Below the pieces are notes generated by a model. It made no database searches. It worked only from the letters and a program-made list of their open reading frames with translations, and was not told where the DNA came from. Of a stretch of 64,000 bases of DNA, positions 1-64,000 are shown one piece after another. The stretch spans positions 17,703 to 81,702 of the forward strand of contig CAZJNH010000005.1 in NCBI GenBank assembly GCA_964547425.1, in the 5' to 3' direction. Each line of letters starts with the position of its first letter. Position 1 is the stretch's first letter. This stretch comes from an uncultured Candidatus Saccharibacteria bacterium (GTDB lineage: Bacteria; Patescibacteriota; Saccharimonadia; UBA4664; CAZJNH01). The position numbers and the translations under genes are program-made.

Positions 1-479
1 CCGTTGGCCGAGTTAATCGACACCCCGGAAAAATCGCCGTTGGCTTCCATAGCGGCGGCCAGCTTGCTCACCAGCCGATAGTTCGGAGCCGTTCCGGTTA
101 CCTCCAGCAGTCCGCCTTCTCCGGCACTTAACGCGGTAACAAACACCGAATTCGGCGAAACTTTCTCTAACACCGCAAAGAACTTAGTCAAAAGAGTACG
201 ATTCTTGTATAGGCCGGGCAAAGCCTTGAGATTTTGCTGCAAAGTCAGCATGTCCTGCAAGTTCTCAGTTTGGACCAGCTGCGCCTGCTTGCTGTTTATA
301 CCCGACTGAACTCGATCGATAGCGAAGTGCTGGGCTTGGGTGACGAAAAATAAAACCACTATCAATCCGATCAATCCGCCGTTAATCGTAACCAGCAGCG
401 TAAAAATCAGTTGCTTCTTGCGAGTGTCCTGTACCTGGGTCTGCTTCTGGTCCGGAACCAGGTTAATCGCTACAGCCAT
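1..479 (-). CDS. pilN: Type IV pilus assembly protein PilN-like (N-terminal part; gene runs off the left edge of the window)
   Basis: Minus-strand ORF starts with an ATG overlapping the pilM stop (ATGA). Translation MAVAINLVPDQKQTQ... has an N-terminal TM helix and a coiled region typical of PilN, directly downstream of pilM. Confidence 0.55.
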   Translation of the reverse strand, partial: MAVAINLVPDQKQTQVQDTRKKQLIFTLLVTINGGLIGLIVVLFFVTQAQHFAIDRVQSGINSKQAQLVQTENLQDMLTLQQNLKALPGLYKNRTLLTKFFAVLEKVSPNSVFVTALSAGEGGLLEVTGTAPNYRLVSKLAAAMEANGDFSGVSINSAN

Positions 480-1516
480 CAGCTAACCTCCATCTGGGCG
501 AGCCCCGCAGCTACCGCATATTGGCTAGCCGATGTGAGCAATTTTTCCTGCAGATTTGATGGATAAGATACGTTCTCCCAGGGGTTACCGACCTCAACGG
601 GCAGGTTCAAAATATTCGCCATATAAGTCGGGAACTGCGGCATCAAAGAAGATCCGCCGGTCAGTACCGCTTTCTCGATTTTGACGCCCGGGTGGTGTTC
701 ACCGAAGTACTGGATAGCTTTTTGGATTTCAGCGACCAGGGTGTCTAACATCGGCTTAACCCCGGCGAGGACTTGGCCCTCCAGCTTGTCCTGGGTTAAC
801 CCGAACTTGATGATAAATTGCTCGGCTTGGGTCTGCTCAACGCCAAGATGCTGGGCGACGGCCTTGGCAAAACTAAGGCCTCCCACCGGAATAGCTGCTA
901 TTAACCTCGGCACACCCTTAAGTTGTATGGTCAAATCCGTATTCAATCCGCCCATATCCAGAAGTATAACGCAACTTTCATCTGAAGACACTAATGCTTG
1001 GCTCATAGCTAAAGCGTTGGGTTCCAGGCCGACTAACGTCAGCCCGGCTTGCTCACAAATTTCCAGATACCGCTGGGCGGTACGGGTTGGGGTCGCGACG
1101 ATAAGTACCTCCATTTCCTTGGCCTGGTTGTCACCTTTTATGACCGACCAGTCGAGTTTCACCTGGTCGAGCGGTAGCGGGATGCTGCGCTCCGCCTGGT
1201 AGCGAATACCCTTTTCCACCTCCGAGTGGCTCATTTGCGGGACGACTATCACCGAGGAGTAAACCTTACTGGACGGAATACCTAGCACCGCCTGTTTCGT
1301 CGAAACGTTTGTCTCCGCAAGCAGCTGCGTAAGCTGCTGGACGAGGCTGGCGATATCGACCTCGGCGTCGCTTTGGGTCAGGTTTAGCGGCACCTTCATG
1401 TCGCCGAAGGTTACCAATAAAGGTTTACCGCCGCCGTGTTTTAACTGCACCAATCTGATGCCCGACGAACCGATGTCAATCCCAACAAAATTAGTCTCGC
1501 CACCCAGTAAGGCCAT
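479..1516 (-). CDS. pilM: Type IV pilus assembly ATPase-like protein PilM
   Basis: 345-aa ORF with actin-like fold motifs (GIDIGSSGIRLV..., DMGGLNTDL) typical of PilM/FtsA-like proteins, followed by pilN. Confidence 0.85.
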   Translation of the reverse strand: MALLGGETNFVGIDIGSSGIRLVQLKHGGGKPLLVTFGDMKVPLNLTQSDAEVDIASLVQQLTQLLAETNVSTKQAVLGIPSSKVYSSVIVVPQMSHSEVEKGIRYQAERSIPLPLDQVKLDWSVIKGDNQAKEMEVLIVATPTRTAQRYLEICEQAGLTLVGLEPNALAMSQALVSSDESCVILLDMGGLNTDLTIQLKGVPRLIAAIPVGGLSFAKAVAQHLGVEQTQAEQFIIKFGLTQDKLEGQVLAGVKPMLDTLVAEIQKAIQYFGEHHPGVKIEKAVLTGGSSLMPQFPTYMANILNLPVEVGNPWENVSYPSNLQEKLLTSASQYAVAAGLAQMEVS

Positions 1517-1566
1517 TACTTATCAATCATAAAGGATATGCACTTCGGGGTCTATACCATAAGCAT

Positions 1567-3744
1567 TTAGAAGAGTGGGGGCTGTTCGTTTTCGCTGAAC
1601 TGCAGCGTGCAGTCGGATTTTGTCGGATCGCAGTTTCCGGTGCCGGATGACAGAGTTAATCCCGGCGGTCCCGCGCCGACAAACACCAGGCCCATTTCTG
1701 GCCCGCCAATCTGTTCGGCGACAACCGGCCCCGCGGTTTTTGAGCCATCGCCTCTGCGCCAAAACAGCACGGCGTTAGCCGAAAGCAATCCGTGAACTTG
1801 GAGTTTTGCCTCACAAGGATTCCCGCCGCTTTTTGGTGATTTAGGGCAGGTCCAGATATTGCCTCTGAAGCAAGCCCTGAGAGCTCCGCGCCTGGCGCAT
1901 GGCCCAACGCCAGCGAAGTAGTAGCCGTCCAGATTGGTAACAGCTCCTGCGACCTTTAAGCTGGCGTAATCAACCAACGCGAACGAAGGCAGCTCGGAAG
2001 TGCTGCTAAAGCCGTTGCCGCCGTTGTCGTCGTATTTAATGTTACCGCCTATCCTAACGCTGTACCCAGCATTCTGAATCGGGTGGCAGCCGCCGCTGCA
2101 GCTGGTGCGGATTGGAATAGCCTGGATAACCAAGGTTTTGTGGCCGCGAATGATAATCGGGCCGCCGTTGGGGTTCCTAAGGTTAATCGGTTGGTTAAAA
2201 TCAACACTGCCATATAGCGACGGATTATTACAAATTTCTTGCCCGTCATAACTGATACAGTGCAGCGCCGGTGAAACATCCTCCAGTACATGGACGTAGC
2301 ACCATATCATCTGTTCCGGCTTACCTACACTTAACGGGTCCGTGCCGGCTAACATTCTGACGATTCTGGGTACATCTTTATTGCCGCAAGCGTCTTGGTC
2401 GTTGCCCTTACTACCGATGTAGATGACATTGCCTGAAGGCGAGTGAGATATATGTTTTCCCTTGCTGCGGCCCGCGAAATTGTTGGTGTAGTTAATCACG
2501 TTTTGCAATTCCAGCTGGCAAATCGGGAAGCCGTAGTTCATAGTCGGATCGCTCGATTGGCCAACTCGCAATCTGCTGGCCGGGTTCTGCGACCCTCCGG
2601 AACCAAAACCAAAAATTGGGCCTGTGGAGGAAATCACGGAGCTCACGCCGGACTGGTCAAAACTGCCGTGAACCGACTGCGGAACCAAGGAACCGAAGTT
2701 ACACTTCACCCTTTTGGATGTCCTTATCACTGCCCCGGAGTGGACATCACCATAAGTCGCTAAGTTATTGAAGATCGTTGTGAGGTACGGGATCCTTGGG
2801 CCGAGTGCCGGGGCGGAGGTGGAGCAAGCTTTGCTCACCATATTTAAAAGCCCGGTGGCATCCCACATCGTAAAGGTATAGGACTGTCCCGGCGACAGCC
2901 CGGTTACTGCTGGTGCCGTGCCCGGGCTGGTGGTAAACGGGTTGCCGGGTATAGGATTCCCATTTTCATCATCGATAGTAACGCTAGGTGTACCGCTAAA
3001 CGTGTAGCCCAAAGTAATCGACGTGTCGGTCGATGAATTGCAGGTAATTCTCCCGCTGGGTCCGGGAGTAGGCCTTGTCCGACAGCTGTCGGCGGCCAAG
3101 TTACTACCGCTACCGCTATCCCGCAAGGTGCCTTTATAGCTAGTCCCAGGCGAAAGACCCGTCTCGTCCCAATGCCCGCTGCCGTTGGGCGTGCTATAGC
3201 CCAAATCTTTGTAGTGGACGAGAACGCCGGCGCGGTAAAGTACCGGATCGTTAACGTTTTTCCAGGTTGCCCGCCACCTGATAGCTGTTTGACTCAGGGT
3301 AGTACATGTAACTGTGCCTGACCCACCGTTATTTCCCCCGCAACCGACAGGATTTAGATCGCCTTTAGTATCAATGGTACCGCCGCCATCAAAGGTTAGA
3401 GTGATTGTCGCTACGAGGGTCCCGTTTCGGCTGAAGGTCGTCCCTACTCCTTTACACAAAGCATTAGTGTTATCAGACCACTCTAGGCCTCCTCCAGTAG
3501 CCGGACCGGTAATAGCAATGTGATATTGGACATTGGCAATTGGTGTCGAGTAGGCAAAATAAGCATTAAAATTTTGACCGGTAACGCCCGTTAAAGAGAC
3601 CGTACACGATCCGCCGCTTGATAAGGCGACGCCTGAACTAGTGCAGACCGTGGCGGCTTGAGCAGGTGGTGGGTTAAACCCGTACAGCGCCAAAGAGGAA
3701 GCCAAGGTCAGTACCAACAGCCCAACTCGGCGGAAAAATCTCAT
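1567..3744 (-). CDS. Large secreted Cys-rich surface protein (function unknown)
   Basis: 725-aa ORF with a Sec signal peptide (MRFFRRVGLLVLTLASSLALYGF...AQA/AT) and many Cys, Gly and Thr residues. It overlaps the upstream membrane-protein gene by 4 nt. Confidence 0.65.
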   Translation of the reverse strand: MRFFRRVGLLVLTLASSLALYGFNPPPAQAATVCTSSGVALSSGGSCTVSLTGVTGQNFNAYFAYSTPIANVQYHIAITGPATGGGLEWSDNTNALCKGVGTTFSRNGTLVATITLTFDGGGTIDTKGDLNPVGCGGNNGGSGTVTCTTLSQTAIRWRATWKNVNDPVLYRAGVLVHYKDLGYSTPNGSGHWDETGLSPGTSYKGTLRDSGSGSNLAADSCRTRPTPGPSGRITCNSSTDTSITLGYTFSGTPSVTIDDENGNPIPGNPFTTSPGTAPAVTGLSPGQSYTFTMWDATGLLNMVSKACSTSAPALGPRIPYLTTIFNNLATYGDVHSGAVIRTSKRVKCNFGSLVPQSVHGSFDQSGVSSVISSTGPIFGFGSGGSQNPASRLRVGQSSDPTMNYGFPICQLELQNVINYTNNFAGRSKGKHISHSPSGNVIYIGSKGNDQDACGNKDVPRIVRMLAGTDPLSVGKPEQMIWCYVHVLEDVSPALHCISYDGQEICNNPSLYGSVDFNQPINLRNPNGGPIIIRGHKTLVIQAIPIRTSCSGGCHPIQNAGYSVRIGGNIKYDDNGGNGFSSTSELPSFALVDYASLKVAGAVTNLDGYYFAGVGPCARRGALRACFRGNIWTCPKSPKSGGNPCEAKLQVHGLLSANAVLFWRRGDGSKTAGPVVAEQIGGPEMGLVFVGAGPPGLTLSSGTGNCDPTKSDCTLQFSENEQPPLF

Positions 3745-4247
3745 CGAACCGTCACCTGTTTAAACTCATGGGCATGCACAACCACTCCAGATGCGTCCTT
3801 AAAAAGCGAACCGTATTCGTACTTACCCGGATAAGCCGGCTCCGCGTAGACGGTAACCGTTCTAGTATCTCCAGCTTCAATGTTACCCACCTCAAACACC
3901 CCCGTCGAACTGCCCTGATCGGATTCGATGCTTAGCAGTTTGGCCGAGGCAGAGCCGGTCATTTGGCCAACCCCGTCGAGTGTTAGTTTGACGTCCTTCC
4001 AGTTGGCTTTGGTCTGGTTCTTAAGGACATAAACCAGGGTGACTCGGCGGCTCGAGGCTGACGGCTTCTTGGTTTTAAGTGTGGTTAGGAAAGGCAGTAC
4101 CAAGAAGAAGAGCACGAGAATAATGGCAAGTAGACCTAAGCCCATTAATATATATCGGCTTGGTTTTTTGACGTCTGGACCCACCTCTGCCAGTCCCGCC
4201 TGTTTGAATACCTGGCGAAACCGTTTCTGAAACCTCTTAAGCTTCAT
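3741..4247 (-). CDS. Membrane-anchored protein (N-terminal TM helix, extracytoplasmic beta-rich domain)
   Basis: ORF 3741..4265 was trimmed to the MKLKRF start. It has one TM helix (ILMGLGLLAIILVLFFLVLPFL) and is translationally coupled to the downstream large secreted protein. Confidence 0.55.
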   Translation of the reverse strand: MKLKRFQKRFRQVFKQAGLAEVGPDVKKPSRYILMGLGLLAIILVLFFLVLPFLTTLKTKKPSASSRRVTLVYVLKNQTKANWKDVKLTLDGVGQMTGSASAKLLSIESDQGSSTGVFEVGNIEAGDTRTVTVYAEPAYPGKYEYGSLFKDASGVVVHAHEFKQVTVR

Positions 4248-4289
4248 CGAGCTTAAGCATAGCACCAGCCAGGGACTAGGGTCTAGGGC

Positions 4290-5024
4290 TTAGGTTTTAG
4301 CGTCAAGGAGGTAAAATCGTTCGCGGTTGCCTTGGGCGCCGGTGACCTCCGAGTCCGCGGAGCCAATGATTTCGTAATGTTCCCGAAGCCAGGTCTCTAG
4401 ATCATCCAGGATTTGCTGGCGGACGGTTTCGTCTTTGATAACACCGCTATAGCGATCGGCGATTTGTTTGCTGGCCTCGAACTGAGGTTTGGCCATCGCG
4501 ACGATTAAGCCATCACGAGTCAAGAGTCGGGACACAGGAATCAGGATTTTAGTCAGCGAGATGAAAGAAACATCAATCAATGCGAGGTCGGCTTTCTCAG
4601 GCAACTCCACTTTTCGGATGTCCGTCTTTTCCAATACCACGACTCGCGAGTCGTTTCTTAACTTTTGGTCGAGTTGGTTGGTGCCGACGTCGACGGCGTA
4701 GACTTTTGCCGCACTGTTCTGGAGAGCGTAGTCGGTGAAGCCTCCGGTTGAGGAGCCAACATCAAGGACGGTTTTGCCGTTGAAGTCGATTGCTAATTTC
4801 TTAGCCACCGACGCCATCTTCAAACCACCGCGCGAGACGTATTTGGGGCCTTGATCGATTCGGATTTCCAGATCACCAGAAACTAAGTGGCCGGCTTTTG
4901 TGGCCGGCATTCCGTCGACATTTACCCTCCCAGCCATAATCAAAGCCTGAGCCTTCGCACGGGTTTCCGCCAAACCCTTCTCAACCAGCAATAAATCTAA
5001 TCTCTGCTTCATAACAAGTACCAC
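4290..5024 (-). CDS. tlyA: TlyA-family rRNA 2'-O-methyltransferase (hemolysin A-like)
   Basis: S4-like N-terminus followed by an FtsJ-like methyltransferase motif (VLDVGSSTGGFTDYAL). Confidence 0.85.
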   Translation of the reverse strand: MVLVMKQRLDLLLVEKGLAETRAKAQALIMAGRVNVDGMPATKAGHLVSGDLEIRIDQGPKYVSRGGLKMASVAKKLAIDFNGKTVLDVGSSTGGFTDYALQNSAAKVYAVDVGTNQLDQKLRNDSRVVVLEKTDIRKVELPEKADLALIDVSFISLTKILIPVSRLLTRDGLIVAMAKPQFEASKQIADRYSGVIKDETVRQQILDDLETWLREHYEIIGSADSEVTGAQGNRERFYLLDAKT

Positions 5025-5035
5025 TTAAGTCCGAC

Positions 5036-5596
5036 TTATTTGGCGCGTTCGATGTAGGCGCCGGTCCGCGTGTCGACCTTGAGCAAGTCGCCCACTTTAA
5101 CAAATAGCGGCACGTTCACCTTTAGCCCGGTTTCCAGAGTACAAACCTTAGTCGCGGCCGTGGCGGTGTTGCCTTTAACTCCGGGTTCGCAATCCGTCGC
5201 TTTAAGCACGACATTCTTGGGTAATTGGACTTCAATAATTTTGCCGCCTGAGCTCTGCAATATCACCTCGGAGCCTTCGGTTAGGTAGTTAGCCATGTCA
5301 CTAACGACATCGGACGATATTTGGTGCTGGTCGTAGGACTGCTGGTCCATAAACACAAAGTCCGAACCTTCTTTATATAAGTACTGCGCGGTCCGGTTTG
5401 TGACGCTGGCTGGCGAAATTTTTTCCGCGGGCCGAAACGTCTTTTCCAAAAGCGCGCCGTTGAGCAAATTTTTTACACGGGTTCGCATGACAGCACCGCC
5501 CCGGCCCATCGAAACATGCTGGGTCGAGACGACCTTGTGGGGTGCGCCGTCGATCTCAATTAAGAGCTCTTTTCGCAGGTCGCTGATCGAGTACAT
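5036..5596 (-). CDS. efp: Elongation factor P
   Basis: 186-aa ORF with the EF-P signature (KPGKGxA-like region; three-domain length). Confidence 0.9.
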   Translation of the reverse strand: MYSISDLRKELLIEIDGAPHKVVSTQHVSMGRGGAVMRTRVKNLLNGALLEKTFRPAEKISPASVTNRTAQYLYKEGSDFVFMDQQSYDQHQISSDVVSDMANYLTEGSEVILQSSGGKIIEVQLPKNVVLKATDCEPGVKGNTATAATKVCTLETGLKVNVPLFVKVGDLLKVDTRTGAYIERAK

Positions 5597-5600
5597 TGCC

Positions 5601-5819
5601 CTACCTAACTACAAACGGTAAGAGAGCAATTTGGCGCGCGCGCTTGAGCGCTAGCGCAACTTTGCGTTGGTGCCGGGTGCAAGTTCCGGTGCGTTTTCGC
5701 GGTTCAATTTTGCCGTAAGTATTTAGGAATCGCTGCAAAAGTTTGACGTCTTTGTAATCAACTTCGTCGACTTTTTCGACGCAGAATCGGCAGACTTTTC
5801 GTCCAAAATGAACAGCCAT
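5601..5819 (-). CDS. rpsR: 30S ribosomal protein S18
   Basis: 72-aa ORF with a conserved S18 C-terminus (...[29 protein letters not shown]) in the rpsF-ssb-rpsR arrangement. Confidence 0.9.
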
Positions 5820-6325
5820 TAGAATGGGATGTCGTCGAGGTTAACTTCGGAGCCTGCATCCAGGTCTTCAATTACGACGTCCTTCTCTTTAGTTTTGGCC
5901 GGTGCCGGCTTTTCATCAGCTGGAAGCTGCGAACCTTCGGCTTCAGACGCGGCAGGTACCGGAGCGGAATAGCTACTGCCACCACTACCTTCACCTGGGC
6001 GGTCGAGGAAGTTAATGTCACTAGCCACAATCTCGGTCCGCTGCCGCTTCACGCCGTCCTTTTCCCAGCTTTGGGTTTGCAAGCGGCCAGCGACCATTAC
6101 CTTGCGGCCTTTGGCCAAGTACTGCGACGCCAATTCACCGAGCTTACCCCAGGCGACGATGTCGTGGTACTCCACCTCTTCGCGCTTTTCCCCGGAGGCG
6201 TCGTTCCAGCTGCGGTTTGTAGCCACGGCAAACGAAGCCACCGACTGGCCATTTGGCGTAGTCCGCAGTTCGGGGTCGCGGGTTAGATTACCCATTACGA
6301 TCGCTTGATTAAATGATTTAGCCAT
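5819..6325 (-). CDS. ssb: Single-stranded DNA-binding protein
   Basis: OB-fold N-terminus, Gly/Ser-rich linker and acidic C-terminal tail ...DDIPF. Confidence 0.9.
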
Positions 6326-6695
6326 TTACGGCCTCCTTCTCCTCTTCGGCCGGAGCTTCAACTTCGGCTTCAGTTTTGGCTTTCTTTGCCTTGCCGGGCT
6401 TAGCCGGCTTAATATCGGGTGATTTGACTAATAAATAGCGGATGACTTCTTCGCTCAAGCGAAGAGCCCGGTTTAGGGCATCCGTCTTGTCGGGATCGAT
6501 TTGAACCACAAAAAAGACGTACACGGCAAACTGATGGGCGCCAATTTCGTACGCCAAACGCTTTTTGCCCCAGTTGTCCCTTTTAATAACTTTGCCGCCC
6601 AAATCGGCGATTTGGCTCTCCAGTTTCTTGACTGGGGTGTCCAAGTCGATCTCCAGATCCGGATGCAGCAGTACGACCAGTTCGTATTCGCGCAT
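6318..6695 (-). CDS. rpsF: 30S ribosomal protein S6 (with Lys/Ala/Glu-rich C-terminal extension)
   Basis: MREYELVVLLHPDLE... is the canonical S6 N-terminus, upstream of ssb. Confidence 0.9.
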   Translation of the reverse strand: MREYELVVLLHPDLEIDLDTPVKKLESQIADLGGKVIKRDNWGKKRLAYEIGAHQFAVYVFFVVQIDPDKTDALNRALRLSEEVIRYLLVKSPDIKPAKPGKAKKAKTEAEVEAPAEEEKEAVNG

Positions 6696-6809
6696 AAAAA
6701 AATTCCTTCCTTCGGCCTAAGCCCCGCGTCTGGCGCAGGGAAAAAGGGTTATTTGACCAAGAAATTGTACCCGTTCCCAAGGGGGTTGGTCAAGGACTAG
6801 AATGGGGAT

Positions 6810-7334
6810 ATGTACACTCTAGGGTCACACTTAGCTAACGCGCAGGTTTTTTCGCTGCAGTCCGGGCACGCTATCGCCAAGGTCAGCGGGCAAATCATTG
6901 AACCCTCGACTCTCGAACTGGCAGCGTTTTACGTTAACTCCCCCAAATCGCCCCAAACCGTTGTCTTGGCGCGGGATATCCGCCGGCTGACACCCGATAC
7001 CGTTGTCGTTGACTCGAGTGAGGACCTAGAAGATCCGGCCGAGATCGTTAGGCTCCAGGAGCTTATTCAGCGTAAATTCTCGCTTCAGGGTATCAAGGTA
7101 GTTAGCGAATCCGGCCAGAAGCTGGGCAAGGTTGGTGACTATACCGTCAGCCTTTCCACCTACAAGGTCCAAAAGATCTATGTTAAGCCGTCGTTGATGA
7201 AGGCTTTTCTTGCCAACAGTTTAATCATCGACCGAGCGCAGATCGTTGACGTCACCAACCAGAAAATCACTGTTCGAGACGGAACGGTCAGTGCTAGAGG
7301 CATGGCATCGATTAAGGCTTTGCCGACTGATTGA
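6810..7334 (+). CDS. PRC-barrel domain protein (tandem PRC domains)
   Basis: 174-aa ORF with two repeats of the PRC-barrel-like pattern. A terminator hairpin follows. Confidence 0.6.
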   Translation: MYTLGSHLANAQVFSLQSGHAIAKVSGQIIEPSTLELAAFYVNSPKSPQTVVLARDIRRLTPDTVVVDSSEDLEDPAEIVRLQELIQRKFSLQGIKVVSESGQKLGKVGDYTVSLSTYKVQKIYVKPSLMKAFLANSLIIDRAQIVDVTNQKITVRDGTVSARGMASIKALPTD

Positions 7335-7340
7335 ATAAGG

Positions 7341-7398
7341 TCTCTCCCTTTTTCGTCTAAACACGAATTACTTAGGTCGTATAGGGAGAGACCTTTTT
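7341..7398 (+). terminator. Rho-independent terminator (GGTCTCTCCC...GGGAGAGACC + TTTTTTCG)
   Basis: 10-bp GC-rich stem followed by a T6 tract immediately after the PRC-barrel gene. Confidence 0.6.
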
Positions 7399-7544
7399 TC
7401 GTCTGGATTAGCCCCGCTAAAAGGGTTGTGCTTCAAAAATCCTTAAGCTATCATTGAGCCACTAAGAGGGGTTGTGGTGGTTATAGTACTGCTCTGGGCG
7501 TTCGCCTTCGTTCTGGCGTTTCGGTTACTCGCGACCAGCAACAG

Positions 7545-8219
7545 CTAGTCAATTTCTAGCTCGGATAAAGCTGTTTTTACCTGCGAATAACTAAAGCCCT
7601 GTTTAACTAAATACTCGATGAGTTTTGGCTGATCTCTTCGAGCCTGAGCGATCTGTTCAGGGCTTTTTGTTGTTGAGGCCTCAGAGCCGAAGGCCTGGTA
7701 CTTTACCAGGTTCAGTTTTTTGCGCGCGATATCCTTGATTGCTTGGGTCTCGGCCTCCTCATCCACCTCAGACAATGCCGACTCAATCGCGACCTCGTCC
7801 ACACCTTTCTGCCGCAACTCGGATAGTAACTTCCGGCGGCTGGCCGGTTTCAGCAGCCGCCGGCTTTCGACCCAGGACTTGGCAAAGCCTTCATCGCTCA
7901 ATAACCCCTGCGACAATAGCCGCTCGGTAACCAGCTCTATTTCTTCGACCGGATGGCCTTTCTTGAGCAAATGGTCCTTTGTTTCTTTGGCCGACCGCGG
8001 CCGAAAACTCAAGTAGTGGATGGCTTGGTCATACACCTTCGATTGGCTCGACAAGGCCTTCAGCTTAGAAAGTTGGTCGTCGTCCAGCTCGTCCCCGCGA
8101 TTGATGGCAGACGAAACCAATTCGGCTTCAGGCAAAGAGAAGCTATACTCCCCATCAACAAAAATAGAGTAGCGGTTTTGGCGTTTTACCTGCTGCTCTA
8201 TTTTTGTAATCTTCGGCAT
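7545..8219 (-). CDS. recX: Recombination regulator RecX
   Basis: Three-helix repeat protein directly downstream of recA; its size and position are typical. Confidence 0.8.
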   Translation of the reverse strand: MPKITKIEQQVKRQNRYSIFVDGEYSFSLPEAELVSSAINRGDELDDDQLSKLKALSSQSKVYDQAIHYLSFRPRSAKETKDHLLKKGHPVEEIELVTERLLSQGLLSDEGFAKSWVESRRLLKPASRRKLLSELRQKGVDEVAIESALSEVDEEAETQAIKDIARKKLNLVKYQAFGSEASTTKSPEQIAQARRDQPKLIEYLVKQGFSYSQVKTALSELEID

Positions 8220-8228
8220 ACTGCCGGA

Positions 8229-9269
8229 TTAAGCTGAAGCGACGAGTTTGCGGATCTCTCTTTCGAGGTCGGCCTTAACCTTGGGCGTGTCTTTGAGGAA
8301 CTGCTTGGCGGCTTCGCGGCCTTGGCCGATCTTTTCGCCTTTGTATTCGTACCAGGCTCCGCTTTTGTTGACCAGTTCGTACTTCACAGCGAGGTCGAGA
8401 ACCTCACCTTCGACGGAGATACCAACGTTGTACATCACATCGAACTCAGCTACCCGGAATGGCGGAGCCACCTTGTTTTTGACGACTTTCACCCGGACTT
8501 TACTGCCAATAACTTGCTCGCCGTCTTTGATCTGCTCAATTCGGCGAATATCTAGCCGCACTGAAGAGTAATACTTCAGCGCCTGCCCGCCGGCGGTGGT
8601 CTCGGGGTTGCCGAACATTACGCCGATCTTCATCCGCAATTGGTTAATGAATATAACGGTGGTCTTGGACTTAGAAATAGCACCCGTTAGCTTGCGCAGA
8701 GCCTGGCTCATTAGCCGGGCCTGCAAGCCCATATGCGAGTCGCCCATGTCGCCCTCGATCTCCATACGCGGCACCAGAGCCGCCACAGAGTCGACAACCA
8801 CGACATCAACGGCGTTCGACCGCACGAGCGTTTCAGTGATCTCCAGGGCCTGCTCGCCGGTGTCCGGCTGAGAAATAAGTAAGTCGTCGAGGTTTACGCC
8901 AATCTTCGCGGCATATTCAGGATCCAAAGCGTGCTCGGCGTCAACGAACGCAGCCAAGCCACCCTTCTTCTGGACTTGTGCCACAGAGTGCAAAGCCAAT
9001 GTCGTCTTTCCGCTCGACTCCGGACCATAAATCTCAATAATCCGGCCCTTAGGTATGCCCCCGCCGAGCGCCAGGTCCAAGCCCAAACTTCCGGTCGACA
9101 TCGTTTCAATATCAATCTTGTGGTGCTCGCCCAGCTTCATAATTGAGCCTGCCCCAAACTGCTTTTCGATTTGCGCGACGGCCAGTTCTACCGCTTTTTT
9201 GCGTTGGCCCTTCTCGCTTTTGTCTTCTTTTTCCACTGTCTCTGGCTTCTCCAGTAATGCATTTGTCAT
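8229..9269 (-). CDS. recA: Recombinase RecA
   Basis: Walker [11 protein letters not shown]1/L2 loops, 346 aa. Confidence 0.95.
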
Positions 9270-9296
9270 TTTAACTTCGTTCGCTCCTTTACGCTA

Positions 9297-9330
9297 ATGT
9301 GTAATCAGCACTATAGCGAACAAACACCGA
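9297..9330 (-). promoter_or_regulatory. Sigma70-like promoter of recA (TTGACA-18-TATAGT)
   Basis: The minus strand reads cTTGACAtgttcggtgtttgttcgcTATAGTg about 30 nt upstream of the recA start. Confidence 0.5.
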
Positions 9331-9343
9331 ACATGTCAAGCCT

Positions 9344-10003
9344 TTAGAAAATCTGGTTTAATTCCTCGAGGTTTTCGATCTTAATAAACTCATTGTCGGT
9401 CGGATAGGCGCCGTGGTCGAACTGAATTAACTTGCTGAACCCGACCTTACTGGCTCCTTCCAGCGCCGAAGGCACGTCATCAATAAACGCCGATTCCTCA
9501 GCTGAAACTTTGGCCGCCTCCAAGGCTGCTTCGTAAATACCGGGCTGGGGTTTGTCGATGCTAATCTCCCGCGAAATAATTACCGGGTCGAAATACTCAA
9601 GCAACTTCAAATAAGTCAGCTCGCTGCCCCGCCGCGACGTCATGCCATTAGAAATAATTCCCAACTTGTATTTTTTCCGCAAATACGCCAGCGTCTCAAT
9701 CGCGCCGTCGTTTAGTCGGTAATCCTTTTTCATCCAGGCATCTGTCATAAAATCGACCCGTTCTTTAGTCGTCTCAATCCCTAGCTGCTTCAAAATCTTG
9801 GCGTTGTGCTTGTCGGCCCAATGCTTCTCTTTCTCCAGCGTCTCGATATCGTTCCAGCCTTCAAAACCGGTTTCCTCGGCTAGCCTATGGCCAGCTTTGT
9901 AGTCTTCATAGTCTAACCCTAGGTACGCCGCAATCTTGCGTCTTGGATCTTCGTTGAGAGTAATGAGAACATTGCCGACGTCGAAGAAAATGATTTTGAT
10001 CAC
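9344..10003 (-). CDS. HAD-superfamily hydrolase (subfamily IA-like)
   Basis: N-terminal FFDVGNVL (DxG-like motif) and C-terminal D-rich motif. Confidence 0.75.
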   Translation of the reverse strand: MIKIIFFDVGNVLITLNEDPRRKIAAYLGLDYEDYKAGHRLAEETGFEGWNDIETLEKEKHWADKHNAKILKQLGIETTKERVDFMTDAWMKKDYRLNDGAIETLAYLRKKYKLGIISNGMTSRRGSELTYLKLLEYFDPVIISREISIDKPQPGIYEAALEAAKVSAEESAFIDDVPSALEGASKVGFSKLIQFDHGAYPTDNEFIKIENLEELNQIF

Positions 10004-10462
10004 CTAAATCTCGCCTCGTTCCTGTAGCTCATTTTGAATTTCTTTGATGTTTCCGAGAAATTCCCTCCGCACCGCTAAATCCACGTCGTCGATATAAGGC
10101 GATGGATAACTGCGGCTCAAAAATTTTCCTCTGCGCTCGCTGGTCGACCAGGCATACGACGAGTACTCGCCAGTATCTTTTTCGGTGAAGAAAGCGAACC
10201 CACCAAAGAGAGGGTCAATCTCACCCCGAACAGTTAACTCAATTTTAGAATATTTGCCTACATCCTCGAGCTCTAAATGTTTAGTAGGATATGTGACCTC
10301 GTCCCCTTCAGAAGTGTGCGCTGTTTCTTCGGTCGTTTCGGTCTCAGGGTGCTTAAAAACGATGCTTCTTGCCGTACTGAAGCTTTCGTCGAACAACCTA
10401 TCCTTTTCAGCTTGTTCGGGATTACCGATCTCTTCTGGTGTTGTGCCACTGGTCTCGGACAT
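10004..10462 (-). CDS. Acidic protein of unknown function, RGEI-terminating paralog family member A
   Basis: 152-aa ORF. It shares TPEEIGNPEQAEKD, HPET and a C-terminal ...ELQERGEI* with ORFs 11473..11913 and 62937..63470. Confidence 0.65.
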   Translation of the reverse strand: MSETSGTTPEEIGNPEQAEKDRLFDESFSTARSIVFKHPETETTEETAHTSEGDEVTYPTKHLELEDVGKYSKIELTVRGEIDPLFGGFAFFTEKDTGEYSSYAWSTSERRGKFLSRSYPSPYIDDVDLAVRREFLGNIKEIQNELQERGEI

Positions 10463-10467
10463 AAGGA

Positions 10468-11430
10468 CTACTGTATCACCGTGTCCTTCGCGAAGTCGAG
10501 GTCGCGTTTGGTCTCCCCCTGTTTACCGAGAGGGTCGAGCGTTTTTTCGGCCACAACCTTATTAGTAATAATTAATGCCGTCGAACCTGCGTTGCCGGTG
10601 GTTACCTTGATGTCGTCTTTGCCGGTAAAGGCTTGCGTCGTGCCGGCCAGCATCGTCCCGCGAAACACCTCTTGGCCATCCACCTCCACCACAATCAGCG
10701 TCGCTTTGTCCTTAATCTTCACGCCAACTGCGATCCCATTAAACTTCTTGGCCGGAACCAGCTTTTCTTTGCCTGCCACCGGCGGCAAATGCGCCAGGAT
10801 GTTACGCGTCACAGTGGTGGATTTGCCCAGCTTGTTTTTGGCGGTAATTTGAATCGTGTTTAACCCGTCCGACAGCGCCAATTTGTCGCTGAACTTACCG
10901 TCGTTATCGGCCAAAATCGGCGAGTCGTTGATGAATATGTCGGTTCCCGGAGTCGCCTGCCCGCTGATGTCGACTACGCTGCCGGTAATCGCTTCGTCCG
11001 ACACCGGCGAGCTGATCTCCAGCCTCGGCGCAGCCGCCAAAGCCGAGAACTGCCAGGCCAAATAACTGCCAATCAGCGCCACAACCACCACCGTAGCCGC
11101 GGCCACTGCCAGCTTTGGTGTCAAAGAAACCCTCGAAGACTTCACCGGCTTCGGCGCCGACCGCTCCGGTGTTTCCACCTCGCCCCGCTCGTGGCTATAC
11201 TGCTTGGCCAGAGCCGGACCGTCTAATCCTAAATAGTTGGCGTAGGCTTGCACGAAGCCGCGAATGTAAACGTCGTTGGGAATTGAGTAATCATCCTCTT
11301 CCAACTTCGTCAGATACTTCCCACGAATCTTCGTCGCCAGTTCCACCTGCGACTGCCGCAGACCCTGCTTCTCCCGCTCCTTCCGCAGAACCTCCCCAAC
11401 CTTCTCCGACTTTTTCTCTTTAGGCGTCAT
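10468..11430 (-). CDS. rodZ: RodZ-like cytoskeletal protein (HTH_XRE N-terminus + TM helix + C-terminal DUF4115-like domain)
   Basis: N-terminal HTH (LRKEREKQGLRQSQVELATKI), a central TM segment (VAAATVVVVALIGSYLAW) and a C-terminal beta-rich domain. Confidence 0.7.
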   Translation of the reverse strand: MTPKEKKSEKVGEVLRKEREKQGLRQSQVELATKIRGKYLTKLEEDDYSIPNDVYIRGFVQAYANYLGLDGPALAKQYSHERGEVETPERSAPKPVKSSRVSLTPKLAVAAATVVVVALIGSYLAWQFSALAAAPRLEISSPVSDEAITGSVVDISGQATPGTDIFINDSPILADNDGKFSDKLALSDGLNTIQITAKNKLGKSTTVTRNILAHLPPVAGKEKLVPAKKFNGIAVGVKIKDKATLIVVEVDGQEVFRGTMLAGTTQAFTGKDDIKVTTGNAGSTALIITNKVVAEKTLDPLGKQGETKRDLDFAKDTVIQ

Positions 11431-11472
11431 AAGGTCAGGATACAGGGGCTAGGATCTAGGATCTAGCTATTC

Positions 11473-11913
11473 TTAGATCTCGCCTCGATCCTGAAGTTCG
11501 TTTTCTACCTGTGTGATTAATGCCTGCAACTCCCTCCGTTCGGATATGTCCGTATCCCTTTTGTAGTTTTGGAGGTCATTGTCTTCTAGGTAAGTGATTT
11601 TGCGGTCTTCACTCCAACCATAATCGCGCGCTGGCAGGTCTTCTTTGGGTTCAAAAAAGATAGCGTTAAGCTTCCCTTCGGAATGAGCCGTATGCGATTC
11701 GGTTTTACGAGCTAGTATGGCACGGCCATAGCCAGCGACGTCAAGCAATGTGACATGCCTCGCCTCAACACCATGAGAACTTTCAATTCTAGCTTGGGGA
11801 TGACTTAGAAGGATATTAGTTACCGTTCTCAATGTTGAATTATAAATTTTGTCTTTCTCGGCTTGTTCCGGGTCAGCAAGTTCTTCAGGTGTTGGTCCGG
11901 GACGTTCACGCAT
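11473..11913 (-). CDS. Acidic protein of unknown function, RGEI-terminating paralog family member B
   Basis: 146-aa ORF with the same N-terminal TPEELADPEQAEKD and C-terminal ...ELQDRGEI* motifs as member A. Confidence 0.65.
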   Translation of the reverse strand: MRERPGPTPEELADPEQAEKDKIYNSTLRTVTNILLSHPQARIESSHGVEARHVTLLDVAGYGRAILARKTESHTAHSEGKLNAIFFEPKEDLPARDYGWSEDRKITYLEDNDLQNYKRDTDISERRELQALITQVENELQDRGEI

Positions 11914-11918
11914 TATTT

Positions 11919-14027
11919 TTATTCCTCGATAGTAATATCTTCAACGCTCGCGGCTTCGTCGACGGAGCTGACTAGAACATCGCGGGGGCGGGCGCCGTCG
12001 GGCGGGCCTATTACTCCTCGTTCTTCGAGGATGTCGAGCAATCTGGCGGCACGGGCGTAGCCAACTCGTAATCGGCGTTGGAGTAGCGATGCCGAGGCCT
12101 TGCCGCTGCGAATAACCGTGTCGGCCGCTTCCTGGAACAAATCATCATCTCCGCTTGAGCCATCAAAATCGTGGCCGCGGCCTCCGGCACCCATATGCAC
12201 CGGCTGTGTCAGCACCTCTTCGTTGTAACTCGGCTCCCGTTCCTTTTTAAGGTATTCAGTGACGGCCTTGATCTCTTTTTCGCTGATGAAAGTACTTTGA
12301 ATCCGTTTCGGCTTAGGAGTCTCGGACGACATATATAGCATGTCACCACTGCCCAGCAGCTTCTCGGCGCCACCTTGGTCAATGATCACCCGCGAGTCGA
12401 CTTGCTGGGCCACCGTAAACGCCAATCGGGCCGGCACGTTGGCTTTAATGAGTCCGGTAATGACGTTCACACTCGGTCTCTGAGTCGCCAGTACCAGGTG
12501 AATCCCGGTCGCGCGCGACATCTGCGCCAGCCGGACGATTGCTGACTCCACTTCCTGCGAAGCGACGTGCATCAGGTCCGCCAGCTCGTCGATTACGACT
12601 ACGATATAGGGCATACCCTCATCCTTTTTGGCGGAGTTGTACTCTCCGATATTGCGTTTACCAACCTCGGCAAACAGCTTGTACCGGCGCTCCATCTCCA
12701 TCACCGTCCACTTCAGCGCCGAGATACATTCCTTGGGTTCAACGATCACCGGCGACAGCAAGTGCGGGATGTTGTTGTACATCGTCAGCTCCACCCGCTT
12801 AGGGTCAACCAGGATAAGCTTTAGATCCGAAGGCGAGTTGCGGTAAAGCAAACTCATCAGGAAAGTATTGATCATAATCGACTTACCGGAACCCGTGGCA
12901 CCGGCGATCAGCATATGAGGCATTTTGGCGAGGTCCGCGATCATCGGCTCTCCCGAAACGTCACGGCCGAGAACGAAAGTCAGCGGCGACTTTGAGGCCT
13001 TAAACTGATTCGAGCCTACCAGGTCCCGCATCCGCACCAAGGCCGGCTTTTTGTTGGGGATCTCAATGCCAACCGCGCTTTTGCCCGGAATCGGCGCCTC
13101 AATCCGCAGTGGATGCGCCGCTAGCGCCAGGCTCAAGTTGTGGTCGAGTTGCGTTATTTTGTTCAATTTTACGCCGCTCTCCGGCTTGATCGTATATTGA
13201 GTAACTGTTGGACCCACGTTGACTTCGCCGAGGCCAACTTCGATGCCGAAACTCTCCAAAGTTTTGTGGATAGTCGCGGCGTTTTCCTTGATATTACCAG
13301 CGTCCGGCTGGGTGGTAGTTTCTTCGAGTAAATCAAGCCCTGGCCCCTTCCAGTCTGGGTCGGCGCCGGCGGTCAGCGGCTCAAACTCTTGCTGCGCCGG
13401 AGGCTTCCCGCCCAGCGTTCCACGGATCGGTAATTTGGTTGAAAGTACGGCGCTCGCGGGGTCATTAATGGCAAACTCGTCCTCGTTCCCGCGCCGAAAT
13501 AATTTCATTATCAGATGCCAAACGTCGCTTAATTTGGTGTTAGTGGCGACGATGAAGCTGATGAGTAAAACCGCGATCAGCAGAATGATCGAAGCGGTCT
13601 TGTTCGCCAGCCTGAGCAAGCCAAGACTAACCAGGTAGCCAATGACTCCGCCGCCAACGCCGTCTTTGGCGTGCTGCAGGGCGTTGTCGGAGTACGGCAG
13701 ATGCATTAGACCGGCTAGAGCCACAACGATCAGGAAAAGTCCGATGTAGTTGTTGGCCCGCATCTGGTATTTCTTTGGCTGAAAGAGCAGCCACGCCAGC
13801 AGGAAAAACAGCAGCGGCAGAACGTATGCGACCCAGCCAACCAGTATCCTCAACCCCGTTAATGTCCAAGATAACAGCGAACCGCCGACCCCAAACATTG
13901 CCAGAATCAAAAGGAATGCGAGCGCCACAAGGACAATCGCTGTAATCTCGGCAACTAGTTCGGGATCCAGCTGCGGCCTAAGGCTGGGCAAATCCCTTTT
14001 TTGCTTGCGTTTCTTCCGTCGCGCCAT
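11919..14027 (-). CDS. ftsK: DNA translocase FtsK
   Basis: N-terminal TM helices, Walker A GATGSGKS, and C-terminal gamma/wHTH domain. Confidence 0.9.
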   Translation of the reverse strand: MARRKKRKQKRDLPSLRPQLDPELVAEITAIVLVALAFLLILAMFGVGGSLLSWTLTGLRILVGWVAYVLPLLFFLLAWLLFQPKKYQMRANNYIGLFLIVVALAGLMHLPYSDNALQHAKDGVGGGVIGYLVSLGLLRLANKTASIILLIAVLLISFIVATNTKLSDVWHLIMKLFRRGNEDEFAINDPASAVLSTKLPIRGTLGGKPPAQQEFEPLTAGADPDWKGPGLDLLEETTTQPDAGNIKENAATIHKTLESFGIEVGLGEVNVGPTVTQYTIKPESGVKLNKITQLDHNLSLALAAHPLRIEAPIPGKSAVGIEIPNKKPALVRMRDLVGSNQFKASKSPLTFVLGRDVSGEPMIADLAKMPHMLIAGATGSGKSIMINTFLMSLLYRNSPSDLKLILVDPKRVELTMYNNIPHLLSPVIVEPKECISALKWTVMEMERRYKLFAEVGKRNIGEYNSAKKDEGMPYIVVVIDELADLMHVASQEVESAIVRLAQMSRATGIHLVLATQRPSVNVITGLIKANVPARLAFTVAQQVDSRVIIDQGGAEKLLGSGDMLYMSSETPKPKRIQSTFISEKEIKAVTEYLKKEREPSYNEEVLTQPVHMGAGGRGHDFDGSSGDDDLFQEAADTVIRSGKASASLLQRRLRVGYARAARLLDILEERGVIGPPDGARPRDVLVSSVDEAASVEDITIEE

Positions 14028-14066
14028 AACCTATATTATACCTGTTAGCGTAAGCTCTTTATAGTT

Positions 14067-14981
14067 CTAATGTGCCAGGACAATCGTGCCAAGAATAATT
14101 ATCGCGGCGGCCAGGACCTTGCGAGTAAGATGTTGGCGGGAGATATTTTCCTTGATGATATGAGGAAAAAAGATGGTAAGTATTGCGCCGAACCCAATTA
14201 GATAAATCGCTTGGACACTCATTACCGCCTGCACGATCGCCACCGGCACCAGCAACATGGCATAGCGCATGGCCGCAAGGCCGCTCAAGTTCAGCAGCTC
14301 GTTGGCCTCGCCCAGGCTTAGGGCTACGACTTTATGCTTTGACAGTAGATCCAAAAATCCCCGCCGAGCAGACCGGCTAAGGCAAAAGACCGTAATCGAA
14401 GCGATCAAACCAGCCGAAAATTCGTAGAACTGCGTGGGCACATACGACGATTCAACTGCTACGAACTTAAAGACAATGTTACTGAAGGCAATTGCAAGCG
14501 AAGCGACAGCCATCAACCAAAACACCCGGCGGTTAAACGTGGTCTTGCCGGAGGTTTTATCGAGGTTGATTGAGATGGAGCCTAGTAGAATCAGCCCTAT
14601 CCCCGCCAGTTCGAGTAACGATAAGGACTCATGCAAAAAAATTAGCCCCAGGACGTAGTTCGCCACAATGATCATCTGGAATAGTGTTGCCACGACCGAC
14701 GTTTCAGCGACCTTCAACGCCCGGTAATAGACATAAAAGGCGGCGGTTGTGAGTAGCCCGACCAATATGCCTCCGAGCGCGTTGCGTAAGCTGTAATGGG
14801 CTAGTTGATGGCGCGCGAACCAGCCAAAAACAATTAAAAGCGGGGTAACACAAAGGCCGGTCAAGATAGTTACCGGACCAGCAGAGTCTCCTTCCGCGAT
14901 GCGCGACAACAAATACTTCTCGATGAAGTTTGTCGACGCAAACAGTAGCGGCGCGATTAAGGCTAAAGCAAACCACAGCAT
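14067..14981 (-). CDS. DMT-superfamily (EamA-like) transporter
   Basis: About 10 TM helices. ORF 14067..15293 was trimmed to the MLWFALALIAPLLF start, because the upstream extension has no membrane or coding character. Confidence 0.7.
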   Translation of the reverse strand: MLWFALALIAPLLFASTNFIEKYLLSRIAEGDSAGPVTILTGLCVTPLLIVFGWFARHQLAHYSLRNALGGILVGLLTTAAFYVYYRALKVAETSVVATLFQMIIVANYVLGLIFLHESLSLLELAGIGLILLGSISINLDKTSGKTTFNRRVFWLMAVASLAIAFSNIVFKFVAVESSYVPTQFYEFSAGLIASITVFCLSRSARRGFLDLLSKHKVVALSLGEANELLNLSGLAAMRYAMLLVPVAIVQAVMSVQAIYLIGFGAILTIFFPHIIKENISRQHLTRKVLAAAIIILGTIVLAH

Positions 14982-15054
14982 GCTTCCAATTCTAAGCCAA
15001 AACGCTATACTTATCCGCACGTTCGATCCGGAAGGACTTTGACAAGCGAGGAGG

Positions 15055-15138
15055 GTTAGATGCGTCTGTTCATTCACCGGCTGGTCAACGCACCAGAGCC
15101 GCCAAGAGGGATCTTCGACGAAGACAGCCAGAGTCCCG
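15055..15138 (+). CDS. Possible 27-codon leader ORF (MRLFIHRLVNAPEPPRGIFDEDSQSPE)
   Basis: A GAGGAGG RBS lies 5 nt upstream of the ATG. The ORF is too short for the ORF track. Speculative. Confidence 0.25.
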
Positions 15139-15152
15139 AATAGGAGGAAATA

Positions 15153-15356
15153 GTGGCAAAGGCGTGTGCGGAGCAATGCTGTCCCGGGAAGAGAATCTTC
15201 TCGACTCATGACGAGGCCCAGCGGCACATCGGCCGAGTCCGAATGCAGATGGGATGGCGGCTGAGGGTTTACAAGTGCCCGAAGTGCAAGCATTTACACG
15301 TGAGCAGTTCGGAATCCAGAGGGAGGAATAAAGCCGGGACAAGGAGAAAACGATGA
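15153..15356 (+). CDS. Small zinc-ribbon protein (Cys cluster CAEQCC...CPKCKH), function unknown
   Basis: GTG start 5 nt after an AGGAGG RBS; 67 aa, basic, with a C-x3-CC...C-P-x-C-x-H motif. Confidence 0.55.
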   Translation: MAKACAEQCCPGKRIFSTHDEAQRHIGRVRMQMGWRLRVYKCPKCKHLHVSSSESRGRNKAGTRRKR

Positions 15357-15625
15357 AGCCGGTTATCACTAGCTTGCCTCCCGAGTTATTTGAGGCCTGC
15401 CAGACTCTGGCCACAGTACTCGGGATCGAGGTTGGTGAATTGATGCTCGAGATCACTTGGGAGTTCATCGAAATGATCGAAGGCGACCTTGAGCTCCTGG
15501 GAAGACTGACCAACCACGACAGGTCAGTCAGGTTGGCCTTGAACTCGGCGGTAAGCCTGCGCAACCGCGAGCGTCAATTGAATGGCGCTAAACCGGCAAG
15601 CAAGCTGAGGGGAGGGCTGCGATGA
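15353..15625 (+). CDS. Small acidic protein with basic C-terminus, function unknown
   Basis: ATGA overlap with the upstream ORF, AGGAG RBS, 90 aa. Confidence 0.5.
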   Translation: MKPVITSLPPELFEACQTLATVLGIEVGELMLEITWEFIEMIEGDLELLGRLTNHDRSVRLALNSAVSLRNRERQLNGAKPASKLRGGLR

Positions 15626-15723
15626 AAAAGAAGCACCTGTGGCTCATCGGATTGTTGCTGCTCGCGGCGATAGTTCCCCTCTGGAAGCGCTGGTGGGGCA
15701 CTCTGCCGAGTTTCGAGAACTGA
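15622..15723 (+). CDS. Hydrophobic 33-aa peptide (MKKKHLWLIGLLLLAAIVPLWKRWW...), single TM helix
   Basis: ATGA overlap with the previous ORF; strongly hydrophobic core. Speculative. Confidence 0.3.
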   Translation: MKKKHLWLIGLLLLAAIVPLWKRWWGTLPSFEN

Positions 15724-15869
15724 TGGATACATTCCCTTGGCCAATGATCGTCGAGAAGTTCTCCTCGGCGATCAAAGAGCCCAGCGCAAAGCAGCAGAAG
15801 CTGCGCGAGCTGGCCGACAAGACGCTCAAGTTCAACCCGGTCGATCCCGACAAACCGATCGGGGGATGA
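15721..15869 (+). CDS. Small protein (49 aa), function unknown
   Basis: The start overlaps the preceding stop (TGATG). It is part of the ORF-track entry 15639..15869. Confidence 0.35.
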
Positions 15870-15870
15870 A

Positions 15871-16056
15871 ATGGCGGTCATAATTGTTCCTGCGCTTAGT
15901 TCGGGACCTTCAAGGCCGATCAGGAAAACCAAGGAATTGGTCGAGGTTGTCCAGAACGGTCGGTTCTACGAACGTAACGCCAAAGAGGTTTGGCCGTCGT
16001 CGATCAAAGCTCAGCCTGCATTGGCTGAGCTGTTCCGAAATAGAGAGTGGCATTAA
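15871..16056 (+). CDS. Small protein (61 aa), function unknown
   Basis: ATGAAATG junction with the previous ORF; a terminator hairpin follows. Confidence 0.4.
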   Translation: MAVIIVPALSSGPSRPIRKTKELVEVVQNGRFYERNAKEVWPSSIKAQPALAELFRNREWH

Positions 16057-16086
16057 AAGCCCGGGCGCGCATCGATGATGCGCCCG
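16044..16086. terminator. Bidirectional intrinsic terminator (GCCCGGGCGCGCATC...GATGCGCCCGGGC flanked by A4/T4)
   Basis: About 13-bp GC-rich stem with an A-tract on the left and TTTTCTT on the right. It sits between the convergent small-ORF operon and rnj. Confidence 0.65.
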
Positions 16087-16094
16087 GGCTTTTC

Positions 16095-17894
16095 TTATAT
16101 TTCGATGACGACGGGGACGATCATCGGGGAACGTTTGGTTTGCTTGTAGAGGAAGTCGCTCAAATCGTCGCGGAGGCGTAGTTTAAACCGGTTCCAGTCG
16201 TTGGGTTTGTTGGGGCTGGCCTGGCGCTTAGCAAAAGCCTGGCGCACTTCGGCGCGGGCTTTGGCGATCAACTCCTCGTTTTCCTTCATATAGATGAAGC
16301 CGCGGGAGATGACATCAGGGCTCGTAATCATCCGGCCCGTCTTTTTCTCAACGGTCGCAACGACTACGAATATGCCATCCTTAGCCATCGCCAGCCGGTC
16401 GCGAAGGACGATGCCTTCCACGTCACCTACTCCCGAACCATCGATCATAATCATCCCGGCCTTCACACTTTCGCCTTTTTTAGCGACACCGGGCTGGGCA
16501 AGCTCCAAGACATTGCCATTATCCAAGACGAATACATTTTTTAATTCAATGCCATTTTTAGTCGCCAGTTCGGCGTGGCGCATCAGGTGATGGAACTCGC
16601 CGTGGATCGGCACAAAGTACTTCGGATGGATCAGCTTAATCAGCTCTGCCAGATCATCCCGGCTAGCGTGGCCAGAAACGTGCAAAGGGCCGCAGTCGTC
16701 CAGCTGTCGGTGGATGTGCTGGAAGACCTTGGAACCTTCGCGCAGCAAGCCATCGACCGTATGGACCACCGAAACTTCATTTCCGGGGATCACACTCGAA
16801 CTCATAATCACGCTGTCGCCCGGCTTAATCTTGATAAACGGATGGTCACCGGTCGCCATTTTGTTTAAGACGGAGTTGATTTCACCCTGGTGTCCGGTGC
16901 ACATCACAGCCACCGTCTTGTCGGGCATCTTGGCCATATCCTGCAATCTAATGATTAGCCCGGCCGGGATGCGAAGGTAGCCGAGTTTGACCGCCAGCTC
17001 GACGTTGGCCAGCATTGAGCGGCCAGCGAAGGCCAGCTTGCGGTTGGTCATCTCGCACGCCTTAATTACTCCCTGCATCCGGTGGATGTTACTGGAAATA
17101 GCCGACACAATAATCCGGCCTTTAATGCGCTTAAACAGCTCCTCAAAGCTCGGTTCAACGACCTTCTCGCTCGGGGTCCGGCCGAGCTGTTCACAGTTGG
17201 TACTGTCGCTCATGAGCAGCAGTACGCCTTGCTTGTCGGCAATCTCTTGCAGCCGAGGGAGGTCCATTAATTTCCCATCGATCGGCGTACGGTCGAGCCG
17301 CCAGTCGCCGGTGTGGACGATCACTCCGACAGGAGTTTCGATTACCACGGCACAGGCGTCCGGAATCGAGTGGGTTACCCTGACCAGTTCAATCTTGAAG
17401 ACGCCCAGCTGAATTTTTTCGTGTTTATCGGGGTCGATTACCCGCATCACCGGCTGAGTTTTGAGCCGAAATTCGACCAGTTTTTTCTCGATCATACCGG
17501 CGGTAAAGCGCGACAAATATAAAGGGGCCTGGACTTTCGGCAAGACGTAAGGTATGGCGCCAATGTGGTCTTCGTGAGCGTGGGTAATGATGTAGGCTTT
17601 GACCTTGTGCTTGTTCTGCTCGAGGTAGGTAATGTCGGGAATGACGTAGTCGATCCCCGGCTGGGAGTCGTTGGGGAAGGCAAAGCCGGCGTCGACCACA
17701 ATAATGTCGTCACCGTATTCGATTGCCATCATATTTTTGCCGACCTCGCCCAAGCCGCCGAGCGGAATTACGCGGACAGTCGGAACACGGTTGGCCACGT
17801 TGGCCTGCCTCGGTTGAGGCTGGGGATTTTGATTTGGTTTTGGAGCTGCATTTTGCCCCTGGGGCTGCGGTTTAACCGCAGTTGTTGGATTCAT
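16095..17894 (-). CDS. rnj: Ribonuclease J (metallo-beta-lactamase/beta-CASP)
   Basis: HAHEDHIG motif, beta-CASP region, 599 aa with a Pro/Gln-rich N-terminal extension. Confidence 0.85.
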   Translation of the reverse strand: MNPTTAVKPQPQGQNAAPKPNQNPQPQPRQANVANRVPTVRVIPLGGLGEVGKNMMAIEYGDDIIVVDAGFAFPNDSQPGIDYVIPDITYLEQNKHKVKAYIITHAHEDHIGAIPYVLPKVQAPLYLSRFTAGMIEKKLVEFRLKTQPVMRVIDPDKHEKIQLGVFKIELVRVTHSIPDACAVVIETPVGVIVHTGDWRLDRTPIDGKLMDLPRLQEIADKQGVLLLMSDSTNCEQLGRTPSEKVVEPSFEELFKRIKGRIIVSAISSNIHRMQGVIKACEMTNRKLAFAGRSMLANVELAVKLGYLRIPAGLIIRLQDMAKMPDKTVAVMCTGHQGEINSVLNKMATGDHPFIKIKPGDSVIMSSSVIPGNEVSVVHTVDGLLREGSKVFQHIHRQLDDCGPLHVSGHASRDDLAELIKLIHPKYFVPIHGEFHHLMRHAELATKNGIELKNVFVLDNGNVLELAQPGVAKKGESVKAGMIMIDGSGVGDVEGIVLRDRLAMAKDGIFVVVATVEKKTGRMITSPDVISRGFIYMKENEELIAKARAEVRQAFAKRQASPNKPNDWNRFKLRLRDDLSDFLYKQTKRSPMIVPVVIEI

Positions 17895-17916
17895 AAATTA
17901 GTTAATATTTCCTTTC

Positions 17917-18546
17917 TTAAATTTCTAGTTTCATATTCTTAATTGGTTTTGATTCAGGTTTCATCTCATTGATTTGCTTAAGGATCGCCGGAATCTTGGA
18001 GAAGTCGGAGATCAAAGTCTGCTTCATCGATCCGTTATAAAGAGCCGCAGCAGGGTGAAATAAAGGGAGATAAACTCTACCGTTTTTTTTCATCGGGTGA
18101 CCGTGCACTTCGCTAATCCGTTTGTCTGGCAGAAACACGCTCATAGCGTGGCGGCCAAGGAAGACGGTCAGCTTCGGTTGGATAATGTCGAGTTGCTGCA
18201 TTAAGTACGGCATAAACGCCTCGCGCTCCTCCGGCTCAGGATCCCGGTTGTTCGGCGGGCGGTACTTCACAATGTTGGTGATGTAAACTTGCTCGCGTTT
18301 GAGACCGATTGTGCCCAGCATTTCGTTCAGAAACTTGCCGGCCGCTCCCACAAACGGCTTGCCCTGCTCGTCTTCTTGCTTGCCCGGAGCCTCACCTATA
18401 AAGACGATCTCGGCATCTGGCGACCCATCGGCGAAGACCAGTTGCGTCGCGCCGTCACGCAGCTGCGGACAGACGTTGTCCTTCTTGATCTGCTCTTCGA
18501 CCGCGGCCAAAGCCGCAGCCTTATCTTCACTACTCATTTCGGGCAA
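17917..18546 (-). CDS. Uracil-DNA glycosylase, family 4
   Basis: GEAPGKQEDEQGKPFVGAAGKFL is the family-4 UDG motif. Confidence 0.8.
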   Translation of the reverse strand: MPEMSSEDKAAALAAVEEQIKKDNVCPQLRDGATQLVFADGSPDAEIVFIGEAPGKQEDEQGKPFVGAAGKFLNEMLGTIGLKREQVYITNIVKYRPPNNRDPEPEEREAFMPYLMQQLDIIQPKLTVFLGRHAMSVFLPDKRISEVHGHPMKKNGRVYLPLFHPAAALYNGSMKQTLISDFSKIPAILKQINEMKPESKPIKNMKLEI

Positions 18547-18588
18547 AGCCAGGCCTTCGATTTCGCTCAGGCTAGGCTTTGATCAAAA

Positions 18589-20694
18589 TTACTGGTCGAC
18601 GGCTTTTTTGGAGAGCTTGAGACGTCCTTGGGGATCAATCTCGGTTAACTTAACCTTTATGATATCACCTTCCTTCAGCTCATCCTCAACTTTCTCAACC
18701 CGGTGGTCGGCGATCTGTGAGATGTGTAAGAGGCCGTCTTTGCCCGGCATAATCTCTACGAACGCGCCAAAGTCTTTGATCGAAACGACTTTGCCTTCGT
18801 AGATCCGGCCGATCTCGGGGTCTTCGGTCAGACCCTTGATCCATTCAATCGCCTTTTCGGCGGCGGGCTGGTCATTTGATGCAATCATCACGAGTCCGTT
18901 GTCCTCGATGTCGATCTCGACTCCGGTTTCGGCGATGATCTTATTGATCATTTCGCCGCCTTTGCCGATAACCACTTTGATCTTGTCGGGGCTAATCATC
19001 AGCTTGTGGATCTGCGGCGCGAATTTGGACAGTTCGGCCCGCGGCTTGTCGAGCGCTGCCATCATCTTACCCATAATGTGAGCCCGGCCTTCCTTAGCTT
19101 GAGCTAGCGCATGGCGCATAATCTCGGGCGTAATGCCTTTAACTTTAATGTCCATCTGCAGGGCGGTAATACCGTCGTCGGTCCCGGCCACCTTAAAGTC
19201 CATGTCACCGGCAAAGTCCTCGGCTCCGGCGATGTCGGACAGGATCACAAACTGGTCACCATCGGTCATCAGTCCCATAGCGATTCCGGCCACCGGCTTT
19301 ACCAGCGGCACTCCGGCGTCCATTAGTGAAAGGGTTGAACCGCAAACACTGGCCATGCTGGTCGAACCGTTTGAGGCCAAAGCCTCCGACACGGTGCGAA
19401 TAGTGTAAGGAAACTCCTCGACATCGGGAATCATCGGCTCTAACGCCCGCTCGGCCAAGGCTCCGTGGCCAATTTCGCGGCGGCCCGGGCTACGCATTGG
19501 GCGCACTTCGCCGGTCGAGTATGGCGGGAAGTTGTAGTGGTGCAAATAGCGTTTGGTAGTGTCCTCTTCCATAGTGTCGATCAACTGGGCGAAACTCGTT
19601 GACGCCAAGGTCGTAATGTTCAGGATCTGCGTAGTGCCTCGAGTAAACAGCGCCGAACCGTGGGTCCGGGGCAAAACTCCGACTTCGCAGGTAATCGGGC
19701 GAATCTCGGTGGTCTTGCGGTTGTCCGGCCGGTGGCCTTCGGAGAGAATCGCCCGGCGGATTTCTTTGTCGATAGCTTTGTCGAAAGCCACTTTAATCTG
19801 GTCGATCGCGTGATCACCTTCGAATTTGGCGATGACTTCTTTGGCTAGATTCCCCAGTGTGTCGTGGCGGGTGTACTGGTTCTCGTGGCGAACGGCGGCG
19901 CCCAGCTTGTCTTTGAGGTAATCGTCGACTTGCTTGGCTAGGCTCTCATCAACCTTATAAAGCTCAAATTCCTTCTCTTTGACGCCTAGTTCCTTGCGCA
20001 TCTGCTCCTGCAGCTCGATCACCGGTTGGATGGTCTTGTGCGCCAGCTCAATAGCCTTAATCATGGTCTCTTCATCGACTTCGCTGGCCCCGGCTTCGAC
20101 CATCATAATGGCGTCCTTAGTGCCGGCAACGGTCAGGTCGAGTTGGCTGTTTTCCAGCTGTTCGGTGGTTGGGAACGGCACGAGCTCGCCGTTAACCAGT
20201 CCGACCCGGATGCCGGCAACCGGGCCTTCAAAGGGCGCGCCGGACAGGTTTAGAGCCGCCGAAATGGCGGTGATGGCAATGATGTCAGGTGAGTGGATTA
20301 AGTCGGCCGACAACACCGTCGCCACGCCCTGAACATCGTTGCGGTAGCCTTTGGGAAACAATGGCCGGATCGGCCGGTCGATTAAGCGCGCCGATAGCGT
20401 TGCGTGCTCGCTGGCACGGCCTTCTCTTTTAATAAAGCGCGAGCCGGAGATTTTGCCGGCGGCGTACATCCGCTCTTCGTAATCAATCAAAAGCGGGAAA
20501 AAGTCGATGCCTTCGCGCGGCTGGTTAGCCACCACAACGGTGCCCAAAACCACCGTATCGCCATAGCGGACGGTCACGGCGGCGTCGGCCAAAAAGGCCA
20601 TTTTGCCCGTTTCGATTGTTAGTTTGCGTCCCGCGAATTCGGTTTCGAATCGCTTAATATTGTCCGCGTCGTGCGGACCAATCAGGTTTTCCAT
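18589..20694 (-). CDS. pnp: Polyribonucleotide nucleotidyltransferase (PNPase)
   Basis: 701 aa with two RNase PH domains plus KH and S1 domains. Confidence 0.95.
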   Translation of the reverse strand: MENLIGPHDADNIKRFETEFAGRKLTIETGKMAFLADAAVTVRYGDTVVLGTVVVANQPREGIDFFPLLIDYEERMYAAGKISGSRFIKREGRASEHATLSARLIDRPIRPLFPKGYRNDVQGVATVLSADLIHSPDIIAITAISAALNLSGAPFEGPVAGIRVGLVNGELVPFPTTEQLENSQLDLTVAGTKDAIMMVEAGASEVDEETMIKAIELAHKTIQPVIELQEQMRKELGVKEKEFELYKVDESLAKQVDDYLKDKLGAAVRHENQYTRHDTLGNLAKEVIAKFEGDHAIDQIKVAFDKAIDKEIRRAILSEGHRPDNRKTTEIRPITCEVGVLPRTHGSALFTRGTTQILNITTLASTSFAQLIDTMEEDTTKRYLHHYNFPPYSTGEVRPMRSPGRREIGHGALAERALEPMIPDVEEFPYTIRTVSEALASNGSTSMASVCGSTLSLMDAGVPLVKPVAGIAMGLMTDGDQFVILSDIAGAEDFAGDMDFKVAGTDDGITALQMDIKVKGITPEIMRHALAQAKEGRAHIMGKMMAALDKPRAELSKFAPQIHKLMISPDKIKVVIGKGGEMINKIIAETGVEIDIEDNGLVMIASNDQPAAEKAIEWIKGLTEDPEIGRIYEGKVVSIKDFGAFVEIMPGKDGLLHISQIADHRVEKVEDELKEGDIIKVKLTEIDPQGRLKLSKKAVDQ

Positions 20695-20790
20695 TTACTC
20701 CTTTAATTTTGGTGAGTAAGTTTCAGGGTCCAGACCCGCCTCGGCGGATCAAAACTCTGCCACTTACTAACCTCTAATTATTTAATGTGC
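20695..20790 (-). promoter_or_regulatory. pnp leader with long stem-loop (candidate RNase III/autoregulatory site)
   Basis: Nested inverted repeats GUAAGUGG...CCGCC-GAG-GCGGG...CUUACUCACC lie between rpsO and pnp. Confidence 0.4.
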
Positions 20791-21057
20791 TTAGCGCCGA
20801 AGATCGAGCTTTTTGAGGATCGCCGTGTAGCGCTTGATGTCGGTCTTTTGCAGATACTCGAGCAGACTGCGCCGTTTGCCGACCATTTTGACCAAGCCGC
20901 GGCGGCTGTGCTCATCCTTTTTGTGGGTCTTCAAGTGCTTGGTCAGTTCTTTGATTTTCTCGGTGAAAATCGCGACCTGAACCTCCGGTGAACCGGTGTC
21001 TTTCTTGTGGGTCGCAACCCCGCTGATTACTTTGGATTTTTCGGCGGTTTTTAGCAT
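20791..21057 (-). CDS. rpsO: 30S ribosomal protein S15
   Basis: Conserved ...[20 protein letters not shown].... ORF-track start trimmed to the internal Met (MLKTAEK). Confidence 0.85.
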
Positions 21058-21163
21058 CGCAATGGGTAATTCTACCAGTTCCGCTCTCACGTTTCAACCA
21101 TTAGGGTTAACTTGATAATTGCGTTTGCGGGAGTCGGCCAAGTGCCGACCCCCGCTGTGTTCC

Positions 21164-21415
21164 TCAGTCCGTCATGAGGCGATCCTCAGTTAATGCGAAC
21201 AACCATAGCATCTTCGCATGACGCGGAGAGGTTACGAGAAGTCGCGCTTCCTCCGCCGAGATGCCAGCGAGACGGATCATCTCTAGCAAGCGGCGAGGTG
21301 TAGGAACGGAACTTCTGTGAGGCGTTGAGGCATCGAGCGCCGACTGAATACGATCTAGGTCATCGGCCGAGAGATCGTCGTCGAGGGCGCGCTCGAGCAG
21401 TTCAATAGCGGTCAC
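21164..21415 (-). CDS. Small acidic protein (83 aa), function unknown
   Basis: GTG start preceded by a GAAAGGAAAG RBS. It lies downstream of copy 1 of the 28-bp promoter-like motif. GC is higher than in flanking genes. Confidence 0.45.
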   Translation of the reverse strand: MTAIELLERALDDDLSADDLDRIQSALDASTPHRSSVPTPRRLLEMIRLAGISAEEARLLVTSPRHAKMLWLFALTEDRLMTD

Positions 21416-21558
21416 TGTCTTTCCTTTCGTTTCACGGAAATGAACAGGGTCGCTTTAATAGGAGGTGTGTCTGACAATGTGGTCAGTATTACACGCAAAA
21501 CTCCTCACTTGAGGGGACATTTGAAAGAGCGTAGAGCGTAATTAGTTTACACTATTTA

Positions 21559-21586
21559 TGCTTATCTGTCAATAGCTGTTATGGTT
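21559..21586 (-). promoter_or_regulatory. 28-bp repeated promoter-like motif, copy 1 (TGCTTATCTGTCAATAGCTGTTATGGTT)
   Basis: The minus strand reads TTGACA-17-TAAACT. The same sequence recurs at 22280..22307 with 1 mismatch. Confidence 0.5.
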
Positions 21587-21663
21587 ACCTTTCGTCCTTT
21601 TGGACTCATCAGAGTGAACACGCATTCACTGAGGTTGCCCGGTTTAACCCCCGGGCTGGGCTT

Positions 21664-21894
21664 TCAGTCGAATACGAAACCAATTCGTTCGTAATCTTGC
21701 TTTCGTGAGTAAGGCGCGCCCAGTAGGATGCGCACTTCTTCCCAAAAGTGATGGACGCTCTGCACCGTAAAGAGCTCTGTGCCTGGAGCGGGCTGGATGG
21801 CTTCACCCACAACAGGCAAACGCTCCCAGGGGTGATCTTCCAGAACGAGTTCGCCCCAGCCGACCTCACAATCGATGTACAAGACCAGTTTCAT
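21664..21894 (-). CDS. Small protein (76 aa), function unknown
   Basis: ATG start 8 nt after an AGGAGG RBS that overlaps the stop of the upstream ORF. Confidence 0.45.
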   Translation of the reverse strand: MKLVLYIDCEVGWGELVLEDHPWERLPVVGEAIQPAPGTELFTVQSVHHFWEEVRILLGAPYSRKQDYERIGFVFD

Positions 21895-21906
21895 TTTCCC
21901 CACCTC

Positions 21907-22224
21907 CTAGCCTTCTCTGTCGAGCTGGATCCGACAGTGGATCAAGACGTCGTGTCCGTTCACGATATCCGGACAACTTGGTTTGCCGTGGAAGGTCCCC
22001 GAACGTTCGTGGGTTGTGCCATCCGGACGCTGGTAAACACCCAGGAAGCTGCCGGTCTTTACCCAAGTGGTAGACGCAGGCTGGATCGGCACTGGACTAG
22101 GAGTCGGTACCTCCCGGTGCGAAGCCGCGCCGCCAAGGCCGATGATGGCGAATCCGCCGGCAAAAGCGGCGATCGCCACCCATACCGCGATCTTGCGCAA
22201 CTGCTTTTTTCTGCGGTAACGCAT
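21907..22224 (-). CDS. Small membrane-anchored protein (105 aa; basic N-terminus, one TM helix, exposed C-terminal domain)
   Basis: ATG 6 nt after an AGGAGG RBS, about 35 nt downstream of motif copy 2 (minus strand TTGACA-17-TAAGAT). Confidence 0.5.
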   Translation of the reverse strand: MRYRRKKQLRKIAVWVAIAAFAGGFAIIGLGGAASHREVPTPSPVPIQPASTTWVKTGSFLGVYQRPDGTTHERSGTFHGKPSCPDIVNGHDVLIHCRIQLDREG

Positions 22225-22279
22225 CCCATCCTCCTGCGTTTGAATATGTCGAAGAGCTCACGAGATCTTACATTAAAAC

Positions 22280-22307
22280 TGCTTATCTGTCAATACCTGT
22301 TATGGTT
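22280..22307. promoter_or_regulatory. 28-bp repeated promoter-like motif, copy 2 (TGCTTATCTGTCAATACCTGTTATGGTT); possibly divergent promoter
   Basis: Minus strand: TTGACA-17-TAAGAT. Plus strand: extended -10-like TGTTATGGT upstream of the ORF at 22326. Confidence 0.5.
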
Positions 22308-22325
22308 CGTGATAGGATTAGATTT

Positions 22326-22562
22326 ATGCATTGGCAGGACATTGTATTGGCAGCTGGATCGTTCGTTTTTGCCGTGGCCTTAATTCCTACAGTATTAAGC
22401 AAAGAGAAGCCGCCACTATCGACCAGCCTGCTGACCGGCATAACCTTGCTGGTATTTGCGGTCGTCTACGCCACTCTCTCATTATGGCTATCCTTCTTCA
22501 GCACCTGTATAACGGCCGCGCTTTGGCTGACGATCGCGGCTCAAAGACTGATTAAAGTCTGA
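22326..22562 (+). CDS. Small integral membrane protein (2-3 TM helices), function unknown
   Basis: ORF 22302..22562 trimmed to MHWQDIVLAAGSFVFAVALIP.... The hydrophobic segments support coding. The 3' end overlaps truB by about 22 nt. Confidence 0.4.
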   Translation: MHWQDIVLAAGSFVFAVALIPTVLSKEKPPLSTSLLTGITLLVFAVVYATLSLWLSFFSTCITAALWLTIAAQRLIKV

Positions 22563-23203
22563 TTTATTTGTTCGGCGGAGGTATCGAGATCAACCGCATC
22601 CACGAGCTTAAAGTCACCGATTTCGGCTCGAGCGAGTTTCGATAAATATGCGCCTGCGCCGAGTTTTTGGCCAATATCTTGCGCTAAAGATCGTATGTAA
22701 GTGCCGCTTGAAACCTTGGCGGTAAAAGTGATCAGCGGATAGCGGTAATCGTTTAGTTTGGTGCTATGAATAGTTACTTTTCTCGAAGGGATTTCAACTT
22801 CTTGGCCTTTGCGGGCCAGTTTATAGGCCCGCTGGCCACCGACTTTGATGGCCGAAAATTGGGGCGGAGTTTGGTCTTGTTGACCAACAAATGAGTTCAA
22901 TACGGTTTCGACTTTTTTGGCCGTCGGGACATCATTATTTATTTTGTTCAATTCGCCCTCGGCATCGCCGGTAGTGGACTCAAAACCTAACGTCAGTTCG
23001 GCCTCATAAACTTTATCGAGTATGGAATAATTGCTGGCGGCCTTCGTCGCTGACCCGAATAACATTATCATCAAACCGGTCGCGAGAGGATCCAATGTCC
23101 CCGCATGCCCTATCTTCTTGAACCCGGTGATACGCCGAAGCTTGCGGATCACATCAAAAGACGAGATCCCCTTGGGCTTATTCACCAGTAGAATTCCATT
23201 CAT
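22541..23203 (-). CDS. truB: tRNA pseudouridine(55) synthase TruB
   Basis: GHAGTLDPLATG catalytic motif. Confidence 0.85.
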   Translation of the reverse strand: MNGILLVNKPKGISSFDVIRKLRRITGFKKIGHAGTLDPLATGLMIMLFGSATKAASNYSILDKVYEAELTLGFESTTGDAEGELNKINNDVPTAKKVETVLNSFVGQQDQTPPQFSAIKVGGQRAYKLARKGQEVEIPSRKVTIHSTKLNDYRYPLITFTAKVSSGTYIRSLAQDIGQKLGAGAYLSKLARAEIGDFKLVDAVDLDTSAEQINQTLISL

Positions 23204-23220
23204 AAAGTAACTCTACTGGT

Positions 23221-23327
23221 CAAACTCTAAGATTCAAACTCTAAGTCCTAAGTAAGTTTCAGGATTAAAGTCTTAAGTCTTTGAACTTTAATCTTACTTA
23301 GAGTTTAGAACTTAGTTCTTAGAGTTT
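23221..23327. repeat. CTAAG-unit palindromic intergenic element (copy A)
   Basis: The AAACTCTAAG units form a long imperfect inverted repeat with CTTAGAGTTT units. Related copies lie at 47380..47491 and 59272..59332. Confidence 0.6.
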
Positions 23328-24399
23328 ACGGCTCCAGGAAGCTGGCGAGTCCAGACTTGATGTGGTCAGGGAGCTCGAACTCAATTCTAGCTTCAGATTC
23401 CAGATCTTCGGCGGGTCCTTCGGCTTCCACTCTCGGTTGGGCTATTACCTCTGGCCGCTCTTCCATCTTCTCGGTGGGTTGAGGTTTGTCTTCAGACTTC
23501 GGCGGCTCAGCCTTCTCTGCCTTCTCGGCGCTGGCTTCTGGCAGCTGTTCTTTCTTCTGAGGCTCTGGATTCTTCAACTCGGCCAACTTCTTCAGCTCCT
23601 GCTGATTCTTCTCAGCTTGCTGCTGATGATCAGTGGCTGGTTCATGATGCCCAAACAATCCTTTGACTACCTTTGGCTGGTCAGCACCCGCGGCTATTAA
23701 CTGCGCTGAGAGAGTCAAAGATTTAGCCGTAGTGTGAGGGGCGGTGAAACGATCCGTTGATGCATACAGGCCGGCTAGCAGGGTTGTCGCGATCTCCTCA
23801 TCCAGGCTAACCTGCAAAGATTCCGCCAACGCGGCTAGAATCTCGCACAAACTGGCGGCCTGGCCATCGATTAAGTTAACCGCCGCGAAGTTCTCGTTTG
23901 AGCGATGGAAATCGATGTTAATCATCGGCACCTTGGCCGTGAATTCAGGGTGAGCCGAGATAACCTTGTCGATCCGGTCGCGGGCAGGAACACCCAAAAC
24001 GATGGCCAGGTCGTAGTTGTACTGCCCATGGTCAAACGTGACGTCGCCTTTATCAAAGCTGCCCGAGAACGGAGTAATAAATAAGTTCAGTTTGCCGTCT
24101 TCAATGGTGTAGCGCAGTTTGTCGATCTCGGCTTTAGATAAGCCCAACCGAATAATGAAGTCCCTCGAACCGCCTAGCTGCTTCTCGAGCTGATCCAGGG
24201 CGAGGAAGTTCAGTTTGTGGGGCAGTTGGTCGGAGATGACCGCGTTCACCCGCTTGCCCAGCTTGCGCAAAATCAACATCATCGCCAAAACCGCCGCGGC
24301 TTGGTCGGGCGTTGGCCGGTGGCCGGCGGTAACTAGAATCGTCTCGGCCTGTTTTATGGCTTCGGACGCTTGCTGTTTGGGATTTACGGTTTGTTCCAT
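23326..24399 (-). CDS. DHH/DHHA1 phosphoesterase (NrnA-like nanoRNase/pAp phosphatase) with Lys/Glu-rich C-terminal tail
   Basis: DHH-family motifs are present. Start trimmed to MEQTVNPK, which is preceded by a GAGGAAG RBS. Confidence 0.7.
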   Translation of the reverse strand: MEQTVNPKQQASEAIKQAETILVTAGHRPTPDQAAAVLAMMLILRKLGKRVNAVISDQLPHKLNFLALDQLEKQLGGSRDFIIRLGLSKAEIDKLRYTIEDGKLNLFITPFSGSFDKGDVTFDHGQYNYDLAIVLGVPARDRIDKVISAHPEFTAKVPMINIDFHRSNENFAAVNLIDGQAASLCEILAALAESLQVSLDEEIATTLLAGLYASTDRFTAPHTTAKSLTLSAQLIAAGADQPKVVKGLFGHHEPATDHQQQAEKNQQELKKLAELKNPEPQKKEQLPEASAEKAEKAEPPKSEDKPQPTEKMEERPEVIAQPRVEAEGPAEDLESEARIEFELPDHIKSGLASFLEP

Positions 24400-24512
24400 C
24401 TGGCTTCCTCGAAAAATACGATGGTCAAGAGTATCAAAAAACCGCCTTTGAGTCAACCATAAAAGAAATCCCGCACCCTTCTTACGAAAGGTGCGGGACT
24501 TGAGCCCCTCCC

Positions 24513-24845
24513 CTAGACGGGCTCAACCACGGGCCGCCGGTCCGGTCTGGACAGATAGCCGCCCTTTGGTTTCTGTATCAGGCCGAGGTAACGACGCAGA
24601 TCGCGCCTGTCCTGTTCAGTAACTCCGCCCCGGATGCCGTACTCCTCGTCGATGCCTTCCCACAAACAGTCCAGGCTGACATCACACGTTCGGCAAACCG
24701 CCTTCGCGGCCGCTATCTGCAAGAGCGCCGGCCCGGTAGTTCCGGATGGGAAGAACAGCTCCACATCCATCGTCTTGCACAGGCCCCGGCTCCAAACACT
24801 GCCCGACACACAGGATTCCTGCAGTTCCTGCTCGGTTGTCGCCAC
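24513..24845 (-). CDS. WhiB-like (Wbl) Fe-S transcription factor
   Basis: Four Cys in the WhiB arrangement (C...DVELFFP...AKAVCRTCDVSLDCL...GIRGGVTEQDRRDLRR). Confidence 0.7.
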   Translation of the reverse strand: MATTEQELQESCVSGSVWSRGLCKTMDVELFFPSGTTGPALLQIAAAKAVCRTCDVSLDCLWEGIDEEYGIRGGVTEQDRRDLRRYLGLIQKPKGGYLSRPDRRPVVEPV

Positions 24846-24966
24846 TGCACCCCTCTCGGTTCGTGCCTCCCCACTACCGTTTGGCTGGAAAATAATACTC
24901 CCAACTCGCTTTGTTGTCCAGATACTCCTTTACAAAGCCCCTTCTGTAAGATAGACTTTTCGAGTT

Positions 24967-25284
24967 ATGCCGATCATCAAATCAGCAATTAAGCGCGCGA
25001 AGCAGTCAGAAGTCCACCGCTTGCGCAACCTCAAAGTCAAAACCGCCATCAAAAAAGATATGCGGGCGGTTCTTGACGATGCCGCGGCCAAGGACGTCAA
25101 TGCCAAATTAAGCGCCGCTTTCTCGAAGATCGACAAAGCCGTCAAAACCGGCCTGATCCACAAAAACACCGCTGCCCGCCGCAAATCCAGGCTGGCTCGA
25201 ACCGTCAATCTATCCGCCAAAGCCAAGCCGGCGGCCAAAGCTACTGCTCCAACGAAGACTGCACCCGCCAAAAAGGCGGAATAA
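24967..25284 (+). CDS. rpsT: 30S ribosomal protein S20 (with Ala/Lys/Pro-rich C-terminal tail)
   Basis: [21 protein letters not shown]... is a typical S20 N-terminus. Confidence 0.9.
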
Positions 25285-25475
25285 TGGCTGATCGGGAGGG
25301 TCCGGTCAGGGAAATGATCGAACTGACCGAACAGTTGGAGCGGCATCTTAAACTGCTACGTGATTACGCCGCTTCCCCGGGTGACTTGTGGCTGGCGCGC
25401 GGCGAACTCGCGAAGGCTAACGCCGCGCTGGCTGAAGCCGCCAAGCTTCTTAATGAAATTGAATCTATCGATTAA
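25284..25475 (+). CDS. Possible small helical protein (63 aa) coupled to rpsT
   Basis: The ATG overlaps the rpsT stop (TAATG). The sequence is helical and charged, with a convergent 11-nt overlap with holA. Speculative. Confidence 0.3.
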   Translation: MADREGPVREMIELTEQLERHLKLLRDYAASPGDLWLARGELAKANAALAEAAKLLNEIESID

Positions 25476-26400
25476 CCAGCTGGCAAACGCGATAAATTAA
25501 CCGCTCAACCAGCACCTCGGCCTCACCCAGGCCGCTTTTTATTTCGTACTCAGTTTCCAGAGACAGCAGGAAAGCCTTCTTGAGAGTTTCCTCCGAGAAT
25601 TCACCGCGCTTGGCCATGGCTTTACCGGCCACAAACGGCGACATCCCGGCCTTTTGGGCCAGTTCGTCCGGCGTGATAGTCCCCGCGGTTTTGGCCAGCA
25701 ATAAGTTACGCAGCTGCCAAGTGACCATTGTTAAAACGTAATGGGCATTCATCTGCTGCTCCAGCAGGTTTCGGTAATCGCTTAAAGCCTGCTTCAGCCG
25801 GCCGGCCGACATCGCCTCCACCAGATCAAAAATAGTCTGGCTGGGGCTTTCAACCACCAACTCCTCAACCTCTTTGAGACCAATCGTCTCGCCAAAGTTA
25901 GCCAGCTTCTGGATCTCGTTGTGGAGCCGCCACTGGTCATCCCCCGTGATATCAATAAGCTTTTTGACCGCCGGCTGATCCGCCTTACTGCCCAGCCTTT
26001 CAAACTCCCGCTTAGTCCAAGCCTCGAGCTTCGGCGGTATCAGGTTGTCAAACTTCACGGTCTGAGCTTTCTTCGATAATTGCTTGAAGTACGAGGTTCG
26101 CTGATCAACCGCGTCGTCATAGAAGACAGCCACCGTAGTGTCTGGGATCTGGTCAATTAATTTACTCATATTCTCGGCCGCGGCTTTGTTTTGACCAAGA
26201 TTCTCGATCACCACCAGCCGGCTGTTGGCCAAAAACGGTACCGAAGTCAGGCTCGCTAGCAGGGTTTGATCGTTGGTTTCGACACCATTTATCCGCTCAA
26301 GCCCCATATCGCCACCGGATTGTTTGACATAAGCATGTGTCATTTCGCGAATCTTCTGCCGCGCCGCGAAGCTGTTTGGCCCGTAGAAAAAGAAAATCAT
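25465..26400 (-). CDS. holA: DNA polymerase III delta subunit
   Basis: Delta-subunit-like AAA+ lid and C-terminal domains. Start trimmed to MIFFFYGPNSF. Confidence 0.7.
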   Translation of the reverse strand: MIFFFYGPNSFAARQKIREMTHAYVKQSGGDMGLERINGVETNDQTLLASLTSVPFLANSRLVVIENLGQNKAAAENMSKLIDQIPDTTVAVFYDDAVDQRTSYFKQLSKKAQTVKFDNLIPPKLEAWTKREFERLGSKADQPAVKKLIDITGDDQWRLHNEIQKLANFGETIGLKEVEELVVESPSQTIFDLVEAMSAGRLKQALSDYRNLLEQQMNAHYVLTMVTWQLRNLLLAKTAGTITPDELAQKAGMSPFVAGKAMAKRGEFSEETLKKAFLLSLETEYEIKSGLGEAEVLVERLIYRVCQLVNR

Positions 26401-27296
26401 TTCGGCGCCTTCTGGCACTTTGGGCAGAAATGGGTGCCGCGGCCGGCTACTCGAATCTTTTTGACCTCGGTGCCGCAAACTGGGCAGGGCTGGCCTTGGC
26501 GACGGAAGACGCGCGCAAGATCCAAGTAATCTCCTTTGCCACCCATATGATTAACGTAATTCCTCACGCTCGACCCGCCATGCTTAATTCCAAGTGTGAT
26601 TATATCTTTGATGGCCTGGTGCAACCGCTTGATCTCAGCCGGGGTAAGTGATCCTGCTAACCGTAAGGGATGAATCTTAGCCAAGTGCAGGCTCTCATCG
26701 GCGTAGATATTACCGACGCCTGAAACCGTTGATTGGTCGAGAATAACAGGTTTGATTGGCGATTTCGGACGGCGTTTGATGACTTTCGTGAAGCTATCAA
26801 GCGTGAAGTCTTTCGATAATGGCTCGGGACCTAATCTGGAAATCAACGGGTCGCGATCTACCATTGATGATTCCACCAGCTTGATCCAGCCAAACTTGCG
26901 TTGGTCGTTAAAGAACAGTTTGTCGCCGGTTTTGAACTCAAAAATTACCCGGGTCGATTTGTCCGGCAACTCGTCAACCATCGATGGCGACGGATGGCCT
27001 CCAACCTTACGGACATTTGACACTTGACCCTTAACCTCTGACTTGTGATCCCAGACCAATTGGCCGGTCATTTTGAGATGCACCAGAAGAGAATGGGAGC
27101 CAGAAAGATTAATGACTAAGACTTTGGCGCGGCGTTCGATACCATCGAACTTCGCGCCGATAACAAGCTTTTTTATCTCTTCGGCGGATGAGTGAAAAGA
27201 CTTGGCCCAGTCGATTTTTACGCCAGAAATCGTCTGGCCAACCAGGCCTTGCTCAAGCCCGCGCTTAATTGTCTCCACTTCGGGTAATTCTGGCAT
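26397..27296 (-). CDS. mutM: Formamidopyrimidine-DNA glycosylase
   Basis: N-terminal PELPEVE, and a C-terminal zinc finger CPVCGTEVKKIRVAGRGTHFCPKCQ. Confidence 0.85.
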   Translation of the reverse strand: MPELPEVETIKRGLEQGLVGQTISGVKIDWAKSFHSSAEEIKKLVIGAKFDGIERRAKVLVINLSGSHSLLVHLKMTGQLVWDHKSEVKGQVSNVRKVGGHPSPSMVDELPDKSTRVIFEFKTGDKLFFNDQRKFGWIKLVESSMVDRDPLISRLGPEPLSKDFTLDSFTKVIKRRPKSPIKPVILDQSTVSGVGNIYADESLHLAKIHPLRLAGSLTPAEIKRLHQAIKDIITLGIKHGGSSVRNYVNHMGGKGDYLDLARVFRRQGQPCPVCGTEVKKIRVAGRGTHFCPKCQKAPK

Positions 27297-27307
27297 GCAG
27301 CCATTAT

Positions 27308-27355
27308 CCTATCTGAAAGTTTGTTTGACAAAGCTCAGATAGCATCAGATAGTAT
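27308..27355 (+). promoter_or_regulatory. Promoter with operator-like palindromes (CTATCTGA-N18-TCAGATAG, plus a third TCAGATAG)
   Basis: TTGACA at 27325..27330 and a -10-like GATAGT/TAGTAT. The inverted repeat pair flanks the -35, with an extra direct copy over the -10. Confidence 0.45.
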
Positions 27356-27384
27356 TGAAAGCATTACCGTTTCGAGGAAGATGA

Positions 27385-28944
27385 ATGAGGGGTCCAAACA
27401 GCGTGAGGGAATTTATCAGCCAGAAAAAGCAGGCCTATCTGGCCTTGTCGCAGGAAAACAAATTCTTCCAGCCCGGCCTGCTCGTGGTGGTAGCTCTGTT
27501 GGCGATTGTCGGTATCTACTTAATCTTCCGATCCTTTGCTGCCACCGTCCAAACTCTAACTTTTGGACCCATAGCCGACGCCACGGTCGCGAACAAAACC
27601 GCAGCTAGTACTAACTACGGAGCCAATACAACTTTGGTGGCGGTGGCTGGGTCAGCTACCACCAGCCGTAAGGATTTCTTACTGAAGTTCACGGTCAGTG
27701 GAATCTCTGGCAAGAAAATTGATTCGATCAAAGTTAAGTTATACGCCACCAACGGTTCGGCCTCCGGGGGCAAAATCTATGGTACCGCTAATACGGTAAT
27801 TAACTCAGATAATTCCGTCTCCGCTTTGCCCGACTGGAACGATGGTTCGGTTAATTGGAACACCGCTTACAAAACCGCCAACCCACCCCTTTTAGACTCA
27901 ATTGGCACAGTCTCAGCTGGTCATTGGTACAACTTTAATGTCACCGCCGCGGTCAAAGGTGATGGCACCTATACTTTTCGGGTAGCCAACGGCTCCGCTA
28001 ATAACGTTACTTACGGCTCTAAAGAATCCGCCACCCCGCCGCAACTGGTTGCCACCGTTGAGCAACCAGCTGACTCCACTCCCCCAAGTGCTCCGACCAA
28101 CCTTACAGCCGAAGTAAGAAGCGGCTCAATTACCGACCTATTTTGGACGCCCAGTATGGACAACGTTGGCGTGGTTAATTACTACGCTTATACCTCAGAT
28201 GGCACTATAGCTGGCGCCACATCTAACGAAGCGGCTGGTAGCACTTGGGTACACGTAGGTACAAAACCTGCCACTCAGTACAGCTACTACGTCAAGGCTG
28301 TCGACGCGTCAGGCAACCTCTCTGCTCCCTCAAACACCGTTACTATCACTAGCAACCCGATCGACACCACCGACCGCACCTGTGCCATGCCGGAAGGGTT
28401 CCAAATTGAAATCAACACGGCTGGTGGCTATACCTGCGACTCCATCTACTCAATGCTAAAAGAAAATGCCTACCCAAACGATTTCGCCAAAGTCACCGCC
28501 CACTTCAAAATAATGGTGCAAGACGTCTACCCGTCTTCGGTCACGGCGCATTCTAACACCGTCAACGGAACCACGTGGTATAGCGCAACGATGTACCTAA
28601 ATGGAGTTGGAAGCTCGTTTAGTGTTGACCCCGACGGCATTTTGGCTCACGAGTACGGCCATGTCTGGACGCTTTACGGGTGGAATATGCTCCATAACGA
28701 TGACTGGACCTTGTACAACAATATTCGCTGGGATGCCGACGATGGGTCGAGTATTATTGCCCAAAACCCTCTGCTACACAAATCGTATGAGTGGGACCAA
28801 GCCGAAATGATAGCAGAGGATTACCGATTACTGTTTGGGGGCCCAGCCGCTAAATATTTTAGACACATCAACCCCGATATCGCTGATCCAAGGCTTCAGC
28901 CCGGCCTCAAAGATTGGCTACTCCACACCTGGGCTAATGAATAA
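27385..28944 (+). CDS. Membrane-anchored surface protein: DNRLRE-like domain + fibronectin III + C-terminal HExxH putative zinc-metallopeptidase domain (paralog 1)
   Basis: N-terminal signal-anchor (LLVVVALLAIVGIYLIF). ADATV...KDFLLKF...LKLYAT pattern (DNRLRE-like), FN3 segment, and HEYGHVW motif. Confidence 0.7.
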   Translation: MRGPNSVREFISQKKQAYLALSQENKFFQPGLLVVVALLAIVGIYLIFRSFAATVQTLTFGPIADATVANKTAASTNYGANTTLVAVAGSATTSRKDFLLKFTVSGISGKKIDSIKVKLYATNGSASGGKIYGTANTVINSDNSVSALPDWNDGSVNWNTAYKTANPPLLDSIGTVSAGHWYNFNVTAAVKGDGTYTFRVANGSANNVTYGSKESATPPQLVATVEQPADSTPPSAPTNLTAEVRSGSITDLFWTPSMDNVGVVNYYAYTSDGTIAGATSNEAAGSTWVHVGTKPATQYSYYVKAVDASGNLSAPSNTVTITSNPIDTTDRTCAMPEGFQIEINTAGGYTCDSIYSMLKENAYPNDFAKVTAHFKIMVQDVYPSSVTAHSNTVNGTTWYSATMYLNGVGSSFSVDPDGILAHEYGHVWTLYGWNMLHNDDWTLYNNIRWDADDGSSIIAQNPLLHKSYEWDQAEMIAEDYRLLFGGPAAKYFRHINPDIADPRLQPGLKDWLLHTWANE

Positions 28945-30517
28945 AATGAAAGCGTTCATCAATCAGAAAAAACAAGCTTTTCACGCACTTGGCCAGCAGA
29001 ACAAATTCCTCCAACCGGGTCTGCTCGTGGTTGTGGCTCTTTTGGCTGTTGTCGGCATTTACCTTATCTTCCGCTCGTTTGCCGCTACCGTTCAAACCTT
29101 AACTTTTACACCTACGGCAGACGCAACGGTCGCGAACAAAGGTGCCGCAAATACTAATTATGGTACCAATCCAACCCTCATAGCGGTCGCCGGTACTAGC
29201 ACCACGGCCCGCAAGGATTTTTTGCTCAAGTTCACCGTCTCAGGAATCTCCGGGAAGAAAATCGATTCGATCAAGCTTAAGCTCTACGCTACTAACGGGT
29301 CAGGCTCGGGTGGCAAAATCTATGCCGCCAATAATACAGTCATTAGCTCAGATAACTCCACTTCGACGCTGCCGGATTGGACGGATGGTTCTGTGAATTG
29401 GAACAACGCCTACAAGATCGTTAACCCGCCAGTATTAGCTTCAGTTGGCTCGGTCTCCGCAGGGCACTGGTACTCCTTTGACGTTACTGCCGCGGTTAAA
29501 GTTGACGGTACTTACACATTCCGAGTGGCCTCAAGTTCGACCAACAACGTGGCTTACGGCTCAAAAGAGTCAGCGTACGCTCCTCAAATAGTAGCCACCG
29601 TCGAACCTCCTGCCGACACGATAGCTCCGACAGCACCAAGTGGGCTTAAGGGCTTTACGGTTGACTCGACCCGGGCAGATCTAAGCTGGACACCAAGCAG
29701 TGATGATCAAGGGGTTGTTGGGTATTATGTTTACGCTAACGGAGTTAAGGTCGACGAAACCCACTTCACCCAATTAATACCAGCCATAATGGCGGAGAAC
29801 TTAAGACCTTCCACCCTGAATAGCATTTACGTTAAGGCCGTAGACGCAGCTGGCAACCTGTCTCCGTCCTCCAATACCATTACTCTAACCACCAATCCAC
29901 CAGGGCCAACCATAGTTACATGCCCTACGACGGCGGAAGGAGTAAAGATAAGTATCAACTCAGCTTCCAGCTTTAGTTGCGCCTCCATCAACAACATCCT
30001 AAAAGCCAACGCGTACCCGGGAGACTTTGCTAAGATCGCGCCCCTTTTGACGATTAACGTGCAGGATACCATTCCGACGCAAGTAGCACCCTCCTTATCT
30101 AGTGAAAATGGCGTCTTTACGGCCTTCACGGCCATTCTTTACTTTAAAGGGGTAAATTCAACTGCTTCAATCGTCCCAGATCGCCAGCTAAGCCATGAGT
30201 ACGGCCATGTGTGGAATTTCTACCACGACTACATCGACCACAACGGGGATCTTCGCCTCAATAGGGAAAATTCAATATACGATAAAACCCGCTGGGACAT
30301 TGAGGATGGGGCCCTAACCATTAGTCAGAATCCATTGTTAAACCACTCCTACGAATGGCAAGACCAGGAAATCATTGCCGAGGACTACCGCCTACAATTC
30401 GGTTCGCTTCTAGGCATTGCCGAAGGTACTCAGATCAACCCCGACATCCCTGATCCCCGGAGTCAGCCTGGCCTGCGCGACTGGTTCCTCAACACCTGGG
30501 CCGTTAAACAGCCTTAG
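28937..30517 (+). CDS. Paralog 2 of the DNRLRE-FN3-HExxH surface protein
   Basis: About 55% identical to the upstream gene throughout, including the signal-anchor and HEYGHVW. Start taken at MNKMKAF, overlapping the upstream stop. Confidence 0.7.
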   Translation: MNKMKAFINQKKQAFHALGQQNKFLQPGLLVVVALLAVVGIYLIFRSFAATVQTLTFTPTADATVANKGAANTNYGTNPTLIAVAGTSTTARKDFLLKFTVSGISGKKIDSIKLKLYATNGSGSGGKIYAANNTVISSDNSTSTLPDWTDGSVNWNNAYKIVNPPVLASVGSVSAGHWYSFDVTAAVKVDGTYTFRVASSSTNNVAYGSKESAYAPQIVATVEPPADTIAPTAPSGLKGFTVDSTRADLSWTPSSDDQGVVGYYVYANGVKVDETHFTQLIPAIMAENLRPSTLNSIYVKAVDAAGNLSPSSNTITLTTNPPGPTIVTCPTTAEGVKISINSASSFSCASINNILKANAYPGDFAKIAPLLTINVQDTIPTQVAPSLSSENGVFTAFTAILYFKGVNSTASIVPDRQLSHEYGHVWNFYHDYIDHNGDLRLNRENSIYDKTRWDIEDGALTISQNPLLNHSYEWQDQEIIAEDYRLQFGSLLGIAEGTQINPDIPDPRSQPGLRDWFLNTWAVKQP

Positions 30518-31227
30518 AATTCTTGTTTGGAGTACCAGTGCTCTTCGTTCACGAACTTGCTGCGCTTACCTTCGATCATCGCCAGCTCTGTTTCGAAACT
30601 GGCAAACCTCTTTTTCAGTTTGCGCGCCTGGTCGATGCTCATCCATTTGTTGCGCCCGCCTTCAAACTTCTCGATCAGTTTGCCTTTCACGTTTGTACAG
30701 TGGACCACGAAAAACATTTTGTCTTCCATATTCTCGCCGGTTTCTTTGAGATAGGTGTGCTCGTGATAAAGTCCGGTCGTTTTGAAATCCGCTTCGAGCC
30801 CAGTTTCTTCCATCAGTTCCCGGCCGGCTGTGAGAGTTAGGGTCTCGCCCCACCGCACTTTGCCGGTCGGAAAGCCCCAATAACCGAAGTAGGGATTCTT
30901 CAAACGTTCCTGGAATAACAGCTGGCGCTGGCCCCGAAATTCCCGTTCAATCGCCAATAGCACCGCAACCTTAGGCTGGCGCTCAATGGTCTTGGAGTCG
31001 GTGTCGAGCTTGTTGGCGTACTCTTTGCCTTTTGGGCTTAACCGGTACTTCCCGCGGGAGACTTTTTCGACCAGACCGTAGTCTACCAACCGGGCGATGT
31101 GGAAGCTAAAGTGGTCACTAGACAGCCCGGTCGGCTTTTGGAGTTCCGAATATCCGGCGTGAGGCAAAAACAACAGTTCCCGCAGAATGCTGGTTTGGGC
31201 GGCATGGATCTTTACCTCGAGACTCAT
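30514..31227 (-). CDS. Winged-HTH + NUDIX hydrolase fusion
   Basis: N-terminal ArsR-like wHTH. Nudix box GKVRWGETLTLTAGRELMEETGL. Confidence 0.7.
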   Translation of the reverse strand: MSLEVKIHAAQTSILRELLFLPHAGYSELQKPTGLSSDHFSFHIARLVDYGLVEKVSRGKYRLSPKGKEYANKLDTDSKTIERQPKVAVLLAIEREFRGQRQLLFQERLKNPYFGYWGFPTGKVRWGETLTLTAGRELMEETGLEADFKTTGLYHEHTYLKETGENMEDKMFFVVHCTNVKGKLIEKFEGGRNKWMSIDQARKLKKRFASFETELAMIEGKRSKFVNEEHWYSKQEF

Positions 31228-31241
31228 GCGCCAATCTTAAC

Positions 31242-31778
31242 CTAAGCGGACAATAAATCTAGTAAAGTCGACTTTACTATTTCGGCATCACTCGGTTTTG
31301 TGAAGTGCCCGTGCCCATCAACTTCGATCTTTTTCGCGCCGATCTTTTCCGCGACCGCCCGAGCCGATTCTGGCGAAACCACATCGTCATCTTTCGACAG
31401 CAAGACCGTCACTTTTTCCTTCCAGCGCTTAACCCTCTCAACGTCTATCAACCGCTGCCATTTGTTGTCCGATTTCTTGTGCGGGATGTCGGGCGGAGCG
31501 ATTAATAACACTCCGTCGATATTTTTAGCGTTCGACTTCTCAAGATAAAAGATCACGGCCCGCGTCCCCAAACTGTGGCCAACCAGAAAAACCGGCTGGT
31601 CCGCCGATTCCACTTCTCGTTTGATTATTTCGATCCACTCCTCAGCTGGCGGATGCTTGTGCCCCGGCATCGCTGGAATTATCACTTCATGGCCGAGCTT
31701 CTCTAACTCCTCCCGAATCTGCGGATACCAATCCGCCTCCGGCTTCGACATATACCCATGAATAAAAACAAATTTCAT
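31242..31778 (-). CDS. Alpha/beta hydrolase, YdeN/RBBP9-like serine hydrolase
   Basis: VFIHGY...GHSLG nucleophile elbow. Start trimmed to MKFVFIHGY. Confidence 0.65.
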   Translation of the reverse strand: MKFVFIHGYMSKPEADWYPQIREELEKLGHEVIIPAMPGHKHPPAEEWIEIIKREVESADQPVFLVGHSLGTRAVIFYLEKSNAKNIDGVLLIAPPDIPHKKSDNKWQRLIDVERVKRWKEKVTVLLSKDDDVVSPESARAVAEKIGAKKIEVDGHGHFTKPSDAEIVKSTLLDLLSA

Positions 31779-32275
31779 TTTGGATAAATTAAATCGATCG
31801 CTATTTGCATTGAGGGTACGTACTTTCCCGGATTTTGGGCAACATCTTTGATAAGCTCTTCTTTCGGTACCCAAGCGACCTTTTCAACTTCATCTTCCTG
31901 AAGGCGAAATTCCGACTCCGGCCGGTCAAGCTTCGCGGTAAACAACTGAATCCATTGTTTGCGTGGCCCCACAGACATAAGTTTTGGACCTAACACAAAC
32001 TTCACTCCACTAAGCCCAATTTCTTCTTCGGCCTCTTTATAAATGTTGGATTCATAGGTCTCATCATGCTCAACCGTTCCGGCCACGGCGGGTCCCCATT
32101 TGTTTGGCTCCTTAGCCTTGGTATGGTGACGCTGGGCTATCAGGACATCGCCCTTCGAGTTAGTTAGCCAAAGCGCGGAGCAGCGGAAAATATCGATGCC
32201 TTCTCTGATCTTTCGCCGATCTAAACTTCCAATCACTTTGTCCTGATCATCAACGATTAGCACCTTCGGCTTCAC
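31775..32275 (-). CDS. NUDIX hydrolase
   Basis: Nudix box GTVEHDETYESNIYKEAEEEIGL. Confidence 0.7.
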   Translation of the reverse strand: MKPKVLIVDDQDKVIGSLDRRKIREGIDIFRCSALWLTNSKGDVLIAQRHHTKAKEPNKWGPAVAGTVEHDETYESNIYKEAEEEIGLSGVKFVLGPKLMSVGPRKQWIQLFTAKLDRPESEFRLQEDEVEKVAWVPKEELIKDVAQNPGKYVPSMQIAIDLIYPK

Positions 32276-32811
32276 TTCAACTTATCCAAAACGGCCGGGG
32301 CGAGTTCGGGGAAGTCTTTGTCCATGAAATGATTTCGATTGGCGAATTCGTGATAGTCGGTGTTCAACTTTTTGTGCACGAATCGTGATTCTTCCGCCGG
32401 AATGAATTCGTCGTCGGTCGAAGCAAACTGGATAATCCATTTTTGGTTAGCTTTGATTTTGTTCCATTGCCAGGGTTTATCGAAATAACCACTCTCTTTT
32501 TCGTCTTCGTAACCTAAATCAGTGTGGTAGGTGCCGATTAAGACCGAACCAAGAAGTTTGTGATCTTCGGCGTAACGCATGACCGCGATCGCACCCGACG
32601 AATGGCCAATGATTATCGTATTTTCGTCGGCCTTAAGTTCATTTTCGATGTATGGCAGCCAGAATTTTGCGCGAGCTTTAACGTTGTCCGGCATCGTTCC
32701 CGCCCAAACCTCAACCCCGGCTTTCTCCAGCTCCGTCTTAACCCCCGGGATCCAAATATCATTCCCCGTCGCCCCACCATTCCCGTGGATGATAATCACA
32801 CGCGGCTTCAT
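32272..32811 (-). CDS. Alpha/beta hydrolase, YdeN/RBBP9-like (second copy)
   Basis: IIHGNGG...GHSSG motif. It is a paralog of the gene at 31242..31778. Confidence 0.65.
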   Translation of the reverse strand: MKPRVIIIHGNGGATGNDIWIPGVKTELEKAGVEVWAGTMPDNVKARAKFWLPYIENELKADENTIIIGHSSGAIAVMRYAEDHKLLGSVLIGTYHTDLGYEDEKESGYFDKPWQWNKIKANQKWIIQFASTDDEFIPAEESRFVHKKLNTDYHEFANRNHFMDKDFPELAPAVLDKLK

Positions 32812-33470
32812 TGGAGTTCCTGGTATTCTTTAACACCTTTGACTAAATCACCAAACCCCGAAACTATGTGCGTTGGCCCGTAAGCCTTCAGTTTATCGAA
32901 GTCGTAAAATATCTCGTGCTGTTTAGGAAAAACCAAAATACTGTCTACGCCCGCATTCTTCGCTGCTTCGATATCCTTTGCCGAATCGCCGATCATCACC
33001 GCCTGCGCTTTTTCACCTCCTAATTCTTTGAGTGCCTTTTCTATGACCTCGGGATGGGGCTTGTGGCTAGTGACGTCATCGGCGGTCAAAATAACTTCAA
33101 AGTATGACCGAACCCCTGTGTTATCGAGTGGTTTTTTGATGTCTTGTGGTCTGGAACTAGTCAGCAAAGCAAGTTTTTTACCAGCCGCCTTAAGCTCTTC
33201 CAGCAATTGCTTGGCTCCCTCGTATAAGTGAACATGAGGGAGTTTTTCTTCTACAATTCGGTCCATTAGATCCATACAGGAAGTATAATCGGCTTCACTA
33301 ACTCCAAGATTCTTAGGACCGTTCCAGTTGCCGAATTGGTTAGCGATCTCTTTGTCGGTAGCATGAACGCCGAACTTTGCCATCGACTGCCGATAAGCTT
33401 CCAGCCAAATCTCAAGAGTGTTGGCGAGGCAGCCGTCCCAATCGAACAAGAAATAATCGTAGTTTTTCAC
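32808..33470 (-). CDS. HAD-IA phosphatase (beta-phosphoglucomutase-like)
   Basis: FDWDGCL, ...SSR...K... and GDSAKDIEAAKNAG motifs. Confidence 0.75.
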   Translation of the reverse strand: MKNYDYFLFDWDGCLANTLEIWLEAYRQSMAKFGVHATDKEIANQFGNWNGPKNLGVSEADYTSCMDLMDRIVEEKLPHVHLYEGAKQLLEELKAAGKKLALLTSSRPQDIKKPLDNTGVRSYFEVILTADDVTSHKPHPEVIEKALKELGGEKAQAVMIGDSAKDIEAAKNAGVDSILVFPKQHEIFYDFDKLKAYGPTHIVSGFGDLVKGVKEYQELQ

Positions 33471-33502
33471 TTCAGCTGGTCCCAGTTTTGGCCGATGACG
33501 GT
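33471..33502. repeat. Direct repeat R1: duplicate of the last about 10 codons of polA
   Basis: TTCAGCTGGTCCCAGTTTTGGCCGATG is identical to 34432..34458 and would encode ...IGQNWDQLK*. Confidence 0.8.
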
Positions 33503-33504
33503 CA

Positions 33505-34431
33505 TCAATTGAGTACCCCCGACTTATTTATGCTGTAGGTCCGGACGTGCGATTCGCCGAGCTCCGCGCTGCCATCCTCCTTCAGGATCCTGGTATGAGT
33601 TTCAAAACTGACTGGCTCGCCCGTCATTAGCAAGGAATGGGCTTCATCATCAAGGCTATAAAACGCTGGGCCAAACTGCCTTTTTCCGTCATGGCTTTGA
33701 TACACGACCGGATTAGTGACATCGAGCAAAATATGCACACCTTGCTTAGGCTCTAGAACCTGGAACGAATGCATTTCTTGAGTTTTTTGCCCTTGCGATT
33801 CGGTCTCTAGTTTACCCGCTACAAGTGTAGACTTAATGCCAGCGAATTTAAGTAAATTGTGCGTTACGGCAGCCCGTTCGGTACAGGCTGCAACGGCTTT
33901 GCCGGTCTCCTCAGCTTTATCGGCGAACTCTTTAATAGACATAACTCGCTCGGACTCAGTTCCATCTTCGTTGGGTTGAAGTACGCCAGCATCCATGATC
34001 ATCCGTTGCCTCTCAGACGAAGAACCAAAGCCCTTGAAGTAGACGGCTTGGCCATAAAATGCTTCTCGGATGGCCATATTAAAATAACCGGTCGGATCAT
34101 TCTCTGTCTGTGGCAACTTTTCAAAGTTGCGGTACTGCTTAATCCTGTCGACAAAGATTTTATAAGGCTGCTCATCGTCTAACTTATAGCTTCCTCCCAT
34201 CATCAAGTTGGGCGTGATTTCAGTCTCCGGGTGAATAAACTCAGCGTACGGTTTAGACATAGCATCGAGGTGTGTTTTGACACTCTTTTCATTCAGTTCG
34301 CTTAAGCGCTTATCAATAAATTCATCGTAGTTGATTGATTCAATGTTTGCTTGTTTATCGACGATCGCCGCCAATTCAGCCGGGTATTTTGGCTGCTCAG
34401 TCTCCGCGTTAAAGCCCTGGGTTTCGCTCAT
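33505..34431 (-). CDS. Hypothetical protein (308 aa) inserted between polA and the HAD gene
   Basis: Its ATGA start overlaps the polA stop. It is flanked by the 30-bp direct repeats R1 and R2. Confidence 0.6.
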   Translation of the reverse strand: MSETQGFNAETEQPKYPAELAAIVDKQANIESINYDEFIDKRLSELNEKSVKTHLDAMSKPYAEFIHPETEITPNLMMGGSYKLDDEQPYKIFVDRIKQYRNFEKLPQTENDPTGYFNMAIREAFYGQAVYFKGFGSSSERQRMIMDAGVLQPNEDGTESERVMSIKEFADKAEETGKAVAACTERAAVTHNLLKFAGIKSTLVAGKLETESQGQKTQEMHSFQVLEPKQGVHILLDVTNPVVYQSHDGKRQFGPAFYSLDDEAHSLLMTGEPVSFETHTRILKEDGSAELGESHVRTYSINKSGVLN

Positions 34432-37160
34432 TTCAGCTGGTCCCAGTTTTGGCCGATGGCAGTTGAGACTTCGATGGGAACGCCGAGGTCGTGGACGTTT
34501 TCCATTGTATCCTTCATGATTTTGGCGACCGCTTCGGCGTCCGTTTTATCGCATTCGGCGATCAATTCGTCGTGGATTTGCAGGAGCAGGTCGGCTTTGC
34601 CTTCCAGTTTTGGCGCCAGTTTGATCATAGCGATCCGCATAATGTCGGCCGCGGTACCCTGGATAGGCACGTTCACCGCCATGCGCTCGGCGGCGTTGGC
34701 GATCATAAAGTTGTTGGAGTTAATCTCCCCGCACGGCCGGCGGCGGCCAAACAAAGTTTCGACGTATTCGTTCTTGCGCGCGTCGGCTTTAACCTTGTCG
34801 ATGTACTCGCGAAGTTTCGGCCGTACCTGGTAGTAACGGTCAATGAAACCCTTGGCTTCCTCAAACGTCATGCCTGTACCCTGCGCCAAACTGTGCGCGC
34901 CCATACCGTAAAGCACGCCAAAGTTGGTGGTCTTGGCGTTGTAGCGCTGCTGTTTGGTAACTTTGTCGATCGGCACGCCATACAGCTCTGCCGCGGTTTG
35001 CTGATGAATGTCGATGCCCTCTTCGAAGGCTTTAATCATATCCTTGTCCTTCGAGAGAGCGGCAGCGACCCGCAGTTCAATCTGGGAGTAATCCGCGCCC
35101 ACAAACACCCGGCCTTTCGGGGCAATGAAGGCTTTGCGGATCTGCCGGCCCAGCTCGGTCCGGACCGGGATGTTCTGCAGGTTTGGATTTATCGAGTTCA
35201 GCCGGCCGGTTTGAGTAATGGTTTGGCTAAAGCTGGTGTGGATCCGGCCGTCGCCCGCCACCTGCTGCGGCAGTGTATCGATATAGGTGGTTTTGAGCTT
35301 CATCAGCTCCCGGAATTCCATTAAGTGGTCGATGATCGCGTGCGTGCCCTGAAGCTTGTCCAGTTCCTTCGCCGCGGTCGACAAACTGCCGGTTTTGCCC
35401 TTTTTTACACCTTGCGCTACCAAACCAAGCTTGTCGTAGAGAATCTTTGAGAGCTGCCCGGGGGCCGCGATATTAAACCGCTCGCCGGCTTGCTTATAAA
35501 TCTCCTGCTCAAGCTTGAGGATCTTGGCGCTGACTTCTTTATTCAGCTTCTTCAAGAATTCGACATCGAGAGAGATGCCGGCAATCTCCATTTCGGCCAG
35601 GACCTTTATCAGTGGCCAATCGGTTTCTTCAGCCAGTTTTTTGTAGTGCTTGTCGATGCCGGGCTTGAGTTTTTCATACAGCCTCCAGGTGACATCGGCG
35701 TCTTCGGCGGCGTAGCGAGTGGCGTCCTCGATGTTCGCCAGATCGAAAGTCGACTGGTTTTTGCCTCGGGGACCGATGAGATCCTCTATCGGGATCATCT
35801 CGATGCCCAGCTCACGGAAGGCCAGGTCGGAGAGCGTTGGTGTACGGGCTAGCGGGTTCAGAATAAAGCCGGCGATCATTGTGTCGAACGCTAAGTTTGA
35901 GATTTTGGCGCCATGTTTGCGCATAACCTCGTAGTCAAACTTGAGGTTGTGGCCGACGATTTGGCTCTTGGGATTCTCCAAAACCGGCCTAATAATTTCA
36001 ACGGCAATTTTAGTTTCCAGCTGCAGCCCTTCTTTGTGTCCGGTGGGAATGTAATACGCCTCTCCCTCCTTAAAACTGACCGACATACCAACCAAGTTGG
36101 CGGTCAAAGTATCCAGCGCGTCGGTCTCGACGTCGAACGCGAAAACCCGTTTTTGTTCAAGTTTTTTGACCAGCTCGCGCAGAGCTTTTTCGTCCGCAAC
36201 CGTAATGTAATTTGATTGTTCAATGTGCGTGCGTTTGACCGGCTCGGCCGCGCCCTCGAACAGCGTGCCCTGGCCGCCAGCGCTGCCACCCGGTAGTTTG
36301 TCCAGTAAACTTTTAAAGCCCATGTTCCTGAACAAGTTGTGCAGAGCCTGCCGGTCGACGTTACCAACCCGGACCTTCTCCAGATCAAGCTTGTACGGCG
36401 CGTCACACATAATCGTGGCTAATTTATAGCTTAAATAGGCGATATCTTTGTTATCCCGCAGTTTCTCCTGAACTTTGCCGGGGATCTCATCCAAGTGCTC
36501 ATAGATGCCATCGAGGCTTTTATACTCTGCCAGCAAACCAACCGCCGTTTTGTCGCCGACTCCCGGCACGCCGGGGATGTTGTCGCTCGAGTCGCCGGCC
36601 AGCGCTTTGTAATCGATCACCTGGTCCGGTTTAAAGCCGTAGCGTTCGTAAGCCTTAGCCGCGTCGATTATTTCGGTGTCGGTCATCCCCCGGCGCTGCA
36701 TAAAGATCGAAACGTGAGGGTGGTTATCTAGTAACTGGAAAGTGTCGCGGTCGTTGGTAACGACGATGATTTCGAGATTTTTGTCGGCTTGCTCAATGAT
36801 CGTTCCAATAATGTCGTCGGCCTCATAACCGTCTAGCTCGACCAACGGCAAACCCATCGCGGCTGCAAACTCCATTACATGAGGGATTTGAGCCTTAAAG
36901 TCATCCGGCATCACCTTGCGGGTAGCTTTGTACTCCGGGTACATCGCGAGGCGTTTGGTCAGCGCCGTTTTGGCCTTGTCCCAGGTGAGAATTGCGTAAT
37001 CCGGCTTGAGATCAGCGTAGGCTTTTAAAACCATTTGGGCGAAGCCGTAAACCCCGCCGGTCGGCTGGCCTTCGGGAGATGTCAAATTTCCCAGCGCGTG
37101 GTACGCCCGGTAAAACACCGCCTTCCCGTCTATTAAAACCAACCTCGGCTTCTTTGCCAT
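34428..37160 (-). CDS. polA: DNA polymerase I
   Basis: 910 aa with 5'-3' exonuclease, 3'-5' exonuclease-like and polymerase domains (motifs A/B/C). Confidence 0.95.
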   Translation of the reverse strand: MAKKPRLVLIDGKAVFYRAYHALGNLTSPEGQPTGGVYGFAQMVLKAYADLKPDYAILTWDKAKTALTKRLAMYPEYKATRKVMPDDFKAQIPHVMEFAAAMGLPLVELDGYEADDIIGTIIEQADKNLEIIVVTNDRDTFQLLDNHPHVSIFMQRRGMTDTEIIDAAKAYERYGFKPDQVIDYKALAGDSSDNIPGVPGVGDKTAVGLLAEYKSLDGIYEHLDEIPGKVQEKLRDNKDIAYLSYKLATIMCDAPYKLDLEKVRVGNVDRQALHNLFRNMGFKSLLDKLPGGSAGGQGTLFEGAAEPVKRTHIEQSNYITVADEKALRELVKKLEQKRVFAFDVETDALDTLTANLVGMSVSFKEGEAYYIPTGHKEGLQLETKIAVEIIRPVLENPKSQIVGHNLKFDYEVMRKHGAKISNLAFDTMIAGFILNPLARTPTLSDLAFRELGIEMIPIEDLIGPRGKNQSTFDLANIEDATRYAAEDADVTWRLYEKLKPGIDKHYKKLAEETDWPLIKVLAEMEIAGISLDVEFLKKLNKEVSAKILKLEQEIYKQAGERFNIAAPGQLSKILYDKLGLVAQGVKKGKTGSLSTAAKELDKLQGTHAIIDHLMEFRELMKLKTTYIDTLPQQVAGDGRIHTSFSQTITQTGRLNSINPNLQNIPVRTELGRQIRKAFIAPKGRVFVGADYSQIELRVAAALSKDKDMIKAFEEGIDIHQQTAAELYGVPIDKVTKQQRYNAKTTNFGVLYGMGAHSLAQGTGMTFEEAKGFIDRYYQVRPKLREYIDKVKADARKNEYVETLFGRRRPCGEINSNNFMIANAAERMAVNVPIQGTAADIMRIAMIKLAPKLEGKADLLLQIHDELIAECDKTDAEAVAKIMKDTMENVHDLGVPIEVSTAIGQNWDQLK
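34432..34463. repeat. Direct repeat R2 (native 3' end of polA)
   Basis: See R1. Confidence 0.8.
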
Positions 37161-37266
37161 AGCTCATTAATTATACCTGGGAAAGAGGAGAGCGCGACAT
37201 GCCCGGAGGGTCGGCTTAGCCGATCGCGCGAGATGAGGAGAAAACCCTGGTTGTCTCCTCATAGAT

Positions 37267-37302
37267 AAAGACGAACCCCGAAGGGTCCGCCTTCGGGGCT
37301 TA
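37267..37302 (-). terminator. Repeated stop-codon-embedded intrinsic terminator (copy 1)
   Basis: The minus strand reads TAA-GCCCCGAAGG-cggac-CCTTCGGGG-UUCGUCUUU. An identical 36-nt sequence lies at 38212..38246. Confidence 0.6.
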
Positions 37303-38142
37303 ACGAGCTGTCGCTCGCTTTTCGAATGCTTGTCGGATTTCTTCAACCGACATATTTTCCATTTGGCGGGCTTGCTGATCGGACAACCGGTCGCCCATGA
37401 CCAAATTGAGTAGGTCTTCTTTCGTTAACTCCAGACCCATCCGCTCTTTGAGCAGCAGCTCAAGGTAGGCGGGATTGAACGAGGCTGGAGGTATCCAAGT
37501 TTCCCTCAAAACCGGAGCCCGATTGCCAGATGCAACAAGAGCGGCGAATCGTTCTGAAAGGATCTGCCCAACCCGCAGATGCAAGCAGCCGATCGGCATC
37601 ACAACCCGCAAGTCATCGACCAAAGCGGCAAAAGGACGAACCACCTGTCCGATCTGGCGAAGAATAAAATCTTCGCGTTCTAGCTGCGCGGATAGATGAA
37701 GCTTATGCAGATTCCGACGAAACTCAAACTCCTCTTCGAATTGATCGAGATGCGGAGCGATCTCAACGGCGTGGAGTTGGCCGAATAAGCGATCGAACTC
37801 CGGGAAGGTTACGGGCATGTCAGCGCAGGCGATTTCGGCGCCGCACTCAAACAACACCTCAAGAAACGCCAGTCGATATGGAACCGAAAATGCCTTCGAA
37901 CTCTCCATCACTTTGCGCTCACTAGCCAGCGCGGCGGCGTCGCCGTTGGCAATCGCCTGATGCTTCTGCAGCCACTCGTCTTGCCAACCGAAGCATTCAA
38001 GCAGCAAGACGTCAGCTTCTTCTAATTGCCTGTGCAGCTCACCGAGGTCACCCAAGTCTTCCGGGATCGCGTGCGCGTGATAGAGCATATGGATATCAAC
38101 GCTCGGCGGAATTCCGAAGCTACTCTTATAGGTCCTGGACAC
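37300..38142 (-). CDS. Hypothetical protein (280 aa)
   Basis: Long ORF with coding-like composition; no recognisable motif. Confidence 0.5.
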   Translation of the reverse strand: MSRTYKSSFGIPPSVDIHMLYHAHAIPEDLGDLGELHRQLEEADVLLLECFGWQDEWLQKHQAIANGDAAALASERKVMESSKAFSVPYRLAFLEVLFECGAEIACADMPVTFPEFDRLFGQLHAVEIAPHLDQFEEEFEFRRNLHKLHLSAQLEREDFILRQIGQVVRPFAALVDDLRVVMPIGCLHLRVGQILSERFAALVASGNRAPVLRETWIPPASFNPAYLELLLKERMGLELTKEDLLNLVMGDRLSDQQARQMENMSVEEIRQAFEKRATAR

Positions 38143-38211
38143 AAGTTACCTCTCTTGAAGGGCTACCAAAACGGTCGAGGGAATTATATAAGAAAAACTT
38201 GGGAAGGTGAA

Positions 38212-38246
38212 AAGACGAACCCCGAAGGGTCCGCCTTCGGGGCTTA
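38212..38246 (-). terminator. Repeated stop-codon-embedded intrinsic terminator (copy 2)
   Basis: Identical to copy 1, located at the stop of ORF 38244..39176. Confidence 0.6.
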
Positions 38247-39176
38247 AGTCGTTGCCATCTCTGGCAAGTTAGCGGTCAGTTCGACCACCGGTTCGATCAT
38301 GGTGATGCTGTCGAGGTCGAGGTCCCATATGTTGCCGTTGTAAAGCGTTTGGACCTTCAACCTTGGCAACTCTTGATCCTTCTTCGGCACCAGCTTCAAA
38401 ACTCGCGCGATCAGCGGATCGTTTTGAGTCTTGTAGTACTCGCGTTTTTCCTTCCGCCATTGGTCGGTCCAGTCGAAGTAGTAGAACTTAACGCGATCGG
38501 CGGAAGAGAAGCGGCAATATTTGCCAATTCTGCTACTCAGCTCACCGACGAGAGAGGCGATCGCGGCACTCAACCGCTCTTTCCGTCCCGAGCTCACGTC
38601 TTCGGCAAGGCGCCACTTCGCCAGAGCTTCGTTCAGTTCCGCTACCGGTAAGAACACCGGCTCCGGGGCCAACTGGCTGGCGACCTCAACTCGGCTGTCT
38701 GGTGTTAGCCGGAAGTACTCCAGCCCACCGGCTTCCGCCATAAGAGATGGCCCAGCCCAAGTGTTTTTCTCGTTGTAGCGCAGTAGCCCTTTTTCCCGTT
38801 CGACAAGTGTCTTGCCTTGATCGTGCGTGAACTTGGTAACGGATATGTACTGATTGCCCAGCCGCCGAAGTAGCTCGACCGCTATTTTCTTGGCGCCCTT
38901 GGCGTTGCCCGCGGCTCCCTGGGCTTGGCTCTGCGCTTCGTGATACAAACGCAAAGCATCACCCAGGTCATCGGGGTCGCCGAACTCCATCTCGAAGCGC
39001 GGTGGAGGTTTGGGTTCAGCTTCTTTGCGAGCGGCCTCTTCGGCCTTGCGCTGTTCCTCCGCCTTTATTTCAGCCTCAGCCCTCAGCCGCTTGCGACGCC
39101 GGCGGAGGTTCGAGACGAGGACGAACAGGAACGTACTCCCGAGCATGATTATCACAAACCACGCGAAACGAGACAT
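38244..39176 (-). CDS. Membrane-anchored hypothetical protein (N-terminal TM helix, charged coiled-coil region)
   Basis: MSRFAWFVIIMLGSTFLFVLV, followed by a KAEEQRKAEEAARKEAE-type segment. Confidence 0.5.
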   Translation of the reverse strand: MSRFAWFVIIMLGSTFLFVLVSNLRRRRKRLRAEAEIKAEEQRKAEEAARKEAEPKPPPRFEMEFGDPDDLGDALRLYHEAQSQAQGAAGNAKGAKKIAVELLRRLGNQYISVTKFTHDQGKTLVEREKGLLRYNEKNTWAGPSLMAEAGGLEYFRLTPDSRVEVASQLAPEPVFLPVAELNEALAKWRLAEDVSSGRKERLSAAIASLVGELSSRIGKYCRFSSADRVKFYYFDWTDQWRKEKREYYKTQNDPLIARVLKLVPKKDQELPRLKVQTLYNGNIWDLDLDSITMIEPVVELTANLPEMATT

Positions 39177-39340
39177 TTCGCCTCCATATTTGGGTGCAAC
39201 CCGATAGGTCGGGGAAAATTATTATCCTTTTCGCGGCGAAATAAAAGCGTTAGTTCAATAGTAAAGTCCCCCGAGGGTCTCCTCAGGGGACTTTAGAAAA
39301 TCTCCGGGCACCTACCCGGTAACTGTTTGTGAGCGCCTGC

Positions 39341-39982
39341 TCACTCCCAGTTGTGCGCCTTCCAATGCGCTAGAGCCGTACACGGTTCTTTATATCGACC
39401 GGCTAAGTAATCCAAACCCCATGCGATCTGCACCCGCGGGTTGGTCAGCCAATCACCTCCATAAGCGGCCATCTTCTTGCCAGGATCGGATTGCGGGATT
39501 CCGTAAGCGTACTTGGGTGTTCCATCCGTCGTTTGCCAATGGGACTCGTGTGTCCATAGCGCGCGCAGGCAGGTCCATGCCGGGCCTGTCCACCCTCTGT
39601 CGGCGGCCATCTGCTGACCGAGTGCGAGGTTGGCAAGGTTATCGCCGTCGGGCGAATTACCACCACTAGCTCGCGTGATACTGGGCAGTTTCGTCGGAGG
39701 ATCGAGGTTCACAGACGGTGCGATCTTCTTGAAGCTCTTCGGCTGCGTCAAACGCGACATCAGCTTCCCGACAACCGGCCTCGGCGCGGGGTTAGCTATC
39801 AAACGCGACACCAGGTGCGAAACGGGGCTCGCCGCGGCCGTCTGGCCCGGGAGCGCCGGCAGTACTGGTTGTACTGGTTGCGCGGGCATTATGTCAGCCC
39901 GCGCCTGCTTGTGGCTCATCAGCGAAAATCCCACAACGGCCATACCCAGCAGAAACAAGATTTGCAATGTCCGCTGCCGCAT
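39341..39982 (-). CDS. Secreted lytic transglycosylase-like protein (SLT/lysozyme-like C-terminal domain)
   Basis: Start trimmed to MRQRTL (GAGGAGAAGGAAG RBS). Signal peptide, Pro-rich linker, and C-terminal W-x-HESHW...AYGIPQ...QIAWGLDYLAGRY motif (E-S...G-x-x-Q pattern of family-1-like transglycosylases). Confidence 0.65.
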   Translation of the reverse strand: MRQRTLQILFLLGMAVVGFSLMSHKQARADIMPAQPVQPVLPALPGQTAAASPVSHLVSRLIANPAPRPVVGKLMSRLTQPKSFKKIAPSVNLDPPTKLPSITRASGGNSPDGDNLANLALGQQMAADRGWTGPAWTCLRALWTHESHWQTTDGTPKYAYGIPQSDPGKKMAAYGGDWLTNPRVQIAWGLDYLAGRYKEPCTALAHWKAHNWE

Positions 39983-40314
39983 CTTCCTTCTCCTCTCGGA
40001 TTTTGGGAGCTGCGGGCGGTCACTCTTTTTAGTTCTCCGCGGCAACTTGCGGTGGCCTCACCTAGGCTGCCTGGCCAAAACGACCATACCGGATACTTGA
40101 GCGACTCAGGCCCTGAACATCCAAGGTCTTGTCGGGTAGCTTCCTCCTATTGTTTGGCTTTTTTCATACTCAAAGCGTCAGGGCGGTTCAAAAACCTGCC
40201 CCAACGCTAAGCGCGCCGAGTATATCAGAGGTTTTTGGCTCAGGCAAGCCAAAGCGTAATAGGAAAGCCCCGGGGATTCGCTCCCCGGGGCCATGGATCT
40301 TTGTTTTCGTCGTG

Positions 40315-40845
40315 CTACCAGCCAATGCGAACGTAGCTGATCCTGACATGCCAGATGATCCCCTGGCCGTGCGGAGCTAGCTGCTCAAACACATGCTCGT
40401 CCAGGTCAATCACCCTGCCATCAACGTAAGGGCCGTGGTCGTTCACCACACAGCTAGTTGAGCGCCCGTTGTCCAAGTCCAGGACATGGATCACGGTGCC
40501 TTTGGGCATGGGTTCGCGGTGAGCGCAGTGCCCCGGACCATCTTCGTCCCAAGACGCCTGTCCGTACTCAACGTTACCCGTTGCCACCGCAGTCTTTGCT
40601 GCCGGTGCTGCTTTGGCCACCGGCCGGCTGGCTGGCTGGGTTACTGGCCGTGGCGTTGACGCCGGGCGCGGTTTGGCCGTGAGTGCAACCGGTCTCGGCT
40701 GAACCACCCGGATCGTCACCGGCGCCGCTGGCGGCGCTGGCGACAACCAATCGATATCGGCGCTGGCCTTACCCGCCAGGAGCGAACCCGACAGCACAAC
40801 CATGGCAGAAGTTACAGCTAGAGCGGAAAATTTTGCTGTCCGCAT
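40315..40845 (-). CDS. RlpA-like double-psi beta-barrel (DPBB) lipoprotein/secreted protein
   Basis: Signal peptide, Pro/Ala-rich linker, and a C-terminal DPBB pattern (GQASW...GTVIHVLDLDNGRSTSCVVNDHGPYVDGRVIDL). Confidence 0.65.
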   Translation of the reverse strand: MRTAKFSALAVTSAMVVLSGSLLAGKASADIDWLSPAPPAAPVTIRVVQPRPVALTAKPRPASTPRPVTQPASRPVAKAAPAAKTAVATGNVEYGQASWDEDGPGHCAHREPMPKGTVIHVLDLDNGRSTSCVVNDHGPYVDGRVIDLDEHVFEQLAPHGQGIIWHVRISYVRIGW

Positions 40846-41160
40846 CTTTCTTGACCCCTTTCGGTCCGTTTCATCCCTCCCCGGGATTCACGGGCCTTCC
40901 GAGGTGACGGAAGGGTGCGGGCGGCCGCTACAGAAGCGACACTACCCTGGTCTAGCCGGTTTTGTGGTCACTCTTTGCGAAACCTCCAATGCGGTTGGTG
41001 GCAGCGACTGGCTTAGCATTATTGACTGGGCCCGGATTCGAAGAGCGAACTTTACCCCTGTTTCGATTCCAGTCTAGGCCTAGTTAGGTGCTAAACCTCG
41101 ACTAGCATACTAAACAATTATGGCTCAGACAAGCCATAATAATGTCAAAACCAATTAACT
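40846..41160 (-). promoter_or_regulatory. Long structured 5' leader of the RlpA-like gene (candidate cis-regulatory RNA)
   Basis: About 300-nt non-coding leader with several hairpins and the motifs UCGAAUCC, CCCGCACCC, CCCGUGAAUCCCGGGG and CCGAAAGGGG. The family is not assigned. Confidence 0.3.
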
Positions 41161-41174
41161 TTTTTAACCGTAAC

Positions 41175-41238
41175 CCAAAACTTGTAATTCCCTAACCTGA
41201 AAAGGGTTACACCCTTAACAGATTGGGGAATTACAAGG
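41175..41238. repeat. 63-nt hairpin repeat element, copy 1 (bidirectional terminator-like)
   Basis: CTTGTAATTCCC...GGGAATTACAAG 12-13-bp outer stem with an internal sub-hairpin. It is near-identical (1 indel, 1 substitution) to 56309..56373. It lies right after the gmk stop. Confidence 0.7.
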
Positions 41239-41240
41239 TG

Positions 41241-41798
41241 CTAGCGGAGATGGGTTTTGATGGCGGTGACGGTCTCGGCAACGGCGCGGTCGAGGCTGTC
41301 GTTGGTGATCACAAAGTCGGACTGGGCCTGGCCGTCGATCAATTCTTTTTCGGCATTCAGCAACCGCTGCTGTATCACCTCGTCCGAGTCGGTCTGGCGG
41401 TCGCGCAGTCGGCGTTCCAGCACTCCGATCTTGTCCTCCAAAGTTTCACCGGGCGGTTCGATCAAGATCAGTAGCGCTTCGGGATACTTGGCCTTAACTT
41501 GGCCAGCGCCCTGAACGTCGATCTCCAAGATTATGTGATCCCCGACCTTAGGCTTCTTGGTACCATAAAAGTTTCCGTGGACTTCGGCCCACTCCAGCAG
41601 TTCGCCGCGCTTCACTCGTGCCTTAAACTCCACCTCGTCGACGTGCTCGTACTTGCCTGGTATATCATTGGATCTTGCTTCGCGGGTCGTCAACGTCTGC
41701 CCGAACTTTAACTCCGGCAATGCCTTAAATACACCTTCCAAGACCGTATTTTTACCAACTCCGGATGGCCCGGACACAACCACAATCGCCATTACCAA
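41241..41798 (-). CDS. gmk: Guanylate kinase
   Basis: P-loop SGPSGVGKNT plus the GMP-binding region. Confidence 0.9.
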   Translation of the reverse strand: MVMAIVVVSGPSGVGKNTVLEGVFKALPELKFGQTLTTREARSNDIPGKYEHVDEVEFKARVKRGELLEWAEVHGNFYGTKKPKVGDHIILEIDVQGAGQVKAKYPEALLILIEPPGETLEDKIGVLERRLRDRQTDSDEVIQQRLLNAEKELIDGQAQSDFVITNDSLDRAVAETVTAIKTHLR

Positions 41799-41831
41799 AA
41801 GTATACAGCCTGCTCACTTTCCCCTACAGTA

Positions 41832-42398
41832 GTGCCCATGAGCAATAAAAAAGTCTTAGTTTTGGTTGGTATGCCGGGGGCGGGCAAAAGCTTTTGCGTG
41901 GATTATTTGAAAGCCAAAGACATTCCCAGCGTTTACTTCGGCGGCATTACGCTTGAGGAGGTTGAGAAACGCGGGCTGCCTATCAATGAAATTAACGAAA
42001 AAATGGTCCGCGAAAGCATCCGGGCCGACGAAGGCCCCGGCGCTTACGCCAAACGGATTATCGACAAAATTGAGAAGTTATTTGCCGAGGAGCACAAGCG
42101 AGTGGTGGTCGACGGGCTGTATAGCTGGACCGAGTACACATTGTTTGAAGAGCATTTCGGGGAGCAGGCCAAATTCGTTGCGATTATCGCCCATCGGCAT
42201 CAACGTCATGAACGACTTGCGAAGCGTCCGGTGCGTCCTCTAACGAAGGAAGAGGTTGATTCGCGTGATCGGGCCGAGATCGAAAACCTAGAAAAAGGTG
42301 GCCCTATCGCCCGGGCCGATTACACCGTCTTAAACGATTCGACACCGGAAAAACTGCTCGAAGACTTCAATAAAGTCCTAGACCACATCAAGTTTTAG
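41832..42398 (+). CDS. P-loop NTP kinase (dephospho-CoA kinase/AAA_18-like)
   Basis: Walker A GMPGAGKS; small kinase fold length. Confidence 0.6.
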
Positions 42399-43756
42399 CG
42401 CAGGTAATCCTTTAACTTCTTCGATTCGCGGTGTTTGCGCAGTTTGGCTAAGGCTTTGGCTTCGATTTGGCGGATGCGTTCGCGCGTGACGCCAAATTCC
42501 TGGCCGACCTCTTCGAGCGTGTGGCTGCGGCCGTCTTCGAGACCAAAGCGCATGCGCAGTATCTTCTGCTCGCGCGGCGAGAGTAGAGCCAAGACGTTGC
42601 CGACATGTTCCTTCAGTAATTGATAAGTCGCGGCCTCTTCCGGACTAACCGACTCTTCGTCTTCAATGAAATCCCCTAGTCGCGAGTCGTCCTCTTCGCC
42701 AACGGGAGCTTCAAGTGAGACGATGTCCTGCTTAATTTTCAGAATGTGGTTAACTTTCTCAACTTCCATATCCATCTCGGCGGCGATCTCTTCCGGCAGC
42801 GGTTCACGGCCCAACTCCTGGACCAATCGGCGCTGAGTCCGAATCAGTTTGTTAATCGTTTCAACCATATGCACCGGAATCCGGATGGTTCTAGCCTGGT
42901 CGGCGATGGCACGGGTAATAGCCTGGCGAATCCACCACGTCGCATAGGTCGAGAACTTATAGCCTTTTTTGTAATCGAATTTCTCAACCGCGCGGAGCAA
43001 ACCGGTGTTACCCTCCTGAATTAAGTCGAGCAGATCGAGCCCACGGCCGATGTAGCGCTTGGCGATAGAGACCACCAGCCGCATGTTGGCCTCGGCCATT
43101 TTGTCCTTGGCGTTTTTGTCGCCTTTTTCGATTTTCTTGGCCAGCTCAACCTCTTGCTCACCGGTTAAAAGCGGGATTTTGCCGATCTCACGCAAGTACA
43201 TCCGGACCGAGTCATCGGCGATGTCTTTAATGAAGTCTTCTTCGACCTCAAGGTCGTCTTCGGGCTCGTTGTCCCAAATCAGCTTTTCTTTTTGGTCAAC
43301 GATCTCAATACCCTGGTCCAGCAAAGCGGTGTAGAGCTCGTCGAGCTCGTCGATGTTTTCTTCCGCGTCCGGCACCGCGTTCAAAATTTCCTGTTGGGTA
43401 ACGAACCCTTGTTCTTTGCCCTTGACCATCAACCGCTCGATCTCGGGCGGGTAGGTGATCTTTTCTTCTTCGGCTTGGGCGGGTTTTGCCGCGGTTTTGC
43501 CCTTGGGTTTACCCTCCGCCTTGGCATTAGCCTTAGGCTTAACGGCTGTTTTAGCTGCCGGCTTAGCGGCCAATTTAGCCTTCATCTGCACCGCTGCTTT
43601 TTTGGGCTTCGGCACTGGCTCGGGGCGCTTTTGCCCGCGGGCTTTAGCCGCTACTTTACTAAATAGCGTCTTTTTTGCCTTAGCCGCCGGCTTTACTTTG
43701 GCCTGATGGCTTTTGGCTTTCGGTTTGGGGTCTGGGTTCTTTGCTGATTTTGCCAA
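42395..43756 (-). CDS. rpoD: RNA polymerase sigma-70 factor (primary, RpoD-like) with Lys/Ala/Pro-rich N-terminus
   Basis: Regions 1.2-4.2 are conserved (e.g. [21 protein letters not shown]). Confidence 0.9.
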
Positions 43757-43758
43757 CT

Positions 43759-45495
43759 CTAAAATTCTCCCTGGTTTATGCTTTGGACTTTAGCCAACAA
43801 AGCGTCACGGCGCGTGTGATCGCCGGTCTGCTCTGCTTGTTTTATTTCGCTGGTGAGCTCGTGAATGCGCTGTTTCGTAACAATGTCTTGCAAGCGGCGG
43901 GCTAAATTGTATGCCTCGGCCTTGCGGTTCGCGGGTGCCGTATCTTGATATTCTTCCTCCCCGCGCAATCCTAGAATTTTGACATAGTCGGCCAGTTCAG
44001 GCAACCCTTGAGCGATCTGGACATCCCGCGACTTGGGATCATGAGCTACCGCATGCCAAATTTGTTGGCGCTCGCTCGAAGAAAATAGCCCTTTAGACAA
44101 CTGCCCCAGCCCGTCCCGTGTCTCCGCAAAAGCTAGCACAATCGACAGCAATGAGTCCTCTACTTCTGCCTGCGCATCCTTCTTCTGTAAGTCTAATTTG
44201 TCCTCGGATGGCAAGTTAGACTTATTGGTTTGGGGTGTCAGTTTTTTGGTGACAGCGTCGGCGGATACTCCGGTGAGGTCGGCGACGAGTTTGGCATAAT
44301 GCTCCCGCTCAACCGGATCGGACAGCCTGGAGACCACCTGGGCCATCCTGGTCGAAAACTGCTTTTTGCCCAGAGCCGTATTCAGATCAAACTGGGCCTT
44401 TAGCCGGTCGAATAAATAATCCATCGCGTACCGCGCCTCCCCAACCGCCTGCTGCCACAATTTGGGGTCGCGCTTGATTAATTCATCCGGGTCTTTGGCG
44501 CCTTTCAGTTCGATGATCTTGACGGTAATGTCGAGGCCTTGGGCCAGCTCGATTGAGCGCTCGGTGGCCGCCAAACCGGCCTGGTCTTCGTCGAACGCCA
44601 GCTTAACGTTCTTGGCCAACCGGCTAATGGTCCTCAATTGGTCGGCGGTTAAAGCCGTACCGCTAGAGGCCACGGCCTGTTCTACACCCGTTTGGTGGGA
44701 GGCGATAACATCGAGGTTGCCTTCCACAAACACCGCCTCGTCATTTTCGCGAATGGCGTCCTTGGCCAAATGTAGGCCGTAAATAAGGTGGCTTTTGTTG
44801 TACAGCATCGTTTCCGGAGTGTTGAGGTACTTTGGACCGCTCTTGCCATCGTCTTCGATCAGCCGAGCCGAGAAACCGACCGGGCGGCCCTGGTTGTCGC
44901 AGACCGGCAGCATAATCCGGGACCGGAACAGATCGCGCAGACCGCGGGCGTTTTTAGTCGCCAGCCCGGATTTGATTAATTCTTCTTGGTTGAAACGTTT
45001 ATTGAGCAAAAACTGGGTTAGCGCTTCCCAGCTGTCGGGCGCGTAACCGATTTGAAAATCTTTGATCGCCTGTTTGGTGATCCCTCGGCTTTTGAGATAC
45101 CCCAGCGCGGTGGGGTTTTTGATCAGCGTTTCCTGATAATAACGTACTGCCAGCTCCATCGCGGCGTAGAGCCTTTTTTTGAACTCACCGGTTTTAGCGC
45201 TGCCGCCTCGAGGTTTTAGCTCAACCCCAGCTTTTTTAGCCAGCAACTCCAGGGCATCGCGAAACTCCAGCCCCTCCATCTTCATCACAAAGCCAAAGAT
45301 GTCACCGCCCAGCTCACAGCCGAAACAGTGCCAAATACCTTTTTCCGGGCTGACCATAAAACTCGGGGTTTTTTCCTGATGGAAAGGGCAGACCCCTTTA
45401 CGGTTGCGCCCTGCCGGCTTGAGCTGAATGTAGCCGCCAATCACGTCGGCGATGTCGAGCCTCCGCTTAATCTCCTCCACTTCGTCCATGAACAT
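43759..45495 (-). CDS. dnaG: DNA primase
   Basis: Zinc finger [11 protein letters not shown] and TOPRIM EGNLDV. Confidence 0.9.
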
Positions 45496-45518
45496 ATTTT
45501 ACCCTAGAAATAGGAAAG

Positions 45519-45543
45519 AGCCCCTGGTTGGACCAGGGGCTCC
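45519..45543 (-). terminator. Intrinsic terminator (GAGCCCCTGGT-TGG-ACCAGGGGCTC + T-rich)
   Basis: Perfect 11-bp stem followed by UUUCCUAUUUCU on the minus strand, after ORF 45558..45932. Confidence 0.55.
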
Positions 45544-45557
45544 CGCAACAATCCGAG

Positions 45558-45932
45558 CTACTGCGACGGAATACGGAAGTACCCGTCGGCAACCTTAGCC
45601 AGCTCCGCGAACAACTCGCGTTCGGACTCCGGCAGGGGCTTCAGCACCGCGCGGGCACGGCCGGGCGACATGCTGATCTCCGTACCGGCCAGACCTCCCT
45701 GAACGTAGCCGCCGCTTTGCAACGACACCAGGGCCGCGTCCAGTTCGCGGTACTGCCCCGAAAACGGACCGGGGATGAACACTAGCCTCCGGCCGGCAAT
45801 TCGCTGCTCGCCCAGTGACTCAACCACCACTTCGAACATCCGGTGGTGCCGATCCTCCCGGGTGTCGAGAAACTGGATCCCTCGCAGCCTTAGCGCCGCG
45901 AGGAGGTAGAGGAAGAAGTCGGTTGTGTCCAT
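45558..45932 (-). CDS. Hypothetical protein (124 aa)
   Basis: ORF with coding-like composition; no motif recognised. Confidence 0.4.
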   Translation of the reverse strand: MDTTDFFLYLLAALRLRGIQFLDTREDRHHRMFEVVVESLGEQRIAGRRLVFIPGPFSGQYRELDAALVSLQSGGYVQGGLAGTEISMSPGRARAVLKPLPESERELFAELAKVADGYFRIPSQ

Positions 45933-46082
45933 CAGTTGAACCGCCTCATCTTGCTGCCGCTACGACGCCGACGGTGGTGGTACCACCAATCGGCAAGAAT
46001 ACTGCGCAACCTTTTCATCGCCACCCCCACACTCGGTGTCAAACTGCGGAGATAGATAGTCTAGCGTTAAGGAAGTGTTTGA

Positions 46083-47366
46083 TCAAGCAGGCGGCGGGGT
46101 GACACCGTTTTGTTTGATGATCTCGCTGTAGGCCGTGGCACTTGGCCTGACGGTTCGCTCAAAGGTTTTGTAGTTGATCTCGACCAAGCCAAAGCGCGGC
46201 CAAAAGCCGCTGTTCCACTCGAAGTTGTCGGTCAGCGCCCAGTGCAAATAGCCGCGGACATCGACGCCCTCTTCGATCGCCCGATGGACAGCCCGGACCA
46301 CGTTTTCGATGTACCAGCCGCGGAAGTAATCCTTGCGGTCCGCTACTCCATTTTCGGTAATGTAGACCGGTTTGTTGTAGCGTTTGAGGTTTTTTAACAC
46401 GTAATAAATCGACTCCGGATGCAGTTCCCAGCCCATGTCGGAGTGGTAAACATGCGGGCGGTCGAGCCGGATTTTGCTTTCTTTGTGCTGGTAGCGGAAG
46501 TAGTGGTTGAGCCCGATAAAGTCCTGGTGCTTGGCGATTTTGTTGAGAAAATAGTTGTTCCAAATCGCCTCGGAAAGGTGGCGCAGCAAATAATCCACCA
46601 GCCAGTGGCGGCGAAGGTCAAAGTGGATGTTGTTTTTGGACAGACCAACTTCGGCGTCCGGGTTGATTTGCTTGATTAACCGGTAGGCCTGGGTGTGGGC
46701 GCCGATCAAATGGCGGGCCACCCGGTAGGCTGTGCGAAAGCTCTTTTTCTGCGGCGGCCAGACACCTCGCCGGTAGCTGAAGTCGGTGTAAACGTCGGGT
46801 TCGTTGAGCGTAATCCAAAACTTAACGTCACCACCCAGTTCTTTAACGACCTTCTCGCAGTAGCGGAGATAGTGCTGGATCGTTTCGGCGCGCTGCCAGC
46901 CGCCCCACTCGGCCACCCAAACCGGCAAGGTCCAGTGCCACAGCGTCACAAACGGTTCCATGCCTCGGTCCTTAATCGCCTTAATAACCTGCCGGTAATG
47001 TTCAATCTCTTTGTCGCTAAACCGGCCGTCCTTCGGCTCGATCCGCGACCACTCAATCGAAACTCGCTGGGCGCTCATACCAAGCGACTGGGCGAGGTCA
47101 AAATCCTCTTCGTAGCGGCTGTAGTGGTCGGCGGCTTTACCGGAAATATAATTGCTCGGCTTGGTGGCTTGCGGCTCGATCTGCCGCCAAACGGGGCTGG
47201 TTTTGATTAACCGAAAGGCTTCAACCGCCAGCCGTTCGGCATTGGCCTTCTCCCAAAGCACCCAGTCGTTGTGGTTGTGCCCTTCGCACTGGTGGGCCGA
47301 GGAGCTGGCCCCCCACAAAAACCCTTCCGGGAACTTCAAAAACGCTTTGTTGTCCGCTTTGGCCAT
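46083..47366 (-). CDS. Glycoside hydrolase family 1 (beta-glucosidase)
   Basis: FLWGASSSAHQCEG near the N-terminus, TLNEP acid/base region and ITENG nucleophile region. Confidence 0.85.
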   Translation of the reverse strand: MAKADNKAFLKFPEGFLWGASSSAHQCEGHNHNDWVLWEKANAERLAVEAFRLIKTSPVWRQIEPQATKPSNYISGKAADHYSRYEEDFDLAQSLGMSAQRVSIEWSRIEPKDGRFSDKEIEHYRQVIKAIKDRGMEPFVTLWHWTLPVWVAEWGGWQRAETIQHYLRYCEKVVKELGGDVKFWITLNEPDVYTDFSYRRGVWPPQKKSFRTAYRVARHLIGAHTQAYRLIKQINPDAEVGLSKNNIHFDLRRHWLVDYLLRHLSEAIWNNYFLNKIAKHQDFIGLNHYFRYQHKESKIRLDRPHVYHSDMGWELHPESIYYVLKNLKRYNKPVYITENGVADRKDYFRGWYIENVVRAVHRAIEEGVDVRGYLHWALTDNFEWNSGFWPRFGLVEINYKTFERTVRPSATAYSEIIKQNGVTPPPA

Positions 47367-47379
47367 GCCCTAACTTTAG

Positions 47380-47491
47380 CAAACTCTAAGGACTAAACTC
47401 TAAGAACTAAGTAAAACTAAAGATTAAGATTTTGATCTTTAGTTTTGATTCTTTAATCTTACTTAGAGTTTGGTTCTTAGCTCTTAGAGTT
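47380..47491. repeat. CTAAG-unit palindromic intergenic element (copy B)
   Basis: AAACTCTAAGGACTAAACTCTAAGAACTAAG...CTTACTTAGAGTTTGGTTCTTAGCTCTTAGAGTT, with the centre near 47430. The right arm overlaps the last codons of ORF 47477..47794. Confidence 0.6.
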
Positions 47492-47794
47492 CGCGGCCTT
47501 CATGGCAGAAGCGGCCTTTTCGGCTAAACCCAGCCACTCGTCCGAGTGTTTGGCCGGTACCACTACCCATTCCTTCATTGGACGACCCATGCCCGGATCG
47601 AACAGCTCGGCACCGTCGAGCTTGAGCGCCTCCTCGCGGTCGTTTTCATCCACCAATTTAAACACCATGTCGCCCTTCCACTCACCACCCAGCGCTTTGC
47701 CATTTAACTTCCAGACCGGCATGCCAAACATCTTGCCTTTATCTGCTTCGGCAAAATTACTCATCAATTCGTCGGCAATCTCATCAAACGTCAT
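47477..47794 (-). CDS. TfoX N-terminal-domain-like small protein
   Basis: 105 aa; ...KGKMFGMPVWKLNGK... resembles the TfoX_N/YjbR-like fold. Tentative. Confidence 0.45.
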   Translation of the reverse strand: MTFDEIADELMSNFAEADKGKMFGMPVWKLNGKALGGEWKGDMVFKLVDENDREEALKLDGAELFDPGMGRPMKEWVVVPAKHSDEWLGLAEKAASAMKAANSKS

Positions 47795-48881
47795 TTTTCC
47801 TCCTCGGGTACTTTAAAGAAAACTTTGGCTTTTTCATAAGTATCTTTGACCTCTTGGCCACTCTCCGGAAGCAGGTCGCGGATGCTGGGGAACAGCAAAT
47901 TAGCCACTTCATTAACTTGATATAGCTGGCGGTGTTTAAAGGTCTCGGCCAATCCCCGTTTGGAGTGCGGATGGTTTTGAACGCTTCTTAAAAACCCGGG
48001 ATCGCGCAGCTCATTGGGAAGCGCGCTATCTAGGGCTTTAATAATTTCCGGCGCGGCGATTGCTAGTATTTCCACTGGCGGCATTGGAGTGTTCGGTGGC
48101 ACCCGCTTTATCACTAAGTTAGAGAACATTGGCAGATGCTCTTCCGACCAATCAGGATGCTGAGTGATGCTTTCGATAGTAATTTGCATGCCAAGCGCGG
48201 CATCCTCGGCCGTGACCTCGGGATCGTCGTATTGTTGCGATTGTTCGCGGGCGTAACGACGTATGTTGCTAGCCAAAATACTCACTTCGTTTACAAACTG
48301 CTGGCGGGGATTTTCGAACTGGCTCAAGAACTCCACGTACGGCTCAGCTTGGGGTAAGTAATCTTTGGCCTTGTCTAGCATCGGCTTTACTCGCTCCGGA
48401 AATTCTTGCTCTATCCGCCGGTTAATTGCCCTTCGGGCAGGGATCCCGACCCCAACTCCAGCCGACAACGCGGCTAGTTTATCGACGGTGTTTAGTTTGG
48501 ACACTAACTTCTTGATTGGCTTGCGATAAGGGCGCACATCCTCCGGTTTTAGCTCCTCGCCGGCCTGGACCCTTTCAATCAAAGGCCATAACGAGAGCGC
48601 GTGCTCCGTGGAGTAGTGGGCGTGGTAGCCATAAGTCGTGTAGGGGTAACGCATAATGCTTCGGTCAATAAATGCCATAGTGCCTAAGGCCTGGCCAAGT
48701 TCAGTTAGCGGCCGTGTTGGGATGCCCAAAACTTCTATCGGCATTTCCGGAGACTTCGGATCGAAGAACTTGTTGGCGTTGGATTCAGACTTAAGCGGCT
48801 CAGAGCTGGTTGTTTCTAGGTTTTGATACTCAGAGCTAAACTGCTCCTCTCCCGAAGTATCGCCGGGTGTTTCGCCAGACA

Positions 48882-48882
<1 letters not shown>
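47791..48882 (-). CDS. Hypothetical protein (363 aa)
   Basis: Long ORF whose stop and start overlap its neighbours (ATGA). Confidence 0.5.
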
Positions 48883-49288
<406 letters not shown>

Positions 49289-49333
49289 TAGTATTATGAT
49301 ACCGCCAATTGGAGCATCGACCGAGAGGAATGA

Positions 49334-49733
49334 GATGGGCGACGAAGGTGATGTAGGGCAGGCAAACGCCGAGCGCATCCGGCGTGAAGGTGCCAATCTT
49401 GATTACGAAGCAGAGGCTCGGGAAGCCATCGCCCGCTCGTGGGAGCTGACCGATCCAACCTGCCAGGCGCTGGCCTTGCAGGATGCCACGGCCTACGCGA
49501 TCTTGAACCTGCCGCGGACCCAAGAGCGCATCGTCGAGGCGGTCGGTCGGATCTTCCGCTTCGGCTACGTCAACTACCGCGGTGAAGCATCGACCAGGGA
49601 GGTGGTTTTCCACTACTTCTGGTATGGGCATAGCGAGTACCACGCCGAGGACCAGTTCTTCCTCCGAGGCATGGATGTCCAGAAGAAGGAGATGCGCGAC
49701 TTCGCGGTCAAAGACATCAAACAGTGGCTCTAG
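49334..49733 (+). CDS. GC-rich hypothetical protein (about 132 aa)
   Basis: GAGAGGAA RBS upstream of the ATG. About 61% GC versus about 54% background. A terminator hairpin and T-tract follow at 49745..49785. Confidence 0.4.
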
Positions 49734-49799
49734 CGCCCTCAAGCACGGAGACGACCTCCCAAGCTTGGGGGCGTCGTCTTTTTGTATTATGCTTACGCT

Positions 49800-50471
49800 A
49801 TGAAGCACAAAATCTTAGTATTATTTTACAGCTTTTCCGGCAAGACCGCCGATGTCGCCCGCGAAGTCGCGGCCGGAGCCAAGATGGTGACGGACTGCGA
49901 AGTCGAAGTTAAACGCGTACCCGAAACCATCCCAGAGGCTTTTTTTGACGAACACCCGCAGTTCAAGGTCACCAGGCAAGCTCTTGAAAGTGAGTTTCCG
50001 GAAGCGACCGTCGATGATTTAACTTCGGCCGATGCCGTGGCCTTCGGCTCTCCGGTTCATTTTGGCTCTTTCGCGTCACAAATTAAGTCGTTCATCGACC
50101 AGCTCTCACCGGTCTATATCAAGGGCACCATGGCCAACAAACCGGCAGCCGTTTTTTGCTCCGGCGGCTCGATCCACGGCGGCGAAGAGGCCACTTTGCT
50201 TTCGATGATTATTCCGCTACTCAACCTCGGCATGTTGCCGGTTGGGATCCCCTACCCAATCCAGGGCGAAGGCGTCGACTTTGACGCCGGTAGCCCCTAT
50301 GGAGCCACGTTTACCTCGGGCCACAAAGGCGATCTCAAAATGAGTGCCGCCGACAAGGAAGTCGCCAAGGTCCTCGGCCGCCGCCTGGCCATGCTGGCCC
50401 AAGTGGTTAACTGCGCCTGCGAGTCCTGCCAAGCCAACCGCGACCTCGTCAAACAACCCATCGGCGAATAA
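49800..50471 (+). CDS. WrbA-like flavodoxin-fold NAD(P)H:quinone oxidoreductase
   Basis: [16 protein letters not shown]... flavodoxin-like N-terminus; WrbA size. Confidence 0.65.
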
Positions 50472-50512
50472 ATCTAAAGCTTGAGGCCGCCCTTACAGGC
50501 GGCCTCAGTTCG

Positions 50513-51253
50513 TTACATTAGATCCTTGCGAGCTTCTTGCCACAGCACCGTCAAGCCGACGAGCAAGGTAAGAAGTTGAGTGCTGTCGTCGAGGTTGTGA
50601 GGGAACAATTGAAGACCCCCATCTCGATAACGCCAATTCCAGTCGTCACCATCGGCGCCGAGATCGCAGGCATTGCCCGGGGCACCGATGTAGAAACAGT
50701 TTTCGTTGTTAACAACCCGGCACTCCTGCTCGGCCCACTCGCGCTCGTAGCCCGGCCACAACCGGCAGAGCAGTTCGACCATGGCGGCTTGGGCTTTGGC
50801 GGCGGAGGCCTGGTCATGACGGCCCAACCAACGCCGCATCGCCGGAGAAATCTTTGCACCCAGACCGAGCCGAGGATGGTTGTCACCGGCCCACATCGTA
50901 ACGGTTACCAGCTGGCCGGGCGTGCCTGGATAACCGGTTTCGAGTGAGAGTAATTCGGCAATGTTGCCGATCCCCTGGACAAATCCCCGCAACCTTTCCC
51001 CAAACTCTGGGGTGCGGGTTTCCGTCGGTTCGCCTTCCGGTATTTCCCATTCGATGTAACCTTTTGGATCCTTCAAGCGCGGCCCCGTCAACCCTGCTTC
51101 CGCGACCTTGCTGGTGAAGTAACCCGCCGGACCGGCATAGCGCAAGGTGAACTTGAACTCCTCGTATTCAAGGTGATACACCGCCGGCAACTCATGCTGT
51201 GCCAAGTAATGCAAAGACAGCACTTCATGCTCCGTCACGATAGCTCCTCTCAA
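50513..51253 (-). CDS. Hypothetical protein (246 aa), GC-rich
   Basis: Long ORF next to tRNA-Ser with about 60% GC. Confidence 0.45.
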   Translation of the reverse strand: MRGAIVTEHEVLSLHYLAQHELPAVYHLEYEEFKFTLRYAGPAGYFTSKVAEAGLTGPRLKDPKGYIEWEIPEGEPTETRTPEFGERLRGFVQGIGNIAELLSLETGYPGTPGQLVTVTMWAGDNHPRLGLGAKISPAMRRWLGRHDQASAAKAQAAMVELLCRLWPGYEREWAEQECRVVNNENCFYIGAPGNACDLGADGDDWNWRYRDGGLQLFPHNLDDSTQLLTLLVGLTVLWQEARKDLM

Positions 51254-51295
51254 AGATCTCTGCCCAGTTCGGCTATTCTAGCAAAAATAATTCCT

Positions 51296-51385
51296 TGGCG
51301 GAGAGGGAGGGATTCGAACCCTCGATGCCCTTGCGGACATACGCGCTTTCCAAGCGCGCGCACTAGGCCACTATGCGACCTCTCC
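51296..51385 (-). tRNA. tRNA-Ser (anticodon GGA), type II with long variable arm, CCA encoded
   Basis: Manual fold. Acceptor GGAGAGG/CCUCUCC; D-stem GCA/UGC; anticodon stem CGCGC/GCGCG with loop UUGGAAA; 6-bp variable-arm stem; T-arm GAGGG-UUCGAAU-CCCUC; discriminator G followed by CCA. Confidence 0.8.
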
Positions 51386-51467
51386 GCGACAGCTTATTAT
51401 TGTATCTTTCCATCTGTAATTTTGCTAGAATACTCCGACTTGGCGGTGATCGTTGAAAGGACAAGGC

Positions 51468-52100
51468 ATGTGGGATACAAGCTTGGAAAGCTGGCTTCAG
51501 CTGTGGAGAGGCATCCAGCAAATCTCGACGGGTGGTCACCAGCGGTACGAGCAGCTCGTTGCGCTTTATTCAGAGCCTCACCGTGCCTATCACAATCTCG
51601 CCCACATCGCACACTGTCTGCGAGAGCTGAACGAATGCGAATACCCATACGCCGAAGAGCTGGCATTCGCGATTTGGTACCACGATGCCATCTACGACCC
51701 CCGAGCTCACGACAATGAAAAGCGCAGTCTGGAACTTGCGAATGAAGTGATGAGCTGGGGTAGTTTCTTACGCCGCACCGGTGGAATGGTCAGCCATATG
51801 ATCATGTCGACCAAACACGACGGAGAGCCTGTGGATGATGGCTGTAAGACCATGGCCGATATCGACCTTGCAATCCTCGGCCAACCTCCGTCTGAATTCG
51901 ACATCTATGAGCGGCAGATTCGCGAGGAATACTCGTGGGTGGATGACGAGGATTTCCGAACGGGTCGTCTCAAGCTACTAACCAGCTTTGCCAACCGGCA
52001 ATCGGTTTACTTCACCGAGCACTTCCAGAAGAAGTACGAAGCTCAAGCACGTAGCAATCTCGAGCATTCAATCGCTCGGCTCCAGGGCGGGGACCACTAA
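51468..52100 (+). CDS. HD-domain metal-dependent phosphohydrolase-like protein
   Basis: H...HD motifs (YHNLAHIAH and WYHDAIYD). Start trimmed to MWDTSLESW. Confidence 0.55.
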   Translation: MWDTSLESWLQLWRGIQQISTGGHQRYEQLVALYSEPHRAYHNLAHIAHCLRELNECEYPYAEELAFAIWYHDAIYDPRAHDNEKRSLELANEVMSWGSFLRRTGGMVSHMIMSTKHDGEPVDDGCKTMADIDLAILGQPPSEFDIYERQIREEYSWVDDEDFRTGRLKLLTSFANRQSVYFTEHFQKKYEAQARSNLEHSIARLQGGDH

Positions 52101-52137
52101 GTCCCCGCCCTGCTGTATTACTGTAAGGGAAGTCGAG

Positions 52138-52473
52138 TTACATTCCGGGGACGTCTTGGAGCTCGTAAACGTCGACACAGAACTTGCCGGTTTTGTCGGA
52201 GAGAAACGGGTGGCCATCAACTAGCTTGACCGCCGCGGCCATGTCTGCGGCCTGGATGATTGAGTAGCCATTCAGCTGCGGGACTTCGCCTTTTGAACCG
52301 TCATCCTTCACACATTCGCCGTTACGGTCCATTGGCTGGCCCATATCGACCATCGCGCTACCTAGCTTGTCCATCCACACACTCCAGTGGCCCATAATTT
52401 CTTTGGCCTTTTCCGGATCCATATCTTTGGCTTCGGTCGCCGGGCCATTGTAAAGCAATATAAACTTTTTCAT
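52138..52473 (-). CDS. YciI/DGPF-like small protein
   Basis: 111 aa with the alpha+beta barrel-like pattern. Tentative. Confidence 0.4.
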   Translation of the reverse strand: MKKFILLYNGPATEAKDMDPEKAKEIMGHWSVWMDKLGSAMVDMGQPMDRNGECVKDDGSKGEVPQLNGYSIIQAADMAAAVKLVDGHPFLSDKTGKFCVDVYELQDVPGM

Positions 52474-52542
52474 TCGAGCCTCCTTTACTTAGGTGCCGAT
52501 TCTACACCCGGTGATCAACTAAATCTACGTTACAATTGCCAC

Positions 52543-53310
52543 ATGCCAAGAAAGAAAATCGTACTGGCCCCTCCTCGAATGTTCGACCCAACAGGACCGG
52601 ACATCACGTTAGTTCAGGAGGTTGGTAGCCGACTGCCGGCTTCGGTTAATCCTTACGTCATCGGTGGGGCTGCTCGAAACGCGCTATATTACCAAACCTT
52701 CGGCAAGGGCTTAGCCCAGCGAGATTTCGACCTGCTAGCTTTACCAGGGGACGCCACCAAGTTTGTTGATTTCTGCCGAAGAGAGCTTGGTTTCGTATAC
52801 GGTAAAATTCGTCGAAAGTCGGAAGTCGTAGTCCGTAAAAATTTCGTTGAGAAGCCTCAAAACATCACCCATTACGTATACTTTGACCTTCATATTAGCG
52901 AAGAAGCCGATGTTTTGACCAACCTACGCCTAAACTCTGCTTTCACAATTAACGGCTTCGCCATCCCGCTCAAAAGTTTTCCCAAGCTCGACAAGTTAAT
53001 CTCCTTGCCCGGAGCCGTCGACGATTTGAAGAATCGGCAACTGCGGTTAAACCCAGATGGCTATAAATTCCACCCCGGAAACTTGTTTGCCTGCTTGAGG
53101 TTCATGTCGGTCGGTTATAAACCACCGAGTGCCGAAGAGGTGGAACTTCTGGCTAAAGAACTGCCAAAGCTCGAGAAGTGGCGCTTCAATCGCAACGTCA
53201 AAAAAGTCTTTACCTACGTTGGCGGTGAAGCAAATGCCCGCAAGCTGGCCAAACGGCTGGGTGTCGAGGCAGACATATTTAATTTGGATGAGCTTCGCAA
53301 ATCGATATGA
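52543..53310 (+). CDS. Nucleotidyltransferase (poly(A) polymerase/CCA-adding enzyme head-domain-like)
   Basis: VIGGAARNALY...DFDL resembles the GGxVRD...DxD motif of class II nucleotidyltransferases. Start trimmed to MPRKKIVL. Confidence 0.5.
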   Translation: MPRKKIVLAPPRMFDPTGPDITLVQEVGSRLPASVNPYVIGGAARNALYYQTFGKGLAQRDFDLLALPGDATKFVDFCRRELGFVYGKIRRKSEVVVRKNFVEKPQNITHYVYFDLHISEEADVLTNLRLNSAFTINGFAIPLKSFPKLDKLISLPGAVDDLKNRQLRLNPDGYKFHPGNLFACLRFMSVGYKPPSAEEVELLAKELPKLEKWRFNRNVKKVFTYVGGEANARKLAKRLGVEADIFNLDELRKSI

Positions 53311-53801
53311 GATACGTAGCGTTTTTGCGTGGAATTAACGTTGGCGGCAACAAGAAGGTGCCGATGGCAGACCTAAAAGTCTGCCTGGAAAAAGCTGGGT
53401 TTGAGAATGTTAAAACCCTACTCAACTCCGGCAATGTCGCTTTTAATGCCGAAAAAGTCACCGAAGGCGAAATCGAAGAACTCATCGGACAATCGTTCGG
53501 CTTTTCAGTCGGCGTGCTAATCAGGCCGCAAGATTCGCTCAAACAACTGGTCGAGATGGATCCTTTTAAGAACATCAAAAATGCTAAGGCTCTTTATGTG
53601 ACTTTCTTACGCGACAAGCCCATCGATCACAGTCCCGGCGAGTTCAAATTACTTAAGGTCGAGGACGACGCGGCGTTCTGGTACGTCGAGGATAAAGATG
53701 GTCGCGGGACGCTCGACGCGATGAGTTGGTGGGACAAACAATTCGGTAAAAATATAACCACCCGCAACTGGAACACCGTCGTGAAAGCGGCAAATCTGTG
53801 A
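53307..53801 (+). CDS. DUF1697-family protein
   Basis: MRYVAFLRGINVGGNKKVPMADLK is the DUF1697 N-terminal signature. Confidence 0.6.
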   Translation: MRYVAFLRGINVGGNKKVPMADLKVCLEKAGFENVKTLLNSGNVAFNAEKVTEGEIEELIGQSFGFSVGVLIRPQDSLKQLVEMDPFKNIKNAKALYVTFLRDKPIDHSPGEFKLLKVEDDAAFWYVEDKDGRGTLDAMSWWDKQFGKNITTRNWNTVVKAANL

Positions 53802-54376
53802 CGAACGGCGACGCGCCAATGCAAGCTTTTAGTTCAGCCGAAAAGTTCGCGGAGTGGCTGGATAAAAATCATGATCAATCGGACGGGATTTGGCTCCGGT
53901 TTTACAAAAAAGCTTCGGGTGTGCCAACCGTGGTTTACTCCGAGGCGGTTGACGTCGCGCTCTGTTACGGCTGGATCGATAGCCAAATGAAATCCTTGGA
54001 CGAGCAGTCTTACATCCAGAAATTCACTCCACGCCGAGCCAAGAGTATGTGGTCCAAAGTAAACATCGAAAAAGTCGAGCGGCTAATCAAAGAAGGCAAG
54101 ATGTCTGCCGCAGGCCTTGCCCAAATCGAAGCCGCCAAAGCCGATGGAAGATGGGACAAGGCTTACCATTCGCAAAGCACATTTGTGATGGACGAGGATT
54201 TCCTGCGGGCCCTAACCAAACAACCTAAGGCTCAAGCGTTTTACGATTCGCTGACCAAAGCTAACAAATACGCAATATACTTCCGCATTCATCACACCAA
54301 ACCAGAAAAACGATCCGCGAAGATCAGCGAGATGGTCGCCATGCTCGAAGCGGGCAAGGCTATCCACCTGATTTAA
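53798..54376 (+). CDS. YdeI/OmpD-associated family protein
   Basis: W..FY...S.....Y.E.V..AL.YGWIDS pattern. Confidence 0.55.
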   Translation: MTNGDAPMQAFSSAEKFAEWLDKNHDQSDGIWLRFYKKASGVPTVVYSEAVDVALCYGWIDSQMKSLDEQSYIQKFTPRRAKSMWSKVNIEKVERLIKEGKMSAAGLAQIEAAKADGRWDKAYHSQSTFVMDEDFLRALTKQPKAQAFYDSLTKANKYAIYFRIHHTKPEKRSAKISEMVAMLEAGKAIHLI

Positions 54377-54391
54377 GCGTAGAATAGGGTT

Positions 54392-55066
54392 GTGAACATC
54401 ATTGAGTTAAAGAAGGTTAGCAAAGTTTATGGCAAAGGTGATGCCAGGACTTTGGCGATCAAAGATATCAACCTTTCGATCAAACAAGGTGAGTTCGTGG
54501 CGATTATGGGCCCATCCGGGTCGGGTAAATCAACCTTGCTCTCAATTCTTGGTCTTCTCGATATTCCCTCCTCAGGCGAATACGAGCTGGCGGGCGAGAC
54601 GATTAAAGATAAAAGCGATCGCTGGCTGGCACGGTTCCGTCGGGAAAAGATCGGCTTTGTTTTTCAAACCTTCAACCTTATCCCCCGTTTGTCGCTTTCG
54701 GCCAACGTTGAGCTGCCGATGATTTACGGCGGCTGGAGCAAGAAAGACCGCCACTCTCGATCAAAGGAGTTGTTGGAAATGGTCGGATTAGGCCATCGCG
54801 CAAAGAACAACCCGAATCAAATTTCCGGCGGTGAAACTCAGCGGGCAGCGATTGCCCGCGCTTTAGCCAACCACCCTAGCCTAATTCTTGCCGATGAGCC
54901 GACCGGAAACCTGGACAGCAAAACCAGCCTTCAGGTTATGGAGATCCTTCGTGGCCTGCACAAAGAAGGCAACACTGTAGTACTAATCACCCACGAGGCA
55001 CATTTAGCTAGGTTCGCTTCCCGCACCATCCACTTGCGTGACGGCGAGATTGTGAGAAGCAAGTGA
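54392..55066 (+). CDS. ABC transporter ATP-binding protein (MacB/LolD-like)
   Basis: Walker A GPSGSGKST, signature LSGGETQR, Walker B ILADEPTGNLD. Confidence 0.9.
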   Translation: MNIIELKKVSKVYGKGDARTLAIKDINLSIKQGEFVAIMGPSGSGKSTLLSILGLLDIPSSGEYELAGETIKDKSDRWLARFRREKIGFVFQTFNLIPRLSLSANVELPMIYGGWSKKDRHSRSKELLEMVGLGHRAKNNPNQISGGETQRAAIARALANHPSLILADEPTGNLDSKTSLQVMEILRGLHKEGNTVVLITHEAHLARFASRTIHLRDGEIVRSK

Positions 55067-56295
55067 TCTGGGAAAGCATCAAAATGGCACTAAATAGCAT
55101 CCGCAGCGCCAAACTGCGCTCCTTCCTGACAATGCTTGGGATTATTATCGGCATCGCCTCCGTTGTCGCCATCAACGCCGTCGGCGCTGGCCTCAAACAG
55201 CAGGTCGCCGGGCAAGTGAACGATCTGGGTGCCAATCTGGTCTTTGTCCTGCCGGGTCAAGTTATTTCAAAGGAAGGCGGCAAGCAAAGTTTCAACCCTG
55301 GTGCCAGCATTGGCACGTCGACCTTAACCCGCCAAGACATCACCAGCATTGGTAAAACTCCGAACGTCACCAAAGTAACCGACTTTTCCCTAATCTCTGG
55401 TGTAGTTAGCCACGGCTCAACCTCTGATCCTGGAGCCTTACTGCTCGCGACCTCGCCGTCTTACACACAGGTTATAGAAAGCCCAAAGCTGGACGAAGGC
55501 CGCTTCCTCAACGCCGGCGACAAAGACGGTTATGTGGTGGTCTTGGGGGCTGCGGCGAGAGATACGCTGTTTGGCAAAGGCGGTAAATCGATCGGCAACG
55601 CAGTCGATATTCGCGGCAGGCAATTTAAAGTCGTTGGCGTAATGGCCTCGAGCGGTACCAACGGTTCCGGTTCGGTGGGCGGCCCAAGCCTGGATGACGC
55701 CGTTTACGTTAGTATCGACGCTGCCCGCAAGCTGACCGGCACCGAACCATCGATTTACCGAATCGGCGCCAAGGTGGATTCTCAAGATCATGTAGCCCCT
55801 GCGGTCGACGCGATTAAGGCAACTTTAAAGAAAAACCACGGCGGACAGGAGGACTTTAGTGTCCTGACGCAGAAGGATCTACTTTCAACCGTTAATACTA
55901 TCTTGAACGCCCTCACCAGTGCGGTCGCGGCGATTGGCGGCATTGCTCTGTTGGTTGGCGGCATCGGCATTATGAACATTATGTTGGTAGCTGTGACTGA
56001 GCGGACGCGCGAAATTGGGATTCGCAAAGCTTTGGGGGCTACCCGAACGATGATTTTGATGCAGTTTTTAGTAGAGGCGGCGGTAATCAGTTTATTAGGC
56101 GGGGGGTTCGGTATGCTGGCCGCATTTGGTATGGGCCGGCTGGCTGGCAGAGTGACCAAGATTCCTCCGGTCTTTACGGCCCAGATTTTAATAACGGCTG
56201 TGGGCATTACGGTACTAATCGGCGTCATCTTTGGGCTAGCGCCAGCCATCAAAGCAGCTCGAAAACGACCGATCGAAGCTCTGCGCTATGAGTAA
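55063..56295 (+). CDS. ABC transporter permease, FtsX/MacB-like
   Basis: N-terminal TM helix, large periplasmic domain and a C-terminal four-TM FtsX domain. Confidence 0.85.
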   Translation: MIWESIKMALNSIRSAKLRSFLTMLGIIIGIASVVAINAVGAGLKQQVAGQVNDLGANLVFVLPGQVISKEGGKQSFNPGASIGTSTLTRQDITSIGKTPNVTKVTDFSLISGVVSHGSTSDPGALLLATSPSYTQVIESPKLDEGRFLNAGDKDGYVVVLGAAARDTLFGKGGKSIGNAVDIRGRQFKVVGVMASSGTNGSGSVGGPSLDDAVYVSIDAARKLTGTEPSIYRIGAKVDSQDHVAPAVDAIKATLKKNHGGQEDFSVLTQKDLLSTVNTILNALTSAVAAIGGIALLVGGIGIMNIMLVAVTERTREIGIRKALGATRTMILMQFLVEAAVISLLGGGFGMLAAFGMGRLAGRVTKIPPVFTAQILITAVGITVLIGVIFGLAPAIKAARKRPIEALRYE

Positions 56296-56308
56296 CAACG
56301 ACCTTCAT

Positions 56309-56373
56309 CAAAACCTTGTAATTCTCTAACCTGAAAAGGGTTACACCCTTAACAGATTGGGGAATTACAAGGT
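56309..56373. repeat. 63-nt hairpin repeat element, copy 2 (between convergent genes)
   Basis: See copy 1. T-rich sequence follows on both strands. Confidence 0.7.
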
Positions 56374-56386
56374 TTGCGTTTGAGGC

Positions 56387-57418
56387 TTAAGAGAGGTCTT
56401 TTTTGAGGGTTTCGATGAGGTCGACGGAGGAGGGATCAACTTTATTGAGGATGCCGAGATAAACGCCTACGAAGTCGCCGAGTAGTTGGGTCCAGAGCAG
56501 TTGTTGGAGTTTGGTCTCCCCTTCCGCTTTAACTTCGATCGGGGAGGGCATTTTGCCTGAAAGCAGACGATTTGAAATCTCCCAGCGTTCGGCGATCTTG
56601 GGATGGTCGAGCGAAGACTGTAGTTCAATCACTTTGAATAGCTTGGTTTCCGGCTTTAGCCACCCCTGGAATTCGTTGTGGTTAAATTCGCTCATCAGAT
56701 AATAAAACGCCACGTTCTTGGCGTTCTCGTTGATCGAAATCTTCCATTTCTGGGCAGCCGCTGCCAGCACTGGGCCGCTGTAAATCACCACGCTTGACCC
56801 AAGTAGCTTGTCGGCGATTTGCTTGGCCAAGTTTTCGTGCGCCGGTACCGTTTGGACCCACGCCGCGCCCTTGCCCTCCAACCAGTCGGCGGCCTGCTCC
56901 AGTTCCGCGGCAGCGCCGGTGGTGGCTCCAATTTGGTCGAGTGTAAGCGCAATCGCCTTCGCCATAGACAAAGCCGCTAGACGCTGCGGGATTCCGGCCG
57001 GGATTTCAAGTAGCGGCAACTCGGCAGATTTGGCTTCGGCCATTAACTCCCCACCCGCGGACAAAGCGACGATCTGCGCGCCTCGCGCCTTGGCCTCAGC
57101 AAACATCGACAGCGTTTCTTCGGTGTTGCCGGAGTAACTGGAAACAAAAACCAGACTGTTTTGGCCGACGAAGGCCGGTAGATGGTAGTCACGCACCACC
57201 ACAAAAGGCAGCTTTAGCCGATCACCCAGCCAGTTGCGGATTAACTCCGCCGCCAACGCCGAACCTCCCATGCCAGCGAGAACAATATTCGCGTAGGGTC
57301 TAGGAATTAGAGGCGAGAGGCTAGGGAATTGCTGCTTTAGTTGCTTGGCTTGTCCGGCTACTAACCCAAGCGCGTTGCCGCGGTCGATACTGTAAACAAA
57401 CTGGCCGTCGTCTAACAT
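56387..57418 (-). CDS. SIS-domain bifunctional phosphoglucose/phosphomannose isomerase-like protein
   Basis: GMGGSALAAEL... plus a second SIS domain. Start trimmed to MLDDGQFVY; the upstream ORF extension is a terminator/hairpin region. Confidence 0.65.
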   Translation of the reverse strand: MLDDGQFVYSIDRGNALGLVAGQAKQLKQQFPSLSPLIPRPYANIVLAGMGGSALAAELIRNWLGDRLKLPFVVVRDYHLPAFVGQNSLVFVSSYSGNTEETLSMFAEAKARGAQIVALSAGGELMAEAKSAELPLLEIPAGIPQRLAALSMAKAIALTLDQIGATTGAAAELEQAADWLEGKGAAWVQTVPAHENLAKQIADKLLGSSVVIYSGPVLAAAAQKWKISINENAKNVAFYYLMSEFNHNEFQGWLKPETKLFKVIELQSSLDHPKIAERWEISNRLLSGKMPSPIEVKAEGETKLQQLLWTQLLGDFVGVYLGILNKVDPSSVDLIETLKKDLS

Positions 57419-57429
57419 AAGCCTTATTT

Positions 57430-57457
57430 TACAGCAACGAAAAAAGCGACTCAGTTG
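57430..57457 (-). terminator. Intrinsic terminator on minus strand (GCGACUCAUCAACUGAGUCGC + U6) directly upstream of the SIS gene start
   Basis: 8-bp stem plus T6, about 30 nt before the ATG. It is preceded by a perfect 13-bp hairpin at 57482..57514. Confidence 0.6.
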
Positions 57458-57523
57458 ATGAGTCGCTTCGCGTAAGGCGGGCTCGGGGAAATCTCCTTGC
57501 CAGAAGGAGATCTCCCCGAGCAC

Positions 57524-58150
57524 GGTGGCCTCAGCTCTTTCGAGCTAACCCCCTCGGGGGTATTGGTTTCCGGAACTTAGCGTCCGGAGGTCTGGGGAAT
57601 TGAGCTTGCGACAGTCAGGTTCCCAACCTGCCCGTCACTCCGCGATACCCTGCGTGGGCCTAATTGAAAAACGCAGAGTGCTCAGTTCGTTGAACTGGTA
57701 ACAGCCAGGGTCTTCAATCCTGCGTTCTCCAGAGAAGCAAATCGATCTCGAGTGAAACCCGCACCTGCAGAAACCGCGCTATGCGGTTCTCAAAGAGCAG
57801 TACAGCCGCTCGAGCCGGGAAGTTGTTAGGCGTCGCCGCTGTGCCGATCAGGCATTTTCGGGCCTAGGCTCCGAACGTATGACGGGTGTTCCGTACCTCA
57901 GCAGCCGAGCGTTACTTCGTTCGATTGCCTCTTCGGGCCATTCTTCTGGGCTCCTCTTGTGCAGGCCTCGGCCTGCTGGCAACCCGGGAAGAATGTTACT
58001 CGTTCACTTTACTACGGAGGTCCCCTTTCCATGCGTATCCCCCAGTAGTGGAATTTGATCTTTCAAGGGATAGCTCCACCTCATCGCGCTTGAGCTATCG
58101 TTGTGGAATAATCTACGCCCGCTTGTCAGGCGTGTCAAGCTTTTTTAACC
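57524..58150. ncRNA. Candidate structured non-coding RNA region (family unassigned; strand uncertain)
   Basis: About 750 bp with no credible ORF in a genome whose intergenic spaces are usually under 150 bp. It contains multiple long hairpins and is bounded by a minus-strand terminator (57430..57457) and a plus-strand terminator (58121..58146). Confidence 0.35.
58121..58146 (+). terminator. Intrinsic terminator on plus strand (GCTTG-tcaggcgtgt-CAAGC + T6)
   Basis: Hairpin followed by TTTTTT. A TTGACA -35-like hexamer lies just downstream at 58160..58165. Confidence 0.5.
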
Positions 58151-58270
58151 GTAACTAACTTGACAAATAAAAACGCTTATGCTACACCTTAAGTGACAGC
58201 ATCGCGCTGCCAGGTGGAAGTCCCAGGTCAATCAAGTTTGACTTGGGACGAACTGTAGGAGGAGGCGAAA

Positions 58271-58438
58271 ATGGTTTCGAAGGAATTCGAAAAGCTCTTC
58301 GCCAAAGCCCACCCCGAACTCCCCAATCTCGAACTCGCCCTTAAGGAGCACGAGCTGGAGCTGCAAGAGTTCAGGGAACGCCACGAGCGCCATCTCCGCA
58401 AGAAGCAAGAGGCGCCTCCGGCGAAGAAAGCTTCCTAG
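58271..58438 (+). CDS. Small charged coiled-coil protein (55 aa; MVSKEFEKLFAKAHPELPNLELALKEHELELQEFRERHERHLRKKQEAPPAKKAS)
   Basis: Strong AGGAGGAGG RBS 5 nt upstream of the ATG. A 12-bp hairpin (58219..58248) lies immediately upstream. A 10-bp-stem hairpin at 58459..58485 follows. It is below the ORF-track length cutoff. Confidence 0.4.
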   Translation: MVSKEFEKLFAKAHPELPNLELALKEHELELQEFRERHERHLRKKQEAPPAKKAS

Positions 58439-58491
58439 CAGTAACCCTTCCCCGTTTCGTGAGCCAGGTCTGCAGCCTGGCTCACAACCAT

Positions 58492-59226
58492 TTAGGCCGC
58501 TTGCTCGCCGTACTTTTGGCGAGCTTTTTCGACTAACTCCCACGCCGCGCTGGCGGTAGTTTTCAGTTCCCCGGAATTTGGGATACTCATCTCACGCATT
58601 TTGGCCAACAGCCTGCGGGCGTCCTCGAACGACAAAGTCTCGCCCATTTCCTGCCGCACCGCTTCGGTCACCTCATCGTGGGCTTTAACTCTAAGCAGAT
58701 CAATCTTGGCAACGTCAGCGCTTGTAATGTGCAGTTGGTTAGCTAAGTTTATCGCCGCCGTGCCCTTTTTAACGGTTCGTAAATACTCGTGCCATTTCTT
58801 GTTGGTGTCAGGGGAAAAGATCTGCTCCGGAAATTCGAATTGGCCATCAGCGTTTAACATTCCCATCTTGGCCAGTAGTATGTTTTCGGATTCAGAGCCA
58901 TCAATCGACTTCAGCATTTCTTGCATATTCTCCCGGTGCTGCTCCTCTAATTGAGCCTTCTCGTTTTCCGGAGATCTAAAAATCCCCAGCTCTTTTTCGA
59001 CATCTTCACGGGTATATTCACGCAGCTGCTTCATCTTTAACACCAAGTTTTTCTCCTCCGGTTTGCCCCGCGAAACCCTAATTTGGTCGAGCAGCTGCTC
59101 AGCTTCAGGATTAATCTGCATCACCGCGTCGACTTTCGCGTCAACGAGTTCGGCATTGAGATCGGTAACTAACTCTGGCCCGGATATAGCGTGAACAGCT
59201 TCCGGATTTGATCCACCCTCTTTCAT
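58492..59226 (-). CDS. Hypothetical protein (244 aa), helical/charged
   Basis: Long ORF upstream of groEL in the same orientation. Confidence 0.5.
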   Translation of the reverse strand: MKEGGSNPEAVHAISGPELVTDLNAELVDAKVDAVMQINPEAEQLLDQIRVSRGKPEEKNLVLKMKQLREYTREDVEKELGIFRSPENEKAQLEEQHRENMQEMLKSIDGSESENILLAKMGMLNADGQFEFPEQIFSPDTNKKWHEYLRTVKKGTAAINLANQLHITSADVAKIDLLRVKAHDEVTEAVRQEMGETLSFEDARRLLAKMREMSIPNSGELKTTASAAWELVEKARQKYGEQAA

Positions 59227-59271
59227 AAATTAAGCATAACAAAAAAGAGCCCCGCCGGCACAAGTGCCGGA

Positions 59272-59332
59272 AGTCCTAAGAACCAAACTCTAAGTCCTAA
59301 AGCGCTACTTAGAGTTTAGGGTTTAGAACTTG
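59272..59332. repeat. CTAAG-unit palindromic intergenic element (copy C)
   Basis: CCTAAGAACCAAACTCTAAGTCCTAAAGCG/CGCTACTTAGAGTTTAGGGTTTAGAACTTGG inverted repeat between groEL and the upstream gene. Confidence 0.55.
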
Positions 59333-59351
59333 GATCTTCCGCCGCAGGCGG

Positions 59352-61010
59352 CTAGTAGTCCATTCCGCCCATGCCACCGGGTGGCATTCCAGGCGTCGGT
59401 TTGTCTTCGGGAATGTCGACGATCAACCCGCCCATCGTCATCGCGGTCCCGGCAATAGAAACTGCATTCTGAATCGCTTCGCGAACAACCTTAGCCGGGT
59501 CAACTATCCCGCCGGATTTCATATCTACTATTTTGGCTGGTTCATTAACGTTAAAGCCTGAACCAGCTTTGGCCTCCTGGACCTTAGCCAATTTCTCCTC
59601 GGCATTGAGTCCGGCGTTGTTCATTAACTGCTTAAATGGCTCCAGCAGGGCGTTTTTGACGATTAACTTGCCGGCATCAGCGGAGCTTGAAACCTTAGAG
59701 GCGTCTGCGTTTAGCCCTGCCGACAGGTTCACCAGCGATACACCACCGCCAGGCACAATGCCTTCGGCCACGGCAGCCTTGGTCGCGTGAACGGCGTCAT
59801 CAACCCGGAATTTCTTTTCTTCAATCTCGGTTTCGGTAGCGCCGCCTACTTTTATAACCGCCACTTTGCCGGCCAACGCCGCCAGCCGCTCTTCCATCTT
59901 TTCCTGTTCGAACTCACTCGTAGCGTTGGCGATCTGCTTCTTGAGCATCGCGATCCGACCGCTGACCTCTTTGGCGTCGCCGCCGCCTTCGATGATGACC
60001 GTAGCGTCCTTGTCGGCAATAATCTTGCGGGCAGTTCCCAGCATGTTCAAATCAGCATCTTCAAATGTAATGCCCTTTTCTTCGGAAATAACGGTCGCGC
60101 CGGTCAAGATTCCAATGTCTTCCATAATCTCCTTGCGGCGGTCGCCGAAGCTCGGAGCCTTGATCGCCAGGGTATTAAATACACCTTTCAGCCGGTTCAA
60201 AATCAGTGTCGCCAGCGCCTCACCCTCAACATCCTCCGCGATGATCACCACTTCCTTTTTGCCAGCTTGGGCTAATTTCTCAAGTAGCGGCAGGATGTCT
60301 TGGATCGAGCTGATTTTCTTGTCGGTAATTAGGATCGCCGGCTTTTCGTAAACCGCTTCCATCCGCGCCGGGTCGGTCACCATGTAAGGGCTAACAAAAC
60401 CGCGGTCGACCTTAAAGCCTTCGACGATCTCCTTTTCCATTCCCAGAGTTTGCGACTGCTCAACGGTCACTGAGCCGTCGCCACCCACGGCGTCAATAAC
60501 ATCAGCGATCAGCGAACCAATCTCCTCGTCACCGGCCGAAACGGTCGCAACTTGGGCGATCTTCTGTTTGTTACCGGCAATCTTTTCAGTCATGCCACCG
60601 ATTTTTCCAACCACTTGTTCGGCCGCCTCATCCAGCCCTTTTTTGAGGTCCATCGGGTTGTGCCCGGCGGCGATTAGGCGGTGAGCCTCGTTCAGAATGT
60701 GATAGGTCAAAATGGTGGCGGTGGTCGTGCCGTCACCAACTGTGTCGTTTGTTTTCGAAGCCGCCTGCTTAATTAACTCGGCGCCCACGCCTTTGCCTAA
60801 ACTGTCTTTGTCCTTGGCATTAGCCTCAATTTCAACGCCCTTGGCCACCGTCACGCCGTCGTGGGTAACGGTCGGGGAGCCATAGCCTTTTTCAATTACA
60901 ACATTGCGGCCTTTTGGTCCCATCGTTACCTTAACGGCGTCGTATAACTCCTTGGCGCCAGCCAAAATCCGGGCTCGAGCATCATCTTCGTAAAAAACTT
61001 TCTTAGCCAT
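59352..61010 (-). CDS. groEL: Chaperonin GroEL
   Basis: 552 aa with canonical GroEL sequence and C-terminal GGM repeats. Confidence 0.95.
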   Translation of the reverse strand: MAKKVFYEDDARARILAGAKELYDAVKVTMGPKGRNVVIEKGYGSPTVTHDGVTVAKGVEIEANAKDKDSLGKGVGAELIKQAASKTNDTVGDGTTTATILTYHILNEAHRLIAAGHNPMDLKKGLDEAAEQVVGKIGGMTEKIAGNKQKIAQVATVSAGDEEIGSLIADVIDAVGGDGSVTVEQSQTLGMEKEIVEGFKVDRGFVSPYMVTDPARMEAVYEKPAILITDKKISSIQDILPLLEKLAQAGKKEVVIIAEDVEGEALATLILNRLKGVFNTLAIKAPSFGDRRKEIMEDIGILTGATVISEEKGITFEDADLNMLGTARKIIADKDATVIIEGGGDAKEVSGRIAMLKKQIANATSEFEQEKMEERLAALAGKVAVIKVGGATETEIEEKKFRVDDAVHATKAAVAEGIVPGGGVSLVNLSAGLNADASKVSSSADAGKLIVKNALLEPFKQLMNNAGLNAEEKLAKVQEAKAGSGFNVNEPAKIVDMKSGGIVDPAKVVREAIQNAVSIAGTAMTMGGLIVDIPEDKPTPGMPPGGMGGMDY

Positions 61011-61300
61011 TACTTCTCCACCACGGCCAATACGTCTTTGGCCTCAAGGATAATAAATTCCTCGCCTTCAACCTTAACTTTGTCGGGTCCGTACTGGGAG
61101 TGCATAATCTTGTCGCCAACTTTAACGTCGACGGGAATCCGGTTGCCGTTGTCGTCAACCTTGCCGGGACCAACCGCGATTACCTCCGCGATCTGGGGCT
61201 TTTCTTTGGCGGTGTCGGGAATAAAAATACCACTTTTGGTTTTGGCCTCGGCCTCGAGGGACTTAGCCACAATCCGATCCGCTAAGGGTTTTAACTTCAT
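61010..61300 (-). CDS. groES: Co-chaperonin GroES
   Basis: About 96 aa with canonical GroES motifs (mobile loop, roof hairpin). Confidence 0.9.
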   Translation of the reverse strand: MKLKPLADRIVAKSLEAEAKTKSGIFIPDTAKEKPQIAEVIAVGPGKVDDNGNRIPVDVKVGDKIMHSQYGPDKVKVEGEEFIILEAKDVLAVVEK

Positions 61301-61318
61301 CATCTCTCCTTCAGTAAA

Positions 61319-61338
61319 TTAGCACTCTACAGTGCTAA
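61319..61338. promoter_or_regulatory. CIRCE-like inverted repeat with short spacer (TTAGCACTC-TA-CAGTGCTAA) in groES 5' region
   Basis: The 9-nt arms match the CIRCE consensus TTAGCACTC/GAGTGCTAA in 8-9 of 9 positions, but the spacer is 2-4 nt instead of 9. It lies about 20 nt upstream of the groES start. Confidence 0.5.
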
Positions 61339-61364
61339 GTGCCAAAATATCTTAGCGAATCAGA

Positions 61365-62105
61365 TTACTTAGTGTCAAGCAAATGCTTAATGACCTGTTC
61401 GCAGTCTTTATCGTCTTTAACGGCGATCGATTCATATCCGGCAGCTTTAACCGGATAATCGTTGCCGCCCGATTCCATTGAGTCTCCGACAAATAAAATG
61501 TCTTCCTTTCTCAAATCGAGCAGCTCAAGGAGCTTGTTTACTCCATGAGCTTTACCCTCGCGAGTCACATCAACCGAGGTGGTACCGGCTACCGTGGCCT
61601 CAAACCCAGGCAGCCTTTCACTGGCATAGAGGCGCAGTCTCTCCCGCTTCTCGTGGTTTGGATCCCATTTCAATTTCTCCTCCAACGGCGCGTCCTGCCC
61701 CAGACCGGAGTAAGTGACTTGCGATCCTCTGTCTTCGACTAGCTGACCCCAGGATTTTTCTGGTGTCAGGTCCAGTTCATGAACGCCTTCCGTCAGAACT
61801 TCTTCGATGCGCTTGCGATCCTCAGCCGGCAACTCCTCTTTGTAGACCAATTGCCAGGCGCCATGCTCGAACCGGTAAAAGCTCGTACCGTTGGTGGGCA
61901 TCAAAAAAATGTTCGGATAGTTAGTCGCCTCGACTCGAAATCGGTCCAAGAATTGCTCCTGGAAACGGCGAAACGACGCGCCGGAGATCACGCAAACCTG
62001 GTGCTTTTCGAGTAGCTGACTCACTAGATCCGCCATCTCTCGCGTCATCGGCAACTTGCTCGGCGCCAGCGTTCCATCGAGGTCGAACACGATCATTTTT
62101 GGCAT
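61365..62105 (-). CDS. HAD-superfamily hydrolase (Cof/IIB-like)
   Basis: MIVFDLDGTL motif I and a C-terminal GDSMESGGNDY-like motif IV. Confidence 0.7.
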   Translation of the reverse strand: MPKMIVFDLDGTLAPSKLPMTREMADLVSQLLEKHQVCVISGASFRRFQEQFLDRFRVEATNYPNIFLMPTNGTSFYRFEHGAWQLVYKEELPAEDRKRIEEVLTEGVHELDLTPEKSWGQLVEDRGSQVTYSGLGQDAPLEEKLKWDPNHEKRERLRLYASERLPGFEATVAGTTSVDVTREGKAHGVNKLLELLDLRKEDILFVGDSMESGGNDYPVKAAGYESIAVKDDKDCEQVIKHLLDTK

Positions 62106-62126
62106 GGCTCTAGTATACTGTCGGGG

Positions 62127-62921
62127 ATGACAAAACGTGTCTTAATGTGCGCCCCCACGTACTTCGGGATCGAATACTCGATCAATCCCTGGATGGATGA
62201 GAGTAATCAGGTTAACCGGGAAAAAGCGCAACAGCAGTGGGACAAGCTGGTCAAGATCTATAAGCAGCTCGGTTTTAAAGTTGAGTTGGTTGATCCAGTC
62301 GAGCACTTGCCAGATATGGTTTTCACCGCCAACGGCGGGTTGGTGATCGGTGGGAAGGTTATGCTGGCACGCTTTAAATACCCGGAACGGCAAGGGGAGA
62401 GCGTGCACTTTAAGCGCTGGTTCAACCACCATGGTTTCCAGCGGATCTATGTTCCCCGTCACGACTTCGAGGGCGAAGGCGATTGTTTGTACAGCGGTGA
62501 GACGGTGTTTGCCGGCTCCGGCTTCCGCACCAGCGTCTATGCCCACCCCGAGGTAGAGAAGGTTTTCGGCAAAAAAGTGGTTCGGCTAAAGCTGGTTGAT
62601 TCCCGGTTCTACCACCTCGATACTTGCTTCGCGCCGCTGGATGATAAGACGATCATGTTCTACCCCGGCGCGTTCGACAAAGCCAGCCAAGAACTCATCA
62701 AAGAGAACTGTGAAACCTTCATCGAGGCCGACGAGGAATCAGCAGAAGCCTTCGGCCTCAACGCCGTCTCCAACGGCAAGCAAGTCGTCCTCGGAGCTGG
62801 CGCCAAGGGTTTAATCAAAACTCTCGAGAAAAAAGGCTTCGAACCAATCCCCGTCGACTTAAGTGAATTCAAAAAGTCCGGTGGCGGCGCCAAATGCCTT
62901 ACTCTAGAATTAAGAAGTTAG
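62127..62921 (+). CDS. Amidinotransferase-superfamily hydrolase (DDAH/arginine-deiminase-like) with C-terminal catalytic Cys
   Basis: 264 aa with conserved His/Asp positions and ...GGGAKCLTLEL near the C-terminus. Confidence 0.65.
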   Translation: MTKRVLMCAPTYFGIEYSINPWMDESNQVNREKAQQQWDKLVKIYKQLGFKVELVDPVEHLPDMVFTANGGLVIGGKVMLARFKYPERQGESVHFKRWFNHHGFQRIYVPRHDFEGEGDCLYSGETVFAGSGFRTSVYAHPEVEKVFGKKVVRLKLVDSRFYHLDTCFAPLDDKTIMFYPGAFDKASQELIKENCETFIEADEESAEAFGLNAVSNGKQVVLGAGAKGLIKTLEKKGFEPIPVDLSEFKKSGGGAKCLTLELRS

Positions 62922-62936
62922 AATTAGGAATCAAGG

Positions 62937-63470
62937 ATGTCAGAATTTAGCGGCGAAAGTCCGTCACCCGAAGAACAACAAAACCCCGAGCAAGCGGAGG
63001 CAACTCGTATCGGCGAGCTTGCCTTTCGGGAAATGGCCAACATTATTCTGGCTCATCCAGACACTCAAGAAATAACGGAGCCTCAGCACCCTTTAATAGA
63101 TAATCGGGTACCAGATGCTCCAGAGTTAATAGATGGTCCAACTGAGGTTAAGGTCAAGCGTCTAGAGCTAAGTGACATTGCAGGAAATGCAAAAGTTGTG
63201 CTGACGCTACGCGGGGAGCAAGAGCGAAGGGGAGGCATAAACTTTGTTCGTCCCGAATATAATCGCCAAGTAACCTACACGTGGACGACAAAGAGAAACC
63301 CTTATAACAATGTACCCCGCGGAGATATGTATAAAGTGATTGGTCAGTTGGACCCGCCGAACGAACCGCCACTAACCCGGCCCCTCGAGGTTGATAAAGA
63401 CCAGCGCGAAGATTTATTAGCAGACATTGTCTCAATCTCGGCCGAACTCAAACGCAGGGGCGAGATTTAG
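62937..63470 (+). CDS. Acidic protein of unknown function, RGEI-terminating paralog family member C
   Basis: 177 aa with SPEEQQNPEQAEA..., HPDTQE and ...SISAELKRRGEI*. It shares motifs with members A and B. Confidence 0.6.
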   Translation: MSEFSGESPSPEEQQNPEQAEATRIGELAFREMANIILAHPDTQEITEPQHPLIDNRVPDAPELIDGPTEVKVKRLELSDIAGNAKVVLTLRGEQERRGGINFVRPEYNRQVTYTWTTKRNPYNNVPRGDMYKVIGQLDPPNEPPLTRPLEVDKDQREDLLADIVSISAELKRRGEI

Positions 63471-64000
63471 CGTTTTTTGAGGGCTCTCTTGGCCTCGGCG
63501 ATTTCGTCCCAGGGGCGTTTGCCGCTGGGTCCGAGGATAGACTTTTCGTGGCCTTTACCGAGGAGTAGAACCGTATCGCCTTTTTGGGCGTTCATAATCG
63601 CGGCCTCGATCGCTTCCCGGCGATCGTGAATCAGGTATAAATTAATATCGCGTTTCTTTCCCGCCAGCTCCGCTCCGACGGCGATCTCTTCCATAATCTG
63701 CTGGCCATCAATATCCCGATCGTCCTCCTCGGTGATGATAACGACGTCGGCCATTTTGCCGGCCACCTCGCCTTGCAATGGCCGCTTCGCCTCGTCGCGC
63801 CGGCCGGCGGAGCCAAACACTACGATCATCTGGCCGGTGGTTAGCGGCCGCATCTCTTTAAGGATCTTCTCAAAAGATTGCGGTGTGTGAGCGTAGTCAA
63901 CAATGACCGTGAAATCCTGGCCTTCATCAACGGTGTTCATCCGACCCTCCACCGATTCAACCGCCGCGATCCCCTTTTCGATCTGCTTTTCGGTCAAATC
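63467..64000 (-). CDS. Mur ligase family protein, C-terminal part (MurE-like; gene continues beyond right edge)
   Basis: Mur ligase C-terminal domain motifs (TVIVDYAHTPQSF, VVFGSAGRRD). The ORF reaches the window edge. Confidence 0.65.
   Translation of the reverse strand, partial: DLTEKQIEKGIAAVESVEGRMNTVDEGQDFTVIVDYAHTPQSFEKILKEMRPLTTGQMIVVFGSAGRRDEAKRPLQGEVAGKMADVVIITEEDDRDIDGQQIMEEIAVGAELAGKKRDINLYLIHDRREAIEAAIMNAQKGDTVLLLGKGHEKSILGPSGKRPWDEIAEAKRALKKR

Follow-up and report, generated by a model that had tools for sequence, protein, structure and literature searches.

Within the 64,000-nucleotide stretch of DNA that was analyzed (the window), six small plus-strand open reading frames encoding 27, 67, 90, 33, 48, and 61 amino acids, referred to as o27, o67, o90, o33, o48, and o61, tile positions 15060 to 16056 (Table 1). 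The initial annotation of this DNA had described six tiny ORFs between a DMT transporter gene and RNase J, and all six are present on the plus strand at that place, with the EamA/DMT gene and rnj on the minus strand as their flanks. Consecutive ORFs in this cassette are spaced by −4 to +9 nt. A further claim, that every later start overlaps the preceding stop, holds for three of the five junctions, with ATGA at 15353 and at 15622 and TGATG at 15721–15725, and fails for o27 and o67, which are separated by 9 nt, and for o48 and o61, which are separated by 1 nt. The first two ORFs occupy the same reading frame with one TAG between them, and this TAG doubles as part of the Shine-Dalgarno (SD) sequence TAGGAGGA. 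Because of the shared frame and the single intervening stop, o27 may be the detached N-terminus of o67; alternatively, it may be a leader peptide.

Table 1. Features of the small-gene cassette and its flanks, in window coordinates.
Feature	Position	Strand	Basis or signals
EamA/DMT transporter gene, divergent from the cassette	14067..14981	−	Pfam EamA on public gene call
−10 box TATACT, candidate cassette promoter	15006..15011	+	Read from sequence
o27 (27 aa)	15060..15143	+	ATG start; SD GAGGAGG 6 nt upstream
o67 (67 aa)	15153..15356	+	GTG start; SD AGGAGG
o90 (90 aa)	15353..15625	+	ATGA overlap with o67 stop; SD AAGGAG
o33 (33 aa)	15622..15723	+	ATGA overlap with o90 stop; SD GGGGAGGG
o48 (48 aa)	15723..15869	+	TGATG overlap with o33; without SD
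o61 (61 aa)	15871..16056	+	1 nt past o48 stop; SD-like GGGGGA
Bidirectional intrinsic terminator hairpin AAAAGCCCGGGCGC ... GCGCCCGGGCTTTT	16055..16093	both	Folding
rnj (RNase J), conserved flank, convergent with the cassette	16095..17894	−	Sequence

The cassette and the DMT gene, whose true start is probably at 14981, share a 78-bp divergent region. A TATACT hexamer within this region is a weak candidate for the −10 box of the cassette, and a consensus promoter scan listed no site in the interval that holds it. A mirror −10-like box, TAGAAT, lies on the minus strand 13 nt ahead of the DMT start. At the opposite end, the strong bidirectional terminator that had been proposed as common to the cassette and rnj was borne out by folding. 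Its two arms (16055–16068 and 16080–16093) pair perfectly over 14 bp, with AAAA before and TTTT after the hairpin, and the free energy amounts to −30.7 kcal/mol on the plus strand and −28.6 kcal/mol on the minus strand, at z-scores of −4.1 and −4.3 relative to shuffled sequences. The element therefore combines a GC-rich hairpin, an A-run and T-run, and a stability beyond that of shuffles, as is characteristic of intrinsic bidirectional terminators. The hairpin starts within the stop codon of o61 and extends as far as that of rnj. An Rfam search identified no family in the cassette region, with one sub-threshold sX11 match over the terminator.

In evaluating the translation signals, SD strength was calculated as the duplex energy with CCUCCU. 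The first three ORFs, for which strong ribosome-binding sites had been noted earlier, indeed reach −10.3 (o27), −9.9 (o67), and −7.1 kcal/mol (o90), and the values for the remaining ORFs are −10.3 (o33), −3.0 (o48), and −8.6 kcal/mol (o61), so that five starts, all but that of o48, are preceded by a site of −7 kcal/mol or stronger. The median for long host genes is −2.8 kcal/mol, and just 3.3% of all ATG and GTG codons in the window reach −8 kcal/mol. Of 1000 dinucleotide shuffles of the interval, 0.3% produced a chain of six abutting ORFs, and nowhere else in the whole 64-kb window, on either strand, do four or more ORFs of fewer than 100 codons form such a chain. The cassette is a real observation and not a product of chance.

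A codon comparison had also been suggested as a check in the initial annotation. In a codon log-odds model derived from 39 long genes in the window, host genes score 0.32 ± 0.17 per codon in frame and −0.53 ± 0.36 off frame. The highest score belongs to o48 (0.43), followed by o90 (0.24) and by o33 and o27 (0.22 each), all within the host in-frame range, and intermediate scores were obtained for o61 (0.05) and o67 (−0.19). Across most of the cassette region the proposed plus-strand frames are the best of the six, and the best coding signal of the region resides in the o90 frame. The six ORFs have the appearance of a genuine small-gene operon with translational organization. One frame assignment has a competitor, as a 76-residue ORF in the frame of o48, with its start at GTG 15639, overlaps with o33 and outscores it slightly across the stretch that both cover; the o33 region may alternatively be an N-terminal extension of o48.

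Two other interpretations of the coding potential were discarded. Coding on the opposite strand was ruled out, as the ORFs found there (159 and 114 aa) are without an SD and have poor codon scores (−0.23 and −0.02). A single long gene split by frameshifts was also rejected, since the concatenated product is without a relative and each junction has its own SD and start. Three of the ORFs, o90, o33, and o48, are also among the genes that a public gene caller predicted independently on a Logan contig of identical DNA. The same call set stretched the DMT gene to 369 aa, over o27 and the start of o67, and because of this overextension o67 is missing from protein databases.

The RNase J of the window is of the Saccharibacteria/Patescibacteria type, and its nearest counterparts are 67% identical in a genome and 64% identical in a metagenome contig. 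Genome and metagenome scans with this protein gave only distant relatives, marking a poorly sampled Saccharibacterium lineage. In 67 relatives, the genes g701 (PNPase-like), UDG, rnj, and ftsK follow one another in a conserved order. The distance from rnj to ftsK varies among the relatives from 86 to 4556 bp, and what lies in this gap is unrelated from genome to genome: methyltransferases, an IS200/RayT-like transposase, regulators of the MarR and ArsR types, an additional rnj, and orphan ORFs. None of the 160 related loci (about 1.5 Mb) contains the cassette or the DMT gene, and the latter had no tblastn match in 80 related loci. Conservation and synteny in related genomes had been put forward as a test in the initial annotation, and no conservation was found in any relative. 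The sole other copy of the cassette is on the identical Logan contig (L001), which means that it has been seen in one genome. The variable gap and the absence from relatives therefore mark the cassette and the DMT gene as lineage-specific occupants of a slot between rnj and ftsK whose content varies.

This slot occupant carries none of the customary marks of a mobile element. The GC content of the cassette is 55% relative to 53% for the host, and its trinucleotide distance falls at the 84th percentile of 1-kb windows, which is host-like. The surroundings of the cassette contain neither an integrase nor an att repeat nor a phage structural gene, no direct repeats flank 14028–16094, and the only tRNA of the window is at 51296. 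Integrase, repeats or an adjoining tRNA, and atypical composition, by which a prophage or genomic island would be recognized, are all missing here. The gene for o67 is accordingly placed in a chromosomal setting, flanked by ftsK, DMT, rnj, and UDG, and not in a phage genome or prophage.

Among the six products, o67 is the one for which relatives could be identified. It is a basic protein (pI 10.9); Lys and Arg make up 18 of its 67 residues, and its tail is basic. A phmmer search of 1.84 billion representative proteins gave P0003 as its sole relative, a protein of 105 aa encoded on short high-GC contigs. A word-indexed search with o67 alone found nothing, a profile of o67 and P0003 recovered P0003 only, tblastn with o67 or P0003 against annotated phages and plasmids produced no significant match, and a scan of viral contigs with o67 as a single query returned nothing. 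Scanning viral contigs with the alignment of o67 and P0003 yielded small proteins with the same motif, and in two viral contigs the o67 relatives are located between the terminase large subunit and portal genes. In a back-translated motif scan, the motif was present in at least 120 viral contigs, and the family signature can be written as C..K..[YF]....A...Y.CP..C..[WFL]H.[TS].

A family HMM was constructed from 109 viral-contig proteins with o67 left out. This profile matched o67 significantly, at 39 bits and an E-value of 5.7e-11 among the 1534 ORFs of the window, the next ORF having an E-value of 0.6. The alignment spans the N-terminal C-x-G-K-R-x-[YF]-x-[ST]-x3-A segment, and this segment had played no part in collecting the family members. 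The residues invariant in the family alignment (C10, Y40, C42, P43, C45, and H49) are all present in o67; at the near-invariant positions, K13 and A22 are kept, W48 is changed to Leu, and T51 to Ser. Phe variants at the Trp position occur in viral contigs. These sequence comparisons place o67 as a divergent member in a phage small-protein family that is widespread and has a conserved C...C-P-x-x-C...H site.

The PHROG assignments agree with this placement. Three PHROGs are weakly matched by o67, all described as 'unknown function', and P0003 matches two of these three. PHROGs 15216, 3424, and 14788 are the counterparts of the family, being matched both by o67 and by viral members, and canonical members match PHROGs 15216, 3424, 1820, 38682, and 14788, again all labelled 'unknown function'. 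No Pfam family was matched by the canonical members, and the family is one without a Pfam model or solved structure; a literature search on the motif and the PHROG numbers found nothing usable. Phage neighbors of family members are a varied set of genes for DNA metabolism and packaging, encoding HNH endonucleases, methyltransferases, terminases, replication initiators, and SSB. Members from cultured phages, such as Rhodococcus phage Weasels2, Achromobacter phage Mano, and Microbacterium phage Jacko, carry the annotation 'hypothetical protein'. The AlphaFold2 (AF2) core of o67 has a pLDDT of about 80 and a beta-alpha-beta-beta topology, with the CPKC knuckle between two strands. Its structural matches in BFVD are small phage proteins, two of them being the N-terminal domains of HTH DNA-binding proteins.

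The Cys cluster of o67 (CAEQCC...CPKCKH) had been taken to suggest a zinc ribbon. The part of this proposal that stands is a protein of zinc-binding type, now with phage affinity, whereas the CAEQCC segment does not supply the ligands, as C5 and C9 are not conserved. Judged from conservation in the family, the metal ligands are likely C10, C42, C45, and H49 (CCCH), and o67 would be expected to bind zinc. It most likely binds nucleic acid as well, as a small phage-type regulator or a DNA/RNA-binding accessory factor, because of its high Lys/Arg content and basic tail. Kinship of o67 with C2H2 fingers was considered and rejected, as the PDB profile matches cover only the YxCPxCG linker and reflect motif repetition.

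The other five products are orphans. The initial description of the 90-residue product as acidic with a basic tail is accurate, with a pI of 4.1 for residues 1–55 and of 12 for residues 56–90. The AF2 single-sequence model of o90 is all-helical (helices 10–23 and 27–44) and of low confidence (pLDDT 61.6). Foldseek with this low-confidence monomer model gave no fold match, and a PDB sequence search returned noise. The N-terminus of o90 reads as strand-helix-helix, a pattern compatible with a ribbon-helix-helix (RHH) protein that is without statistical support; no Pfam RHH family was reported, and the monomer model from which Foldseek retrieved nothing cannot form the dimeric RHH strand. A role as a partner or as a second regulator is proposed for o90. 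The o33 peptide has a KKK N-terminus followed by one hydrophobic span of 17 residues (Kyte-Doolittle mean 2.14) and is predicted to insert into the membrane. For the acidic partner and membrane peptide that had been proposed, the compositions thus hold up, and the roles are readings of composition. Of the remaining products, o48 is hydrophilic and o61 is basic, and composition is the only feature that can be given for these two and o27.

An exhaustive phmmer search with the concatenated o67, o90, o61, and o48 sequences against the 1.84 billion representative proteins recovered only self matches (o90 and o48) and P0003, and the five products other than o67 had no homologue in that set or in any family library tried. 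A word-indexed search with a concatenate of these five ORFs found nothing and was probably uninformative, as the self protein was also missed. Viral-contig scans with o90 and o61 as single queries found nothing, and none of the five has a relative in 128 collected viral loci. Pfam, NCBIfam, and PADLOC gave no significant match for any of the six products, with nothing beyond noise at E-values up to 10 and zero PADLOC-DB 2.0 defence families. The earlier statement that no product resembles a housekeeping protein is borne out.

We favor the interpretation that the cassette is a phage-derived accessory small-gene operon, either moron-like or a surviving fragment of a phage early region, at a probability of roughly 0.55. 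The phage origin suspected in the initial annotation is supported for o67 by the HMM, PHROG, and BFVD matches, and we infer the same origin for the block as a whole. The ORF chain that is unique in the window, the strong SDs, and the terminator at the last stop codon are supporting observations. Against a phage-derived operon are the single gene out of six with a relative, the occurrence of the cassette in one genome, the host-like composition, the lack of a nearby integrase, att repeat, or gene for a phage structural protein, the low codon score of o67, the marginal score of o61, and the TAG between o27 and o67, which could mean decay. The cultivated Saccharibacterium TM7x was recently found to be bound and weakly infected by a prophage of its actinobacterial host (PMC13578794). 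Such contact, which does not concern the cassette directly, offers a plausible route for phage genes into Saccharibacteria.

According to this phage-derived operon model, the cassette would be expressed as one transcription unit, with its promoter in the 78 bp that separate it from the divergent DMT gene; the signals leading to this proposal were read from the DNA. o27 and four later ORFs would be initiated at strong SD sites, the ATGA, ATGA, and TGATG junctions would permit coupling by termination and reinitiation, and transcription would stop at the hairpin shared with rnj. The o67 protein would bind zinc and nucleic acid, o90 would act as a partner or a second regulator, and o33 would reside in the membrane. 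The cassette, at least part of which would have come from a phage, may be kept by the host or may be slowly decaying.

A more radical form of decay was also weighed, in which o67 is the only ORF that was ever a functional (phage) gene and the cassette is a dead fragment of an old insertion, with the other ORFs neither expressed nor functional. We consider this unlikely, as random loss would not set strong SDs 5–9 nt ahead of five successive starts, nor would random decay produce the ATGA and TGATG junctions. In addition, o90 and o48 retain host-like codon usage in frame, the terminator at the cassette end is intact, and so are all conserved ligand residues of o67. Nevertheless, a remnant would be in keeping with the five products that lack a homologue even in the exhaustive search, the in-frame TAG between o27 and o67, the weak codon scores of o67 and o61, the lack of conservation in relatives, and the ambiguity of the o33 frame relative to the 76-aa alternative.

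The cassette could otherwise be a native operon of this Saccharibacteria lineage without a recent mobile origin, the likeness of o67 to phage proteins then reflecting an old and broadly spread zinc-binding domain. Host-like composition and the lack of mobility genes or repeats fit such an origin, and with the lineage so poorly sampled (best RNase J at 67%), absent homologues are weak evidence. However, the family HMM found no member of the o67 family across the related Saccharibacteria loci (1.5 Mb), members abound in viral contigs and in PHROGs, and the content of the slot differs in every relative, which makes native ancestry rather improbable.

Finally, a compact conflict module (toxin-antitoxin, abortive infection, or superinfection exclusion), with o33 as a membrane-damaging effector and o67 and o90 as regulators or neutralizers, would suit the size and hydrophobic profile of o33, which are those of small membrane toxins, the RHH-compatible sequence pattern and model helices of the o90 N-terminus, and the combination of a phage-type gene with a variable location, but it is the most doubtful of these readings, since no product has a PADLOC, Pfam, or NCBIfam match, o90 is without a fold match and the RHH idea without statistical support, six genes are atypical of toxin-antitoxin systems, and no relatives exist for a co-occurrence comparison. 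The resemblance to toxin-antitoxin, anti-defence, or defence modules drawn in the initial annotation is likewise not sustained, given the empty library searches, the lack of a recognizable toxin or antitoxin domain, and the lack of conservation.

If the favored interpretation of a phage-derived operon is correct, the cassette is an actual example of the fixation of a phage-type gene in the chromosome of a Saccharibacterium, and direct contact between phage and CPR bacteria was only recently shown experimentally (PMC13578794). It would also draw attention to a very common, unnamed phage family with a sharply conserved Cys3His site, and would show how an overextended neighboring gene call can hide small genes from protein databases. 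A long shot is a working phage-derived conflict module in which the 33-aa membrane peptide is under the control of the CCCH zinc protein and of a helical partner resembling RHH proteins; if true, the module would act in abortive infection or in superinfection exclusion, and the large, uncharacterized phage CCCH family would gain its first functional handle. The cassette comes from one genome, and it brings no change to current concepts. What is new is an orphan accessory operon, along with a divergent representative of an uncharacterized phage family, both being of kinds already known.

Comparison with known systems places these findings in context. Type II toxin-antitoxin systems with RHH antitoxins and type I-like hydrophobic toxins have in common with the cassette their small, translationally coupled genes and a short membrane peptide, along with one protein (o90) whose N-terminus could form an RHH. 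However, toxin-antitoxin systems consist of two genes and the cassette of six, no toxin or antitoxin domain or library match is recognizable, and there is no antisense RNA evidence at the cassette. Zinc-ribbon transcription factors (Zn_ribbon_NrdR, DUF6431, TFIIB-type) share the CPxC knuckle after a beta-strand, but the Pfam scores of o67 reach 13–14 bits relative to gathering thresholds of 26–27. The phage CCCH family is matched in the N-terminal Cys, K-x2-[YF], Ala, and Y-x-C-P-x-x-C-x2-aromatic/Leu-H, as well as in length, basic character, and predicted topology. In contrast to the family, o67 has Leu and Ser in place of the near-invariant Trp and Thr and its gene lies in a cellular chromosome without phage genes in the surroundings, and membership yields no mechanism for o67. 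With respect to phage morons and early small-gene blocks, the cassette differs in lying outside any prophage and in showing no compositional contrast with the host, but it resembles them in its probable own promoter, strong SDs, overlapping starts and stops, and terminator, and in combining small orphan proteins and a gene of a phage family at a variable site.

The public call for the DMT transporter (369 aa) runs antisense across o27, the first of the six small cassette ORFs, and the beginning of o67, the second. A shorter reading of 304 aa, whose start is preceded by a -10-like box, fits better than this call. The over-extension of the public DMT call keeps two small genes, o27 and o67, out of protein databases. 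The two share a reading frame and are separated by just a TAG stop codon plus three codons, with this TAG lying within the Shine-Dalgarno (SD) sequence of o67. This arrangement could represent a single 98-codon gene interrupted by a nonsense codon. Alternatively, o27 could be a leader peptide, with reinitiation taking place after it.

The start signals of the cassette contrast with those of some long genes in the window. While the cassette is SD-led, 8 of 39 long genes carry a TAnAnT (-10-like) box 9-16 nt ahead of the start codon, without an SD site (examples in the table), compared with 2.7% of all ATGs. These boxes suggest that leaderless mRNAs are frequent in this organism. Further along the window, a stretch of about 1 kb was devoid of any ORF of at least 120 aa and included a drop in GC to 0.44.

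Within the cassette, the assignment of o33 as a "33-aa membrane peptide" is not secure, because an alternative 76-aa ORF, which lengthens o48 upstream and crosses o33 in a different frame, showed a slightly higher codon score on the span common to both (0.20 versus 0.05).

Coordinates of features in the window and in related loci
Feature	Sequence	Position	Strand	Detail
ftsK start	window	14027		TAnAnT, no SD
DMT start	window	14981		TAnAnT, no SD; 304 aa
Long-gene start	window	37160		TAnAnT, no SD
Long-gene start	window	62105/62127		TAnAnT, no SD
Public DMT call	L001 (window)	2780-3889 (14067-15176)		369 aa
o27 and o67	window	15060-15356	+	same frame
o27 stop	window	15141-15143	+	TAG
Alternative ORF	window	15639-15869	+	GTG 15639
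ORF-poor stretch	window	20694-21748
GC drop	window	around 21400-21700
rnj-ftsK gap	L010	7726-7811
rnj-ftsK gap	L020	6230-10785
RNase J-like gene	L004	6516-8225		569 aa

Across related Saccharibacteria (loci L002-L081), the rnj-ftsK interval is a gene-turnover hotspot, with gaps ranging from 86 bp to 4.5 kb. Their contents are unrelated among loci; methyltransferases and regulators occur there, as do IS200/RayT-like transposases (L005, L018). One relative (L004) harbors a second RNase J-like gene inside the variable gap, directly 3' of rnj.

The phage small-protein family to which o67 belongs is very common, occurring on at least 120 viral contigs (L166-L295), and has neither a Pfam model nor a solved structure. 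Its members share a sharply conserved Cys3His signature, C..K..Y....A...Y.CP..C..WHLTS, and in some cases are fused to larger proteins, the longest reaching 1530 aa. Among public sequences, the nearest relative of o67 is P0003, which is encoded on short high-GC contigs (L082-L085) amid a series of overlapping small genes and carries an additional Cys/His-rich C-terminal extension, CDPTAPGSCWICAHAEGEH.

Follow-up and report, generated by a model that had tools for sequence, protein, structure and literature searches.

What fills the interval between truB and rpsO in Saccharibacteria, and how are its contents expressed? The question is raised by a 64,000-nucleotide stretch of DNA from an uncultured Candidatus Saccharibacteria bacterium (at its full length, the window), in which the spacer lies among genes for RNase J, UDG, pnp, rpsO, truB, a DHH protein, WhiB, rpsT, holA and mutM; the ORFs listed for 17000-27000 include no integrase, transposase or phage gene. 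The rpsO product matches Pfam Ribosomal_S15 (E 1e-34), and the RNase J gene (16095-17894) scores 571 bits against TIGR00649, above the cutoff of 400 bits, which confirms its family membership. Within this Saccharimonadales spacer a two-gene unit (o105-o76) is followed by o83, both on the strand of the flanking genes (Table 1).

In Firmicutes the corresponding genes run truB-ribF(ribC)-rpsO-pnp, and the order and strand of truB, rpsO and pnp are the same here. An earlier examination of the letters of this DNA (hereafter the sequence-only reading) had observed that the window lacks ribF between truB and rpsO, which is correct, and had interpreted the spacer as a higher-GC island replacing it, naming a ribF-containing context in relatives as a finding that would render the arrangement ordinary. 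Comparison of the intervals gave neither replacement nor such a context: ribF is absent from the gap in all of the approximately 38 readable Saccharibacteria-type relatives, and the gene (FAD_syn + Flavokinase) fills it in the Eubacteriaceae outgroup only. The supposed elevation in GC also disappears on measurement, with values of 0.527 for the spacer island, 0.528 for the whole window and 0.557 for pnp, truB alone being lower (0.474); a compositional genomic island was rejected for this lack of deviation. Among the Saccharibacteria-type relatives the gap ranges from 25 to ~2800 bp and is occupied by genes for pilin-like proteins or other small proteins of the envelope. In the window genome the spacer is thus best read as a variable accessory slot, and in these epibionts at large it is a fast-evolving home for proteins of that kind.

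Table 1. Coordinates of features in and around the truB-rpsO spacer, numbered from the first letter of the window.
Feature	Position	Strand	Remarks
rpsO own promoter-like site	21069..21097	-	TTGAAA-17-TAGAAT with TG; downstream spacer boundary
GC hairpin after o83	21127..21155	-	12 bp, terminator-like without U-tract; z -3.4
o83	21164..21415	-	orphan 83-aa ORF, GTG start; predicted all-helical
Leader of o83	21416..21537	-	~120 nt; ~70 nt comparable with L004 (contig end there), near-identical
Repeat copy 1	21547..21586	-	sigma-70-like promoter: -35 at 21567-21572, -10 at 21544-21549
Type III hammerhead ribozyme, predicted	21581..21641	-	stems I and II capped, stem III open; core CUGAUGA...GAAA
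GC hairpin before ribozyme	21637..21656	-	6 bp, 8-nt loop, without U-tract; directly 5' of ribozyme
o76	21664..21894	-	orphan 76-aa ORF; o105 stop codon within its RBS
o105	21907..22224	-	N-terminally membrane-anchored small exported protein; strong AGGAGGA Shine-Dalgarno
Repeat copy 2	22268..22307	-	sigma-70-like promoter: -35 at 22288-22293, -10 at 22265-22270
o78p	22326..22562	+	conserved 78-aa small membrane protein; convergent with truB, 22-nt overlap of its 3' end
truB (tRNA pseudouridine-55 synthase)	22541..23203	-	upstream spacer boundary; Pfam TruB_N, E 5e-51

The three minus-strand ORFs previously called in the spacer, of 83, 76 and 105 aa, all exist, with strong RBSs ahead of o105 and o76. 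The N-terminus of the 105-aa product is charged and leads into a hydrophobic helix of 20 residues, in keeping with the membrane anchor proposed for it, and the overlap described between the two genes is real, the o105 stop codon falling inside the RBS of o76 (TAGGAGGTG...ATG). The only close homologue of o105 is a protein of the closest relative, L004 (46%, E 7e-18); the last 45 aa of o105 show a weak resemblance to a CPD..HDV repeat unit of a giant protein, and an exhaustive HMMER search returned nothing beyond the L004 homologue and weak repeat-unit matches of this kind. The 76-aa product found only itself among 5.8 billion proteins and its AF2 model is poor and unusable (pLDDT 51). Homologue searches with o83 likewise returned only a self-match; its AF2 model (pLDDT 65) has five helices, with no Foldseek match in the PDB and no PDB sequence match, and all three of its population SNPs fall at codon position 3. 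Ahead of o83, the leader occurs in the population as a variant with an 8-nt tandem duplication and folds with a z-score of -2.05; it has no match in Rfam and none in a scan of the viral collection. On the plus strand, the membrane ORF described earlier is real, and its length is to be corrected to 78 aa (ATG at 22326) from 86, the MHWQD N-terminus being kept in four homologues. These share 45-64% identity and lie in other genomic contexts; relatives lack o78p at the truB-rpsO locus, where tblastn finds it in L001-L003 only, among 83 loci. Scans of the four ORFs against Pfam, PHROGs, NCBIfam and PADLOC gave nothing significant, nor did any of the four match a DNA-binding family. Three of the four ORFs are nearly without homologues, and the content of the spacer is lineage-specific.

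Between the two gene units, after the GC hairpin and directly upstream of repeat copy 1, the spacer holds what is, by sequence and predicted structure, a conserved hammerhead ribozyme, for which self-cleavage is predicted after C17, between 21631 and 21630. Against Rfam RF00008 the element scores 31.5 bits (E 2e-4 in the window) in a local match that leaves out most of stem III, below the gathering score of 48.5; its counterpart at a second related locus, L007, scores 23.7 bits. The catalytic core (C3-U4-G5-A6-U7-G8-A9 and G12-A13-A14) is intact, CUGAUGA and GAAA being invariant in the window, L004 and L007, and the closing pairs A15.1-U16.1, G10.1-C11.1 and N1.1-N2.1 are all present. The cleavage triplet conforms to N-U-H (C-U-C in the window and L004, G-U-C in L007), and the topology is that of type III, with loops closing stems I and II and stem III open. 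Across these three sequences, 96% of pair cells are paired and 11 of the 17 pairs change on both sides yet stay paired, a count that none of 500 shuffles reached (slid controls gave 0-1). A covariance model of our own, run over 908 kb from 81 sources, matches only at the truB-rpsO locus of the window, L004 and L007. Stem III has four contiguous pairs in the window against seven in L004. Taken in isolation, the 61-mer has the hammerhead fold as its minimum free energy structure; in longer contexts (161-601 nt), the minimum free energy structure pairs parts of the ribozyme elsewhere. A hairpin is found at the equivalent place in the relatives (10 bp in L004, 6-7 bp in L007), always directly 5' of the ribozyme. 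In L007 no promoter follows the ribozyme, so the adjacency of the two is not a general rule. No second, degenerate ribozyme was found beside copy 2 and Rfam gave no other RNA family in the spacer; a scan of the viral collection with the stem II pattern gave one match, to a seemingly unrelated viral hammerhead. The sequence-only reading had overlooked the element.

The duplicated 28-mer on which that reading centred occurs exactly twice, at 21559-21586 and 22280-22307, with 27 of 28 positions identical; none of 100 shuffles gave two matches, even with up to three mismatches. The repeat is in fact longer, at 40 nt with 85% identity. Its placement as a promoter stands, in that it is a genuine, non-random repeat ahead of two same-strand small-ORF units: the minus-strand TTGACA-17-TAAnnT reported upstream of the small ORFs is seen as TTGACA-17-TAAACT and TTGACA-17-TAAGAT (10/12 each), each ahead of a unit, with the copy 2 promoter ~34 nt upstream of the o105 start. 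A consensus scan of the region of the window gave three promoter-like sites, not above the shuffle expectation of 2.3 +/- 1.6; the case for promoter function is made by position and conservation, not by the scan on its own. Similarity between the copies begins 14 nt upstream of the -35 and ends exactly at the last -10 base; the hexamers are retained (TTGACA; TAAACT and TAAGAT), and five of the last eight spacer positions differ. The L004 region contains two promoter-like sites and no more (0.6 +/- 0.7 expected). They lie on the gene strand and correspond in position to those of the window: TTGACG-17-TATACT overlaps the truB stop, and TTGACA-16-TAAACT follows the ribozyme, where the copy 1 promoter is kept with a 16-nt spacer. 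L007 has TTGACA-17-TATTAT over its truB stop.

Do the two copies share more than a promoter? It had been proposed that the motif is a promoter and operator through which one dedicated factor co-regulates o105-o76, o83 and perhaps o78p, with further members of the regulon elsewhere in the genome. Ahead of the -35 the copies agree at 13 of 14 nt, and they also share the first eight spacer nucleotides, which is beyond the need of a bare promoter; the 14 conserved nucleotides ahead of the -35 may represent an operator instead of having been carried along by duplication. The motif, read on the gene strand, contains three imperfect direct 7-8-mers (ATAACAG, ATTGACAG and ATAAGCA), and o83, predicted all-helical and directly under copy 1, could be an autoregulator. 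Against this, the 64-kb window holds no further copy, even of either half with three mismatches; a scan with the 17-mer core gave 67 matches (60 metagenome, 7 viral), all attributable to chance and without flanking similarity; and o83 has neither a DNA-binding family match nor a fold match. The first site in L004, ahead of the o105 homologue, has a spacer and upstream sequence unrelated to the window repeat, so the identity of the two copies is recent and local. Finally, the first 3-4 nt of copy 1 form the distal 3' arm of hammerhead stem III, an upstream boundary that fits the endpoint of a duplication better than that of a binding site. Co-regulation by one factor through a shared operator was not supported by these comparisons, and we consider a dedicated operator unlikely.

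We take the repeat to be, most probably, an ordinary promoter of the sigma-70 type that was duplicated locally and is predicted to be active. L004 lacks both o78p and copy 2, and AGCTCTTCGACA, just 3' of copy 2 in the window, is common to L004, where it lies just 3' of the promoter at the truB stop. Judged from the comparison with L004, the identity of the copies reflects a lineage-specific duplication or replacement tied to the insertion of o78p after truB, not an old shared operator. On its own, a duplicated promoter is ordinary.

The predicted ribozyme is a further case of a known pattern, in which bacterial hammerheads flank small non-conserved ORFs. Bacterial and phage intergenic type III hammerheads (RF00008; Perreault et al. 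2011, PMC3088659; de la Pena et al. 2017, PMC6155905) have the identical catalytic core and the same three-helix junction, and are likewise intercistronic on the coding strand near small non-conserved ORFs. They flank single genes or short blocks of such ORFs, and a part in the processing of polycistronic RNA has been suggested for them (PMC3088659; PMC6155905), although their biological role is still an open question (PMC6155905). The window ribozyme differs from these known examples in that it is: 1) single rather than in a cluster; 2) located in the housekeeping locus truB-rpsO-pnp; 3) followed by a promoter within 14 nt; and 4) hosted by Saccharibacteria (Patescibacteria/CPR), for which a literature search found no report of a hammerhead. 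A prophage-associated hammerhead cluster was rejected, there being one ribozyme in 64 kb, housekeeping neighbours and four ORFs without a PHROG match.

Other self-cleaving RNAs offer partial parallels. RiboJ is an engineered ribozyme insulator placed downstream of a promoter, where it trims the 5' UTR; as a self-cleaver of the hammerhead type it likewise makes downstream expression independent of upstream transcript context, whereas the window ribozyme lies upstream of a promoter and would trim read-through RNA. The 5'-OH product of the glmS ribozyme is degraded by RNase J1, according to the summary of Collins et al. 2007 in PMC3328962; self-cleavage here would likewise generate a 5'-OH downstream fragment in an organism that encodes RNase J, which would provide a route to destroy read-through RNA. 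In contrast to glmS, the window ribozyme has no ligand-sensing domain and is placed in a 3' UTR or between genes, not in a 5' UTR, and its link to RNase J is one that we infer. Retrozymes and other hammerhead circular-RNA elements (PMC4918200, PMC7761336) also have a type III hammerhead beside a direct repeat that flanks a unit of ~700 bp, as here; in retrozymes, however, the ribozyme lies inside each repeat copy and two cleavages release the unit (PMC4918200, PMC7761336), whereas the window ribozyme adjoins copy 1 only and the unit encodes proteins with bacterial RBSs. A retrozyme-like circular-RNA element was rejected because copy 2 has no adjacent ribozyme.

We favour, with a probability of roughly 60%, an accessory slot with two units, each headed by a duplicated promoter, between which a hairpin and a hammerhead would process or insulate read-through RNA. 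The ancestral layout would have been that of L004 and L007, with a promoter overlapping the truB stop codon and its -35 drawn from truB Leu-Thr codons. In the window lineage, o78p would then have been inserted convergently at the truB stop, the o105 promoter now being a copy of the promoter 3' of the ribozyme. Transcripts passing o76 would meet no U-tract terminator; the hammerhead would fold and cleave itself after C21631, leaving an o105-o76 mRNA that ends in the hairpin and a 2',3'-cyclic phosphate, and a downstream read-through RNA with a 5'-OH that may be removed by RNase J, as for the glmS ribozyme product. Cleavage would thus separate upstream from downstream expression, so that o83 would rely on its own promoter 14 nt past the ribozyme. 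The ribozyme most likely serves to process or insulate RNA that reads through from one unit into the next, and the layout (one cassette and a hairpin upstream, promoter 14 nt downstream, the RNA-decay genes pnp and RNase J nearby) yields a clear prediction of 3'-end formation together with insulation of the downstream unit. Most known examples lie in prophage clutter; this one is single, well conserved and in a simple chromosomal setting, and it would add a catalytic RNA to the known small non-coding RNA repertoire of Saccharibacteria.

Comparison with L004 bears on a further alternative: that hairpin, hammerhead, promoter, leader and o83 together form a discrete, horizontally exchanged cassette, its boundary marked by ribozyme and hairpin, with the 40-nt repeat a footprint of recombination rather than a product of selection for regulation. 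Over this block the window and L004 agree at 167/172 nt (97%), against identities of 73% for truB, 71.5% for the DHH gene and 68% for o105, and the two species carry different genes on the left side of the ribozyme. The L001 contig is mosaic, resembling the window on that side and L004 on the right, and both species occur in one sample (SRR9179560). It is worth noting, however, that homologous recombination between co-resident relatives explains such a mosaic without dedicated mobility, and the absence of integrase, transposase and phage genes noted above, the single ribozyme and the lack of target-site duplications all argue against a mobile unit. Furthermore, the block is known from one locus only and its right-hand end lies beyond the end of the L004 contig, for which exact rpsO look-ups returned no record. 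An exchanged cassette is on balance doubtful. L007 does hold two more ORF cassettes, with repeated elements of strong structure at their boundaries, which favours exchange; the L007 repeat had no matches in the viral collection, and 5'-3' transcript pairing was also seen at this locus. Extended to one Saccharimonadales clade, the idea becomes that of a spacer that is an array of small-gene cassettes bounded by structured RNAs, with whole cassettes (ribozyme-promoter-ORF) swapped between co-resident species, a proposal that we regard as improbable. The bounding RNAs would be hairpin and hammerhead in the window and L004, and hammerhead and very stable repeated stem-loops in L007. If true, it would amount to a ribozyme-delimited system by which an epibiotic bacterium exchanges cassettes for small proteins of the envelope and the cytoplasm.

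Least probable of all, and to our minds scarcely credible, is that these features are neutral leftovers, the repeat remaining from a small duplication, the hammerhead-like sequence being inactive and some of the small ORFs not being genes: the orphan status of o76 and o83, the poor structure predictions and the ribozyme score below the Rfam gathering threshold agree with such a reading, but the ribozyme shows compensatory changes around a core that is invariant in three species, which points to selection, the promoter hexamers have been kept while the spacer diverged, the SNPs in o83 are confined to third codon positions, strong RBSs precede o105 and o76, and both o105 and o78p have homologues.

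A hammerhead ribozyme, overlooked by the sequence-only reading, lies between two small-gene units of the truB-rpsO spacer, on a minus strand that carries RNase J, uracil-DNA glycosylase, pnp, rpsO, the spacer, truB and a DHH-family protein. The sequence CUGAUGAG...CGAAA stands directly upstream of the promoter-like motif in L004, the closest relative species, and recurs in the window, where the Rfam family Hammerhead_3 matches with 31.5 bits (E 2e-4), below its gathering score of 48.5. The full window element, 5'-GGGCAACC-U-C|AGUGAA(UGCGUGU)UUCACU-CUGAUGA-GUCC(AAAA)GGAC-GAAA-GGUAAC, has an intact core, with A15.1-U16.1, G10.1-C11.1, a CUC cleavage triplet and type III topology; its stem III is short, and minimum free energy folds in long contexts contain pairings that compete with the ribozyme. 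A third copy, with different stems, occupies the truB-rpsO gap of the relative L007, and in all three genomes stem III is immediately preceded on its 5' side by a GC hairpin that lacks a U-tract. When the three sequences are aligned, 96% of pair cells are paired and both sides have changed in 11 of 17 pairs, a covariation that no shuffle and no slid control came near; a covariance model built from them matches these three sites only in 908 kb comprising the window and the loci of 80 relatives. A viral type III hammerhead on IMG/VR contig UViG_3300027816_000524 (L155), intergenic and just before a gene start, scores 46 bits with our own covariance model. Its stem II and loop GUCCAAAAGGAC are as in the window, its stems I and III differ, and it is probably an independent phage hammerhead.

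Coordinates of features in the window and in the compared loci
Feature	Sequence	Positions	Strand
Hammerhead ribozyme (Rfam match)	window	21590-21632	-
28-bp motif, copy 1	window	21559-21586	-
28-bp motif, copy 2	window	22280-22307	-
o105 (whole ORF; aligned domain at residues 58-98)	window	21907-22224	-
o78p start codon (ATG)	window	22326	+
21-codon ORF in o83 leader	window	21459-21524	-
DHH gene-truB spacer hairpin	window	23215-23328	-
13-mer CCTGAAACTTACT	window	20715-20727; 23251-23263	-
WhiB-family gene	window	24513-24845	-
L004-type variants	L001 (vs window)	1719-1800 (vs 21538-21566)	
Viral hammerhead	L155	6563-6623	-
Pilin-like slot gene	L015	6672-7154	
Pilin-like slot gene	L040	6721-7317	
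Pilin-like slot gene	L028	6787-7332	
Repeat D1	L007	7559-7596; 8094-8131	
Repeat D2	L007	7600-7636; 8134-8170	
Repeat D3	L007	7140-7170; 7648-7678	
Repeated elements framing the ORFs	L007	7555-7680; 8090-8215	

From its sequence and setting we infer that the hammerhead cleaves itself and insulates the genes on either side. Transcripts from motif copy 2 would read through o105 and o76 and then the hairpin lacking a U-tract, after which the hammerhead would fold and cut 33 nt beyond the o76 stop, on the 3' side of C21631, leaving the upstream mRNA with a protective 3' hairpin and the downstream RNA with a 5'-OH. RNase J1 degrades the 5'-OH product of the glmS ribozyme (PMC3328962) and, by analogy, the RNase J encoded in the window genome may leave the downstream RNA open to the same degradation. 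Expression of o83, and then of rpsO-pnp from its own promoter, would thus be independent of upstream read-through. L007 has no promoter behind its ribozyme, and there the element would simply cut polycistronic RNA into units, as has been proposed for bacterial hammerheads generally (PMC3088659). Bacterial hammerheads beside small non-conserved ORFs are an established yet unexplained pattern, usually prophage-linked (PMC6155905). The window case resembles it in flanking such ORFs but differs in that the ribozyme is single, adjoins a promoter, sits at a housekeeping locus that has no phage genes close by and belongs to a Saccharibacteria genome, a group for which the literature searches returned no hammerhead report.

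The interest of the locus rests on this ribozyme and on an exchanged sequence block, not on the repeated motif. The sequence-only reading had proposed a ribF-replacing island under a duplicated promoter/operator; its observations were confirmed, and its interpretation supported, in part, with the repeat and its promoter-like placement upheld and the higher GC content, ribF replacement and shared operator not. The 28-mer occurs twice, with no other site in 64 kb even at three mismatches, and 0 of 100 shuffles yielded two; over its full 40 nt the repeat is 85% identical between copies, the likeness beginning 14 nt before the -35 and ending with the final base of the -10. Copy 1 (TTGACA-17-TAAACT), which begins within the 3' arm of hammerhead stem III, lies ~120 nt upstream of o83, while copy 2 (TTGACA-17-TAAGAT), with no adjoining ribozyme, is the promoter-like site ~34 nt upstream of o105; rpsO-pnp has one of its own. 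The L004 spacer has exactly two such sites, both on the gene strand, namely TTGACG-17-TATACT over the truB stop and TTGACA-16-TAAACT after the ribozyme, and L007 has TTGACA-17-TATTAT over its truB stop; the first -35 in both relatives coincides with Leu-Thr codons of the truB C-terminus. The window truB end differs from both and is overlapped by the convergent, inserted o78p, and AGCTCTTCGACA, directly downstream of copy 2, stands in L004 directly downstream of the truB-stop promoter. These sites match in position, so the two-promoter architecture is conserved; the likeness in sequence between the two promoters is confined to the window lineage, and hexamers that keep their position across species while spacers are unrelated support both copies as putative promoters. 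The same pattern argues against a shared operator of ancient origin; a window-specific operator may exist at the repeat, and a duplicated promoter by itself is ordinary.

A truB-based scan with one genome per species places the window in Saccharibacteria/Saccharimonadales, its best relatives by truB amino acid identity being L004 (74%), L005 (62%), L006 (61%) and L007 (58%), and exact-protein look-ups recover the locus only on short contigs (L001-L003) from runs SRR9179560-62. The hairpin, ribozyme, promoter and first ~70 nt of leader are 97% identical between window and L004 (167/172) up to the end of the L004 contig, against 73% for truB, 71.5% for the DHH gene and 68% for o105. Contig L001 is window-like left of the ribozyme and carries variants common to L004 right of it: a 1-nt deletion leaves the copy 1 promoter with a spacer of 16 instead of 17 nt, a C replaces a T, and an 8-nt tandem duplication (GCTCTACG) directly follows the -10, in the leader. 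As the deletion and duplication are common to L004, L001 is a mosaic of two species' alleles and, since both species co-occur in SRR9179560, block identity and mosaic together indicate recent recombination of this segment between co-resident species.

In ~38 Saccharibacteria-type relatives whose locus includes both genes, truB and rpsO are separated by 25 bp to ~2.8 kb and never by ribF, which fills the gap (FAD_syn + Flavokinase) in a Eubacteriaceae outgroup; with length and content varying and ribF never there, the spacer is a variable slot in the phylum, not an island displacing ribF. Pilin-like proteins (N_methyl motif, T4SS_pilin) recur in it, as do other small envelope proteins. L015, L040, L028 and relatives each carry a type IV pilin-like gene with an N_methyl motif or a T4SS_pilin-like membrane protein, and the slot seems to gather cell-surface genes across the phylum. 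In L007 it contains two orphan ORFs, of 123 and 129 aa, that are unrelated to each other and are each enclosed by one set of repeated elements. The D1-D2-D3 junction of this set has a branched RNA fold of very high stability (-65 kcal/mol, z -9.0), and its D2-D3 pairing relies on G.U pairs workable on the sense strand only. This element matches no Rfam family; the predicted fold could mark the boundary of a cassette or a site for processing of the RNase III type.

The three minus-strand ORFs and the overlap of the o105 stop codon with the o76 ribosome-binding site are as described from sequence, while the supposedly higher GC of the spacer is 0.527 against 0.528 for the window. The plus-strand membrane ORF, o78p, exists with a different start, placed by an MHWQD N-terminus common to four homologues and giving 78 aa; it is one of a small conserved family whose members occur in other contexts, such as behind a tRNA_bind gene. 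None of the four matches Pfam, PHROGs, NCBIfam or PADLOC. Searched against a collection of 5.8 billion proteins, o76 and o83 proved to be orphans, and o105 has one homologue, in L004 (46% identity). The o105 C-terminal domain weakly resembles (30-39%) a unit, G-x-LG-x-Y...CPD-x-V-x-HDV, of which P0005, a giant protein of 2753 aa, has at least 10 repeats; the resemblance suggests a small disulfide-bonded extracellular module. All three population SNPs in o83 fall at codon position 3, so it looks coding; its AF2 model has five helices (pLDDT 65) and no fold match, and that of o76 was unusable. The conserved o83 leader contains a 21-codon ORF (ATG TCC CCT ... TAT TAA) with no visible Shine-Dalgarno sequence, and a GAGGAG...CCUCCU complementarity.

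At 1.3 kb from truB, in a locally GC-rich region (0.62) of strongly negative GC skew, a gene encodes a WhiB-family transcription factor, matched by Pfam Whib (E 1e-14) and by several WhiB PHROGs from phages. Such factors are characteristic of Actinobacteria, the hosts of cultured Saccharibacteria, and of actinobacterial phages; acquisition from host or phage is possible. One long imperfect hairpin of ~105 nt with AGAGTTT/CTAAG-type repeats (-35.6 kcal/mol, z -2.7) spans the whole spacer between the DHH gene and truB. The exact 13-mer CCTGAAACTTACT stands 20-50 nt before the pnp and truB start codons, and with two weaker copies near 49-50 kb its four matches marginally exceed shuffle expectation (4 of 100 shuffles reach four).

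Follow-up and report, generated by a model that had tools for sequence, protein, structure and literature searches.

Integrative elements can target the 3' ends of conserved genes (tRNA genes and some protein genes), and their integrase-less derivatives are cis-mobilisable elements. In the trp and ribosomal-protein operons, adjacent genes are translationally coupled through overlapping stop and start codons (ATGA, GTGA, and TGATG). During DNA uptake, Acinetobacter, Streptococcus, Pseudomonas, and E. coli are known to integrate DNA by homology-facilitated illegitimate recombination and by Campbell-type single crossover; when the incoming DNA is circularised, a single crossover yields one copy of the homologous segment on either side of the insert (PMC3240628). 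In the window analysed here (the whole 64-kb stretch of Saccharibacteria DNA), one gene, orf308, lies between polA and a HAD-family phosphatase gene and is flanked by two copies of the polA tail. Taken alone, the interpretation of this structure as an insertion scar with junction duplication is very likely correct. As a whole, we favour with somewhat better than even confidence a lineage-specific gene-gain scar produced by recombinase-independent insertion, as opposed to an active mobile element.

All genes at the polA locus are encoded on the minus strand, and its features are as follows:
34428..37160, minus strand: polA (DNA polymerase I, 910 aa), an intact core gene, from the ORF and the Pfam domains of its homologues
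34428..34463, minus strand: proximal repeat copy, the last 11 codons and stop of polA; its AAATGA includes the orf308 ATG
33505..34431, minus strand: orf308, the inserted gene (308 aa); its ATG overlaps the polA stop (ATGA)
33467..33505, minus strand: candidate 12-codon bridging mini-ORF, as read from the sequence
33467..33502, minus strand: distal repeat copy, a polA-tail relic outside polA; its TGA overlaps the HAD GTG, and the equivalent junction is live in the Logan contig L063
32808..33470, minus strand: HAD-family phosphatase gene (220 aa; Pfam HAD_2, 1.4e-42), the original downstream partner of polA
32272..32811, minus strand: Ser_hydrolase-like gene (179 aa; Pfam) between HAD and NUDIX
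31775..32275, minus strand: NUDIX gene (166 aa; Pfam), 66% identical to the NUDIX gene after HAD in L063

The full-length homologues of polA carry 5'-3' exonuclease, 3'-5' exonuclease, and DNA_pol_A Pfam domains. As in coupled operons, stop and start codons overlap by 1 or 4 nt at every junction from polA through the sixth downstream gene: the chain runs from polA through orf308, the relic, HAD, Ser-hydrolase, and NUDIX to another Ser-hydrolase gene, with the junctions ATGA, TGATG (mini-ORF), GTGA, ATGA, GTGA, and ATGA in that order. The relic preserves this pattern for HAD, which starts at a GTG overlapping the TGA of the distal copy (GTGA). Unlike in those operons, the coupling module is duplicated, such that orf308 and HAD share the same 30-odd nt upstream of their starts.

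The repeat is 36 nt in length (33467-33502 versus 34428-34463), with 33/36 positions identical, a spacing of 961 nt, and an exact core of 27 nt; identity is lost abruptly at either edge. It corresponds to the final 11 codons and stop of polA. In the coding direction, both copies contain ATC GGC CAA AAC TGG GAC CAG CTG; in the proximal copy this is preceded by ACT GCC and followed by AAA TGA, encoding the polA terminus ...TAIGQNWDQLK, and in the distal copy it is preceded by ACC GTC and followed by AAG TGA. Only two occurrences of the core 27-mer, TTCAGCTGGTCCCAGTTTTGGCCGATG, exist in the 64 kb (33471-33497 and 34432-34458), a count that is unchanged when three mismatches are allowed, and two matches were found in none of 100 dinucleotide-preserving shuffles. 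Two independent Logan assemblies, one from each of the raw runs SRR9179560 and SRR9179562, are base-for-base identical to the window across polA-orf308-relic-HAD (exact matches spanning 32771-36405 and 33333-35266). Because of these exact matches, and because Logan uses a k of 31, longer than the exact core of 27 nt, the polA-tail duplication is real and not an assembly artefact. Two elements of the original prediction were borne out by the repeat search and ORF coordinates: a near-exact duplication of the polA end 961 bp apart, and overlaps of the orf308 ATG with the polA stop and of the distal TGA with the HAD GTG. The three differences between the copies could equally be post-duplication divergence or an allele difference between donor and recipient.

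The nearest polA relatives are from Saccharibacteria and are 76-78% identical; no closer relative, and no empty site in a sister strain, was seen in the collections searched. An ancestral-type arrangement exists in a relative, L063, where polA ends in ...GHNWEDLK and the TGA overlaps the HAD ATG (ATGA) with nothing between the two genes. The L063 HAD protein (P0272), encoded directly after polA, is the closest homologue of the window HAD (73% identical), and the gene order is polA-ATGA-HAD-NUDIX. The Ser_hydrolase-like gene at 32272..32811 is therefore a second extra gene compared with L063, where NUDIX follows HAD directly; it has 4-nt overlaps and the motif xTGAAGCCG at either end. Identity between the two window copies is 92%, whereas by our own count their identity to the L063 tail is only approximately 78%; the duplication is therefore younger than the split from L063. 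The search for a polA-HAD junction lacking the insert, proposed as a check on the original prediction, was thus successful in L063 only; other HAD homologues (56-57% identical) are located elsewhere. The predicted single-gene insertion, polA-tail duplication, and former direct polA-HAD coupling are supported by these observations.

The gene 3' of polA differs among relatives: L001 has EamA, L029 has Fpg, and L030 has Ham1 (in each case fused to the polA stop codon), while L031 and L032 have small ORFs between polA and Fpg. Because the downstream anchors d210 and d237 are conserved in L001 (78% and 94.5% identical), these varying flanks represent the same locus, and the polA 3' flank is a variable cargo-exchange site in Saccharibacteria. 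No homologue of orf308 was found near polA at any of 29 polA loci, and no polA-adjacent donor was identified.

No integrase, resolvase, or transposase is encoded by the neighbouring genes or by 39 further window ORFs, a scan that covers most ORFs within approximately 10 kb. A repeat search and reading of the sequence revealed no terminal inverted repeats (TIRs) at the insert ends, the 34 nt following orf308 are the polA-tail copy and contain no attC-like imperfect palindrome, and no tRNA lies within 17 kb of the locus. The original prediction had gone on to attribute the repeat to a cassette-like insertion that duplicated a target or attachment site; this part was not supported, given the absence of a recombinase among the ORFs scanned, the lack of TIRs or attC, and the length of the repeat.

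Two classes of mobile DNA were considered and rejected. DNA transposons and insertion sequences likewise leave a direct target duplication, but this is usually 2-15 bp, compared with 36 nt here; with no TIRs and no transposase found in the ORFs scanned, this origin is not supported. Integron cassettes resemble orf308 in being promoterless single ORFs oriented with an upstream promoter. Here, however, the repeat is the coding sequence of a neighbouring gene, no attC palindrome follows orf308, and there is no integron integrase; the RNA/DNA fold of the mini-ORF/relic region does not exceed that of shuffled sequences in stability (z = +1.47).

The window encodes RecA (8.5e-140), RecX, and PilM. 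Saccharibacteria have been shown to be naturally competent and to integrate incoming DNA homologously (PMC10633639), and gene transfer is frequent among Patescibacteria (PMC12455944). We propose that the ancestor had a translationally coupled pair in which the polA end ...GQNWDQLK-TGA overlapped the HAD start codon. Approximately 925 nt of acquired DNA, almost exactly one ORF, probably entered by natural transformation; host recombination or replication acting at short homology, and no dedicated recombinase, would have joined it into this junction. This could have happened through a homologous crossover in polA combined with an illegitimate join 36 nt before its stop, through single crossover of a circular molecule bearing the polA tail, or through a template switch that copied the tail again. 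Considered separately, an integrase-free mechanism is somewhat more likely than not. At the left joint, ATGA is shared; members of the orf308 family typically begin MSE..., making ATGA a natural microhomology with the polA stop. The right joint shares AC only, unless a gap of 6-7 nt is allowed, in which case there is a weak match, CTCAAyTG.

Homology-facilitated and Campbell-type events are similar to this proposal in that integration proceeds without a dedicated recombinase from one homologous anchor or short segment, and the window host has RecA and belongs to a naturally competent phylum. They differ in that the reported duplications are 109-950 bp, compared with 36 nt here (near the lower limit for RecA dependence), and in that the window joins fall almost at ORF boundaries and no donor was found. 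An insert that is almost ORF-precise would be rare for random illegitimate joining unless selection had sieved many events, which counts against our proposal.

The outcome of such an event would be two 36-nt polA tails: the proximal copy preserves the polA C-terminus and couples polA to orf308 via ATGA, and the distal copy would have been kept as the translation-initiation context of HAD. The persistence of the repeat is best read as the result of selection, which we propose retained the sequence because it serves two functions. The distal copy may also form the 12-codon mini-ORF, a putative relay through which the second copy of the module would hand ribosomes from orf308 to HAD. This candidate consists of an ATG followed in frame by the distal copy and encodes MTVIGQNWDQLK before its stop; the ATG overlaps the orf308 stop (TGATG) and the stop overlaps the HAD start (GTGA). 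A functional relay is possible but doubtful.

In the streamlined genomes of CPR bacteria, overlapping stop and start codons should hinder the addition of a gene without breakage of its neighbour. The polA locus is one solution to this problem, as a duplicated junction keeps both the end of the upstream gene and the start signals of the downstream gene. The relic also gives the direction of the event (gain rather than loss) without a close relative, and we suggest that looking for orphaned gene tails could be a simple way to spot recent gene gains in metagenome-assembled genomes.

A second repeat-flanked gene, up280, is located directly upstream of polA:
38244..39176, minus strand: 310-aa gene preceding copy 2 of a 37-nt repeat
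38211..38247, minus strand: perfect 37-nt direct repeat, copy 2, after the 310-aa gene
37300..38142, minus strand: up280 (280 aa), a single gene bracketed by the direct repeat, with its own promoter-like site
37267..37303, minus strand: perfect 37-nt direct repeat, copy 1, after up280

The 37-nt repeat consists of a TAA stop codon, a terminator-like hairpin, and a T-run. No domain matches to up280 were found in Pfam, PHROG, or PADLOC, and the gene is absent upstream of polA in L001, L030, and L031. The unique inserts of orf308 and up280 are alike in size (925 and 907 nt, respectively). Across the window and the Patescibacteria loci L012, L043, and L037, sharp-edged direct repeats of 36, 37, 37, 36, and 38 nt surround segments of 0.6-1.4 kb, which are confirmed as single genes in the window (orf308 and up280) and L012. 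Three of these five repeats are 100% identical, three are complete intrinsic-terminator modules, and no sequence motif is common to them; further cases have flanking repeats of 30 and 40 nt. The repeats of 36-38 nt around other segments hint at a mechanism more regular than ad hoc recombination, an observation that also counts against our proposal.

The best-surviving alternative, which we nevertheless consider unlikely, is that the repeats are the attL and attR sites of a minimal integrative element: a circular orf308 cassette would have been inserted at a 27-36-bp site at the polA 3' end by a recombinase that acted in trans or was later lost, leaving a non-autonomous remnant that resembles cis-mobilisable elements. 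The 27-nt exact core with imperfect arms on either side has the classic appearance of a crossover core, the bracketing direct repeat lies at the 3' end of a conserved gene whose coding end is restored, and the adjacent up280 is a single gene bracketed by a perfect repeat. Against this, no tyrosine or serine recombinase, excisionase, or transposase is present in the ORFs scanned, and the insert has room for only one ORF. The three repeat pairs within the 64-kb window share no motif and would require three recombinase specificities. Furthermore, flanking repeats are absent from 30 of 30 other loci of the orf308 family (the longest string common to both flanks being 12 nt or shorter), none of 29 such loci is adjacent to polA, and no family members were found in viral contigs.

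Cas1-Cas2 duplicates the CRISPR repeat, and casposases generate 14-15-bp duplications. By analogy, a sequence-independent mechanism not previously recognised in Patescibacteria might insert single genes using a staggered cut of approximately 36-37 bp, with the target duplicated by subsequent gap filling (36-38 bp duplicated), or a ruler-type integrase; if so, the polA-tail, up280, L012, L043, and L037 repeats would all be its footprints. The sharp 36-38-nt repeats, three of them perfect and without a shared motif, and the similar sizes of the two window inserts are in keeping with such an activity. We regard it as improbable: no Cas1-like or other candidate enzyme is encoded near any of the cases, the 30- and 40-nt repeats do not fit a fixed length, and the sample is small and not systematically drawn. 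As three of the five repeats are terminators, with a natural size of approximately 35-40 nt, repeat length may reflect the copied unit and not a ruler. Survivorship could also narrow the observed range, with longer repeats recombining out and shorter ones escaping detection.

There is similarly little to recommend the opposite or a more complex polarity, in which polA-orf308-tail-HAD is the old arrangement and L063-like relatives lost orf308, or in which the tails were homogenised by gene conversion. Recombination between the 27-36-nt repeats would indeed recreate exactly the L063-type junction, and the three mismatches indicate that the copies are not brand new. However, a lone polA tail after an unrelated gene needs an origin from a polA end, such that an insertion or duplication step is required in any case; the 0/29 count for orf308 homologues near polA and the greater divergence of the L063 tail (approximately 78%, versus 92% between the window copies) also argue against this polarity. 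Finally, although the source is a metagenome-assembled genome and the up280 Logan contig (k=31) ends inside the 37-nt repeat at either side (leaving the up280 case unresolvable at this k), the stitching of two strain variants at a shared k-mer is exceedingly improbable for orf308, as such a mis-join gives one copy, not two with three differences and unique flanks, and both separate-run assemblies cross the locus unbroken.

The composition of orf308 differs from that of its flanks, a comparison put forward with the original prediction: its GC content is 47.1%, compared with a window mean of 53.0% and 53.8% for polA, and its GC3 is 51.8%, compared with 68.7% for polA. The protein had been labelled hypothetical, a description that is no longer sufficient. 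While a word-indexed search returned no match except orf308 itself, a full HMMER search identified 234 distant homologues. The family is found in unrelated gene neighbourhoods, and the genomes concerned span 24-55% GC, a pattern that fits an accessory gene. The locus thereby reveals an unnamed enzyme family of approximately 290-aa proteins with a conserved Cys-His-Asp triad: in an alignment of 43 sequences, C183 and H221 occur without exception and D237 in at least 90%. An AlphaFold2 model (pLDDT 86.8) suggests a transglutaminase/arylamine-N-acetyltransferase-like fold. The best Foldseek matches are TG3, TG2, FXIII, and TglA, together with a viral arylamine N-acetyltransferase, at TM-scores of only approximately 0.3, and no solved structure was matched by sequence. 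Matches to Pfam PF13471 are weak (20.6 bits for orf308, under the 26-bit gathering cut-off) and limited to 4 of the 43 family members, and those to PF01841 are also weak. Thus, orf308 shares the triad Cys183, His221, and Asp237 with the papain-like transglutaminase and N-acetyltransferase enzymes, but differs from them in these low scores and in an additional N-terminal helical region of approximately 150 residues.

The genes of the polA locus all lie on the minus strand, in the following order:

34428..37160, minus strand, polA (910 aa)
33505..34431, minus strand, orf308 (a 308-aa ORF), next after polA
32808..33470, minus strand, HAD-family phosphatase gene (HAD), after orf308
32272..32811, minus strand, Ser_hydrolase-like gene (179 aa), after HAD
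31775..32275, minus strand, NUDIX gene (166 aa), after the 179-aa Ser_hydrolase-like gene
31242..31781, minus strand, second Ser_hydrolase gene, after NUDIX
30514..31227, minus strand, NUDIX-HTH gene, after the second Ser_hydrolase gene

A repeat search confirmed the original prediction that the polA tail recurs 961 bp downstream around a single gene: a 36-nt direct repeat (33467-33502 and 34428-34463) has copies that are 961 nt apart and identical at 33 of 36 positions. On the coding strand, the proximal copy is the end of polA itself (T-A-I-G-Q-N-W-D-Q-L-K-stop), with the orf308 ATG inside its AAATGA, and the distal copy (hereafter the relic) reads T-V-I-G-Q-N-W-D-Q-L-K-stop, with the HAD GTG inside its AAGTGA. 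When the two junctions are aligned, identity is confined to the 36 nt and has abrupt edges on either side; longer homology was considered and rejected, as a candidate extension, CTCAAyTG, needs a 6-7-nt gap and was not regarded as significant. A search for further copies found the 27-nt exact core at two sites only within the 64 kb, even with three mismatches allowed, and two occurrences were seen in none of 100 shuffles. Two Logan assemblies from separate sequencing runs have the same sequence as the window over the entire structure, confirming that the duplicated tail is not an assembly artefact.

The relatives of polA identify the source, on sequence similarity, as an uncultured Saccharibacterium (Patescibacteria/CPR), although neither a genome set of 185,579 species nor a collection of 5.8 billion proteins has a polA closer than 76-78% identity. 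No exact empty site in a close relative was found in either collection, as none exceeds this identity and those present carry other genes after polA. The polA-HAD arrangement does exist in nature, because it is seen in a 1,160-nt Logan contig (L063) that carries the closest HAD homologue (73%). At the start of this contig is the C-terminal end of polA (...GVPIEVETNSGHNWEDLK*), with its TGA overlapping the ATG of HAD; immediately after HAD comes a NUDIX gene that shares 66% identity with its counterpart in the window. The comparison of polA 3' regions thus provides a polA-HAD junction that lacks the insert, and supports the proposal that polA was ancestrally coupled to HAD before a single gene entered between them and the junction was duplicated. 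Adjacency to polA was not found for remoter HAD homologues (56-57%). The two tail copies in the window are 92% identical to each other and, by our own count, approximately 78% identical to the L063 tail; since they are closer to one another, the duplication took place in the lineage that led to the window. The window also carries two genes that L063 lacks, one (orf308) separating polA from HAD and the other (the 179-aa hydrolase gene) separating HAD from NUDIX. Both junctions of the hydrolase gene (approximately 32808-32811 and 32272-32275) read xTGAAGCCG; 8 of the 9 nt match, and this may represent a much shorter junction duplication or microhomology.

The wider neighbourhood has a conserved backbone (DnaG - RpoD - ... 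- polA - ... - holA), and the genes that follow polA in the relatives are:

L001: EamA, RibD_C
L029: Fpg, holA
L030: Ham1, Ser_hydrolase
L031 and L032: small ORFs, then Fpg

The polA stop is fused to the gene that comes next in L001, L029, and L030 (ATGA, TAGTG or GTGA). Two downstream anchor genes, d210 and d237, are conserved in L001 (78% and 94.5% identical to those of the window), which shows that the loci compared here are one and the same. Because the gene after polA varies between all relatives and the anchors are shared, the polA 3' end acts in Saccharibacteria as a hotspot of cargo exchange. In a Saccharibacteria-like metagenome contig (L046, 4779-8160), a relative of orf308 lies between Fpg and dut/holA, in the same general polA-Fpg-holA neighbourhood and not adjacent to polA. 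In a distant CPR relative (L016, 8630-8870), a tandem duplication of approximately 140 nt comprises the last ~70 nt of polA and a downstream palindrome (GGATTCCCGCCTTCGCGGGAATGAC type), an independent example of a duplicated polA tail.

A word-indexed search with the orf308 protein matched only itself. Its apparent orphan status was overturned when 1.84 billion cluster representatives were searched exhaustively with HMMER: 234 homologues reach E<=1e-3 and 94 of them E<=1e-10, most being ~290 aa long and 24-41% identical. Alignment of 43 sequences shows no variation at C183 or H221 and almost none at D237, N240, and P241. The AlphaFold2 model used here was built with this alignment (pLDDT 86.8, pTM 0.87; the single-sequence prediction had a pLDDT of 42). 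Its top PDB matches are transglutaminases 3 and 2, factor XIII, and TglA, with probabilities up to 0.99 and E ~1e-3 but a TM of only ~0.3; the best viral structural match is an arylamine N-acetyltransferase. Pfam matches to orf308 or its family (Transglut_core3, Transglut_core, and Acetyltransf_2) were all sub-threshold, and no relatives with solved structures were found by sequence. Based on the conserved C183/H221/D237, the structural matches, and the sub-threshold Pfam matches, orf308 is thus predicted to belong to a family, as yet unnamed, of Cys-His-Asp enzymes with a papain-like fold.

A phage or defence origin was rejected for orf308 and for up280 and up310, the two genes preceding polA: there were no PHROG or PADLOC matches and no viral contigs, including none carrying the orf308 family. 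A mobile cassette family was likewise rejected. In a metagenome scan with a 10-sequence query, none of 29 loci had a family member adjoining polA, and flanking repeats were absent from all 30 loci examined; the neighbourhoods are unrelated, in host genomes of 24-55% GC. orf308 is an ordinary accessory gene. Its composition (47.1% GC, 51.8% GC3) does lie below the window mean; however, the deviation in GC is only ~1.5-1.6 SD and the values are near those of the adjacent HAD gene, so that a foreign origin is not proven by this comparison of insert and flanks.

The repeat had originally been read as the target-site or attachment-site duplication of a cassette. This interpretation is not upheld: a scan of the neighbouring genes and of 39 other ORFs across the window detected no recombinase or transposase domains (as the prediction itself had noted for integrases and transposases), the repeat search found no terminal inverted repeats at the insert, and none of the 30 orf308-family loci examined is flanked by repeats. 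There is no attC-like structure at the junction, where the RNA is less stable than shuffled sequences (z = +1.47), and neither a structured RNA nor an Rfam family was found at the relic or locus. The sole tRNA is 17 kb away. The window encodes RecA, RecX, and PilM, natural competence with integration of DNA by homologous recombination has been shown experimentally in Saccharibacteria (PMC10633639), and gene transfer is frequent among Patescibacteria (PMC12455944). Given these observations and the lack of mobile-element machinery, an integrase-free insertion is favoured.

Three variants of such an insertion would all fit the anatomy of the locus. In the first (one-sided homology), donor DNA carrying polA-orf308 would cross over homologously within polA, and an illegitimate join 36 nt before the recipient polA stop would leave the recipient tail as the relic; the three differences between the copies would then be donor and recipient allele differences, two of three being synonymous in the polA frame. 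In the second (single crossover), a circular piece with orf308 and a polA tail would recombine into the chromosome. Such crossovers duplicate the homologous segment (PMC3240628), and the homology here would be near the minimum length. In the third (replicative template switch), synthesis would jump to a foreign template at an ATGA microhomology and return 36 nt behind its point of departure; this microhomology would be naturally available, as the usual N-terminus of the orf308 family in the 43-sequence alignment is MSE..., a start encoded by ATG-AGC. In the polA/HAD stop/start overlap, the same bases would serve as polA C-terminal code and HAD initiation context, and only insertions duplicating these shared bases would keep both genes working. 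The neat appearance of the product could arise because selection spares solely such insertions. The locus clearly exemplifies an already-known kind of event and is somewhat instructive as such: the bacterium is competent and streamlined, and the insertion scar sits at a hotspot of gene exchange.

The stop of orf308 runs straight into an ATG in the polA-tail frame (AAT TGA TGA CC..., which holds TGATG), and because of this overlap the relic forms a mini-ORF:

33467..33505, minus strand, mini-ORF of 12 codons (MTVIGQNWDQLK*), the relic read from the ATG at the orf308 stop; its own stop overlaps the HAD GTG

With the mini-ORF counted, stop/start overlaps of 1 or 4 nt are found at all junctions from polA to the sixth downstream gene, and the relic may act as a relay that holds HAD translationally coupled.

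Two further repeat pairs flank genes in the window:

37300..38142, minus strand, up280 (280 aa, no recognisable domain), directly upstream of polA
37267-37303 and 38211-38247, perfect 37-nt direct repeat with 944-nt spacing, bracketing up280
21547-21586 and 22268-22307, third pair, 40 nt (85%; 28-nt core 96%) with 721-nt spacing

The up280 repeat consists of a stop codon, a terminator-like hairpin, and a T-run, with sharp edges, and up280 carries a promoter-like site of its own (10/12 match). Comparison of up280 with up310 (the 310-aa gene preceding it) rejected the idea that they are paralogues sharing a terminator. Both are missing upstream of polA in L001, L030, and L031, and relatives without up280 have another gene directly before polA. 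A 967-nt Logan contig (L067, k=31) is exactly the up280 repeat unit, with both ends inside the repeat. The third pair flanks two small ORFs on the minus strand (79 and 105 aa) that have no Pfam match, and duplicates the upstream region and ATGGTT of a membrane-protein gene (22302..22562, plus strand).

When we scanned the fetched loci (626 kb) for repeats, other Patescibacteria also proved to have 0.6-1.4 kb segments bounded by direct repeats of 30-38 nt with sharp edges:

L012, 99-135 and 1463-1499, 37 nt (100%), around a RelA/SpoT-like gene
L043, 6668-6703 and 7653-7688, 36 nt (100%), around a short segment
L037, 3120-3157 and 3744-3781, 38 nt (89%), around a short segment
L013, 4861-4890 and 5875-5904, 30 nt (97%), around an uncharacterised 302-aa gene just upstream of polA

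The clustering of lengths at 36-38 nt is striking, in a small sample whose range could be narrowed by survivorship. Since three of the five 36-38-nt repeats are whole terminator modules, and given these two considerations, a dedicated mechanism behind ~37-nt repeats has a low probability.

Other repeats were also observed in the window. A 73-nt repeat (41167-41239 and 56301-56373; 92%, 15 kb apart) has a long inverted repeat inside (CCTTGTAATTCCC...GGGGAATTACAAGG) and may be a repeated intergenic hairpin element. An AT-rich family (CTAAGAACTAAACTCTAAG... / TACTTAGAGTTTAG...) has three copies (23227-23332, 47386-47497, and 59276-59341). A 300-nt direct repeat (27412-27711 and 28955-29254; 73%, 1,543-nt spacing) probably reflects tandem paralogues of a CBM96/fn3 surface-protein gene (28835..30517, plus strand). 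Finally, two low-GC ORFs of 152 and 146 aa, one on each side of a RodZ-like gene, may be paralogues; a 28-nt repeat (10008-10035 and 11477-11504; 86%) lies at their 3' ends.
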